Shown one piece after another: positions 1-64,000 of a DNA stretch of 64,000 nt. The first letter of the stretch is position 1. Each line of letters begins with the position of its first letter. Under the pieces are notes generated by a model that was not told the origin of the DNA, ran no database searches, and was given only the letters and a program-made list of their open reading frames with translations. Source of the stretch: Selaginella moellendorffii (Eukaryota; Plantae; Lycopodiophyta); NCBI RefSeq assembly GCF_000143415.4, contig NW_003314268.1:201117-265116 (forward strand), written 5' to 3'. The translations under genes and the position numbers were made by a program.

Positions 1-3000
1 ACGAAAGCGAACCAAACATTGTTCACTGTAGCAACCTTGAGATCACTGAGAAGTCCCGGTTGCAAGTTGGGATAGCTCGCATAAAGATGAAGAACAATGA
101 GGTAATCGAGGACAGCATCGCCTAAATACTCCAGCCGCTGACAACTAACCAGTGTTAGTCCAGCTCCAAAAGTTACTTGTTTACCTGATACGATCGAACG
201 CTGGAAGAAGCATGAGTGAACGCTTCAACAAGGAAGCATTTGTTTCGAAAGGTATAGCCGATTATCTTTTCCAGATTGCAGATATCGTCAACTTCAGAAG
301 CTTGGCATGAGAACACAGGTACTAAACACCTGTCAACCAGCTTAAATCCTGCCCAGGTCATGAAGTGATAGGCAGCATCAGCGGAGTTGTCAGTAATGTA
401 TGCACCGATGATGGCCTCCATTACATCTGCAACCGATTTTCTTCGCAGACAACGATGCCCTTTGTCACAGAACTTCCGTCCTAAAAGCTTTTCGTGACTG
501 GCCAAAGAAGAGCAAGGGACCGGTGCAATCCAATCCTTTGGCTCAAACTGCCCGTCTCTGATGTACGTCTGTAAGTTCTGTTGAAGAGACTAGAAACATG
601 TTATTGCATGCTTACCACCAATCCTCTTTGTACACCAAGCCTGTGCAAATTGCTGTTAGAGATCTGCTCTTCACGCCTTTGACTAAGAAAGCCTTCTTGT
701 TCTTCCGGATATTCAGACACCAAGTGCAAGCTCAGTGCAAATTTGAGGAATGAATCGCCTAAAAACTCGAGTCTCTCGAGAGAAAAGCCTTCGTTACAGC
801 TTGCAGAAGTCAGTGCCATCAACATCTGCAGGGAAAAAAGAAAAATGAAAACAATAAAAATATGAACGCGAACAGCATTTTACCATGGTTGTAGTCATGT
901 GAATGCCCACGAGTTTCGTCAGCTGTGCAGCAGAACTTAGACATTCTAGCCGGTAGATAACGGAAGGAAGCACCATTACGGACGCCACAACGGAGTAGTC
1001 AAGTTCTGGTTCTAAGAGAATGCAAAGCTCGGGCGGCAGCTCAATAGTCGATTTCCTATGCGACGTGCCAGGCATGTCTGTTGAACGTGGCAGTAAATAG
1101 TTTTGCACATCGCCAAGCATCTTCACTTTCAGAAGGGGTTGGGCTGGATATTGCAGTTTCATATTATGCCTGTAAGTCGCTCCTCACAATCAGAAACGAA
1201 GAAGGAACTCACAAATCTTACCTTTTCAAGAAGTAGTCGGAATAAGTAATATATTTGGGATTGGAAAACGGGCTTTGCGCGGTTGTGTCCTTAAGAACAC
1301 CCAAAAGAGAATAAAAAACTGGTTCATTGGTATGCTTTGTAAGAATCAGTCCTCCTTTGATATCTGTAGCTCGAAGCGAATAGTTTGCAAAATGTAAAAC
1401 ACTTTTGTCATCGTTGTCTGAGACAATTGATGGAGGTGTGAGAGACTGAACGCATTTCCAGTCTACATCTATCTTGCCAGGAAGCAGTGGCAGAAGTAAG
1501 TATTGCTGGAGATGGATTGGAGGTAGTCGTCGTTGCCATAGGATAGGAAAAACTATTTCGTAGAACCGATTTACGGCAGCAATCTTGAAAATCGGAGCAT
1601 AAGTCAAAACATAATACACAAAAGCGACAAAACTTACCTTGTCACTGTCTAAGATGATATTTTGCACGGAGCCTAGCTGAACCACAACATTTCTTCCACG
1701 TCCCAGATTCAGTTCGAAGCGTTCAACTTCGACGCTGGCATCCAGCTTTGATGACAAGAACAGTGCGAAATTACGATAGGATAAGCTGTCGTCACTGGAG
1801 CTAAAGGAAAGCACGTAGGTGTGGAAGGTCAGATTTTCAGAAAACACACCCAACTTTCCTTGTAAAATATCAGGTATGATCGTCTCGTACATATCCATGT
1901 CATCTGAATGTGATATAACGTGATTACATTAAGAAAATGATAGGAGATTGAACACACCTGAGGTAATTGAGACACTTTTGGAGATATTAGCAGCCCGAAC
2001 TGGACGCAAATTATCCGATAGTGCCCCAGCCATGTGTAGCTTTCGACAGGCTTCCAGGCATGCAGCCTTTCTTGCCAATTCCTCCGTTGCACATCTTTTG
2101 CCTTTGATGTATTTGACGGTGCAGATATCAGGAAGTGTCACGTTACAAGTTGTTCCCCCGTCTTCACCCTTGTAGAACAGAAAATTCGGATGTGCGTCAT
2201 TCCTATAAATCCTACACTTAAGCAAGAATGAAACGGTATATAAAAGAGTTACCCAAGTGTCGAGCAGTATTGGTGGAGTAACGAAACACTTGAATCGATG
2301 TTCACGACCGCACCCGTGGACTCAACATGATAGGCATCTTTCTGGAGATAAAAAAGTTGATGTTCATAGGTATCCTGAACACTATGTAGCTGCCCATGCA
2401 TCAACTTTTCCCCTTCTAGTATTGCATGTAAGAGTTTCTCCTCGTTGAGGTTCCCACTGGAGGAAAACAGGTGAGATAACCGGAATTGAAAGAAAGTAGG
2501 CTCACGATTCCATCAGAATAACGTAGTCAGATCCTTGTTTACGTGCACGGCCCCTTGACTGAATACTGCTACGCTCGGTTTTAGGCATGTTGAATCGTAT
2601 AACAAGAGAACAGCTTTGAATATCAAGGCCTTCTTCAGCAACATTAGTCGCCACAATGACATTAGCCTGTAATGAACAGTTATATAGCATTGTTGCATAA
2701 GAGAAATCAGAGAAACTCGATTTTCACCTTTCCAGCACGAAAGTCTTCCAATGAGTTTCTCTGAGTTGCCAGAGTTAAGCCCTTCAACTTATTTCTGTGA
2801 CTTGCTACACACTGTGCTCTAACGTAGGGACGAGAGTTCAAAAGCAGAGTTAAAACCTTGGCTGCAATCACTCTCTCAACAAACACAATACAACGAAGAT
2901 CTTGGGCAGACCTGCATAACAAAGCCGTAACAGTTATTAGTGTGATTGGGGAAAATTATGTCTCACTTGTACTCATCAAGCACATCCAGTAAAAGTTGGA

Positions 3001-4447
3001 CTTTAGAAGAAATGGCACGGATTTGATCATCTGCAGTACCTGTCCAAGAACGCACTTGTCAGTTAAAACTTACTATATGTTACCGTCCAAAATCGCTTTC
3101 TCTTCCAGAATGTTTAGCACACGCCTCAAGAATGCGGCCTCCGCATCACGTCCTTTTCCGTCACAGCCAGCGAGCATAATCTCTGCCGCCTGTAATACGA
3201 GATTTCGTAAGTTCCCAAATTGTTTAGCCCAACCTTTCTTGCAGAGAAGAGGCCCAACTCAAAGAGACAGTAGTTCAGAGTGTTGTATATCTTATTTACA
3301 GCTTGCCTTTCTTCTGGAAGTCCAAATTCTCTGGTTAAGTTCTGAAATGTGCAACATGTGTTAAACAATAACAAGCTAATTCTTTCAGTTGACCTCGAAA
3401 CGATTGTCGATGTCCGTTGTACGATGCTTGCCTTTCGTGTCTGGCAAGTACTCCTTGATTTTCATATCAGATGATGGTAAAAAGCTAGTTAGCTCTTCAT
3501 CTGCGAAAGTGATAATCTGTGACAAAAGACCAGCGGGTCCATCAAATGAGACTTTAGATAGACAACAACCTTTGAGCGTAGCATAGTTTCAAGGCAATCA
3601 AAACTTTCTTTGAAAGCTTGTGGACCGCTCCACGTCTTGCCTGTAAATGCAGGTGAGGTTCATGCAGACAACATCCTCGTACCTTTTCCAACAATGGGTG
3701 ACGCCGTCATGCCCAATATTCTCGGACACTTAGCTTCAGGCTTGTGATAAAACTCCTGTGAATGCAGTAACACTATCAGAAAACGAAGCAGAAGAAAGTT
3801 TAAAACCCAGCACTTACGCTCATGATATTCGCATAAGGATGCCCCTTGGCACAGTGATGACATTCGTCAAAAATTAGCAGCTCAACATGATCCGGATTGA
3901 AAAATCGATGGCGAAGGTTGTCCAGCAGAATCGCAGGAGTCATAACAAAAACCTGTAGGCTCCACGCAAGAAGAGTAAAGCCAAAGTTAATAGAAAGAAA
4001 GAACCTCTTGCTTTTGAAGATGCGTTGTCCACCAATGAACATCCATGGTGGAAGTTCCACCGACGTAAGTACCAACGTAAAGGTCAGTGTAGCGCTCAAT
4101 GACCTCGGCTTGCTGCCAACCATATAAAAAGTCGAAAATACTAGCACGATAGAAAGCAAGATGCTAACCTGCTCGCAAAGGCTCACTGTTGGGGCCAAAA
4201 ACACGCAAATCCCTTTCTCTGGCTTGCGAAATAAGTGAGAAAGTGAGCGAATGAGAAGCACAGCGATCATCGTTTTGCCACACCCAGTTTCCAGGCACAC
4301 GATCGTGTTCATTGCCAGTGCTTTCTCGAATAGAAATGTTTGATAGCTAAGAAACAAGATTTTTCAGCTGCATTGATGGGAAATCCATCTTTGTTACCTG
4401 CGCGGATTCGGCTCCTCGCACAATCGCCGTTCTGCGAGCTCGGCCAT
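1..4447 (-). CDS. DCL: Dicer-like endoribonuclease (DExD helicase, helicase C, DUF283, PAZ, RNase IIIa, RNase IIIb); multi-exon, 3' end outside window; resembles DCL2/DCL4 type
   Basis: Exon translations: ETGCGKT Walker A, LLIFDECHH, GMTASP, VATNVAEEGLDIQSC and QSRGRAR (helicase C), YHVESTGA...LLHQYCSTL and ARKAACLEACRKLH (DUF283), YITYSDYF...QPLL...ELPPELC (PAZ), ERLEFLGDSFL and KSVADVMEAIIGA (RNase IIIa), EAFTHAS and RLEYLGDAVL (RNase IIIb). Proposed ATG at 4447 (MAELAERRLCEEPNPR, then GT-AG intron). Confidence 0.95.
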
Positions 4448-4529
4448 TGAAATTTCGATCGATTGGAGCCGATTGAAGCTGGACGATTGGCGCCAAGAGA
4501 GAAACCCTACGCTATGGCGGGGAGGGAAA

Positions 4530-7500
4530 CTAGAAACTTTTAAAAGCAAAGCATAACGTGAGAAACCCTAATGCCACTCCCACAGGAAGTATTCTCGCAC
4601 GGGCTGGAGCGATCGCCCATGGCAGAGGTAGATTTCTCCTCCTGTTTGCTTCCCGCCGCTCCGGAGCTGGATCTTTCTCCACGGATCGAAGGCGCTCGAT
4701 GATCAGCGGGAAAATGTCGGTGTGGCTGCTCTCCCCGATCCATAGATCCGAATGGCCATAGCTCGTCATCACGAAGCGAGCGTGATCGAAGGTGGGATGG
4801 TGTTTCTTCATGAATTCGTGCGCTTGCTCAGACATTTGTGGTGTTGCCAGGATTGGTTTGCCTCCGGAGATGTAAGTCGTGGGAAGCGCGAGCCTCTCCG
4901 GTTTTGTCATGTAAGTTTCTTGTCCCCTGGCATCTACTATATGGCCAGCTCTCGCGATCTTTCTTAGATGTGGGAAAGCTTGCAGTGGTAGAACGGGTAC
5001 CGCTTGGCTCACAAGCCAGTCGTGCATTTCTTTTCTTACGTTCTCGTGCCAGAATGTGTTGCCAAATATGCCTGAGAAAATGCTGCATTCGTCGCTCACG
5101 CAGCACTCCGTTCGTGGTATCGCTCGAGCTATTGCTCGGATAAGTTTGTGTCTTGTTGGTAGTTTTTGTTCACGCTTCTGATTGGTGATTGGAAGTGTTT
5201 TATGATCTCCCAGAATTTTCATGGATATCTGCGGAAATCTTTGTTAGCTCGTGCACTGATTCTTAAAACTTACAGGTATCAGAGGAAGTGCCATTTTCAC
5301 CAATGCCGCTGGAACCAGGCTGAAAAACATTGACGAGTTTGTGCAGACCAGTGAAGCAACACGAGAGACAGGTAAGTGTCCTCCCATTATGGCCATATGA
5401 ATCAGTAGTCCGCCGATGCAATGCGCAATGACGTGAGCACAAGCTGGGCCATTTTTTGATTGTTCCATTCTTTCAAACGCTGCAAAACTCGTTAGCTGAC
5501 TCTACTTTGCGTGTATGTGATGCAGCTTACCTGCTGGAATGTCAAACTTCGCAATGTCATCAAGATCAAACTTTTCTTGGCCGGGGTGAGATGGGTGAAC
5601 TCTTGTCTGCAACAGCCATACCTCATATCCATTTTGCAGAAGCGTTCGGACCATATCTTGTGGCTCGGTAGGGAGGCAGAAGCTTTCAGTGGAGTAGCCA
5701 TTCAAAAGCAGCACCAGTCCTTTCTTCTGGTCCATGGAAAGTGGCCATTGTTTACAGGTAACTTTTGCTCCATCTTCTGCAAGCAACATCGTACTGTGCA
5801 TTAGGACCGCTTGAAGTAGCATCACCTGTTTTTTGCACTTACTGGTTTGCATCTCATGATGAACATAACTAGGATAGTCGAGTACTTCGTTTTCCGTTCT
5901 GACATTTACTTCGGAAGGTTGATCAATTTGCCGGGGACGTCCAGAAAAGTATGTTTGCAGCAGACTCGATAGCAACTGCTTAAGAAACGAAAATTTCCCT
6001 GGTCCTTTCAAGCTTATCAACGACCTCAGAAGATTGAAGACACTGACGTGCAAAGTTCCCTGGAGTACTGAAGGGTTGGCACTCTCCTTGCCTGAAAGAT
6101 CGACGAGCTGTGCGTTAAGTGTGGTCGATTCCTTATAGATCCAGAGACCGCAGAGGAAGGGCCTCATCTCTTTTTTTGCCATCAACAAGAACCTGCCAGT
6201 CTGCTCGTCACTTTCTGGATTTCTAGGACTTCACTTACCGGCGGCCTGAAGACGTGGATAGAAGCAGATGGTAACGCATAAACTGAGTGAAGGGAGACTT
6301 CTCGCTCAGCGAACACAGGTTGACGTATCCGTCCAAGACATGCAAGGGGTCCTTTTCTAGCAACGGGATGAGCAGCTTTCCTCCTACTTGGCCATGGAGA
6401 ATGGTTGTGCAGTTCGTCGTTTTCGAAACTATATGCATTGTTAGCTTCAACGTGCAAGGTATGCCATCGAAACTTCCGTCGAGTGTCTCATTGACAATAG
6501 TAACTTTGCTGGTTTTCAGTGGCTCGTCCTGGACAGGATGTTCCAAGGAACTCAAGCTTTGCCTTCGCGAGAAGAGGTAATATTTTGCATCCTTTGCTAT
6601 GCAGCTTGATACCTTTTCTGCCACAATTGCTATAGTGCCTACTGGATTGACGCCTATCGAACATGGAATTACCGATGCATCACAGATGTATAAGCCTGCA
6701 TGGACATTCTTGTTGCTCCTTTCATCACTGTTATGAGCGTTGGCTTGATTACTTGCAGGTGGAGCGTAAACCTGTCCACTCGGACTCGTGACCCCGGAAG
6801 TGATGCTCGTCGAAACATTGCAGCCTCCTAGGAGATGCACCGAGTTGCTCCGGAAGCGAGGTAGAAAGAGCTTCCCGTCAAGTTTAGAAGCAATCTTCTT
6901 AACTCGTTCGAGTTTTTTGCAGAAGAGCAAGTCACTGGATGCCTGGTACGTGATTTTTCCAGATTTCTCGTTCAAGGTAACGTGTCCATCCCCGGAGTCA
7001 TAGCTTATCAAATTAAGTTGAAGTTCCTGAATGTTCTGTCTAGTTATCCACTGCATGAACTGGTCCCAAAGAGCATGAATGATTCCCCAGCTGACTGGCC
7101 ACCTGTTTATGAGGATTCCTTTCAAGATTACGTAGGAACTTGCTTTCGGGATTGCTGAAGCCTATGGTCGTAGAAGTTAGAGCTTTGATGCATTGCGAAA
7201 TGTTACCTGAATGGTGAAGCCGAGAGAGGAGGTGTGCGAGCTGGAAATAGATGGGCCTGGTCTTAGTGGGAGCGGCGTGCTTGGAAACTTTTCCTTTCCT
7301 AGTCCGCGTACTTGAGTTTGTGCAGAGGCTTCTGTTACGAATGCAATGTTGTTTCCATTGCAACTGACTCCTCTCCCCAGCTTTTCTGAAAGTTGCAAGC
7401 CTCGCTCTTTTGATCTGAGCAAGATCCCAGTCGTTCCTAAAACACCAGCTGAGAAAGAAGAAGGCAGATGAAAGTCAGCAACCTCTGGAGTGTCAAGTTT

Positions 7501-8452
7501 TTCTTACCGGATAACACGACGTAATCTGCTGAGATGTAGTCCACTGAGTTTTCATGAACTCGCCATCTCCTGCTTTGAGCCTTGCCAAAGGGAGCCTGGA
7601 AGTGGCTGCTTGTAGCTTTTGGACTTTGGCTTACGAACAGGACTTCTCTCTCGGTGTAGATTTGAGCTCCTGCCTGCAAAAGTTTTGTTTTTTGCTCTAC
7701 CAAAAACTAAACTTTTTGGCTTCGACATACCTGTGCAGCGAGCTGGATATAATTCTTGTCAGTGGAGCTCTTGGCGTTGTAAGAGCATCCTGTTAAACAG
7801 TTCCCACAGGCAACGCAGGCATCCTGTGCTGCTCCAGCGACACTTTTCTTACTCGAGAATGTCATGGTAAGCTTCACTGGAACTCTAGACATGTCTTCGA
7901 TATCTTCTACAAGCTTATCCATGATCTGTGTCTTAGGAAAGTCGTGGGGCACACTCTCGGGCTGCAAGATCTCTTGTGCCTTCGCCTCAAACTCGTCCCA
8001 GTCTCTGTCCCACTCTTCCGGCCAGCGCGGATCACGGCGAGCTCTTCGAGGCGTCGGCATGATCACTCCAGCGTTCACCAGAGATCCGCCTCCAAGCCCA
8101 GACGCTGTCACGGCGAGTGAATCTCCATCAACATACACCTGAGAACATTAACAACATCAAAGGTGAGTGAGAGGTCTTTCTTCTTTCAAGCTTTGCTCGC
8201 CTCGTATAACGAGTTCTTCCTTCCAAAGCTGCCGAATCCAGTGTGGAAGCGCATGGTGGAAAGAAGCTGCCACACATTCGTTGGAAAATCCCGAGGCTCC
8301 CATCGCTTGCCTTTCTCCAAAACGCAGACGCTCAAACCAGCTTGAGCGAGCCGGCACGCAGCGATGGCTCCGCCATAGCCAGAGCCCACCACTACAACAT
8401 CGAAGGTGCGAGGCGGAGAAGCCATCTCAAAACGATACCGCGTTCTTCTCAT
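4530..8452 (-). CDS. GMC oxidoreductase (cholesterol oxidase-like) fused to alpha/beta-hydrolase with C-terminal TM helix, copy 1; multi-exon
   Basis: VVVGSGYGG FAD dinucleotide motif, GLGGGSLVNAG, CVACGNCLTGC, HLLGGC, GVNP. Hydrolase half: LLLLNGY, VIAHCIGG, YGHSDL. Hydrophobic tail ILPVGVALGFLTLCFAF. GT-AG introns link the exons. Confidence 0.9.
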
Positions 8453-8629
8453 TTGCTTGAAAGCTATTTTATAGGAGCTCTCGCATGTTGGAGTTTATGA
8501 GAAGAACAAACGACCTTGCTTGAATCATTCTTGTCTTTGTGAAAAGAACAAACGTCAATATTCAATCTTGGTCCTGTTCACAAGGAATTTTCTTTTTATC
8601 TCCTTTCTCAAGCATTTTTGGCGGGAATT

Positions 8630-11600
8630 TCAAATTCTAGAGCTAGGGTTTATCAGGGCAAGCAAGCACAGCATGGCGATCGCGAGCAGCGCCATCAGGA
8701 TGGCCACGGCGCTCCTCCCAGCGGCTTTCTTGTGGCCGGCCAGTGGCTCCTCCCACGGCAATATCGCGTTCTTCTGCAGATTATCGCTCGGATCGCTCCG
8801 CTCGGCGGATTTTAGGCGTTCCAGCACCAGCGGGAACACGTCCTCGTGCGAATGCTCTCCGATCCACAGGTCAGAGTGTCCGTAATCTGGAATCACGACT
8901 CGAGCGTGGCTGAATCCAGGGTGATGCCGCTTCATGAATCCGTGCGCGCGGAGAGAGGTCTCTGGAGTGACGAGAATGGGGCGGCCGCCGGAGATATACG
9001 TGGTGTGGACTGCTAGCCTCTCCGGATGAGCCATGTAAGTCTCCTCTTCTCCTTCACTGTCGACTATGTGTCCCGCTAGAGCGATTGATCGCAAATGTGG
9101 AAATCCTGCCATTGGAAGAACTGGCACTGCCTTCTTGTTCAGCCAGTCGTGCATTTCTAGCCCGACGTTTTGGTGCCAGAATGTGCTGCCGAAAATTCCT
9201 GAGAAAACATTGCATTCATCGCAGGGACAGCTTTCAGTGCGTGGTATCGCTCGAGCGATTGAGCGCAGTAGTCTGTGTCGCCACGGCATTGATTCTTCTT
9301 TAGGAGGACTTATCGGCACGATGGTGTTCTTTCCCAGGATTTTCATAGAAATCTGTAGAAAAACGTAGAGATGTAATTCTCAGTTGGTAGATGGCTAACG
9401 CAAAAAACTACTTACAGGGATGAGAGGCAGAGTCAACTTCACGAGCGCTGATGGAACCAAGTTGAAGAACATGGACGAGTTTGTGCAAACTAGCGATGCG
9501 ATCGACGATGGAGGTATGTGTCCACCCATCAAGCTCATGTGAATTGATAGTCCTCCTATGCAGTGAGCAATAACGTGTGCCGCTATCTGCTTTTTCTTGA
9601 CTTGGTTTATCTTCGCAAACGCTGCAAATTTTAGCGATTAAAATTTTCCTCCTTGAAAAAACAGGAACATACCAGATGGAATGTCGAAGTGAGCAATATC
9701 GTCGAAAGTGAAGGAATATTTTGCTGGATGCAGTGGATGCAAACGTGTTTGCAGCAGCCAAGGTTCGTAATCATTCTGTATCAGCGTTCGTATGATGTCA
9801 TTACTTTCCGTAGGAAGGCAGAAGCTCTCCGTGGAGTAACCATTGAGCAACAAAACCACTCTGGAGTTGTGGCTCTCCGCAGCATCTTTTGAGCACCATT
9901 GCTTGCAGGTAATGTGGACACCGTCCTCTACAGCCATCCATCATGCTTGTGTCAGAATGACTGCCTGTTAAGAAATTTGTTTCGTACCTGTCACGAGTTC
10001 GTGAAGCACGTAGTTTGGATAGTTGTTTGTCAAGTTTTGTTTCCTGGTCACCTTCTCTGTTGGTGTCCTTGGTGTTCTCATCAAGTACGTCCTAGCAAGT
10101 GTTTCCATCAGCCGTCCTACAAACTCCCGCTTCCTTGGTCCTCGCAAGGATATTAGCGACTTAAGTAACTCGGGAAGAGTTACTCGCAACTTTCCTTTCA
10201 GGACAACCGGTTTTGATGACTCCTGCTGAGTTCGAACAACGACATGTAGCGTGGTCGACTCATAGAAGCACTTTAAGCCGCTCATGAATGGTCTCATCTC
10301 TTTCCGTCCGTCCAAAGTATACCTTCACAAACCATAGCATGTTTTGCATGAGACCAGACCAGATTTAGAGGAGGAAGGAAAACTTACCTGGTGCCCGTGT
10401 TTGTTGACAGAAGCAGGTGATAATGCATATACTGAGTGAAAGGAGTTTTTCCATCGACATGGCACATATTTACGTATCCGTCAACCACATATAGAGGACC
10501 TGGTTCCAGCGAAGGAATAAGAACATCGCCTCCAACATATCCACGCAGGAGAGGATGACTATCTCCAAACAAACGATTGCTTGCAGGCGTATCTTTGTCT
10601 TGTCCCATATGCATCACCAGTCGCAGTGTGCAAGGAGCTCCTCCAATATTTCCTTTCAATTTTTCGTGGATAATGACATAGCTGCACTGCATTTCGGAAG
10701 CAAGTCGCGAGTTGAGGTATGTTCTTGATTTTAAATTACTAAGATCGCCAGTAAATACTTTGTGCTGAAACTTTTGTGACAGGTAGTTCTGCGCATCGTT
10801 GACAATGCCATTCGCAACTCTCTCTGCCACTATTGAGATCGTGCTGACCGGATTCAGTCCAACTGAGCATGGAATCAAAGAGGCGTCGCAAACGTACAGG
10901 CCTGCGTGAACTTTTGTTGTCTTCCTGAACTGACCGTTGCTCGTCTCAGGGAAGAAAATCTGGCCGTTTGCGTTTGCCACGCCGGTGGATGAGTCTGTTG
11001 CTGCGTTGCAACCTCCCAAAAGATGAACGGCAGCACTTCTGAAGCGACTCATGTACAGCTTCCCACGAAGGCGAGCTGCCAACTTTTCAGCGGTCCGAAG
11101 CTTATGATGAAAAAGTAAGTCCTTCGCTGCACTGTATGCCACTCTTCCTGTTACCTTGTCTAGCTTGATTTGCCCGTCAGCAGCGTCATATCCCATCATA
11201 TTCAATACCAGAGCTTGGCTGTTCTGCGTTCCTGTCCATTGTTTGACTTGTTCCCAGATACCAGTGAGAAACCCGTAGTCCCCTAGGCCATAAGTAATGA
11301 CTCCCCTTAGTAGAAATTCTGGAGCAGCTTGAGGAATACAAGAGCCCTGAAAGAGGTGTTTAGCTTGATATAAGCTTATTTCACTCATATTACCTGTATT
11401 GTAAAGCCAAGTGATGATGTATGTGAACTTGATATGACTGGACCAGGACGTAGCTGCATGGGAGTCCTTGAGAAATCTTCTTCTCGAAGTCCTTGAGCTT
11501 GAGTCTGTGCGGCTGTGCCTGTTATGTAAGCTATATTATTTCCATTGCAGCTAACTCCGTATCCCAACTGTTGGGACAGTTGTAGGCCTCGCTCTTTTGA

Positions 11601-12648
11601 TCGTAAGAGGATCCCATTCGTGCCAAGAACACCAGCTGAAGAAAGAAGGGGCAGCAAATATTAGCAACGAAAGTTTCGAGCTTCTACAAGATAGTACCGG
11701 CTACGATGATGTAGTCTGCCGAAATATAATCCACTTCATTCAGGTGCACACGCCATCTTCTTGTAGCTACTGATTTGCAATTTGCTCCATCATTGCAGGG
11801 TTGACAACAGAATTCTTCTGAGTTCTCGGTGATGAACATCACTTCCGTCTGCGTGCAAATTCTGGCTCCGGCCTGCACATGCGATTTCCGTAAGAAGATG
11901 TGCCTTCATATTTGGCTGGAAAAGTACCTGTGCGGCTAGTTCGAGGTAATTTTTGTCTGTTGAGCTCTTTGCGTTGTACCTGCATCCTGATAGACAGTTA
12001 CCGCATGAAATGCATTCGTTTTGTGTAACTCCAGCAGCATTCTTCTTCTGATTGAAACTTATTGTCAACTTCATGGAATCTCTTGCTGCGTCCTCTATCT
12101 CGTTTGCAATTTTGTCTAGCACTTTTGATTTTGGAGCCTCGTGCAGGATTTCTTCAGGCTCCAGAATGCTGTGAGATTTTGCTTCGTATAGATCCCAGTC
12201 TTCCTGCCACTCGCTTGGCCAGTTTGGATGCATTCGTGCTCTTTTCGGTGTGGGCACGATAATTCCAGCATTCACTAGCGAGCCTCCTCCCAGTCCTGAC
12301 CCAACTAGAGCGACAGAGTCTCCGTGGCTGTGCACCTGTAAACATGGACTAACTGTGTGTATATATGTTTTAACAGGAGAAGTACAATGCTATCCAGTAA
12401 CTCACCTCATAGAGTGCATCCTTCTTCCCAATGCTTCCAAATGGAGTAAGAAAACGCGTGCTGGAAAGCAATTTCCAGGGCGTTGCTGGAAACTGGTGAG
12501 GCTCCCATCGTCTTCCTTTCTCGAGAATGCACACACGGATTCCTGCTTCTGCGAGTCGATATGCAGCAATCGATCCTCCATAGCCAGATCCAACAACAAC
12601 CGCGTCGTACCCGACTTGGATGGTACGTTCCACTTGCGTTTGAGACAT
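8630..12648 (-). CDS. GMC oxidoreductase (cholesterol oxidase-like)-alpha/beta-hydrolase fusion, copy 2; multi-exon
   Basis: Same motifs and exon structure as copy 1 (GSGYGG, GLGGGSLVNAG, CISCGNCLSGC, HLLGGC, GLNP, AHCIGG, YGHSDL, tail AVAILMALLAIAMLCLLAL). ATG MSQTQ at 12648. Confidence 0.9.
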
Positions 12649-13582
12649 AACTCGTCTCACTTTTGTTCTCCCCTCTTTGTTCTCCCCTCTTACAGAAATT
12701 CACCCTCGTCGAGATGTTCTAGGGACAAAGAACTGCCTATCAAGGTACCATCCTTCAGCACAACACGCATACAAATTTGACGTTGAATTTGTTTCGTTTA
12801 CTTTTTTATTTTTTGGTAGACTTTAACATCCTCACTTTAATATGATTAGCACTAGTCCTTACTATATTGTTAGGATCGGACTCACTCCTTTAAAGAAAAA
12901 AAATTAAGATTGAGGAGAAAGTGAGAAATAAAGTGGAAGAGAAAAAAAAAATAGCAATTGTTAAAAGGAAATAAGAAAAAAAAATTGCTCAAACTTTTTG
13001 TTATAAAAAAAACACAAAAATCCTATATAACAAGGCTTATAAAATACTTTGGCAAAAATTAAAGAGATTGGTTAAACCTTGTTGATACTAAACTATGGGA
13101 AGATAAGTGGACTTTTAAGACTGTTCATTCATGAAGGAAAAAAAAAAACTCCTCAACAACAATAGTAAAATAAAAATTCTTAATTGCTAAACCACTAGTC
13201 AACATGCATTGCTATCATCCGAGTCAAAAAAATGAGCTAGAAAAACTCACTATACTCCAGTGGCGACAAACTCCAGCACTAACTGGCAAGTGCAGCTAAT
13301 GATAAGTCTAACATGCTCTCTCTTGTTCTAATTGAGGTATGGAGACATTGGATTGGTTTGACAAGCACCACCACTTGATGCAGCCATATAGTGGTCATAA
13401 GTTCCCAAATAGCATGGAATTGGAAGCACACAAAAGGGTTTAAAGGATGCTCTTTCTTAGCTAACAATGTAATAGTTTCAGATGATGGGGCTTGCTCTCA
13501 CGGACAGTGTAATGGAGCAGTGCATCCTCCCTGATTTGTTTGCATCAAATCACAAGTTGTGATCACCATTGTACTGGCAGAT

Positions 13583-16500
13583 TCAAGGGTTTACCAAGCA
13601 GAGCAAGGCGATCGCGAGCAGCGCCATCAGGATGAAGACAACGCCGCCGCACGCGCCATTCCTACCAGCGATCAGCGACTCCTCCCACGGCAGTATCGCA
13701 TTCTTCTGGAGGTTATCGCTCGGATGGCTTCTCCCGGCGGATTTGAGGCGCTCCAGCACCAGCGGGAACACGTCCCCGTGCGAATGCTCTCCGATCCACA
13801 GGTCGGAGTGTCCGTAGTCTTGAATCACGATTCGAGCGTGGCTGAGTCCAGGGTGATGCCGCTTCATGAATCCGTGCGCGCGGAGAGAGGTCTCTGGAGT
13901 GACGAGAATGGGGCGGCCGCCGGAGATATACGTGGTGTGGACTGCTAGCCTCTCCGGATGAGCCATGTAAGTCTCGTTTTTCCCCTCGTTGTCTACTACG
14001 TGTCCCGCGAGAACGATTTTACGTGCGTGTGGCAATGCTGCCATTGATAGAGTTTGCACTGCCTGCTTGGTCAACCAGTTGTGCGTTTCCAGTCTGACTT
14101 TCTCGTGCCAGAATGTGTTGCCGAATATTCCTGAGAAAACATTGCATTCGTCACAGTGGCAGCGCTCCGTGCGTGGTATCGCTCGAGCAATTGCGCGGAG
14201 TAGCTTGTGTCGCCACGACATCGGTTCTTCTTGCGGAGGACTTATTGGTATGACGAGCTTCTTTCCCAGGATTGTCATAGAAATCTGTAGTAGATAAACA
14301 ACAAGACGTAAGTCTCCTTTTTTTTATGGCTAACGCAAAAACTACTTACAGGAATGAGAGGCAGAGTCAACTTGACGAGCGCTGATGGAACCAAGTTGAA
14401 GAACATGGACGAGTTTGTGCAAATCAGTGATGCTATCGACGATGGAGGTATGTATCCACCCATCAAGCTCATGTGAATTGAGAGTCCCCCCATGCAATGA
14501 GCAATAACGTGTGCTGCTACCGGCTTTCTCTTGACGTGGCTCATCTTTGCAAATGCTGTAAAATTTTCCAGCATTAAACTTTCTCGGTTTTTGACAGAGT
14601 GCACATACCGGCTGGAATGTCGAACCGAGCGACATCATCGAAAGTGAAAGAAGTTGGGGTCGGATGCGATGGATGGAAACGTGTTTGCAAGAGCCAAGGT
14701 TCATAGTCATTCTCTATAAGTGTTCTTACGATGTCGTGGTTTTCCGTAGGGACACAGAAACTCTCTGTGGCATAACCATTGAGAAGCAAAACAATTTTGA
14801 AGTTCTCATCTTGAGCAGCACCCTTCGAGCACCATTGCTTGCAGGTAATGCGGGCACCATCTCCTGCACAAGAAATCTGTCACTGCCTGCGTAAAAGAGT
14901 CAAGTCTGTTTTTACCTGTGGCAATCTCATGAAGCACATAGCTTGGATAGTTTTCGGTCGAGTCTTCTGGTTTTGCCATTTCCCGGCTTGTCGCTCTCGG
15001 TGTTCTCATCAAGTACGTCCTAGCAAGTGTTTCCAGGAGTCGTCCTACAAACTCCCGCTTCCTTGGCCCTCGTAACAATATTAGGGACTTAAGTAACTCG
15101 GGAAGAGTTACCCGCACTTTTCCTTTCAAGGCAATCGGTCTTGGTGAGTCCTGCTGAGCTCGAAACAACGATATGTAGTGTGGTTGCATCAGAGTAACAC
15201 ATTAGGCCGCTCATGAATGGTCGCATCTCTTTCCTTCCGTCCAAGGTATACCTTCAGAAACCATAGTTTTCAATGAGATCAGATTGACAGAAGAAAGGAT
15301 AACTTACCTGGTGCCTGTGTTTGTTGACAGAAGCAGGTGATAATGCATATACTGAGTGAAAGGAGTTCTTTCATCGACATGGCACATATCTACGTATCCG
15401 TCAACCACATAAAGTGGGCCTGGTTCCAGCGAAGGAATAAGAACATCGCCTCCAACATATCCACGCAGCAGGGGGTGACTATCTCCAAATGTGAGATTAC
15501 ATGCAGCCCTATCCTTGTCTTGTCCCATATGCATCACCAATCGCAGCGTGCAAGGAGCTCCTCCAATATTTCCTGCCAGTTTTTCGTGGATAATGACGTG
15601 GCTGCTCTCAAGCCGCGAGTTGAGGTATGTCCTTGACTTGAAATCACTGAGATCGCCAGTCAATACCTCGTGCTGAATATTTTTTGACAGGTAGTTGTGT
15701 GCGTCGTGGACAATTCCATTCGCAACTCTCTCTGCAACTATAGAGATGGTGCTGACCGGATTCAATCCAACGGAGCATGGAATCAAAGAGGCATCGCAGA
15801 CGTAGAGGCCAGAATGAACTTTCGTTGGCTGATTCAACTGATATTTGTTCTTCTCAGGGAAGAAAACCTGGCCGCTTGCGTTTGTCACGCCAGTGGATGA
15901 GTCTGGTGCTGCGTTGCAACCTCCCAAAAGATGAACTGTAACACTTCTGAAGCGACTCATGTATAGCTTCCCACGAAGGCGGGCTGCCAACCTTTCAGCG
16001 GTCCGAAGCTTCTGGTGAAAAAGTAAGTCCTTCGCTGCACTGTATTCCAGTCTTCCTGTTGCCTTGTCTAGCTTGATTTGCCCGTCAGCAGCGTCATATC
16101 CCATCATATTCAGGACTAGAGCTTGGCTGTTTTGCATTCCTGTCCATTGCTTGATGTGTTCCCATATACCAACAAGGAATCCGTAGTCATGCTGGCCATA
16201 AGTAATCACTCCCCTCAGTAAAGTCTCGGGAGTTGCTCGAGGAATAGAGGATCCCTGTAAGAGTGTTTAGCTTAAGTGTTTTCAAGGTAATATTACCTGT
16301 ATGGTAAAACCAAGTGATGATGTGTGTGAACTTGATATGACTGGTCCAGGACGTAGCTGCATGGGAGTCCTTGAGAACTCATTTTCTCTTAGTCCTCGAG
16401 CTTGAGTTTGTGCAGCTGTGCCTGTTATGTAAGCGATATTATTTCCATTGGAGCTAACTCCGTGCCCCAACTGTTGGGACAGTTGTAGGCCTCGCTCTTT

Positions 16501-17537
16501 TGATCTCAGGAGGATCTCGTTCGTGCCAAGAACACCAGCTGAAGTAGAAAAGGGATGTTAGCGACGAAAGATCAAAGCGTTTACAGGGTGGTACCAGCTA
16601 GAATGACGTAGTCTGCTGAAATATAATTCACTTCATTCAGGTACACACGCCACCTTCTAGTAACTACTGATTTGCAATTTGCTTCGTGATTGCAGGGTTG
16701 ACAATTAAATTCTTCTGCGTGGCTAGAGGTATCCAAGATGAACATCACTTCCGTCTGCGTGCAAATTCTGGCTCCGGCCTGCACATACGATTTCCGTAAG
16801 AAGATGTGCCTTCAGTTTTCGCTGGAAAAGTACCTGTGCGGCTAGTTCGAGGTAATTTTTGTCTGTTGAGCTCTTTGCATTGTACCTGCATCCTGATAGA
16901 CAGTTACCGCATGAAATACATTCCTTTTGTGTAACTCCAGCAGCATTCTTCCTCTGTTTGAAACTTATTGTCAACTTCATGGAATCTTTTGCTGCATCTT
17001 CGATCTCGTTTGCAATTTGGTCTAGCACTTTGGACTTTGGCGGCTCATTCTGAGCATATTCCGGCTCCAGAATGCTGTGGGATTGTGCTTCATATTTCTC
17101 CCAGTCTTCCTCCCACTCGCTTGGCCATTTTGGATGCTTTCGTGCTCTTTTCGGTGTGGGCATTATAATGCCAGCATTCACTAGTGAGCCTCCTCCCAGT
17201 CCTGAGCCAACTAGTGCGATCGAGTCTCCGTTGCTGTGCACCTGCAAAAATGGACTAACTGTGTCATGTGTTTGAACACAATGCGGTGACTCACCTCATA
17301 AAGAGCATTCCTCTTTCCTATTCTTCCAAACGGAGTGAAAAATCGCATATTGGAAATCAGCTGCCATGGCGTTGCTGGAAACTCGTGAGGATCCCATCGT
17401 CTTCCCTTTTCTAGAACACACACACGGAGCCCCGCTTTTGCAAGTCGATAGGCAGCAATTGATCCTCCGTAGCCCGATCCAACAACAACAGCATCGTATC
17501 CGACTTTGATGGTACACTCAGCTTGTGTTTGAGACAT
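13583..17537 (-). pseudogene. GMC oxidoreductase-alpha/beta-hydrolase fusion, copy 3, with +1 frameshift at about 15164 (pseudogene, truncated oxidase-only product, or assembly error)
   Basis: All motifs of copies 1-2 are present (AHCMGG here). It has GTTGTTTCGAGCTCAG where copy 2 has GTTGTTCGAACTCAG, i.e. one extra T, which gives TAA at 15091-15089. Confidence 0.8.
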
Positions 17538-18446
17538 TCCTACTGTGCTTACAGGCTTTCGAATGGGAAGACTGGACTGGAGTACCTCTTATCAGAGTAC
17601 GCAGGTGGATTGCTTATATAGTCATCACTAACACACATTCTTTTATGCACATTTTTCTTTACTGATCCTGTTAAATCAATCCAGGGCTTAAGCGACTAGC
17701 TCAGGACTCGGACAGTGCCATAAATCGACAAGTTTCAATTGCCATTACGTGTTGGACGTTTATGCTGTATCCATAACGCGGAATTTCATGGTCTTTTGTG
17801 TTGTTACAGGCTTTCAATCAGCCTCAAAAGACCAGCAAGTGGCCAAAGACGCGTGTACAGTGTTTTAAACATCTTAGCTGGATTCAGTATTGGAAGAGTA
17901 TTCGTTTACTTGGTAGCGCTATACTATTTCAGAGTTATTTATGGTAAGCACGACCTGAGAAAAACTCGAAAACAGTACCTTTTGAGTTAAACAGGGCATT
18001 TTCTTTGCTATCAGCATAAAAAATTTCACTTCGTCAACACGGGGAATGGTATGAATGGGTAGAAATTTGGCTTCTTGAGAAACCATCACTGCATACTTGC
18101 CCTTCCCTTGCAGACCTGACCACTATTCAAGTCACGCCCAAGTTATGAAAATTTTCAAGCAGGGCATAAAACTAGACCAGATTCGCTTTACTTGACCAGA
18201 CGGTCTTTCTTTCTCAGATCAAACAGCGGGCGTCAACAGCGTGGAACGAAAAGCTTGAAAAGAAATTTGTGGAACGAACTAGCTTCCAGGACGGATCCAC
18301 GAGTCCTATAAACATGGAACACTTTGGAACAAACATTCTCATTCAAAGGTCTGTAAGTCTGTCTCTATGTTCATGGAAGGGGGTGGAACATTCACAAGAC
18401 TACCAAAGTTTTATTAATTAAGATAAACAGTCAACTTTGGTCAAAA

Positions 18447-18850
18447 CGCAGGCTAGGGTTGCTCATCTTGCCGCTGGCTTGGCGGGCGCTAGCACTGCGA
18501 TCGACCGCGGGATCTCTAGGCTCCCTTCCCTGGCCAAATCCGTGCCGATCGGGAGGCGCCGGGAGAATGCAGGGAAGATTTCGGCCATGGCGGACAAGGT
18601 ATGAGCGGAATTTCTAGCAAGATAGCTAGTGATGGAGTGTTTTCTCTGCAAATAGGCCGGAGAAGCAACGGATCGGAGCGTCACTCATCCTGTCTCGTTC
18701 TCAAGAGTATGAGATTTTTTCCTTTTCTTCTCTTGTGCTAACATTGTTTCTTCAGGGGTGAAACGTTAACTTCCATAGCCCGCCAATACAGCACTTCTGT
18801 GCAAACTATCGCTCTAGCAAATAAGATTGACGACATTGATTTGCTACAGA
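18447..18850 (+). pseudogene. Truncated duplicate of the LysM-domain gene
   Basis: Matches 24832-25258. The ATG is lost at a deletion junction (ggtcaaaacgcaggctagg), exon 2 has a deletion, and homology stops inside the LysM domain at ttgctaca. Confidence 0.85.
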
Positions 18851-18859
18851 CAACGGCAC

Positions 18860-19060
18860 TAGCGAGCTGGCGTGATCGAGCAGAGACTGGCCGGAGGCGC
18901 TGGCAGAGGTGCTGAGAGAGGGCTGGCTTGAGGCACCGAGCGGTACTGGAGCGCTGAGTGAGGCGCTGGTGTGCGAGAGCGGCCTAAGGCGCTGGCAGAG
19001 GCGCTGAGAGGAGGCACCGAGCAGAGACTGCGCTAGGGTGCTGAGCAAGGCGAGATGATA
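18860..19060 (+). repeat. GC-rich degenerate short-unit repeat (gaggcgctggcagagg / gcaccgagc)
   Basis: Repeated gcgctggcagagg, gctgagag and gaggcaccgagc units immediately after the LysM truncation. Confidence 0.6.
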
Positions 19061-19768
19061 GCCAAATCGAGCCTGGCCATCTTAGAGATGGATGGTTTGA
19101 AAGTTTGATCGATCGATTGGATCCATTTGCGTGGTTTTATAGCACGAATCCTTATAAACTAGTAGTATTTGTAGGTGCATGGCTTTGGGAGCGCCAGGCA
19201 AAGGTCGTGCGTTATATTTTTAGGTAGACCTAACCCTAATGCTCTGTGCTGGGCACTTGACACTGGCCAGAGGTCATAGAGGCTGCTGGGACTGGACAGA
19301 GGAGTGCGTATGGAGCGTTGAAGTGTTGTCCAAAGGCAAGCGAGCAAAGGCAATGCTGAGCACTGTGAGAGGGCAGGTGTTTCCTGAGAGGGAGATCCTC
19401 CATGGGATGATTCAGGAGGTAGAGAGCCATGGGTTCCAAAGAGGCAAAGCTATAGGTTTCTGAGAGGGAGACAGATTCATGCCATGGATACACACAAAGT
19501 GCTTGGATGTAGAGGGAGAGTGATCTTAGATTCATGTCATCAAGATCAAGTGAGAGTGTTAAGATTTACGCTCTCTATGATGATCCTAGGTGGCACTCCT
19601 GCCACCTCAGTTGATCATGTATATATATAAGCTATAATGTTATATTTGATTATCCTTGTCCATCGTAGCTCTTCATTGAGAAGCTCTCGCTCACTGAAAA
19701 CAAGACGAGAGAGAATTTGTAGTTTTCTCGTTTCTCGTTCGTTTTTGCAGCAGGAGAGCTGAGACAAG

Positions 19769-20500
19769 ATGGAGGCTTGGTATATGGACGACTTAAGTTA
19801 ATATCAGCGGCAGCCGCATCACCTCAACCCAGTCCAGCTCGTTTAAGCTCGCAGGTTTTCTGTGAGATTTCTTTGTTCTGTCTCACCTTGGAAACGCTTT
19901 GGTGCCCTGGGTGTTTTGCACTGCAATCTTGACGCAGATCAGTACGAGACCGACTCAAAGCTACAGGAGATACGAAAGAAGCGAGGATACTCATGTCAGG
20001 TTTGGATCGGAAGAGACGAGCAAAGCTACAGTAATTTGCAAAAAAAGCTTACGTTGATTTCTTTGTTTCACACAGGATATCATCACCGTGAGTCCGGAGA
20101 AGCTGCCAAACTACGAGCACAAGATCAGGAGCTTCTTCGAGGAGCACATCCATCTGGACAAGGAGATCCGCTACTGCCTCGATGCAAGCGGTAACTAGCA
20201 AACTCGGCTTCCAATTTATACCAAAAGCGATAGTAGTAAGTGAGAAGAACAGCTTGATGGAAGTATCGTTTGACAAACGCAGGCTACTTCAATTTTTGCG
20301 ATCAGTGGATATTTGGGTGAAGAAGGGAGACATGATCGTACTTCCTGCTGGAAGCTACCATCGCTTCACTCTGGATAACAACAATTACGTCAAGGTGGTA
20401 TTGAGATCACACACGAATTTATCTCCTGATGCTTCGGTTTCGAGCAGGCAATGCGTCTCTTTGTGGGAGAACCAGTTTGGACGCCACAGGACGAGCAACA
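19769..20500 (+). pseudogene. ARD: Acireductone dioxygenase pseudogene
   Basis: Near copy of 26925-27717 with TAA at codon 11 (ATG GAG GCT TGG TAT ATG GAC GAC TTA AGT TAA), several deletions, and an altered HLDEEIRY motif (HLDKEIRY). Confidence 0.9.
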
Positions 20501-21847
20501 TATTCGTATCATACTCCGTATCACAAGGCCGTTTGTTGGTGCCAGGAAACAATTGCACCACAGTGAAGTGTTTATAAATCATTGACTACTTGGCTTTGTA
20601 TTGATTATTAAATAGTAATAATAATAAAGATATATGTATAGTGTTTCTTTTGGAGGCTATGTCAAAACGCTCACTTAGATCCTGGCCAAAATGCCTTCAT
20701 ACGATAGAGAAATGAATCAGGTCTGGCATTTACGGTGAAAGCCCAGTTGCGGCATCTGGTGTAGGTGGTGGGTTTGCTAGAAAAGGGGGGCTATCTAGGC
20801 CTACGCAAGGTCAATCTTTCATAGGATCAATGAGGGAAATCCACTTGTGGTTTGGAGTTGTCCTGACGGGCATACAGAACAGTATCTATTCTGCTTGTTT
20901 GTAACTTGTCACTCCCTGACATTAGCATGATCAATTCTCTGATCTACATTGAAGATTTCAACGAGACTTGCTTCTACGGAAATATGTTATTAAAATCTGC
21001 AGCAATCATAATATTCTATTTGAAGTATAAAGAAAGAAAACATTTATTTACAATAAATATGTAGTGACATTCATAGCACTTTGGAGAAACACCAGACTTA
21101 CCGATTTTCTGGAAGAAGTTTGTGATGCCTGACCACCAACCACAAAGCAACACCTACAACTGACATCCATGCTATCACAAGGAGATTCAGAGAATGAACT
21201 CCAAACCTCCACGAGGGTGGTTTCTCCACTGCTTTCTTTGAACAAAGTCAACTAATAGAAGGGAAGGAAGTTCTCTACAGTAGCATATGAGCAATGCATA
21301 CAGTAAATACAGTGGTGAACATACTCCCAACCACGGAATGTATGGGGCCGACATACGGGACTATAATTGCAAAGAAACAGATCATGGAAATAAGCAGTAG
21401 CCTGATTCATGGAATCCCAACCATTTCTCCCACACCAAGTATATCGGATCGCAATGAATCCAAACTGCATGAACTGAACCAATCAAGCAGCCGAATTTGA
21501 GCTTCTCCCACTGGTAAATCATCATCAGAACAATTGAAGTAGACTGTCTTGAACTGCTTTGGTTTCCTCATTGCATCAGTGATTTCACTGTCATGATCAG
21601 AAGTTCTTACCATGGTATCCAAGCGAAAAACAGGGACCTTCTAAAGCATTCATAAAGAATTGATCATGAGCGGTGGCGTCTTAACATTGAGAGGGCCGAG
21701 TTCCCGGAGTATGAGAAAGCTTCCGTCTGATTCCTTCGGATTGTTTTCAGTCAAGCACCGATCTGATTTCCTGGGATTGTTTTCAGTCCAGCGCCGACTT
21801 CGTCCTCCAAATAAACCTTTTCGCGCCAATTTTAAATTCCCCTCATG

Positions 21848-21880
21848 CGCCGTGGGGTTCGAACCTACGACCACAAGGTT
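21848..21880 (-). pseudogene. 3' half of a tRNA-Lys-like sequence (anticodon 3' stem, variable loop, T arm)
   Basis: Minus strand AACCTTGTGGTCGTAGGTTCGAACCCCACGG closely resembles the plant tRNA-Lys(CUU) 3' half as I recall it (AACCTTGTGGTCGTGGGTTCGAGCCCCACGG). No 5' half or D arm is found upstream. Confidence 0.65.
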
Positions 21881-22970
21881 ATAAATTGAAGATGCACAAG
21901 CATGGGCTTATATCGACAATCAGATTATAGAGACTCACTAGGAACACACTAGTCCTTTTTAAGAACAAACACACAATTCTCCACAAGGCATCTCCATAAA
22001 AACCATGGCGGCAAAAACTGATGTATATCCGCGGCGAAACAAATCGCCGTGCTGCTTGGATGAGCACGCCCTCATGCCATTTCCCTGGCCCTTTGGAACT
22101 CACTTTCACTGGTGCCATCTTGGTCTAAAAGAAAGCTATCAAAATTTAAAGTTCTGAAACAGAGGAGGATCGCTGCCGCACGTAGATCCCGCATTGCCTC
22201 AAGCTAATGCTCGATTGGATGGATCCATTTCTTTTTTTCTCGCGTGGCTATGGAGTCGTGAGCTGATGGCTTTCTCGATCTAGGTCGAAATAATGATTCT
22301 CCTGGCCTCTTCTAAAGAAAGTGCTCTCGTTTGCCATCCAAACAGCAAGCACGAGCTTCTATGTGTTCGTTTAGGCTACTGCTCTCTTGAGATGCAAACA
22401 AATGCTTTTATCGAGTGAAACCGCAAACAAATTTCTACTTGTGTTGATCAAGACCGATCTTTCTTCCCAAAAAGCGTGCCAGATATATTGCAGCCAAAGA
22501 TCATCATCGCTACTGGATTCATCCCGAGAATGTTTGTTAAAGATCATCATGAAACCTCTTCTTCGTTGCTTTAGTTCATCTCTTGCACTCCAGGCTTCAG
22601 ATCTCAAGACTTCCATTAATTTTCTACCTGGAGTGATCATGGAGGTCGGCCAATTAACACTCTATTTGAAGGACTCATTGCTTTTATGTGGGGACAAAGC
22701 GATACTTATAATCCAGGCTATTACTAAGTCTGAAATAGCAGCTCTTCCAATACCCAGTCGCATGCCCAGTTTCTTTGGCAAGCTCGTGTAAGTGGGTCAA
22801 CCACACAGTATAACCATTCTTTGAAGCATAATTTAAAAGGGACAATGTGAAAGAGAGCTGTGATATCAATCTAAGTCTCTGACCACGCGATCTTCTGGCT
22901 GCCCGGCAAGAGGTTAGAAACAAAACTCCGATATTTCGTTCAAGTCATAATAAAGCTCTTTCATTCAGCT

Positions 22971-24215
22971 TTAAATGCCTCGTTGCTCAACATTAAATAC
23001 CTGAACTGGTTTGATAAAGCTAGCTCGCCGACTAGGCTGTAGAACTAGAGTAATCTCTATGGCTTTCCTCGTAACCTCCTCATTTGCCTCGCGTTCATTT
23101 CTCTGCCCCCATATGAGCAAGTATAAGCCGAAGATAATCGTGAGCCCTCCCACCAGAGTTCCCAATCGCAAGCTTTCCTTCAAGAAGAAATAGCTTAGAC
23201 ACGCCGTGATAATAGTTTCCAGTGGTTGATACGCTGCCACTACCACCGGGCCTCCTTCTTTCACCGCCCACGATTGAATCCCTGATACAATCCCCGATCC
23301 AATTACTCCTGCGTAGACGATGCTCAGAGCTTCCCCGAGTTTGATGTTCGTCCACAAGCTCCACTGTGGCTCAAACGCCGCTCCAACCACCGGGAGCTGG
23401 ATCACACTCGAGAGGCACGACATGGAAGCGAAAGTTACTGGAGCTGGGAAAGATTTGAGTACTGGAGCCTGGAGGATGAGAAAGAGCGCAAAAGAGAGGC
23501 CCGATAGGAGGAGAAAGATTGCTCCCAGATGCCATGAAACCATCTTATAGTGGACCTCGCCAGTGAAGAAGTAGAGTACATGGCTCTCCACAATGTTGGA
23601 GACGATCGCCGACGAGCCTTGATCATCCTTGGTGTGGAAGACTGCGAATTTGCCCTCGAGAACAACGGGACCTCTGTAGATCGACAAGATGATTGAACCA
23701 ACAAGACCGATCAGCGCTCCCGAGAGCTTGGCGATGCCATGCCTTTGTCTCAAGTCAATCTTTTCCAGCTTGAAGAAACACGCAAGAACAAACGTCATTA
23801 TAGGGATGCAGTTGCGGATGGTCGATGTAACCATGACCGACGTCAAACCCAGGCCGACCAGGTAACAAAGCTGGTTCATCGTCACCCCCAAGAACCCTAG
23901 GAAAAAGAAGTAGAAAACCTCCTTGAAAGTGAGCTTCCTCCAGTTCTTGCGCTCGAAGATGATTCCAGAGATTCCCAACACGATGGTGGCGAGACAATTC
24001 CTGTAAAACGTGAACGCCGTCTTTCCCACGCCTTGGTCGAGAGCTACTCGGCTCAAAACTTCGAATCCAGCAAAGAGAGCTTGTGTTGTGCCAAGTGAGA
24101 GATAGAGCCTCAACTTTCCAGCACAATTTTGTAGAGAAGAATTATCGTTATTCATACTCCTTCGATCGTTGATGTCTATGCGTAACTCTTGTGGTGTTGT
24201 ACAAACCACAGCCAT
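22971..24215 (-). CDS. WAT1-related / UMAMIT (MtN21, EamA-like) transporter, intronless, copy 1
   Basis: 414-aa ORF with about 10 hydrophobic helices. Motifs YRNCLAT, FFLGFLGVTMNQ, IPIMTF, AKLSGALIG, YAGVIGSG, GPVVVAAYQPL, GLYLLIWG. Confidence 0.93.
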   Translation of the reverse strand: MAVVCTTPQELRIDINDRRSMNNDNSSLQNCAGKLRLYLSLGTTQALFAGFEVLSRVALDQGVGKTAFTFYRNCLATIVLGISGIIFERKNWRKLTFKEVFYFFFLGFLGVTMNQLCYLVGLGLTSVMVTSTIRNCIPIMTFVLACFFKLEKIDLRQRHGIAKLSGALIGLVGSIILSIYRGPVVLEGKFAVFHTKDDQGSSAIVSNIVESHVLYFFTGEVHYKMVSWHLGAIFLLLSGLSFALFLILQAPVLKSFPAPVTFASMSCLSSVIQLPVVGAAFEPQWSLWTNIKLGEALSIVYAGVIGSGIVSGIQSWAVKEGGPVVVAAYQPLETIITACLSYFFLKESLRLGTLVGGLTIIFGLYLLIWGQRNEREANEEVTRKAIEITLVLQPSRRASFIKPVQVFNVEQRGI

Positions 24216-24829
24216 TATCCAACAAAGGGAGAGGAGCTTGATGAAAATCCTTCAAGATTTCTAGGGCTTTTATATGCTAACTCAAATGCCGTGTTATGGA
24301 TGCATGAACGTCCAACACGTAACTTGTTACTCATAAGACCACCTTTTTAACCGAGTACTGAGAGTTAAACACAGTGCATTTTCTTTGCAGGTAGTCAAAA
24401 AGGTAGAACTTGACTATCTGAGAAACCATCACTGAATACGGCCACTATTCAAGTAAAGCCCCGCTATTTGATTATTGATACCTTGACTAATTTGAAAGAA
24501 AGACCGTCAACGCAAATCTGGTCTAGTTCTATGCCGAGCTTGAAAATTTTCAAAACTTCTAGTCAACAGCGTGGAACGAAATTCCCATGGAAGGGACAAG
24601 AGCTTGAGAGGAACGAATTAGCTTCCACAAGTCGGATCCACGAGTTTTATAAACAGACAACAATGTTTCTCATTCAAAGGTATGTATATGTTCATGGAAG
24701 TCCTTGTAAGGAGCAAGTTTTGGTGGTACATGGAAGTTATATTAATTAAGATAAATGGTCAAATTTGGTCAAAACGTAGCCGTTTGAGATGAAATTCTTT
24801 TACGCAAAGCCCTAGCTCGGTCTCGCGCT

Positions 24830-25980
24830 ATGCAGGCTAGGGTTGCTCATCTCGGCGCTGGCTTGGCGGGCGCTAGCACCGCGGTTGACCGCGGGATCTC
24901 CAGGCTCCCTTCCCTGGCCATATCCGTGCCGATCGGGAGGCGCCGGGAGAATGCAGGGAAGATTTCGGCCGTGGCGGACAAGGTATGAGCGGAATTTCTA
25001 GCAAGATAGCTAGTGATGGAGTGTTTTCTCTGCGAATAGGCCGGAGAAGCAACCGATCGGAGCGTCACTCATCCTGTCTCGTTCTCCATTTGCCATAATG
25101 TTCAAGAGTATGGGATTTTTTGCTCTCTTAATTTTCTTCTCTTGTGCTAACATTGTTTCTTCAGGGGTGAAACGTTAACTTCCATAGCCCGCCAATACAG
25201 CACTTCTGTGCAAACTATCGCTCTAGCAAATAAGATTGACGACATTGATTTGCTACAAACTGGTCGCGTCTTGCTAGTGCCTGTCCAACCGAGAGTGTTC
25301 CAAAAGGTAAACAAAACGTTCATTTCGCACGTACCACGAACTATGGCTTCTTTCTTCAGGTTGCTGCTTTGGTCATCCAGGACACACCATCGACCTCGGA
25401 AGAAATTATCAGCACTGTTGCACAACCACGGTCACCTGTTCCTCCATGGATGGTGTCAGGATTTCCAAACTTCGTAAGCTTTTCTTTGTACTAAGTCGTC
25501 ATATCAACGTGTTGTTTTATGCAGGTAAGCTTCACGGCTCCGTTACTCTTGCTGGTTCCGGTTGTGCTTCTTGGCTTTCGAAAACTCCTACAAGAAGCGC
25601 AGAACAGAATAAAAGTAGAAGTCTCTAGGACGCAAGCTGAGAAAGAGCTGTGGGATGTACAACGCCGTCCACGACTTCATCGCTGGCAAAGGATCCTCGA
25701 CGGCGATAGAGAATCCGAAGTGGCTGTTCCGGGCGATGGACAGCGGCTGGTATAATCCTCTTACACGCAAGCCTTGACGTGAGACTGAATGCCATGTCTT
25801 TTTCAGGAGGGAGCTGAGAGTGAGACAGAAGAGCAGAGGAAAGCACGAGAAGAGGAAGAATTACGCAAGTCTTACGCTGAACTCGAGGCAACGTACATGC
25901 AGTTCCTTGCAGACAGTGGACTGTCTCGGTCTGGGTATTGGCGCGGTGGAATGCCTTCGTCTTCACACCACGATGGGTAA
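24830..25980 (+). CDS. LysM-domain membrane protein with putative plastid transit peptide; multi-exon
   Basis: Spliced translation: MQARVAHLGAGLAGASTAVDRGISRLPSLAISVPIGRRR (transit-peptide-like); HNVQEGETLTSIARQYSTSVQTIALANKIDDIDLLQTGRVLLVP (LysM); APLLLLVPVVLLGF (TM); C-terminal ELEATYMQFLADSGLSRSGYWRGG. Confidence 0.85.
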
Positions 25981-26924
25981 CTTTCTGCCGTTATTTGTAA
26001 ATTACGCTCGTGTAACATAGCTCTGAACTCCAGGTGCTTGATATAGACAGACTGATTTGTGCATAAAGTTACTTGCGCTTGGTTTGTGTTTGTCAGACAG
26101 GGATGATTGAGACTACAGCCATGGCCTTGTGGATCGACGATCGGCGAGGTGAGTGGCATCGAATTTAACTTGAAAGCTCCATCGCTTCTGACTCTCTTCT
26201 CGCTTGTCAACAGATTCATGCATCTAATCTATGCGGCCAAAGGTGCACAAGCTTCCAGCGGGGTACTGTTCCATCCTTTTGCCGAGTGCAGTGCATTGGA
26301 CCCCAGGCAAGTAGTAAACAATACCCGCCGCTATCAAATTGGCCCATTTGATCCACTGACAGAAACACTTGCAACTTGCAGGAAGTTTATTTTTTTCTTG
26401 ACAAAGAAGAAAAAGACTTACGCATATGCAAACAAGCCGACGAGAGATTCCGTAGTGGCATATGTCACGTACATTCCCCGGGTGCGAACTCCAATGTCGA
26501 GCGCTGCGTTAAATTTTCAGATAAACGCTGCTGGTATTTGCCCACGCAATCGCTCGCAAAAGTCTTCTCCAGCCTGTATGCAAAACAGTGGCTCTATACA
26601 ACCAAACCGTTCTTATAACACTTGTTCCATCCGATGGATGGCGGGTCTTATTTAAAGAAAGGATCAACTCTTTTATAATCAACCATCGAGCGACTGTCTG
26701 GTTCTTCAGTTTCTTCCTCTCGCTCATTGACTTGTTCTTCAGCTCCGCTCCGAAGATCCTACTCGCTTCGTCCTTTCATCTATCCATCGAGCTGAAGAAC
26801 GAGAATCAATCTCAAGAAGTGATCGCGGCCTCGAGAATCTCTTGCTCTCGGAAAACGAGACGAGAGAGAACCTGTAGTTTTCTCTTTTCTCGTTCGTTTT
26901 TTGCAGCAGGAGAGCTGAGACAAG

Positions 26925-27717
26925 ATGGAGGCTTGGTATATGGACGACTCGAGTGAAGATCAGCGGCAGCCGCATCACCTCAACCCAGTCCAGCTCGTTT
27001 CGCACGAGAAGCTCGCAGGTTTTCTGTGAGATTTCTTTGTTTTTCTGCTTCTCACCTTGGAAACGTTTTGGTGCCTTGCAGCTCTGGGCGTTTTGCACTG
27101 GAATCTCGACGCAGATCGGTACGAGACCGATTCAAAGCTACAGGAGATACGAAAGAAGCGAGGATACTCATATCAGGTAGCTCTTGGATCGGAAAAGACG
27201 AGCAAAGCTGCAGTAATTTGCAAAAAAAGCTTATGTTGATTTCTTTGTTTCACAAAGGATATCATCACCGTGAGTCCGGAGAAGCTGCCAAACTACGAGC
27301 AAAAGATCAGGAGCTTCTTCGAGGAGCACATCCATCTGGACGAGGAGATCCGCTACTGCCTCGATGGAAGCGGTAACTAGCAAACTCGGTTTTCCATTTA
27401 TACCAAAAGCGATAGTAGTAAGTGAGAAGAACAGCTTGATGTAAGTAACGTTTGGCAAACGCAGGCTACTTCGATGTGAGAGACTTGGGCGATCGGTGGA
27501 TTCGTATTTGGGTGAAGAAGGGAGACATGATCGTGCTTCCTGCTGGAAGCTACCATCGCTTCACTCTGGATAACAGCAATTACATCAAGGTGGCATTGAG
27601 ATCGCACACGAATTTATCTTCTGATGCTTCGGTTTCGAGCAGGCAATGCGTCTCTTTGTGGGAGAACCAGTTTGGACGCCTTACAACAGGCCACAGGACG
27701 AGCACCCAGTCAGGTAA
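26925..27717 (+). CDS. ARD: Acireductone dioxygenase (ARD/ARD' cupin, methionine salvage); multi-exon
   Basis: MEAWYMDD...[65 protein letters not shown]. Ends at TAA 27715-27717 unless that GT is an intron donor. Confidence 0.92.
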
Positions 27718-29221
27718 CATATTCGTATCATACTCGGTTATCTAAAGGCCGTTTGCTGGTGCCAGGAAACAATACATTAGCTTGTTTGCACCGCAGTGAA
27801 GTGTTTATAAATCAATGACTACGTGCATTTCTACTTGGCTTTGTATTTCTTATTAAATTATAATAAGAATAAAGATATATGTATAGTGTTTCTTTTGAAG
27901 GCTATGTCAAAACGCTCACTTAGATCCTGGCCAAAATGCCTTCACATGATAGAGAAATGAATCAGGTCTGGCATTTACGGTGAAAGCCCAGTTGCGGCAT
28001 CTGGTGTAGGTGGTGGACTTGCTAGAACAAAAAAGGGGGCTCTCTAGGCCTACACAAGGTCAATCTTTCACAGGATCAATGAGGGAAATCCACTTGTGGT
28101 TTGGACTTGTCCTGACGGGCATACAGAACAGTACCTACTCTGCTTGTTCTTAACTTGTCACTCCTGACATTAACATGATCAGTTCTCACATCTACATTGA
28201 AAATTTCAACGAGACTTGCTTCTACGTGGTCAGTTGGGAATATAAATCCATGCCACAAAGAGATATTTGTAAATGATTAATCACGTTAGACGATATAATT
28301 TTTCGTTATTAAAATCTAAGAAAATCAAGTATGTAATGGCATTTAGAGCACTTTGGAGAAACACCAGACCTACCGATTTTCTGGAAGAGGTTTGTGATGC
28401 CTGACCACCAACCATAAAGCAACACTTACAACAGACACCCAGATTCAGGCAATAAACTCCAAGCCTCCACGAGGGTGGCATTCTTTGAACAAAGTCAACT
28501 AATAGAAGTGAACGAACTCACAATTTGAGACGATGAAGTTCTCTATGAGCAGTGCATACAGTAAATCCAGTGGTGAACATACTCCCAACCCCGAATGTAT
28601 GGGGCCGACATACGGAACCATAATTGCAAATAAATAGATCATGAGGCAAGAGGCATCCATGACAAGGAGATAAGCAGTAGCGTGATTCATGGATTCCCAA
28701 CCGTTTCTAGTGTATCGGGTCGCAATGAATCCAAACTGCATGAACTGAGCTTCCAATCAAGCAGCCGAATTTGAGCTTCTCCCACAAAAGCTTACCTAGT
28801 AAATCATCGTCAGAACAATTGAAGTAGACTGTCTTGAACTGTTTTTTTTCTCTCATTGCATCAGTGATTTCACTGTCAAGATCAGAGGTTCTTACCATGG
28901 TATCCAAGCGAAAAACAGGGACCTTGTAAAGCATTCATAGATAATTGATCAAGAGTGATGGCGTCTTAACATTGAGAGGGCCGAGCGGTGTATGAGAAAG
29001 CTTCCGTCTGACTTCTTGGGATTTGTTTTCAGTCGAGCGATCGATATGTCTGATTTCTTGGGATTGTTTTCCGATCGACATGATCTATTGCCATACCCAT
29101 GACCAGTCCATCTTAAATTAGTTGCGCGTACGTGAGCCCTACTGCCACAAATTACAACGTCCAGAATCACACTGCGTTTGTGGCCTCATTCCACGCTCCG
29201 GCATGTGGTGCAGCCAAAGAG

Positions 29222-29520
29222 TCAACAGGGCATGACCGGGCCGCGGGCTAGTCCAGATCCCCTGATCATTGCCACCCACGTCTCGTCGGCATCAGTGCAA
29301 GATGCGCTGCCTATGCTTGCTGGGCATGGAATCGAACAACTCCTTTCCTGAGCAAAGGTGCTAGCACTGTGAGCTCTGGAGCATCTCGTTGGCCTCGTCA
29401 TGAACATCAAGCTCCGCCATCCAGTTGAAGATCTCGCTCGCCTCCGCCACCTTGCGTAGGCCGCCATCATCTGGATCCCCCACGTCCTCCAAATGCCCGT
29501 TGTTCACAAACCATTTGCGC
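29222..29520 (-). pseudogene. Degenerate pentatricopeptide-repeat (PPR)-like fragment
   Basis: Frameshifted pieces NNGHLED, MMAAYA, EASEIFNWM, TWVAMI resemble PPR consensus; no continuous ORF. Confidence 0.4.
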
Positions 29521-30003
29521 GCCAATTTTAAAATCCCCTCATGCAAATAGTGGCTGATGTATATCCGCGGGGAAACAAATCGCTGTGCAGAGTGCTTGAA
29601 TGAGCACGCCCCCGTGGCCCTTTGGAACTTTCCCTAGCCTAAAAGTAAACTATAAAGCTGCTTGGATTTCTTTTTTCTCTCGTGACGGATTCGTGAGCTG
29701 ATCGCTTTCTTGATCTAGGTCGAAATAATGATTCTCCTGGCCTCTCCTAAAGAAAGTGCTCTCGTTTGCCATCCAAACAGCAAGCACAAGGAAAACAGGG
29801 AAACTGAGCTTCTATGTGTTCATTTAGGCTACTGCTCTCGACGAAAACAGATGCATTTATCGTGTGAAACTGCGATTTCTACTTGTGTTGATCAAGACTG
29901 ATCTTTTCTTCCCAAAAAGTGTGCCAGATATATTGCAAGAAAAGATCACCATCTCTACTGGATTCATCTTGAGAATGTTTGTTAAAGATCATCATAGGTG
30001 AAA

Positions 30004-30005
<2 letters not shown>

Positions 30006-30035
<30 letters not shown>
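30006..30035. repeat. (TA)n microsatellite
   Basis: About 15 TA units. Confidence 0.9.
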
Positions 30036-30041
<6 letters not shown>

Positions 30042-30057
30042 GTTTTGGTTTTAAGAT

Positions 30058-30233
30058 TGTGAGTGCTTGGAATATGGAAAGGGAATATAGAAAATGTGCA
30101 TATCAATTAGCTTAAAAACCCTAGCTTATATATAAGAGTGAGTGGTCTGGATTGAAACCAATCCAACAGCTACCAAAATTCCACTACACTAATATTAGTA
30201 TACAACATTGTAGCCGTACACTTGGCCCTCACA
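30058..30233 (-). repeat. 3' LTR of Gypsy element
   Basis: tgtgagtgcttgg...ttggccctcaca; adjacent polypurine tract on the minus strand (gagaggagggaatga). Confidence 0.9.
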
Positions 30234-33200
30234 TCATTCCCTCCTCTCAGAATAATGGAAGACCATTAGAGTTCTCTTGTAGATGGGCTGGGATCTAGAG
30301 GAACGTCAGGAGGAGGCATCGATGGATCTATAGATGGTATTAACTGCTCTTGATCCCTTTGTATGAAGTGTTTCAACTGCTACACATGCACAATCTCTGG
30401 AGGATCGATCTATTGGATGTCATGCCAAACTTCATAAACTTGTGGTCTAACTTGCCGCAACACCCGATACAATCCTTTCCACTGTGCAAAGAGCCCCTTA
30501 GATAAACCACGTACTGTAAGATGGGGAAAATGAACTAACACCAAATCATCCACTTTGTACTTTGTAAATGGACGATGATGGGAGTTGTAACACCGTTGTT
30601 GTCCCACTTGTGTGCGGCCTAAGTGTTCAATAGACTCTGCTTGGACAAATGGAAGAATGCTCAACACGACGATGTTTTATATGCCCACCTAGAATAGGAG
30701 AATCATGGTAGGCATGAAGAAACAGTGGAATAAAGACAGAAGGCACAACTAACCGTAAATGATCATCAAGATCTGTCCTCACAAAATAAAGAAGGCCATT
30801 TTCAAGGCGATATTGAGAATGTAAATGCCGAAAAGGCAAGTCATCAGCAAATGATGTAGAATTCTCAAACCCATCTCGAAGCCTTCGAATCCACGACTCA
30901 ATCTTTTGAGCTTCGCGAACCTCATCAAGAGAAGGTAAATCTTCCTCTGCGCCTTGTGGACACTAAACATCAAGTACAACAACTGTTGATGGCACAGAAT
31001 CCTCGTCTAAAAAATCCACAGATGTTGGAACAATAGGCTCATCAGAAACATGAGAAGGGAGTGGAGAAGGAAGAGGAGCTCAAGAAAGGCCATCAGCATC
31101 AACCATAGAACTCCCTGGGCGATGAACAACATCAAAATCATATATCTGAAGCTTCAAAGCCCACTGAGCAGTACGACCAACCAGGTTCTTCCGCTTTAAT
31201 AATGAAGTAACAGCATGGTTACCTTCAAGTAACGTCTGAGAACCATATAGATATACATGAAGTTTCTCGAAACCCCAAATTGCTGCTAAACACTCTTTCT
31301 TTGTCATGAAGTAGTTCATCTCCGCTAGTTGTAATGTACGGCTTATATATGCAATGGGATGGTGCTGGCCAGGCACACTCGAGCTCTCTTGCATCAACAC
31401 ACCTTCAAGACCAATGTCAGAAGCATCCACGCGCAAAATAAAAGGTCGAGTGTAGTTAGGAAATGCCAAAACTAAAGGAGTCGTCAATAGCTCTTTGAGA
31501 TCCACGAACACCCGCTCACAATCTGGAGACCAGATGAAAGATGACGTTGATGACTTCAGCAACACTCGCAACGGTGCAGTGTGATCAGAAAGATGATCCA
31601 CAAAACGACCAAGATACTGCACCTTGCCCAAGAAGTGTTGCACATCATTCACACACTTCAGAGTAGGGAACTTTAGAACAGCCACAAGTTTGTCAGGATC
31701 AACTTACAAACCCTCATGAGAAATACGGTACCCAAGATAAGTTGTGTCCTTGGACCCAAACACGCACTTCGACTAGTTCAGCTTTAAACCAACATTATGT
31801 AGCTGATCCAACACTTTACAAACATCACGAACGTGCTCCTCCCACGTCCCCTCCGAGTGGATCAAGATATCATCAATGAAATCAGCCGTCACCTCCGGCA
31901 TATCACAAAGAACCTCGTCCATCATCCACTAGAAAGTTGCTAGAGCATTGTTCAAATCAAACAGCATCACTAAGAACTTATACAAACCAAATAGTATACG
32001 AAAAGTAGTCTTAGGAATATCTTTTTCGGCCATTGGTAGTTACTAGTACCCAACAACAAGATTTGGTGAACTAACAACTTCGCCCCAGACAATCCAAGAG
32101 ATTAGCAATGTCAGAAAGAGGGTACATATCTGGGATCGTCACTTCATTTAATGGATGATAGTCGATGCAAAAACGAATACTCCCATCAAGCTTCGTCACC
32201 AGATGAGGTTCACATGCTCAAGGATTCTGTGACTTTCAAATAACACCCTTTTCTAATATCTTCTTGACATTTGCATTTAAAATCTTAATCTTTTTTAGGT
32301 GACCGATAATGAATAGGAACCTTGATTGGACGAGCATCCCCAGTTGGAATCGGATAACATGTGGCAATCTTAGCCTTAGATGATAGGTCAAAGTCAAAGA
32401 GATCGGCATACTCCTTCATGAACCGATCAACCATTGCAACACAAAGACTGTTGGAGGGATTGGAAAAGGGAAGAGTGGAACAAGACAAAAACATAGAAGG
32501 AAATAATGGGGAGACAAAAGTAATGGAAGTAGAGGTAGAAGTAAAGGGACGAAAAGGTATAAAAGTGAGAGGAATTAATGAAACATAAGGAAGTATGAGA
32601 CAAGGGGGAGAAGCTTCAAAGTCACACTTGGCATGATTGCGCTAAAACAAATCCATACCAAGAATGAAGTCAAAAGTTTGACTCGACACCACCCGCAATG
32701 ATTGCAACTCAAGCTCGAAATCACCCACACGCACAACCAAGTCCGCCTCATCTCATGCATATGCATGTGTACGGCCGTTGCCATAAAGAATGAAAATTGG
32801 TTCTACCACATAACGCAAGTATAGATGGCAACGTGTGGCAACAGGTCGAGCAATAGAAGATTCAAATCTGTATCAACCAACATGGAGAGAATAATAGGAG
32901 ACCTCTTGTTATAAAAACGAGCTTGGAAAGTAAAAACTAAATGAATCGGTGCCAAATGAACCCCTTGATGATACTCCCGAAAGAAAGATGGAAGGGTCAT
33001 TGACTTATTTGCGCAAGGTCCCTCAATTACTCATGCGACTTCGTGTTTCCCAAATGCATCTCAGTGTCCAAACCTTCCACTACAACAGCATTAACGGGAC
33101 ATTGCTGATGCCAAAATCTCCACCTAGGAAATGGAGGTTGCCAATCCGGAAAATGCCAACAACGCCAATAAGTATGACCAACTTCATTACATGCCCAATA

Positions 33201-34154
33201 GTGAACATCACGGCCATGACCACGTCCTCGCCTTTGTCCTTGGACTCGAGCAGCAGCAACATCAACCTCCATTGGAACAGGACCATCACTTATAGGAAGT
33301 GGAGTTGAAGGACGTGCTGTGAGAAGTAAAAGATGCGATGTCTCATAACGTTGTGCCAAACGAAGAGCATCATCAAGGGTGGCGGGAGCAAGTGCATGCA
33401 CAAGTTCGATAAAATCTTGATGAAGTGCTAGCCACAACATTTCTAGCTTGATCTGCTCCGACATATTTGGCTCCGCACGAAGTAAAAGACTTCGGAAACA
33501 AACACCAAATTGCATCACCGACTCATATGACCTTTGACGAAGATAATGCAATTGTTGGAAGGCATTATCACGGTCATTGGCGTCCAAAGGAGCGTTTGAA
33601 GATGTCCAGGAGAACACTCCAATCCCCACGAGTGGTTGTGCTCAAACCATTGTACCATTGCAATGCCGTCCTTTGGAGACACGTGGGAAACTCACGCAAA
33701 CATCGAGCATCATTCCAAGAACGATATGTGGCAATCACTGTGAAGTGATCAAACCAATGGTACACATCATCCCCAAGATTCCCATGAAAAAACTCCGGCC
33801 GAACGTAAGGATTGGCACCAAGAGTAGAAGGAGTTGTACCACATGCCGTGAACACCACCATCAACTGAGTTTGATTGTTCAATTGCAAACACATAGCATC
33901 AAGCAATTGTACCAACTGCTATTTCAGAGGCAAAGGAGGAGATTGCTGATCTGCCATGAAGACGAACGAAAAAAGAAAGAGCAAAAAAAGAAATGACAAA
34001 AAGTTAAAAGGAAATGCTAGATCTAGACAATGCAAAAAGCTATATCTAAACCAAAATCCTGAAAGGAAAGAACAAAAGAAAGGAAGTGGAAAAAGTTAGA
34101 TCTAGATAATACACAAACTAAATTTAAACCAAAATTGCCCCTCACCTCTACCAA

Positions 34155-34330
34155 TGTGAGTGCTTAGAATATGGAAAGAGAATATAGAAAATATGTATAT
34201 CAATTAGCCCAAAAACCCTAGTTTATATATAGAAGTGAATAGTTCGGATTGAAACCAATCCAACATCTACCAAAATCCCACTATACTAACATTAGAATAC
34301 AACATCATAGCTGTACACTTGGCCCTCACA
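34155..34330 (-). repeat. 5' LTR of Gypsy element
   Basis: tgtgagtgcttag...ttggccctcaca; followed on the minus strand by PBS TGGTAGAGGTGAGGGG. Confidence 0.9.
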
Positions 34331-35096
34331 AGATGAAATTTAATGGACACTTGCAAGTGGTAGAGGCCAGTGGCCCATTGGGAGGTACCTGGGGCTCACA
34401 AGCACATTTAACTCATGCCACTAATCTCACCCCTGCAACTGCCTCTCTTTATACATTGCCCAACGTGGATCCTTTATTCCAAAGGAAGCAAACATCATTG
34501 ACCGGATCAAACAAAGTCTTGGGGTTGGATAAGGCAATACTTCTTTGTTGCTTTAGTTCATCTCTTTCACTTTAGGCTTCAGATCTCAAGACTTCCATTA
34601 ATTTTCTGCCGTGGGGAACATGGAAGTTTAATAGCATGCTGGAGTGATCAGTTCTGGGATTGTGAACTGGAGGCCAGCCACTTAACACTCTATTTGAAGG
34701 AGTCATCGCTTTTATGTGGGACAAAGCGAAGCTTATAATCCTATTACTAAGTCTGAAAGAGCTGCTCCTCCAATACCCCATGCCCAGTTTCTTTGGCAAG
34801 CTCGTTTAAGTGGGTCAACCAACACAGTATAATCATTCTTTGAAGCATAATTTAAAAGGGACAATGTGAAAGAGAGCTGTGATATGAATCTAAATCTCTG
34901 ACCACGCGATCTTCCAGTTGCCCGGTTAGAAACAAAACCCTGATATTTCGTTCTTCACTAGACTTTTCTCCCAGACAAGTCCAGCTAAGCAAATTTGACA
35001 AACGTCCTTGAAGAAAAACAAATGAACACTGAGAGAAGTTCCTAGTTTTCTTTGCATTATACTTAGTTTACAACAATAAAGCTCTTTCATTCAGCT

Positions 35097-36341
35097 TTAA
35101 ATGCCTCGTTGCTCAACATCAAATACCTGAGCTGGTTTGATAAAGCTAGCTCGCCGACTAGGCTGTAGAACTAGAGTAATCTCTGTGGCTTTCCTCGTAA
35201 CCTCCTCATTTGCCTCGCGTTCCTTTCTCTGCCCCCATATGAGCAAGTATAAGCCGAAGATAATCGTGAGCCCTCCCACCAGAGTTCCCAATCGCAAGCT
35301 TTCCTTCAAGAAAAAATAGCTTAGACACGCCGTGATAATAGTTTCCAGTGGTTGATACGCTGCCACTACCACCGGGCCTCCTTCTTTCACCGCCCACGAT
35401 TGAATCCCTGATACAATCCCCGATCCAATTACTCCTGCGTAGACGATGCTCAGAGCTTCCCCGAGTTTGATGTTCGTCCACAAGCTCCACTGTGGCTCAA
35501 ACGCCGCTCCAACAACCGGGAGCTGGATCACACTCGAGAGGCACGACATGGAAGCGAAAGTTACTGGAGCTGGGAAAGATTTGAGTACTGGAGCCTGGAG
35601 GATGAGAAAGAGCGCAAAAGAGAGGCCCGATAGGAGGAGAAAGATTGCTCCCAGATGCCATGAAACCATCTTATAGTGGAGCTCGCCAGTGAAGAGGTGG
35701 AGTACATGGCTCTCCACAATGTTGGAGACGATCGCCGACGAGCCTTGATCATCCTTGGTGTGGAAGACTGCGAATTTGCCCTCAAGAACCACGGGACCTT
35801 TGTAGATCGACAAGATGATTGAACCAACAAGACCGATCAGCGCTCCCGAGAGCTTGGCGATGCCATGCCTTTGTCTCAAGTCAACCTTTTCCAGCTTGAA
35901 GAAACACGCAAGAACAAACGTCATTATAGGGATGCAGTTGCGGATGGCAGATGTAACCATGACCGACGTCAAACCCAGGCCGACCAGGTAACAAAGCTGG
36001 TTCATCGTCACCCCCAAGAACCCTAGGAAAAAGAAGTAGAAAACCTCCTTGAAAGTGAGCTTCCTCCAGTTCTTGCGCTCGAAGATGATTCCAGAGATTC
36101 CCAACACGATGGTGGCGAGACAATTCCTGTAAAACGTGAACGCCGTCTTTCCCACGCCTTGGTCGAGAGCTACTCGGCTCAAAACTTCGAATCCAGCAAA
36201 GAGAGCTTGTGTTGCGCCAAGTGAGAGATAGAGCCTCAACTTTCCAGCACAATTTTGTAGAGAAGAATTATCGTTATTCATACTCCTTTGATCGTTGATG
36301 TCTATGCGTAACTCTTGTGGTGTTGTAGAAAACACAGCCAT
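35097..36341 (-). CDS. WAT1-related / UMAMIT (MtN21, EamA-like) transporter, intronless, copy 2
   Basis: 414-aa ORF nearly identical to 22971-24215. Confidence 0.93.
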   Translation of the reverse strand: MAVFSTTPQELRIDINDQRSMNNDNSSLQNCAGKLRLYLSLGATQALFAGFEVLSRVALDQGVGKTAFTFYRNCLATIVLGISGIIFERKNWRKLTFKEVFYFFFLGFLGVTMNQLCYLVGLGLTSVMVTSAIRNCIPIMTFVLACFFKLEKVDLRQRHGIAKLSGALIGLVGSIILSIYKGPVVLEGKFAVFHTKDDQGSSAIVSNIVESHVLHLFTGELHYKMVSWHLGAIFLLLSGLSFALFLILQAPVLKSFPAPVTFASMSCLSSVIQLPVVGAAFEPQWSLWTNIKLGEALSIVYAGVIGSGIVSGIQSWAVKEGGPVVVAAYQPLETIITACLSYFFLKESLRLGTLVGGLTIIFGLYLLIWGQRKEREANEEVTRKATEITLVLQPSRRASFIKPAQVFDVEQRGI

Positions 36342-36849
36342 TATCCAACAAAGGGAGAGGAGCTATGAAAATCCTTCAAGATCTCTAGGGCTTTTATATG
36401 CAAAATAAAAAGGTCCAGTAAAGTTTGGTTTAATAAATCCCCAACATAATTCTGAAAAGGAATAACTAAAGAAAAAGGTAATCTGGTCGAGTAAAAGGTA
36501 TGGCAAAGTTGACATTTCTGAGGTGAGATCAAGGGATGTAGAAACTTGTTGACTTAAAACGAGCACATAAAACTTACACGTATATGCGATATGTCGTTAA
36601 GCTATGAAAGATCTGATCTGGAGAAATTCCGAGCTTGTAAATGCCTATCAAGGCAAAAACAAAGAAACAAAACCACCTGGCCCGACTAAAATCAAAGGCA
36701 AACCTGGAACAACATATACAAGCTTGGCACGCATGCATGAGCTCTTTAAATCTCGTAAATTATGTACTCGGATTGGCATCGCTACAAAAAAGAATCTGGT
36801 ATGCTTTATATACACTTGCAACCAATAGAATCTCGGTTTCCTTTACGTT

Positions 36850-39800
36850 CTAAAAGTTTTCCTTTTGAAAGTCAAACTTGGTGATGTTATGGTGGCTGTA
36901 TTCCTTGCATAGCGCATCCAATTCCTTGCCAAGAGCCGGGGCTCCACAGTAAAACACACCTGAAAATTTTGTCACGTTTTAGCAAAGAAAAGCTCACAAA
37001 CATACCAATTCTCGCGCCTCTGTGCAGCTTCTCCAGCCTCGACAGAACCTTTCTCCAGTTTGGACGGGCAAAGTGAGTCTTAACCTGGCCAAAGATGAAG
37101 AACACATATAAGAGAACTAGAAACACGAAGAAATTCAAGGAAAGAGGCTAGAAAAGTACCCGAGTTCCCGAAATAATATCGACACCATTCCGTGCATGCT
37201 GTAGACTTTGCACCATCGTAATCAGGGCCGATCGAACATCGCCCTCTTCGTAAACACTCGTCAAATAGTTATGTAGCTCGATAACAGCCTGAGAAAGCAT
37301 CGTAAGAACGTGTAAGAATGGAAACATCATACGAAAACTTCCAACCTTGGAGTCAATCTCGGCAACTTCGTTCATGACACCTTTGAACCAGTCGAAAGAT
37401 CCTTGCTCTCGTGTAACCCAGTAGAAGTAAGCGTTCGTGGGAGTCCAGCCGGGGACCGTGGAGTTCCCTGGACTTCTTCTAGGGCTGGGCATTGGGATCC
37501 TCACGTCGGCGCTCGTCTCGTTCTTCTTCATGTTGTTGAGCATGTCTTTGAGAACACTGATGAAGGGAGTGGCTCCAATGCCCAGGCCGACGAGAAGGAG
37601 AATGTCGTAGGAGGTGTAGTCCTGCGATGGAGCTCCGTAAGGCCCATCGATGAAGAGCTTTGGAAAGCTGCGAAGGATTGGATCATAGATTAGTCCTTGC
37701 GGCTCTCTCTAAAGGAAAAGTAAAGATGGCTTACTTTGAGCTCTCCCCGGAGTTCCATGCCTCGGCACGCAGCAATCCACTCTTGCCACCAGCGGATGGT
37801 TCGCAAATTTGCGAGAACACGTTCTTAAGTTCTGCCGTCCAGTCACCGAGAGTTCTGATGTGAACGCTGAGATACTCGTCGCCTGGAGCGGAAGTGATTG
37901 AGAATGGATGCCTGTAACACGATCACATAGACAAGTTCTTGAGAATCATTATAAAAAAAATGGGAAAAAAATGTGAAAGAAGCTCACCACTCAAATGGAG
38001 AGACTGCTGGACAGTTCAAGACCATGTACATTCCACTCTTGTACCGAAAGTTTGGAGGCTTGGTCATGTACAAAGCCATGACGTTGCCAGAGTAGATAGC
38101 CACCTGAAGAGTTTGACAAAAAGGAACCAGATTTTCAATCTCCATGCAAACAACGGTGGTGAAGTTCTACCTTTACGACTTTCACCGGATAAACCGTAGA
38201 CTTGAAAACCCTGCGAATCCTTTCAAACGCATAGAGAAGGACAGGTATCGCAACATACATCCAAGTCTGTGTTTGAAAGAAAAAAGTAAGAACGTGAACT
38301 TGGAGCAAGAAGATCTTACAGTTTTTTGCTGCCATTTGTAAGTCAGGTAGAGGAAGATGCCGTGGATGATGAGGAGCACGTAGACGATGATGAAGAGGTG
38401 ATGTGTGTACCAAAACGTGTTGAATCCCGTCATCCGGTGGAAAGGCCACGGGAACTTGACGAGATTTCGCCGAAACTTGTGAGTTGCGAGTGTGAAAGCT
38501 ATGGCCATGAGAACCACCATGACAATCCCCGTCACTCCCTCCACGCCCTTGACAACCTCCCAGTAAGTTGGCTGCCTATAGTTGAATCCACGCCCGATCT
38601 TCGCGATGAATTCCTCCTCGTCGTAGCTCACAAGCCTCGGGATATCGCAAGTTATATGCATTCCTCCGTGGAGAAGAACACCCACGACGATTCCAGCCGC
38701 TATAGTCTGCTCGAAGGGAGAAAACGTGTAAACATCAGGAAAACAGCTAGCTAGAACTTTACCTTGTGAAAGTTGATATTGTCGTTGAAAGGCACGACCT
38801 GGTTGAGCCAAGTCGATCTCAAGTACGTGAGAAAGTTCCGACACATTGGAAACAAAATCAAAGCCATGTTGAGCTTGAGAGTCTCGGCGGCACCTTTGGC
38901 GATGCACAGACAATATCCCATGACATCAAACGCGGCCTTGTTCCGGTACTGGACGAACTTCCAGGTGAAAAGCCCGACGCACGCAGCGATCCACAGCGCC
39001 AGCACCCAAATCCTCTTCCAGTTCTCGGCCAGGAAATACTTGGTCTTGGACTTGATCTCGTGCAAGCGGTCCCGTCTGTGTGGTGGAACCAGTGCTTGAC
39101 TTAGCATCTGGCTTACGTTTTGTGTGGAGTATCGCTGCGAGGCACCGACAATCTCACCACGTAGGAGAGTTTCAAGCTGCCATAGCTGCCAAGAAAGTGA
39201 CACAAAGTCTAGAGTGAGCGAGTGATTTGGTCGTGAGCTTAACGAGAGTCAAAGATGGATGGCAAACCTCGACATAACCCAGATTGTCCGGGTCTAATTC
39301 TTCCATGATCAGCGCCGCGTACTCGTCGGCTTGCTCCTTGAGTTTCGAGAGCTTGTTCTCACTCGCGCTTATTTTAATGACCTGGACAAAGAAATTTTTC
39401 GCGATCGTTAGTCAGCGTCGTCGTAGCAAGCAATAGTGGAACAAAAGAATAGAAATTTTTTCGTTAGTCAGCGTCGTCGTAGAAAAGCAATAGTGAAACA
39501 AAAGAATGGAAGAAAGCTTGCCTCTTTCACTTCTTCTTCCGTAATCCTTCCGTCGGAATTTTTGTCGCACCTGTGCAAAACCGTTGAGTTGAAAGAACAG
39601 GAAAATTGAGATTTTTACGTACATGTCGAAGAAGATTTCGAGCCTGGAATCGAAGCTCGGGTCGGAGATCCAGAACCAAAACTCGCGAGCCTGGTCTTTA
39701 TCGATTTTGAGCCGGTTCACGTCCATTTTGCGGGCTAGGCAATCGAACAACTGTCCCGCAAACTCCTTTGAATCTTTCATACCTGTAGATCCAAGACAAA

Positions 39801-40719
39801 AGAGGCTGAGATTTGATTCCGACAGATCGATCGTGAGAAAAGGTCAAGCAAAAAACGCACACAATGCGGCCACTGTAGTGCTGCAGACTTTCGACAGTCA
39901 TCACATGCAGTGGCATCGCAACCAATGCGGACAATGATAGGAGCGAGAAACCATTCCAAGATCGAGAAATGCGGCGGACCCATCACGGAGTCACCAGAGC
40001 AATCCCCTGGGAATCACGAACCAGCGAGACCCACGTCCCCAGCAGCGAGAAATCGCAGCGGCAAGCCAGGAAATCGAGGAGCTCGAGCAAAACGAGCACG
40101 AGACCGGTGGAACCCACGACAGATCGTGTCGGGATGATCCGACCCACGTGATCCGATCGCCAGCCCAGGCCTCGGATCGAGAGAAGGAGCGATCCAAACC
40201 CAACAAGATCAAACGAGGCCAAGAACAAGAAAACTCACCAATGCAAGCTCCAAAATCGGCGCGCGAGAGGAATCCATCCACGGCCAGGGAGTCGAACCGC
40301 GTCGCCACATCCTGCCATAGCTGCTCCCGGTCGGCCTTCTCGGTGGCCTTGCTGATGAATCGAAGCCCCCTGATGGCGGTCTCGGCGGAGGATTTGGTGC
40401 GCGGGAGCCTAGCCCCGCCCGCCGCCGCCGGCGGCCCCTTGTTGGTACCACTCCGGCTGAACGAGAGCTTCTTGAGCTCCTGGGAGAATTGCTTCCACTT
40501 GGAGGACGTGATCCTCTTGGCGCTATGGTCGGAGCTGCTGTTTAGGCTGTTGATCTCTAGCAGCGAGTCGTCGCTGTCGGCCGTCTCGATCTGGAGCTCC
40601 ACGAGAACCTCGCCGCCGGTGCCCGTGTTTGCGGAGCTCGTTCGCGACGTACCCCTGGATCTGGCGCCAGCGCCAGACAAGTTCCTCATCTCGACCGTTA
40701 TGTGATCCTCTTTCACCAT
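36850..40719 (-). CDS. RBOH: Respiratory burst oxidase homolog (NADPH oxidase); multi-exon
   Basis: [18 protein letters not shown]-hand region ([22 protein letters not shown]), [84 protein letters not shown]-terminal FQKENF*. Confidence 0.97.
39405..39507. repeat. Two-copy direct repeat (about 46 bp) in an RBOH intron
   Basis: tcgttagtcagcgtcgtcgtag.aagcaatagtg.aacaaaagaat at 39405 and 39461. Confidence 0.85.
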
Positions 40720-41502
40720 CGAGCGATGGATGCTTGCTCGCTCTTCCTTCTCTGCTCTCTAGCCACTCTGTGGCGCATTTGTTATATGGTGATAGACCTT
40801 GGGCCGCGCTGGAGTAAATGGAAATCGCGTCTCGCGTGATGTTTTGACCAGGCAACGAAGCTAGCAAGGAAACTCTTGCCGGCGGCCATAGCCGAAAAGC
40901 TGCACGTATAATAGTAGCACATGTGGTCGCCCACTCACAAAAAAATTCGTGGACATTTTTATTACTAAAATATTTCTTTTTGATTTTTATGCTATAAAGT
41001 ATCTTTGTTTTTGGAAGATAAGGTATGGTAGTGCTTTTTGCGTGTCGATTATCCCCCAGTGGTGTAGAGACTCAATTCAACATTTCCACAAAAATATCAT
41101 AGTGGCCGCCACGCAAAAAAGATTGATTTTACGAAGAAGCTGCCATCCAGTGGAGGACATCGTCCATCAAATTTGAAAAACGTGTCCATTCAAAAGATGC
41201 GAATCGTTTTCAGCATATGCTTGCCTAGATCCCGGCCGTTGGATTCCCGGCACTTTAGGGCTAGTCCTTTCTCTTTCTCCTCTTTTTTCTTTTCTTTTTG
41301 TGTGGCGCGCGGCATTTCCAGGTACGATTGCTCACGCCGCCTCGGTTTCCCTCTGGCAATCCTCGCGGCCACGCGCATCGATCGATCGCTCACCACAGCA
41401 GCAGCAGCGGCGGCGGCGGCGGCGGCGCCCGGAATCTCCCCCCTCCCGACGAGGTATTTTGTCCCGCGCAGCACAGCTACATGCCAAGCAGCAGCGGCAG
41501 CG

Positions 41503-43123
41503 ATGGCAGCTGGTATCTCACCCACGGTCGGAGTTTTAGATGGAGAATGCAGGGCTGGCACTTCGACTTCCAAGTCGATTTCCAATGGAAGCACTCTCTC
41601 GGTGGATGATGCCGGCGTTGTTGCCTCTCCTGACCAAGAAGAGGTTGTTTCCAATCCAGGCTTCTCCACTCCTTCCCTGGTACGTCTCTTGTCTCGCTAG
41701 AAATTTTTTCTATCTTGGATGGTTCTCTTCTTTCTCGCTGCTAAAGCTGTGATTGGATTTTTCTTTTTTGTGTACGATTTGCTTTGCCTGCTTTGTGAAA
41801 TTTTCTTCTTTTTTTTGTGTGTACGATTGCTTTGCTTTCTTCCCATTCGTGCCTAGATTTTTTTGGTCCCGGGTGGAGCTTTTCATCTGCCCGTGCGTGT
41901 TAGTCTACTTTTTTGCGTGTAGGTAGTCACTTGTTTGGTGATGTGTGTTTTTTCTTCCACTCTTTTTAGGTGGACAAGAAGATCACTGAAGCTCTCGTGG
42001 AGGAATTCCTCCCGTTTATTCGCTCGGGTGGCTGGGCCGACATTGGGCTCCGCAATCACATGGAAGATGCCCACGTCCGAATCGACGATCTTGTCAAGCA
42101 TCTCGGTGAGCTTGTCATTGGCGAGAGCACTGGTTCCTTCTACGGGGTACGCTCTCTTCTAAGCGTTTTGTCTCGCTCTTTTATATTCTGCAAAGCGAGA
42201 AAGAAGTCTACTTGCAGGTGTTTGATGGCCATCTTGGAAAAGATGCCGCGCAGTTCGTGAGAGAAAACCTTCTCAAGTTCATCGTGGAAGACACGGCGTT
42301 TCCCGCGGCACTGGAGGAGGCAGTGAAGCGAGCATTTTTGCGGACCGACAGAGCCTTCGCTCAGGCCTGCCAGATTGATAGCGAGCTTGCATCCGGGACC
42401 ACTGCTCTCACCGTGCTCATCTTTGGGAGGTATTCTAAAATTCATTTAAAACATATCCTGCTGCTTGTTTTTTTTATCTTCTTTTTTACCATCTTCTCCT
42501 TGGAGCTCTTCCAGTGACGTCGTGTTTGTGTTTTCTACACTATTTGCAGGACCTTGTTAGTGGCTAATGTAGGAGATTGTCGTGCAGTTCTCTGTAGACG
42601 CGGCAGAGCTGTGCCAATGTCAAGAGACCACAAGCCGTCGTGTGTGGAGGAAAAATCTCGCATTGAGTCACTGGGAGGCTTTGTCGACGATGGCTACCTC
42701 AATGGACAGCTCTCAGTGGCCAGAGCTCTGGGCGACTGGCACCTCGAAGGGCTCAAAGCCGACGACGACGATGGTGGCTCCTCCAGCGGGCTTCTGAGCG
42801 GCGAGCCAGAGATGCGGCAGGCCGAGCTCACCGAGGACGACGAGTTTCTCATCATCGGCTGTGATGGTCTCTGGGACGCATTCTCGAGCCAGGACGCCGT
42901 CAGCTTTGCCCGCAGGAGGCTCCAGCAGCACAACGATCCGGAGAAGTGCTCCAAGGACTTGATCGTCGAGGCTCTCAAGCGGGACACCTCGGACAATCTC
43001 ACGGTGGTGACCGTGTGCTTCCGCAGGGATCCGCCACCCAGCCTTCGGATCATCAAGCCTCCCGTGAGAACTATTTCCAACGAAGGCCTTCGTAACCTCC
43101 AGGAACTTCTCAATAGCTTGTAA
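41503..43123 (+). CDS. PP2C: Protein phosphatase 2C (probably clade G-like); multi-exon
   Basis: [70 protein letters not shown] at 41503 is inferred. Confidence 0.95.
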
Positions 43124-43143
43124 TATTGTCTATAGACTCGTCA

Positions 43144-46017
43144 CTATTTCCTAAGTCCATATTGCCGAAGTAAAGGATCAACAGATGGTTCTCTGCCCCG
43201 GAATGCTTTGAAAACATCTAGAGCCGCCATTCCACCTCCGAGTGCCAAGATTGTATTGCGGAAACGCATCCCCACCTCCTTCACAGCCTACAGGAATTAA
43301 ATGTCAGAACCAAATCTTCAAAACTATATGGTATAGTTTCTTCTTTGGTACCTTTTCATCCTTGAGCATAGCTTCTTCAAATGCATTGAAAACATCGGCA
43401 GACAAGACTTCAGCCCACTGCAAGATAGAAAAACATTATGGAAGACCTTTTTTTTTCTGAAATAATTTTAGAGCCACCTTATAACCATAGTATCCAGCTG
43501 CATAATTACCTATAAATTAATAGAAAGCATCAGCTTCAAGTGAAAATTATATATCTTCAGAAGGCATCGCCGATATACATACCAGTAGAAATATGTGAGA
43601 AGCTGCAAAGGTATTGTTCTCCAGGCATGCACGGTGGAATCTGAGTTTTCAGTGATAGTTCGCTATACACTTCGTGAATTTTCGTTGTCAAACCATTAGG
43701 CTCAAAGTTAGAGTGGAGCTTTAGATCCACTGCGGCAAGTAAAACCTGGTACACCTCAACAATGAAACATCAGAAAAAGGAAAAATGTAAAGCAAGCATA
43801 CCTGGTTTAACATGTCTATAGCTCTCAGTGTTCTAGATGATTTGATCTTTTGAAACAGCGACTCTGGAAGTAGCTCGCCTGTTTTGTAATGCTTGGCAAA
43901 GCTTGACAGTGTGTCCCTGCAATGGAAATTTATTATATAATCCTTCTAAATTGGTAAACATATACTATTCTTACTTATCGTAGCACCAGTTCTCCATGAA
44001 TTGCGAGGGGAGCTCTACAGCATCTTGTTCTACATTTTGCATACCTGAAACGAATATCACCTCTTGCGTCGTAAGCATGTGTTGCAAAGCGTGGCCAAAC
44101 TCGTGAAACAGTGTTTTCAACTGGACACACAACCATGAAATCAAATATCAATGGCTATAAAATGTAATATATACCTCGTCAAATGTCATCAAGCTTGGGT
44201 TGTCTCCGAGAGGCGGCGTCTGATTACAAACGATGATACAAGCTGGGAGTCGGATGTCACAACCCTCTGGTGCAAGAGCTCGGCTTCTCTTTGCCACAAA
44301 GCTGCTAACAAAAGCACCTCCTCTCTTCTCCAGAGGCCTTGAGTATGGATCTATGTAAAAGTAGGCAAGCGTTTCCTTGGTATCCATATCTTTCACTCTG
44401 AAAAACCTCACGTCATCGTGCCAAATCTACGAAGAAAACATACAACTCATTCAAGACGTTCAAGTGCACGTAAGCTAAACACTTACGGATGTTGCCACGA
44501 GGTTGTCTGCAGCATCAATCTCTATTGAAAAGAGTCTTTTTGCCAGCAAAAACAAGCCTTCCAACACATGAGGGAATGCAAAGAATGGCCTGAACTCTTC
44601 CTGCAAATTCGAAAAGTTAAAAGTAGACTTGGTAGAGGTTTTCATCACCTCGCTCATGTCAAGCCTGGCTTCTCGTAGCCTTTCCATCCAGTATGGAAGA
44701 TCCCAAGGCATGAGCTCATAATTCTCACCATTGGACGCTGCTAGAGCCTTCAAAGCCTCTAGTTCTGAAACAATAATGGAGTAAGATTTTATACCATCCA
44801 AAAGAAACTAGAGGTTTTCAAAACTTTTACCTCGCAAAGCACCATCCCATGCCCCGCTTCGAAGGCTTTCTAGCAACTCGTTGGCTTTATCAAGTGTTGC
44901 CATTTTCAAAAGCATACTAATCTAGAAGAGGAATAATCATAAGACTAATAAAATATCAAAGAAACACTTATACCACCTCGGCATAGTTCTTGTAACCAAG
45001 AAGTTTGGCTTTCAAATTTCGGAGTTCTAAGATTCGTGTCAAGACAGGAGTGTTGTTGAACTCCCCAGTAGAAGCTTTGTTTCTATAAGCCAAATATAAC
45101 TCCTCTCGGGCTTTCCTGTTCTTCAGATGTTTCATCACTCGAAAATAACTAGATTTATCGATCTTAAATAGCCAAGGCCCAAGCTCGGGTGATGCAACTT
45201 CATAGCCCTGAAAATGATCAATTATGAAAGAATTGTGTGATTATTATCATAGCTTCAATTACCTCTGAAGCTGCTGCTTTTGCTGCAAGTGCCAGAGATG
45301 TTGCCGGCAATCCCTCAACTTCTTCCACACTAGTAACTAGTTTGCCATATTTTCTAATGGAATCGAGGATATTGTCACTGAATTTTCTAGTCAGCTCCAC
45401 TAGTTCCTGGAAAAAGTATTATACAAATACATAACAAATGCAAAGAATACCTTCTCATACTGGTTGAAGAGCTTCTTTTGTCCATCTTCCAAATGAACAC
45501 CACTTATAATTACCTTTTTCATGTAGCTTTCCACAGTCCTTTTCTGAGCATCGCTGGAATTTTGGAAGTTCGGGTCTTCCTGAAGTGCCTTGAAGCTATC
45601 GAAGAGAGGTTTGCTCTGGGCAAGTTTGAGATCAAAATCTTTCCTTCGAGCCTATAAGAAACCATTATTAACAATTTTTTGTGCCTGAAAGTAGATACCT
45701 CAATTTCTTGTATTGCACCTCGAAGGTTTTTCGAATCCTTCATATGTTGAAGATGGTTCACAACGCTGCAGCTAACAATCAGTGTATCCATAATCCACTC
45801 CAAAGGAATAGCTAGAGACTCCCATGAATGCTCGTTGCATGCTTCTAGAGCTACTAGCTCTTCTTCCTAGCAGTTAATTAGATCTTAGATGCCTAAGTGA
45901 AGAGAAAAAGAAATTGCATACCAATTGCTGGAATAGTTGTGGAAATGTAGGAATTATTCGCTCAAGCTCTATGTCAAAGCGTGGCAGCTTCGATCCAGGA
46001 ACGCGCACAAATTCCAT
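43144..46017 (-). CDS. Oligopeptidase A / M3A zinc metallopeptidase; multi-exon
   Basis: HEFGH at about 44091-44105, [82 protein letters not shown]. Confidence 0.93.
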
Positions 46018-46492
46018 CTTTTCTCGTCTAAACTAAAAAGATGACAACTTAAGGAACTTTTTACTCATGCCTCGAATGGGTCACGGCACTCCATTTTGGA
46101 GAAGGACTTTTAAAAGAGATGAGTGGCTAGAAGAGTGGAGAGAGAGATTCAAGAAATCAGGAGGCACCGATAACCTGGAAAACTCAAGAAATACCTGGAA
46201 TTCCCAATCGAGATGGCAGTGGCTAAAAGCGTGGCGAAAGCTTGAGCAAAATAACCCAACCACCCTGAGCTGGAGCGACTTTGGCGGTGAAGAGGGTTGA
46301 CAGCATTCCAGGCGCCAGTTTCTTGACCTTGCCGAACGCTTGGGCAGAGCTCTTAGGAGCTTCCAGGTGCGAAATCGTGGCGTGAAACACCTGTGATCTT
46401 AATCTAACCAGAAAAATGGGAAGCCGGCCGGATGTTTATTAATATTTTGTGTTAAGGGGTAACATAGATCTTAGCGCTACAAATGCGTGGTT

Positions 46493-46780
46493 TTAGGTGC
46501 AGAAGCTAGCGTTGCACTTCTTGCTCATGTCCTTGATAGTGTCGATCTCCAGTGTTCCGCATTCACATCCATCGAGCTTGCCAAACAGTGAGCAACAATC
46601 AGAGCTGCCAGAAGGGGTGCTGCACGCTGCAAGTTTTGCCTGGACTCTATTTGCTTCACACAGCTTCAAAGTGGGGCTTCCACCAACATCCATGTGGCTT
46701 CCTTCGCTGCCGTCGCCATTGATGAGAGAAAAGAGAGTGAGCAGGAGCAAGAGTGGAAAAAAAAGCTTGTGAATTGCCAT
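46493..46780 (-). CDS. Small secreted cysteine-rich protein, eight-cysteine (prolamin/nsLTP superfamily) motif
   Basis: Signal peptide MAIHKLFFPLLLLLTLFSLING followed by a C-C-CC-CxC-C-C pattern (LCEAN...AACST...DCCSL...GCECG...KCNASFCT*). Confidence 0.75.
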   Translation of the reverse strand: MAIHKLFFPLLLLLTLFSLINGDGSEGSHMDVGGSPTLKLCEANRVQAKLAACSTPSGSSDCCSLFGKLDGCECGTLEIDTIKDMSKKCNASFCT

Positions 46781-46949
46781 TTCGGGATGTCCTATCTTCC
46801 CATTGTGTTTACTTATATACTCACACTCAGAGCAAATTTGTGTGCTCACCAACCACACATGATTTTGTGAGAAAGAGCATGAATGTACCTTTAGAAGACC
46901 AGGAGACTATTAGATAGGGATAGTGTTGCTGTATTCTCTATTCTCTGGG

Positions 46950-47914
46950 ATGGCTATGGCGAAGCTGAGAATTGTGGTTCCCTTCTTGATCTTTTGGATT
47001 TTGCAATTGTTATTTCTGGTTTGTAACATAGCTAAACATGGTGGTAATACGTTCGGGAGTACTATGGAAGTCATCTCATCGTTCAATCCTCGTGTGTTTC
47101 TTTTCCATGACTTCTTAGTGAGTTTTATAATTCCTTATTTCAATTCTAATTTTCTTTTATCTATACAGCGATGACGAGTGCGACCATTTAATTGGTCTCG
47201 CATTACCACGCTTAAGACGGTCTTCAGTGATTGACGAAAAAACAGGTTTGGGCAAGGACAGCAGAAATAGAACTAGTTGGGGAGCATTCCTCAGGCGTGA
47301 TCACGACAACATAGTTTCTGGGATTGAAGATAGAATCTCAAGCATCACATTCATTCCCAAAGGTTGAGAATTCCCACAAAATCTTCTTGGACAAGAGTCA
47401 TTCAAATCTCTGTGTAGAATATGGTGAAAGTTTGCAGGTGGTGCGTTATAAAACCGGCCAAAAGTTTGAACCACACCAAGATTATTACAAGCTCACTGAG
47501 AATAACAATAATGGAGGACACCGGATTGGAACATTACTTCTTTATCTGTAAGTGTACAATTTAGACACTGAAGGATTGGTTTCAACTGACATTCTTCTGT
47601 AGGACAAACGTTGAAAATGGCGGGGAGACTGTTTTCCCGCGAGCATTAGCAAATGTCATAAATGACTATTCAACAAACACCTCCGAGTGCACTAAAAAGG
47701 GGATCGTCATCCGGCCAAGAAGAGGTGATGGTCTTCTTTTCTGGATCACCAGACCATCAGGAGAAATCGATCCATTCAGCTTTCATGGTTTGTGTTAATA
47801 TTACAAGCTCAAATATTTTTCTTTCTCTTTGTTCAAACAGGAGGCTGCCCTGTTGTCAAAGGAGAAAAATGGTTGGCAACCAAGTTTCTCCACGAGCACG
47901 AATTAAAACTCTGA
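46950..47914 (+). CDS. P4H: Prolyl 4-hydroxylase (2OG-Fe(II) dioxygenase, type II membrane); multi-exon
   Basis: N-terminal TM, NPRVFLFHDFL, RTSWGAFL, IEDRISSIT, GESLQVVRY, HQD (HxD), GGETVFP, FHGGCPVVKGEKWLATKFL. Confidence 0.93.
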
Positions 47915-47989
47915 CAAAAAACATCAAATAAAGGAACAAAAAGTGAAGGTACTTATAAAACCAGCAGCACTTTGTAGCTGATTCATATT

Positions 47990-48322
47990 CTCGTTCTGTC
48001 AAAGACTATTGAGAAAACCTGTCCAAGCATGCTGTTCTCGAGTCTTATAGTTTGAGTGATTTTCTCCCCGCCTTTCGGTTCAAGCTGGCTATTGCTTGCA
48101 GGCTCCAGCCGGAGATGCAGGCTGCTGCCTGCAAAACAAAGTCCATATATGTCTTTCAAGTAGGATGCCAAAATCAGAGTCTGGGAGTTCTCGGAGACTT
48201 TTTGAACTCGCTCAAGAACTCGCTTTGATAACCAAGGATGGTCGGACACATAGGAGCTGCCAACACACACAAACTTGGAGTTCATACATACATAATCAAA
48301 ACAGCAGTTGATTAGTTACCAC
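47990..48322 (-). pseudogene. Inverted, deleted duplicate of the AP-1 gamma-adaptin ear-domain region (63250-63650)
   Basis: The reverse complement matches intron and exon sequence at 63251-63650 ([16 protein letters not shown]...ITQTIRLENSMLGQ), with internal deletions. Confidence 0.88.
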
Positions 48323-48739
48323 CTCACAAGAAAAAAAAAAGAATTTCCTTGGATTTGGATGCATCGTTCCACTTTATGGAGGGTAATAAGAGGTAAGACA
48401 TTAGCTTGCTGTAAGTTTCTTCCCCCACTATCACAGCCCGGAGCACCAGGGATTAGAGGAACAGGGTAGCAACCGGAAGAACAGGTTGAGGGCCTGGAGT
48501 AACGAGAAGAAGAACAACTTGAGGGCGATCAAGGGCTGGAAGAAGGACTGGAAGCTGATGGAGCAGAGGTTGAAGACCGGAGGAACAAGAAGAAGAACAC
48601 CTCGAGGGAGATCAAAGGCAGACTGGAAGCTGATGGAGCAGAGGTTCATGGCGAGGGCGTGTTGACATCGTCAAAAGACACGAGTGGAGTATGTTCTGAT
48701 GTTATCATTGTGCGAGAAGACAAATATAGGCTTGGAGAG

Positions 48740-48960
48740 ACGTGGAAAGAGAAGATCGATTCAATTTTCTGGGCAGAAGTTGCAGGGAAAATCCAGAGAC
48801 ATCCAGGATGGAGCCTGAGATGGAATTCTCGGATAGATCCAGCGTCTCCAGCGCCGCGAGCTTGGCCAGGGAATCGGGGAGCTGGACCACTTTTGCGTGT
48901 TTCAGCTGGAGTAGGAAAATTTGAAGACTTATCTTATTCCCGGTGGCCAATTGTAGTGCA
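48740..48960 (-). pseudogene. Isolated leucine-rich-repeat gene fragment
   Basis: QLPDSLAKLAALETLDLSENSISGSI fits the plant extracellular LRR consensus; no complete gene context. Confidence 0.6.
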
Positions 48961-49569
48961 ATCTGGGATAAAATAAACGCGCTAGAAGACGACATTGTCC
49001 AGGCACATTCGAGGACTATATGTGTTTAAAATACGAGGATGGAACATTTGCTATCACTATCAACCTTTGCTAGGCTTTCAAGCAAAGTTTTTCCAAGTAC
49101 TTAACGACACGTTTGCGCCTCTGTGATAATCCATTGTGAGTCTCTGCAGTCCTCTTACCCTTGTCATAACAACTTCTCACACCTAAACCAGATCACAGTG
49201 CTGCGATAGGAAAGAGCAAAGACCAAGCAAATTTTCCTTCTGAGGATGCTTCTCCATAAACCTCGCTTGTGTTGGTCGTGTTCCAACCACGTTGGTCTCC
49301 AAGAGTCAAAGAAGCAATGGAAAAAAACGCGTTAGATGCTCGAAACGAAGAACAAAGGAAGACCAAGCAAAGAAAACAACCGGAGGGAATTCTCTTGTGT
49401 GTTCCAAGTATTGCTTCTTGGTCTTTGACATGGTATTGGGAGCTCATGTTCTGTCTTTCCTTTGTTTTTTTTATTTACCATGAACACAATCACTAAAATA
49501 TTTTATGGTTTCCTTTTCTATCAAGAAAAAAATAAACTTTTGCCACCATAGGTCTTGCCATTGTTTCTT

Positions 49570-52300
49570 CAATTCTTATCACACAGTATATCCAAATTGG
49601 CCACCTCTACACCAAGGTGATTAGCTTGAAATGGAATGAGGATGAGAAGTTTGATAAATTCATTGAAGATATGAAGAGTCTCTACCAGTAAATTGGGAGC
49701 TAACAACAAAATACTAGTTCCACTTTTTGAGAGCATTACTAAATCCTTTCTTTCTCTTCGCAGCAACTTGATGTAAGTGGATAAACTAGAGCTTAGATGA
49801 GTTATATCTACTGTCAAGGAAGAAATTGTGATGAGAAAAGACTTAAACTCCAAAGAGTTAGCATTGAACTCTGAAGGCTCCAAGGAAAAAACCTCCAAAC
49901 AAAAAGGCAAAATGCGAGGAGATTCTTCTAAATACAAAAATAAAAAGGATGCCAGCAATGATAAGAAGAGTCAAGTTTGTGAATATTGCCAAAAAAGGCT
50001 CTCACACTACCTCTAAATGTAGGAAAAAATGAGAAATCTTGAGAAATAAGCAAATCTTTTAAATCTACTATAAATTATAGGAAGCTGATTGAAGAAGCAA
50101 ATGTAGCCATAACAATTACCCTTCAATATGCTTACCTCTCCTCAGAAATCCCTGAGAATTCAGCTTATTTTCTATTAGATTCTCTCACTTTACATGACAT
50201 ATTATTCACTACAAATCTTATCCTGGAGAACATGCTGTACAACTTAGGTATAATAGTGAGACTAAGGTTGTTGGCATTGGTGACATTCCAGTCCCAACCA
50301 CAAAGTCCTCACCTGAGTCATGCATGCTCCTAGTTTATGTAGAAACTTGATCTATGTTGCATATGTGGCAGATATGGGTAACAAACCCATCTTTGATTTT
50401 AACTCTTGTGTTATTATCAATGCTTTTATTAGTGTAATCATAGCAACAACTCCAAGAGAAGGTAATCTTTATTACTTGGAGAATGAGTAGTCTACAAACA
50501 TTGCTCTTACCACTGGTATAGCATTTAAGAGTTTGCCATTTAAGTCTTAAGAGTTTAAGAACTCTAGATGGTGACAGGCTTAACTTTTTATACTTCTTCT
50601 TCTTTATCAGCTTGTGAAGCTTGTGCTTTAGGGAAGTAGCATAGAAAATCTTTTACCTTGATTGGCTCAAACTCCTTAGAGTTTGTTCACAAAAATGTTT
50701 GTGCATTAGTTAAAAATACATCCTTTTTTGGTTCTAAATATTTCTTAACATTCATCAATGATGGTAGTAGCAAGACATGGGTATACTTTCTAGCTCATAA
50801 GTTTGATAAGATAAAATATTTTTCTTGAATGGAAAGTTGAGAAACTGAACATAAAATCAAAATACTGCATTTAGATAATGGTGGTGAATTTATAAGCAAA
50901 GCTTTCAACCAATTTTATGTTAAAAGTGGCATTCAACAACAACTCACTAAACCATGTATATCTTAATATAATGGTGTCACAAAAAAGGAGGAATCAATCT
51001 ATCCTTAATCTTGCCAAATGCTTTATAGCTTAAGCAAATGCTTCATAAAGGCTGAATGTGCTATATATTTACTCAATTGCACGTTTACATTTGCTGTGAA
51101 TAACATAACACCAAAGGAGGCCTTTATTAGTTTCCAATCTTTGCATGGATCACCTCAAAATATTTGAATATGTGGCATTCATGCATATTTCAAAGAAGTT
51201 AAGATCAAAGTTTGATCTCAATAGCAAATGTTTAATATCTATGGGCTACTTTAACATTAGTCATGCTTATCAACTATTAAATCCTACCATTAGCAAAGCT
51301 TTTGGCTTAATTTATCAAGACATTATATTTCACAAGGATGTTGTTTTTTTAAACTTCTTTTGATACAAATTTCTTTAAAAAAATAATATTATAGTTTATG
51401 ATTGGCTTTAACACTTATTACTACCTTAGATTTAGGAGGAGTACCCTCTTCCTCCTCGCCATTTTAGGAGGAGGTGAATTATCACAATCTAATATGACAC
51501 CTTAGCAAAAATTTACACTTGAAGAGGATATCCTTGGTCATTAAAAAATCATCTTGAAAAGTATAAGAATCTAACTACTTCACTGGTATATTGGAATTTT
51601 ATGACTTAACATGCACTATTAAACCATCTTCTTTTATAAATAGCCTTATTACTATTCATTGCAATAGTTCAGAAAATTCAGTCTATTTTATTTAGAAAGA
51701 TGTCTTTGAAGAATCTGAGGTTACACAATTTTTGGTTCACATTGGGTATATAAAACTAAACTCACTGCTAATGAGACATTGAATTGCTATAAAACTCTTT
51801 TAGTAAGCATAAGGGTTTTTCCCAAAAATATGGCATGGATTATTTTGATACATATTCTTCAGTAATCAAGATGATTAAATTTGTATTCTATTAACATTTG
51901 CTACTCACTTTGATCTTGAAGTACATTACATAAATATCCAAACAACATTCTTTAATGTTGATTTGGAGGAGGATGTTTATTTTTACCAACCCCCTAGTTA
52001 TATTTAACCATTAAAAGAGCATAAAGTATGAAAGTTAAATAAAACAAACCTTAAACAAAATTTAGAGCTTGGTTTCATCATATTGACTCTTTCAAATAAC
52101 AAGGTTTTAGAGTTTTTAATGTAGACTTTAATGTTTATCTAAAATCTTACAACTCCTAAATACTCATTGTTAATAATTCTTTATTAAATATTATTTCATT
52201 GGCTTATTTACAACAGCCACATTTCCAATTGAGGATTTGGGGCATATATGGTATTGCTTTGGTTTGGGAGATCTCTATATTTCTTATGATAGATCTCCAA
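49570..52300 (+). mobile_element. Highly decayed Ty1/Copia retrotransposon internal region
   Basis: Remnants in Copia order: Gag Zn-knuckle-like CEYCQK, integrase (CEACALGK, ELVH, SKYFLTFINDGSSKTWVYFL, LHLDNGGEF), SH3-like (HLKIFEYVAFMHI..LRSKFD), RT (WVYKTK, DYFDTYS, FFNVDLEEDVYF). Stops and frameshifts throughout; LTRs not identified. Confidence 0.85.
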
Positions 52301-52399
52301 GCCAAAGCAATACCACCCATAAATTTTCAATTATTCTCAAACTAACTTTTCTATATTTCTCAAATTTTTTTTTAAAATGATATTCTAGAGAAATTTAGT

Positions 52400-55300
52400 T
52401 TGGTTGATTATCATTCTATTGTTGTACATATGCAACTAAGCACCATTCTCTCTAAAATAGATTGTCTCTCTAGACTTATTTTCTTCACGGCTAGGTGGAT
52501 AATTTTAAAAATTACCTTTAAACGGATAATCCTGATGGTTATCTTGCTTTTCAACACGTGGGTATTCACGTTTGGCACTTCAATTATCATTGTAATTGTT
52601 TCTCCTACGAAAATTTTTATTGTCAAATGAATAACTTTGTATACATATTATTTTATTAACTCGGGCTGCTTTTAACTTCTTAATTGTTCAAAACAAGGTT
52701 CTACACTCTTTAGCTAAATGCCTTTCTATTTCACAAAATTAGCACTTGATCAATTAGAGTTTAGATTTTTTTTTATGGCCTTTATTTTTGTATTTGGTAA
52801 ACCAAATCCCTTGTTTAAGATTGGTTTGTAATTTGAGGCTTCTTAAATAATTAATTTCTTTATCTATAGGAGTTGTCTTTTTGTCTGACTTCACTATATC
52901 TATTATATCATATTATTTTATGAAATTCTAGTAAGCAATCTTGGCTTTTTTCAAGTCATTGAAATCTATGTGAGCTCTTTTATTGCATGTTCACAATAAG
53001 TTTTCTTAAAGCCTTATATATATAAAAGCAGATAGATTTTTTCTGACACTAAATCTTTATAATGTTTATAATGTTTGTTGAATTAAGTTGTATATTCCTC
53101 AATTGTCTAAAACTTTCTTTAATGAAGCTTTTGTAACTCATTGTAATTTTTTTTCTTGGGTTTGTTTTCATGGAGAAAGCTTTAAAAAAGAAATTTTATC
53201 TACTCATCATATGTGCCAAACTTTTTGACATCATTATTATAGTATTAGTCCTTGGCTTTATTTTTGAGTATATAGGAGAAAAGATTCTTTTCTTGCCCAT
53301 CTGCTTAATTAAGTTTAATTGTTTCTATGTATTGCTCAATATATAATTGTGGGTCTTTTCCTTTAATTTTAGAAAAGGATGGATATACAATGATAGTGCC
53401 TATTGTTGTTTTTGCAATTGCTATTGTGTTCATTACAATTTGATAGAAAATGCTTTATTTTGCAACTAGTATAGGCAAAACAAGTGTTTGGTTCGTAGAA
53501 AAACTTAGATCACTGTTAAAGAGTAAGGGTTGTAAATTTAGCTTTTTTTCCTCTACTTTAGTTATTTTATGTTTCACTATTTTTAGTGGAAGTAAAGGCA
53601 TTTTCTATGTGCTGATACTACCAAGAAGGAGTAGCATATGGATTCATGTATTTTGGATGACCATAAAAGTTGTATTGAGATTTTTGATCTCTTCTTTACT
53701 GAGGTGTACTTAATGTGCTTTTAGCTCACTTTTTTTCAAACTTTTCTCTAACTTGATTAAGCAATGATTTAGTTTATTCTAAAGGGAAGTTAAGATCACA
53801 GATATCATGAGTAAATGCTCTATAATCTCATTTTAGATCTTGTCTTTTCAGACTGCCTTTTACTCATTAAATTGTGAGGGAAATATTGTATATTTATTAC
53901 CTTATTTAATATAGACAGTGACAATTTTATGTATAGGGACTATGCCTTCTAAAACTTTATACGTAAGATTAATTGTTAGTCTATACCTATATATATTTTG
54001 AGGTTTGTTGGCATTATTATTATGGTAAGTGTAGTTATTATGCCTCATTTGTATAATGAGTGGTATAAAGTTTTGGTATACAACATATTCCTTTTGTAAA
54101 TTGGCCTATCAATCACTCTTAGGAGCAAATATTTACTTTCCTAATCAATTTTGAAATGGGAATGGTTTTCTTTTAGAGGCTAAATATTTAGGACATTTTT
54201 TATATGAAAGTCTCAGAAATTTCTTGAGTAAAAAATGTTATTTTTTACAACATTTCTATTTTACTTATATGTGGTCTATTTTAAAAGATTTTTACTCCAC
54301 AAAATTTTGTTGCATATCAATCTAGATTTGGGAAATATCCAACATTTATTAATTCAATTATCAATAAGTGTATTTTTACCTATAAGTATCCAAGTTTTAT
54401 TGTGAAATGTTAAAGTTCCTACAATAGCTTTCTTACCTAAGATTGCATAAAATTTTAATAATTATTTAATAGGTAAAATTTTATAAATCTTTGGTAGGTT
54501 ATAATACTTAAGATTTGGGTCTAGCTCGAATAAGTAAATTAGAAAAATTTTAGCATTATTTTTTCTTTTTGTATAGGTAACTTCACAACTTATACTATGT
54601 ATCTACAAAGTAATTTAGGTGTATTATTACACCTTTGATAATATTAAAAACATCAGGAGTTAGATTTCTGTATACCTTAAACAAAATATTGTCAAGTATT
54701 TCACTCAGTAATTTGTTGGAGCTATTTAAACAATTTTATTAAATTTAGGCCTATTATCAGAAAATATATATTTTTTATAGACCCAAATAGAAGTTTATTG
54801 ATCCCCACTCTATGTGGCTAAGCAAAAGTATAATAAAGAAAAAATTAAACTATCTTATATGCCTAATAGTCAACATTACCCTTACAACTGTGGAATTAAA
54901 AAGGTGGCTTATTGCTCTTGGCAAATTTTAAATAAACTTTTTTTAAATGGATCAATTTTAGGGATTAATTTGAATAGGGCATGGAAACTATTCTTTGAAA
55001 TTGCCCTATAGAATTAACACAAAAGTTAAATTGTTTAGCACATGATAACTTATTCTAGATCAATTTTACTTATGGAATGATGCTAAGTAGTTTTTCAAAC
55101 ATGTGATAGCTAATTTATGGGAGACTTTGCTTCAGATTTAAATAAAAATTACTTTTCAAGACAAATTTCTTTCTAGCCTCTTTGCTAGCAAGCGGTAGTG
55201 GTCAATACAGATATTTGATCATGCTTATATAACAAATTCTTAAGCTTTGTAATGTATTTCAAAAATTTTGGGAGTGTTTTAAGTTGTTTCACCTTTTTAA

Positions 55301-56600
55301 ACAAAAACCTTTTTTAATATCTTTAAGCTTGTTTTAGTTCTTTAGATATTAAAGTGACAATAGCAGTGTTTCCAAGATTGATGCTTATGCCTAGCAGCAA
55401 GCTCTATGCTCTCTATTCCGCATTTATAGCATGAAACCTCTTAACTACTTTGTCTAGCAAAATCTTAATTAACATATGGGATGATCTGTGCATTCTAAAC
55501 GTAGTCAAAAATTGAGCTATAACTTTTATTGAAATAATTATATAGTTTTGCTTATATGAAAAATATTTACTAAATAGAAACTCTCTCATGTGAGGTATAT
55601 ACACTTATGGATCACATTTCACAAAAAGTAGTTCATTCTTTATAAAGGGTGTTTCACACATAGAGTAATGAGTATTTCCCTTAACAATTGAGTGTTACTC
55701 AATTGGTCTAAAGGATGGATTTTCACACCTATTCACTTGTATATTTGCTCTTTATTTATACATCACTTTAAAAGATATGGAGTGCATTTCATGTGATTGC
55801 CCTTGATTCTTCTCTATGGGGTTAGATATAAGTATTCTTAAAATTTATAGGAAAGTAACACTTTTCACACTGAGCAGTGTTTATAAGCTCTCTATGTATA
55901 ATAAATGAGCTTTGATTAATTCGCCTAGATGTAACGTAAAGTAGTTTAAATAGTTAAAGTGGTTTGTGATAATTGTTTTTGAATTTTTGACTTATGAATC
56001 TTGTTCAAGTCTCATAGGCTTTTACAATATGTGTAAAACATTTAAACTCGGGACAAGTCTACTTTTAAACTATGTCTGAGTAGTTATCCAAATTAAAAGA
56101 CCTTAGATTAAAGCTTTGAGACAATACAATATTGTAGTTGTGATTTTGCCTCTATTAAAGGCTCGTAAGATTTAAGTGAATAATTTATTAATTTATTTCT
56201 CACTAAAGCCAGCTATAACTTGTTTTAAGCTAGAGTAAAAAATAAGAGTTATAGGTGCCTAATTTTCTTATTTGTGGATACCTAGGAAAATTGTAATACA
56301 TTATTGAAAAATATATTCTCTAAAAACCCTTGGATTTTTCTCAAGAAATTGTTGATGAAACAATTTGAGTTTCTTGGCAATATATGCCAAACTCTAATTT
56401 CAAACTTGTTATATACTCTATAGTTTATATGACGATTGAAGAACTATCCTTTTTATGTTGTCTAGGCATTAAGCCACTATAATCACAAAAAAAGTTCTTT
56501 CGTTCAATGTTGTTTGGGCTTAAAGCTTTTATAATCATTGAAAAGATTTACATGTGATTCCTAGTGTTAAGCATGTTTGAAATTTATAAATGATTTTCTC
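52400..56600 (-). mobile_element. Highly decayed LINE (L1-like) remnant; boundaries approximate
   Basis: Minus-strand remnants of LINE RT motifs in the expected order: ISVLTT/YRLLAKRL at about 55170-55215, IEWG at about 54805, QGC at about 54630. Confidence 0.5.
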
Positions 56601-59393
56601 CTAGCTATTTTTCAAGCTAAAGAGTGACGACTTATCCCACAATGGTCGTAAAAAATGAGTAAAGCTTTTTCTATCTATACTCACATTCTTGCCTCTACCT
56701 ACAAAATAGTGATAAATAAACAAAAACAAGAACGTAGGGAAAAGGAGAGAAAATGAATGTAAAGAGAATAGAAGAGGATTTAGCCTCAAACTTCAAAGGC
56801 ATGAATAAAGATAAATATATATGACTCTTTTAACTCTATTTTGCACAAACAATCATAAGCGGGTGAAAAGATGATTAATTTAAAATGCAAATGCATACAA
56901 TAGTGAGTGGGGGTTGTTTTCTAGCATGTTTATTTATATATTATGTGATTTTATAATTATTCCTAACTACTTCACATTTATCTATGACTAGCGTTGCCTA
57001 GGTTGAATCTTTGTTTTTTGGATGCTTAAGCTTAAGTGTAACTCTATTTCACCTAAGTTTTCTTCTTTTGCTCTGTCTGGGAAAATACACAAGATAAAAT
57101 ATTTACCTTTTCATCAAGCATTTAGCAATGGATTTAGTTCTCAAAACATCAAATTGCATTTGCTAGCATATCCAGACAATGACAAGCTTGTAATATATGC
57201 CATGTTCTGACTTAATCAACCTTGATAGTCAACACCAACTTGGTTGCACAAACTATTAATCACTAGGTAGTAAAATTGAGCTAATTTTATATATTATCTT
57301 ATATACAAAATATTTTTAAAATGAATCTCAATAATCTCTTGCTAGAGAATAAAACCTATATTCCAAAGTCATGGATGGAAAGGGCCTTTAAGACATGGTT
57401 GCAAGGCATTAAGCATTCTATGACTGATACTCTCATAAAGTGAACACTAAGAAAAAAAATTAGCATTGAATTATACTAGCCCCTTGAACAGAAGCATAAG
57501 AAGATCCTTATTGTATATCAAGCAAGTGGCCACTAATTGTATGCTGTAATTGAGGAATGCCTTGTCCCCTCCCTTGGGAGAAATGGCTTTACCAGTGAAG
57601 GTGGAAATAGTGACACATGCATATATTAGTGTTTAGCATTCATATATAATGATTAACAATTTCACTTCCCACAAGATGGCATGAGTGCACTTGAATGACT
57701 CCAAAGACAAAAAGGTGGTAGTGTTCCTTTAAAAGTTACACAATATCACACACAATTTTAAACCTTTACTCCAAAACAAAAAAAAATTAAGAAAGCTCTA
57801 AAGTGAAAAAAGAGAAATAATATTAAATTTCTGAACACATAGCACTAAAATTCATGAAACATGACTCTTTGGAAAACAATTAACCTACTCTAACTCTTGG
57901 GAAAATAAATTTCAAAAAAACAAAAGTGGAAAAGAAGCAAGAAAGCTTCAAACTCTTTGTAGATAGCACAAAAAAAGAAATAATATGAGATTTCTTGAGT
58001 GCCATAGACACCCTTTTTGTGGTTCTTGTGGGCGATTAGGGAAATATTTCTACTTAAAGTGGCACAATGCAAAAGATAGGATTAAAAAGAAGTTTCCTTC
58101 AAATTCTTTTTAAAAATGAAGAAAAAGGAAAATTACAGGACAAAGAAAAAGAATTACTTACAATTGAAAAACGAGAAGATCTTGCAATAAAATAAACCAA
58201 ATCAAGCAAGAAAGAGTTTGTTGGAAATCTTAGAAGTAGATATATAAAACACCATAACTATCCAAGAAAATGGAGTTTTGTAAATTATGTAAACTACTAC
58301 CAAACATGGTTCTATTATTGTGTGTTTCAAACCTCCTTGCATGTCATAATTCTTGTGTCAAATCTACAAATTTATGATGCTAAAGGATAGAGAAAGATAA
58401 GAGCTACAAGTCTATTTAATCAATTTGCCAAAAAAAAAGAAACTAGAGCACAAAAAAAAAAAGATTTTTTAGCCATGAATCCTAAAACCCAAAAAAAAAA
58501 CTAAGAGAAGTTAAGGAATTTGTGAAAATAGTAGTGAATCCTGTATTCAAAAGAATCCATCTAACTGCCAAAATGCTCTTAAACATAGAGAGAACAAGAA
58601 TTATACTCAAATTCTTCATAACTTTCAAAAACAAAAAACAAAATGAATGGAAATAGGATAGATTGTTTGAGAACCCATCCCATGGTGCATCTTTTGCTCT
58701 GAAATGCACTCCAAAGTCAGAAAAAACAAATATATACCTTTGTATAGAATATCCTCTCATGCTCAAGAAATATTCTCATAGAGGGAATATTTGAAGGATC
58801 TCAATGGATTCAAAATAACTAAAGTCAATTTAACCCTTCAAACTCAAACTATTTTATAAGAATAGAATGGTTTTCAGGGCATAATAGATTAGTCATTGGA
58901 AAATCCTAATAAAATTTGTGGTAAATTCTATATCCAATAGAAAGAATGATTTTAAGTTAAATCCTCAAAACTTAATGAACTTTATCATATTTAGAACTTT
59001 GCATAGATCTCAATAGAATATATAAGCATTTAACAACATATCCCTAACACTATTTTTTAATTATTTTCAAGATCCAATATGAAATTAAAATACTAACAAG
59101 AAAAAAAAATCAAGCTCTAAAGAATTTTTTTGGTCAATTGACATAAGAATGTCAATTCCACTAGTATAAATATTAATGCCTTAATTACACACCTTTTCCA
59201 TCCCAGAGTGCATAAGTTATAACAAGTAAATGTTACAACCTTTTTCATGGATCGAACACGGGTGGTAGTAGAGGAGAGGATTCCCCGATTTGCGTGAAAG
59301 TTTCAGCTGGTGGCAAAATCCCTCTCGCAACGCAGAAGACAATTAGGGACGTTTGCTACCTAGGGCTTGTTTGCCCTGGAACAGGGGAGCTCC

Positions 59394-60014
59394 ATGAATT
59401 TCAGCGCGGCTCGCCAGCTCCTGGGCCTGGGCGATGGCGATGCTACCGCCGCCGAGGTCTCACTCTCATACTCTACCAAGAAATTCCTTCCCTTGCTCGC
59501 TAGAATTTCTTCTCTACCAGGTCAAAGCCGCTTACCGGAGCAAGGCCATGGAATTCCACCCCGATCGCGTCGATGCGTCGCGGAAATCGGCCGCGGAAGC
59601 TCAGTTCAAATCGGTAGGGTCTGATTGATCGAAGGAAATCCCCCAAATTTCACTCGATTTTCACCTAGGTGACTGAAGCGTATAGATTTCTTCTCGTCAA
59701 TGGCACAGGCAGCAGCGCCGGGTAATCAATCTCTTCTCTTCTCATCAATTCGAACTTTTTCTCATCGATTTCCCGCGGCAGGAGATCCGCGCACGCCACC
59801 AGAGCCACGATCATGAGCCGGAAGCAAAGAATTTTGCGAGGGCTTCCATACATGACCATGGTGATTGGCACTGTCTCGTATGGAGCATTCGTGGCGTCCA
59901 GGTCTTTGCAAATCAGAATCTCTCTTTCCTTTTGTAGCTAAAATCTATGGAGTTGTCAGGAAATACCTGAGAGAATGCGAGGCCGCAAGAGCCAATCACC
60001 CCTTTCTACCATGA
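59394..60014 (+). CDS. Small J-domain (DnaJ type C) protein with C-terminal hydrophobic segment; multi-exon
   Basis: ARQLLGL...EVKAAYRSKAMEFHPDR...AEAQFKSVTEAY (HPD motif), GLPYMTMVIGTVSYGAFVA, ends NHPFLP*. Confidence 0.9.
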
Positions 60015-60283
60015 CAAGGGGAAGAAATCTCACCATTCTTACACAGTTCTAGCGACTGTGGCCATGGATTCGCTCGTGATCCAGCTCCATTGCTTGCGTT
60101 CTCGCGCATTTTCTCTCTCTTTAAGCGAAATATATTTCTCTTTTCTCTGTTGAGCCCTAATTCTCTGTTCTTCAAGCGTCATGGACAGGGACGTAGGGCG
60201 CTCGTGATCTCCCTCCTCGTCGATCGCCGCGGCCAAGCGGAGCAAGGCGCCGACTAGCTGAGATCCACACTGCGGCCTCCAGG

Positions 60284-63200
60284 ATGGGATCTAGGCTCCG
60301 GTTTGTTCGATTCGTTGTCTCGAGCTTAGGGTAATCGTCCTCACTCGTGCTCGTTTTCTATCGCCAGGGACATGATTCGGGCAGTCCGTGCTTGTAAGAC
60401 CGCCGCCGAGGAGCGCGCCGTGATTGCCAGAGAATGCGCGAATTTGCGCACTGCATTTAAGGAGGACGATCATGACTACAGACATCGCAATGTGGCCAAG
60501 CTTATGTTTATCCATATGCTCGGCTATCCCACGCACTTTGGCCAGATGGAGTGCTTGAAGCTCATTGCCTCTCCTGGATTTCCAGAGAAGCGCATCGGCT
60601 ACCTCGGCTTGATGCTTCTTCTGGATGAGAAGCAAGAGGTTTTGATGCTGGTGACGAACTCGCTCAAGAAGTAAGCTTGTGGATCCATTCCCAGATGCTG
60701 ACTTTGGCTTCTTTCCTTTCGTCGGCAGTGACTTGAATCATTCCAACCAGTTTATTTCTGGATTGGCACTTTGTGCGCTGGGGAACGTCTGCACAGCGGA
60801 GATGGCTCGGGATCTGGCACCCGAGGTGGAGAAGCTACTTCAGAACAGCAACTCCTACATACGCAAAAAGGTAAGAGAAAGAAGTTTATGAAATCGAAAG
60901 GCAGGCTTTTGATTCTTAAGCAATGCAGGCAGCTCTGTGTTCAGTCCGGATCGTGCGTAAGGTCCCAGATCTTATTGAGAATTTTCTCAATCCTTGTACG
61001 AGCTTGCTGAATGACAAGCATCACGGTGTCCTTCTCGGTGCTGTAAAGCTTTGTACCGAATTGTGCGAGGGGAGTGTGGAAGCTTTGGAACATTTCAGAA
61101 AGGTAACGTTTTGGTTTTTCTCATCCGGAAGTTTTGAAAGTCCCGCCCTTGCAGCATACCATGACACTAGTACGCGTCTTGAAAAACCTGGTTGTGAGTG
61201 GCTACGCTCCGGAATACGATGTTGGAGGCATCACAGATCCCTTTTTGCAAATACGAGTTTTGCGTTTACTTCGACTCCTTGGGAATGGGGATTCCGAGTC
61301 CAGCGACGTTATGAGCGATATTCTTGCTCAGGTATCTTCTCATACCAGTCCCGAGTAGAGTCTCATTTTTGGCTGGCAGGTGGCAACTAATACAGAGTCC
61401 AACAAGAATGCTGGGAACGCAATCTTGTACGAATGTGTGCAGACGATTATGGGTATAGAGGCTATTGGCGGTCTCCGTGTTCTTGCTATCAACATTCTTG
61501 GAAGATTTCTCGCGAACCGTGACAACAATATTAGGTACGTTATCTTGTGCGCCAGGTTGATTTCTCTTTATACTGGACCTCCAGATCTCTTGTTTTGCGT
61601 GCAGATATGTTGCACTTAATACGTTGGTGAAGGTAGTCTCGGTGGATACGCAGGCTGTGCAGAGACATCGTACAACCATAGTAGAGTGTGTGAAGGTAAA
61701 TGCTGTCTATTTTGGATATACTAAAACGAGCAATCGTGTATAGGACTCAGACGTTTCAATCAGAAGGCGGGCTCTTGATCTGGTGTACGCGCTGGTCAAC
61801 GAAACCAACGTCAAGACGCTGACGAAGGAACTGCTGGAATATCTAAAAGTTAGCGATCCAGAATTCAAAGCCGATCTTACTGGGAAAATTTGCTCTCTAG
61901 TTCAAAAGTACACTGCACCGAAAATCTCTTTTGTCGCCTGCTGATTTCCCACTGTTACAGGTTCTCTCCGAGCAAAGTGTGGTACATTGACCAGATGATC
62001 AACGTCATGGTGGAGGTAAAATACGTTATTTTGTCTAAATTTTGAAGTTATTGTTCTTTTTTGTCAGGCGGGAAAATTTGTGAAAGACGAAGTTATTCGA
62101 GCACTTCTATTAGTCGTGAGCAATGCTCCTGATCTGCACGGTTATACTGTTCGTGCGTTGTACCGGGCATTTGCTCATTGGGACGGTCAGGTATTCTGTG
62201 GTTTTGAGATTATGTCATTAAGCCTCTGACTATATGGTGGTCAGGAAAGCTTTGCTCAAGTTGTTCTTTGGTGTATTGGAGAGTATGGTGAAATGCTCGT
62301 CAACAATGCGAATGAGCTGGAGGGAGAAGAACCAATCACGGTAAGCTGGATTACTGGATGTGACATAAAGTGAAGACACTGTGACTCTCAGGTTACGGAG
62401 TCGGATGCTGTGGACGTGCTGGAAAATGTTTTGAAAGATTTCCGAGTGAGCTCCAGTACGCGGGCCTTCGCACTTACAGCAATGCTAAAACTTTCTTCTC
62501 GTTTTCCCTCATGTGCAGAGTAAGCACCTTTGATTTCAGTTTGTAAGCTCAATTATTTCTTTGCAGCCGGATCAAGGAGGTGATGATGCAATATAAAGGA
62601 AACTTAATACTTGAGCTCCAACAGCGAGCCATTGAATTCACGTCCATCCTCAGCAAGCATCAAAACATAAAGTGAGTGTAACAGCAGCCATGCGTTTGGT
62701 AGACTTACGGGTGGTTTCTACCGATTTGCAGAGGGGCGTTACTCGAGAAAATGCCAGCATTAGATGCAACCGCCTACAGTACCAAGCGAGCCGATGCAGC
62801 CGGAGTATCGCTTGCAAATGGAAGAGCATCAATACACGAAACTGGTCCAGTGTCCACATCTAATGGACCAGGCTCACAACCAATCCTGACAGATCTGTTA
62901 GACCTCAACGTGGACGACACTCCAGCTCCTCCAGTTCAGCGGAAATCAGCTGGTGATGTACTCTTGGATTTATTGGGAGCTAATCCAAGCGCACCCTCTG
63001 CATCTCAAGGTCAGACTTACTACATAATGTGTTAGTAGCATCTGACAATTTTGAAAACGCAGAACAAACTTCAGGAGGTGGCTCGGATGTGCTGATGGAT
63101 CTTTTGTCCGTCGGCTCTTCTTCACGACAACCTGTGATCTCAAGCAGTGGCCTGGATTCGCTCTCTCAACCGATTAAGCAGTCGTTTGTCGAAGCAAGGA

Positions 63201-63790
63201 AACCCACTGGTATGGATATGGACCTTCTTGGGGACCTTGGAGACAGTAATGGTGGTAACTAATCAATTGCTGTTTGATTATGTATGTATTAACACCAAGT
63301 TTGTGTGTGTTTGCAGCTCCTATGTATCCGACCATCCTTGCTTATCAAAGTGAGGCCTTAAGCGTAACTTTCGAGTTCAAAAAGGTCCCTGAGAACCCCC
63401 AGTTGACCCTGATTTTGGCATCTTACGCGAATGCTTCTGGAAAGTCATACACGGACTTTGTTTTCCAGGCAGCGGTTCCAAAGGTGAGCAGGAATTCGGA
63501 TTGTGACAAGCCTGATAACAATCTTTCCTTTTTGCGTTTGTTAGTACCTGCATCTCCGGCTGGAGCCTGCAAGCAACAGCGAGCTTGAACCGAAGGAGAG
63601 AATCACTCAAACAATAAGAGTCGAGAACAGCATGCTTGGACAGGTTTGCTTCGTAATCTTCTGTAGAGATTTGTGACGAATTTGGCTGTGACAGAAACCT
63701 TTGGCCATGAGAATACGAATTAGCTACAAAGTGGATGGCCAGGACGTCCTGGAGCAGGGCCAAGTGCACAACTTCCCTGCTGGTTTGTGA
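60284..63790 (+). CDS. AP1G: AP-1 complex subunit gamma (gamma-adaptin); multi-exon
   Basis: [85 protein letters not shown]; hinge with LLDL motifs; ear domain FVFQAAVPK...HNFPAGL*. Confidence 0.97.
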
Positions 63791-64000
63791 TAGGTATGGA
63801 GAAAACAATTTTGGTTCGTCAATAAAGTATTGTTTCTTTTATTTGATGGTTTCTGAGATGGTGGACTCGTCCTTGAAACAAGGAAAACTCGAAAGCTCAC
63901 CATTGAGAAGTTTTCACTCGAGGACGACGACTCCCACGTATTAGCCATGTTACAAACGAATTTGTGAAATTGAGAAGATGAGCGATTGCAAGCCAAGCCT

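Follow-up and report, generated by a model that had tools for sequence, protein, structure and literature searches.

Three tandem genes in Selaginella moellendorffii encode GMC flavin and acid-lipase-like hydrolase domains in one polypeptide with a predicted tail anchor and a candidate Fe-S site

Class I cholesterol oxidases (Streptomyces ChoA, Brevibacterium; 1b4v, 1coy) have in common with the proteins described here an FAD-binding Rossmann motif, the N- and C-terminal GMC domains, and a His/Asn pair. The isomerisation base of the Streptomyces enzyme is Glu361. The plant enzymes FAO and HOTHEAD are likewise GMC flavoenzymes acting on plant lipid alcohols, but they are single-domain proteins; HOTHEAD oxidises omega-hydroxy fatty acids. 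Two groups of alpha/beta hydrolases are also relevant. The acid lipases, which are secreted or lysosomal, carry Ser in the nucleophile elbow, and lysosomal acid lipase is a cholesteryl-ester hydrolase. In the PHA synthase PhaC (9knj, 5xav), the nucleophile is a Cys with x-G-G after it, and the chemistry proceeds via a thioester intermediate. In Burkholderia FAD-glucose dehydrogenase (BcGDH), a GMC enzyme with a His/Asn pair, a Cys-rich loop provides the ligands of a 3Fe-4S cluster (PMC6719666).

The window analysed here is a stretch of 64,000 nucleotides of S. moellendorffii DNA (contig NW_003314268.1, positions 201,117 to 265,116). From 4530 to 17537, it holds three tandem minus-strand genes, g1, g2, and g3, of nine exons apiece; the open reading frame pieces and the homologue-guided spliced models agree on this layout, as the original prediction of three tandem intron-containing genes had it. 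All coordinates are window positions on the minus strand unless stated otherwise. The central gene, g2 (8630..12648; exons 12648-12406, 12335-11928, 11872-11698, 11635-11394, 11346-10388, 10322-9988, 9927-9673, 9621-9416, and 9352-8630), is intact and encodes 1181 residues. It is S. moellendorffii LOC112345107, whose RefSeq protein (P0165) has the same length and is 100% identical to the model in the three exons compared (2, 5, and 9). P0165 and its paralogue P0001 served as full-length proxies in searches and folding. The genes that neighbour the array in the window are unrelated and encode a helicase, an EamA protein, an RBOH, and a PP2C.

The flanking copies differ from g2 to very different degrees. 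Intact g1 (4530..8452; exons 8452-8201, 8138-7731, 7673-7508, 7448-7207, 7161-6239, 6192-5843, 5776-5531, 5479-5274, and 5228-4530) encodes 1163 residues and has a GC-AG intron 1. Its exons are about 65% identical in a DNA comparison of the tandem copies, with exon 5 at 43% identity to that of g2, and it forms a long branch within a basal polytomy of a quick, unrooted tree. Judged by its sequence, g1 is an old, divergent copy. The g3 gene (13583..17537; exons 17537-17295, 17241-16834, 16778-16595, 16538-16297, 16254-15308, 15251-14916, 14863-14609, 14555-14350, and 14284-13583) is 84% identical to g2 at the DNA level with introns counted in. Alignment to g2 and the frame count place one additional base in a T-run of its exon 6 (15164..15166). 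The shifted frame runs into a stop at codon 729, ahead of the hydrolase domain; with the additional base skipped, the frame stays open over 1173 residues. Either g3 is a pseudogene of recent date or the assembly is in error here.

RNA reads were examined over g2. Stranded reads support four of its eight introns, those after exons 1, 2, 4, and 8, through CT..AC joints, and the flavin and hydrolase domains are encoded by one transcript. The same interval is covered on the plus strand by a spliced antisense RNA (8600..12695) with at least nine GT..AG joints and no open stretch longer than 121 codons.

All three genes specify the same domain order: a GMC flavin domain, a beta domain, an alpha/beta hydrolase, and a hydrophobic tail. 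This order had been proposed from the DNA alone; Pfam and NCBIfam bear out the GMC flavin fold, and the predicted structure bears out the beta-rich middle and the alpha/beta hydrolase. The motifs listed in the original prediction (GSGYGG, GLGGGSLVNAG, CxxCGNCxxGC, HLLGGC, G(V/L)NP, AHC(I/M)GG, and GHSD) were each recovered in g1, g2, and g3 by a motif scan of the spliced frames. The FAD-binding GSGYGG of the Rossmann fold lies at 12574..12591 in g2, 8369-8386 in g1, and 17463-17480 in g3. GMC Pfam matches in the window reach 33.7 bits in exon 2 and 28.1 bits in exon 5, and the close relative P0003 scores 44.2 bits for GMC_oxred_N (cut-off 23) and 39.5 bits for GMC_oxred_C (cut-off 24.6). Together with the N-terminal GxGxxG, these scores place the proteins in the GMC oxidoreductase superfamily.

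The predicted catalytic pair of the flavin domain spans 10849..11025 in g2, with the His in HLLGGC (11008-11025) and the Asn in GLNP (10849-10860). The equivalents are at 6820-6837 and 6643-6654 in g1 and at 15916-15933 and 15757-15768 in g3. In an alignment of 34 sequences, H467 is nearly invariant and N524 is invariant, in agreement with the cholesterol-oxidase-type pair that had been predicted, and in a sequence search the Asn segment aligns with the C-terminus of ChoA. In PDB and NCBIfam, the window flavin domain matches the Streptomyces and Brevibacterium cholesterol oxidases best. FAO and HOTHEAD were never the closest relatives in any search made, and the FAO names on some family members appear to be annotation carry-over. 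The names that databases give to the family (‘cholesterol oxidase’, ‘long-chain-alcohol oxidase’, and ‘uncharacterized’) are all automatic.

These relationships raise the question of a true 3-beta-hydroxysterol oxidase, in which a steryl ester would be hydrolysed and the sterol converted to a 4-en-3-one with O2 reduced to H2O2, the Cys loop being structural only. The conserved His/Asn pair and the kinship with class I cholesterol oxidases, the closest solved and curated relatives, argue for such an enzyme, as does the hydrolase model, whose structure resembles lysosomal acid lipase most closely. However, P0165 residues 1-560 score 157.3 bits against class I cholesterol oxidase, their best-scoring NCBIfam family, whose equivalog cut-off is 850 bits, and on this score the flavin domain does not class as a ChoA/ChoB equivalog. 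The PDB search gave no sequence alignment to cholesterol oxidase over the substrate-binding part of the flavin domain, and the isomerisation base could not be aligned. Unlike class I cholesterol oxidases, the window proteins have no secretion signal; what they have in addition is the beta-barrel, the hydrolase, a predicted tail anchor, and a four-Cys loop that is invariant. Because the PDB alignments to cholesterol oxidases start only past the four-Cys loop, the characterised enzymes are taken to lack it. The invariance of this loop and its register with known Fe-S ligands, the latter read from a match with an E-value of 0.08, also speak against a sterol oxidase, which we consider unlikely.

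The loop, CxxCGNCxxGC, is found at 11982..12014 in g2, 7785-7817 in g1, and 16888-16920 in g3, and all four Cys are invariant in the family alignment (A5). Fer4 Pfam matches at the motif are sub-threshold. A weak profile match (E 0.08) pairs positions 29-124 of the family profile with 6a2u_B 211-301, and its tabulated start coordinates set the Cys loop in register with 6a2u_B 211-222. In this weak match, the BcGDH spacing 212/218/222 (with Pro223 and Ala226) corresponds to profile positions 30/36/40 (41 and 44) in this family. By the same match, the loop would occupy the equivalent place of the GMC fold in BcGDH, and it probably holds an Fe-S cluster in the plant proteins, to judge from the invariant Cys and their spacing. 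Since the motif is spaced like the 3Fe-4S ligands of BcGDH, the flavin domain may pass electrons to an acceptor instead of making H2O2; by this analogy, it may be a dehydrogenase that relays electrons and not an oxidase that forms H2O2. The two systems differ in several respects. A fourth Cys is present in the window proteins, whereas the BcGDH type uses three Cys ligands, in a loop ahead of the conserved AK/DK..Y segment; BcGDH dehydrogenates sugars in the periplasm, whereas the window protein is probably a lipid enzyme facing the cytosol; and a eukaryotic protein with a tail anchor would not be expected to have the hitchhiker subunit and multihaem cytochrome c of the BcGDH type.

Between the two catalytic domains, the middle domain of g2 (approximately residues 548-790; 9988..10780, the end of exon 5 and exon 6) forms an eight-stranded up-and-down beta-barrel followed by helices, according to fold searches and the AlphaFold2 model of P0001 (pLDDT 83.6). 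A sequence search of the barrel and hydrolase half against the PDB gave no match, and NCBIfam had none for either part.

The hydrolase domain of g2 (8750..9927, exons 7-9) is marked by LLLNGY (9836-9853), the Cys elbow AHCIGG (9551-9568), and GHSD (8870-8881); the elbow lies at 5409-5426 in g1 and 14485-14502 in g3. The model contains both the alpha/beta core and the cap domain of the acid lipase family. Identity to human lysosomal acid lipase (6v7n) and the gastric lipases (1hlg, 1k8q) is 13-17%, the Pfam scans left the Abhydro_lipase family unmatched by the domain, and here the domain is part of a fusion, with Cys where acid lipases have Ser. In the alignment, the canonical position after beta7, which we take to be that of the gastric-lipase Asp, carries no conserved acid. 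As aligned, the domain lacks both marks of an acid lipase, the Ser in G-x-S-x-G and the Asp after beta7. The elbow reads (V/I)AHC(V/I/A)GG in every plant member aligned, and the Cys nucleophile named in the original prediction is a family-wide trait. Cys-nucleophile hydrolases of this acid-lipase-like kind form a distinct clade, with stand-alone forms in Streptomyces, that is of interest in its own right.

An elbow of this type, Cys followed by x-G-G in an alpha/beta hydrolase fold, is also that of PhaC. Like PhaC, the Cys hydrolase domain might work through a thioester, as an acyltransferase or as a polyester-type synthase or remodeller, with omega-hydroxy fatty acids being oxidised by the GMC domain in the manner of HOTHEAD. 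Polyesters of hydroxy acids of the cutin or suberin type, on which the enzyme would then act, are a land-plant trait. The domain does not belong to the PhaC family by sequence or by a Cys-Asp-His triad, and we regard a role of this kind as distinctly improbable.

The hydrolase-like domain could also be no catalyst but a module for lipid binding or membrane docking, offering the substrate to the flavin domain and leaving alcohol oxidation as the sole reaction. The missing conserved acid fits a module of this sort, and so do bacterial GMC-plus-barrel proteins that have no hydrolase and the Gly that replaces the elbow Cys in three of the 12 aligned bacterial fusions (P0065, P0108, and P0058). From this replacement, it follows that coupling of the two activities is not universal. 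However, Cys and His are both retained in all aligned plants, most bacterial fusions, and the stand-alone homologues, which is the pattern expected under selection for catalysis and makes a purely non-catalytic domain very unlikely.

The proteins end in a hydrophobic segment, a predicted tail anchor, encoded at 8633..8728 in g2, 4533-4628 in g1, and 13586-13681 in g3. In a hydropathy survey, the C-terminal mean Kyte-Doolittle value over 19 residues was 2-3 in nearly all full-length plant members. The hydrophobic tail anticipated for the three genes is thus a feature of the plant family, and no bacterial member surveyed has it. The Rossmann fold begins at about residue 14. Tail-anchored proteins lack an N-terminal signal and have just one hydrophobic segment, no more than about 30 residues from the C-terminus; the window proteins fit this pattern, and we predict that they are of this type.

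Taken together, we favour, with a probability of roughly 0.45, a tail-anchored polypeptide that acts on a lipid ester in two steps, likely with an Fe-S electron relay. The polypeptide would face the cytosol, with its C-terminal anchor fixing it to a membrane or to the surface of a lipid droplet. In the first step, the acid-lipase-like Cys-His pair would attack an acyl ester, perhaps in a neutral lipid such as a steryl or wax ester, to give an acyl-thioester whose acyl group would then go to water or to an acceptor. In the second, the freed lipid alcohol would be oxidised at the FAD of the GMC domain via the His/Asn pair. The intervening barrel probably serves to bind the hydrophobic substrate or to pass it on, and the cluster at CxxCGNCxxGC probably conveys electrons from FAD to an external acceptor, much as bacterial Fe-S GMC dehydrogenases do. 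The gene structures, domain folds, conserved residues, single transcript, and taxonomic range are established here; the substrate, the coupling of the steps, the cluster, and the membrane topology are inferred. Should the catalytic domains indeed act one after the other, the family would add a new step to the turnover of steryl or wax esters in plants. A bolder version, which we hold to be unlikely, is that the family is the first eukaryotic Fe-S GMC dehydrogenase, in which ester deacylation, hand-over through the barrel, and alcohol oxidation would send electrons to a membrane acceptor and not to oxygen. If true, it would represent an unrecognised H2O2-free route of neutral-lipid turnover that predates the land-plant radiation. 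Binding of an Fe-S cluster by the Cys loop would in itself bring to eukaryotes a cofactor arrangement of bacterial sugar dehydrogenases that, to our knowledge, is known only from their complexes.

The family is present in more than 100 land plants, from liverworts to angiosperms, and in the quick, unrooted tree the genes track the species. Marchantia polymorpha has at least one named gene of the family. From sequence comparison, the function therefore looks ancient and conserved, with tandem duplication having occurred repeatedly. This distribution does not support the earlier suggestion of a specialised or defence pathway, and the family is not a lineage-specific defence novelty. Among the best 120 matches, there is no family member from Brassicaceae, grasses, legumes, or Solanaceae, which may explain why model-plant genetics missed the family. 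Literature searches for a characterised member or a report of horizontal gene transfer found nothing relevant, consistent with the view that no plant member had been characterised biochemically. For so large a protein (about 1,180 residues), shared by plants ranging from liverworts to many angiosperms, no experimental study was found.

Bacteria carry an equivalent fusion without the tail. A bacterial origin of the family is possible, and no donor is claimed because the tree is unrooted. Two bacterial gene neighbourhoods contained no pathway partners. In one bacterium, a second tandem copy lies beside the fusion gene.

Three genes for a polypeptide with a GMC flavin domain, an eight-stranded beta-barrel, an alpha/beta-hydrolase, and a C-terminal tail are arranged head-to-tail on the minus strand at 4530-17537. 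The original prediction of this array holds, as its listed motifs recur in three series of exon-sized open reading frame (ORF) pieces. Gene models were obtained by aligning the window to a database homologue, the paralogue P0001 (LOC112350638), with a spliced alignment script, followed by a splice-site check. Each gene has nine exons and short introns (42-70 nt). By this alignment, g1 (8452..4530, minus) and g2 (12648..8630, minus) are intact and encode 1163 and 1181 aa, respectively. g3 (17537..13583, minus) has the same layout, with exon 6 frameshifted as assembled. All introns are GT-AG except g1 intron 1 (8139-8200), which is GC-AG with the donor GCGAGC. g2 and g3 share 84% identity across 4 kb, introns included; g1 is ~65% identical to them, and this similarity is confined to exons.

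Exon 6 of g3 has 336 nt, not the expected 335, because a T-run near 15164-15166 is one base longer than in g2. This sole lesion of g3 ends the assembled frame early, with a stop at codon 729, before the hydrolase domain is reached. When the extra base is ignored, g3 has 1173 open codons and keeps all motifs. Either g3 became a pseudogene very recently, or the assembly is in error here.

Exons were used individually as search queries, with database proteins standing in for the full-length products. Translated g2 exons 2, 5, and 9 show 100% identity to P0165, the Selaginella moellendorffii RefSeq entry "uncharacterized protein LOC112345107," whose 1181 aa equal the g2 model. No g1-like protein was found among the database matches; thus, RefSeq may lack g1 or contain an incorrect model of it. 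Of the eight g2 introns, four show CT..AC joints in stranded RNA reads from S. moellendorffii, and sense coverage is low across the entire gene. The single-polypeptide layout is annotated in >100 plant species, and full-length ORFs of this layout also occur on ~4-kb Logan contigs, which are taken to be intron-free transcripts. Therefore, as far as the data reach, oxidase and hydrolase are not carried by separate transcripts, in agreement with the single polypeptide originally proposed.

The stranded reads also contain at least nine plus-strand GT..AG joints within 8600-12700 (8866>8917, 9034>9418, 9511>9562, 9760>9812, 9905>10408, 10714>10781, 10893>10950, 11114>11580, and 12621>12695). Together, they constitute a multi-exon antisense transcript spanning all of g2. 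When joined in a script, the transcript has open stretches of at most 121 codons and thus is probably a natural antisense RNA without coding function.

Pfam detects GMC_oxred_N and GMC_oxred_C in the flavin domain. Class I cholesterol oxidases come closest among solved proteins (E 4e-20), with cellobiose dehydrogenases next, far behind. Across 34 aligned members from plants, protists, and bacteria, the Asn of G(V/L)NP is invariant and the HLLGGC His nearly so. However, the top NCBIfam model, the cholesterol oxidase equivalog, reaches only 157 bits where the cut-off is 850; its match spans the FAD-binding parts, with the substrate domain outside. These matches and the conserved His and Asn lead us to assign the domain as a cholesterol-oxidase-like GMC enzyme, as had been proposed, but not to file it as a cholesterol oxidase.

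The CxxCGNCxxGC loop had been listed earlier without a proposed role. Across 32 aligned sequences, bacterial ones included, none of its four Cys varies. A profile of the region aligns to cholesterol oxidases only from the residue following the loop, indicating that characterised cholesterol oxidases, unlike the window family, do not have it. On its own, the loop matches genuine 4Fe-4S ferredoxin modules (E 3e-5 to 1e-3). The profile (29-124) also weakly matches residues 211-301 of the Burkholderia FAD-glucose dehydrogenase (6a2u_B; E 0.08). In this enzyme, Cys212, Cys218, and Cys222 ligate a 3Fe-4S cluster that takes electrons from FAD and delivers them to a partner (PMC6719666). Provided that the alignment begins without a gap, the window-family Cys at profile positions 30, 36, and 40 correspond to these ligands, and the next Pro and Ala to Pro223 and Ala226, both named in the same work (PMC6719666); this register derives from alignment coordinates, not from a printed alignment. 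Given the register and the Cys invariance, a candidate Fe-S site is the best reading of the loop. This reading puts in doubt the H2O2 release that the original prediction assumed. A sterol-specific, H2O2-forming version of the enzyme, weighed between the class I likeness and the candidate Fe-S site, is unlikely.

The nucleophile elbow of the acid-lipase-like hydrolase domain reads (V/I)AHC(V/I/A)GG in all aligned plant members. The elbow Cys is also found in most bacterial fusions and in stand-alone Streptomyces homologues of ~375 aa. Thus, the Cys nucleophile is a family trait and no local oddity. The His of GH.D is conserved too. No conserved acid was found at the usual post-beta7 position in the family alignment, and Gly replaces the elbow Cys in three bacterial fusions. 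Weighing these last features with the retained Cys and His, we consider a non-catalytic hydrolase domain very improbable. A polyester or acyl-transfer role is somewhat easier to entertain and still quite doubtful. Our tentative preference, with a probability of roughly 0.45, is a joint mechanism in which the Cys of the lipase-like domain would open an ester and the lipid alcohol would then be oxidised at the FAD, with the barrel serving for hand-over and the Cys loop as the exit for electrons.

A strongly hydrophobic C-terminal stretch of ~20 residues occurs in nearly all full-length plant members and in none of the bacterial members of the tail survey. The corresponding tails of g1, g2, and g3 are at 4533-4628, 8633-8728, and 13586-13681 (minus). 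Because the N-terminus leads directly into the Rossmann fold, the protein is most naturally predicted to be tail-anchored and to face the cytosol.

A word search with P0001 recovered members in Marchantia, ferns, Ginkgo, conifers, and many angiosperm families, with 43-49% identity over the full length. All carry automatically assigned names ("Cholesterol oxidase," "uncharacterized protein," "Long-chain-alcohol oxidase," and "4Fe-4S ferredoxin-type domain-containing protein"). RefSeq already lists the genes as uncharacterised proteins, and the family has a broad distribution, so there is nothing new about the sequence as such. We found no description of the combination of a GMC domain bearing an Fe-S-type loop, a barrel, a Cys-type acid-lipase-like domain, and a tail anchor.

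In a quick, unrooted maximum-likelihood tree of the exon-5 region, a long branch (SH-aLRT 99) separates land plants and one eukaryotic transcript of unidentified source from bacteria and the protist Diphylleia. Branching among plants agrees with the species tree, and a bacterial origin predating the land-plant radiation is possible. g2 coincides with P0165, g3 groups with P0001, and g1 forms a long branch in a basal polytomy. Family members in Ricinus, Taraxacum, Adiantum, Marchantia paleacea, Coptis, and Salvia have adjacent gene numbers, suggesting a repeated origin of tandem pairs in plants. Local triplication had been taken to point to a specialised sterol/lipid or defence pathway. However, the family is old, and tandem copies recur across plants and in one bacterium; the array is therefore no sign of a Selaginella-specific pathway but an instance of a recurrent duplication habit.

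A stretch (L001) of the bacterial contig JBFONE010000043.1 (GCA_040961615.1) carries two GMC-hydrolase fusion genes, at 8001-11555 and 14120-17521 of L001, adjoining a TonB-dependent receptor. As these two copies are 2.5 kb apart, tandem duplication of the family is not plant-only. In exons 1-2, P0001 shares 97-99% identity with g2; in exon 5, it shares only 84% with g2 and 87% with g3. This mosaic suggests gene conversion among copies or between two loci.

No lipid-pathway cluster was found among the neighbours of the array in the window. A DEAD/ResIII helicase exon (3800-4357) lies directly downstream of g1, and a respiratory-burst NADPH oxidase gene (38182-40719; NADPH_Ox and Ferric_reduct pieces) and a PP2C phosphatase (42554-43123) are also present. 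Two minus-strand EamA-type transporter ORFs of 414 aa each (22971-24215 and 35097-36341), 12 kb apart with a retroelement RNase H fragment (31080-31685) between them, look like a recent segmental duplication. The G+C content is 27-31% at 50001-58000 versus 42-50% elsewhere in the window.
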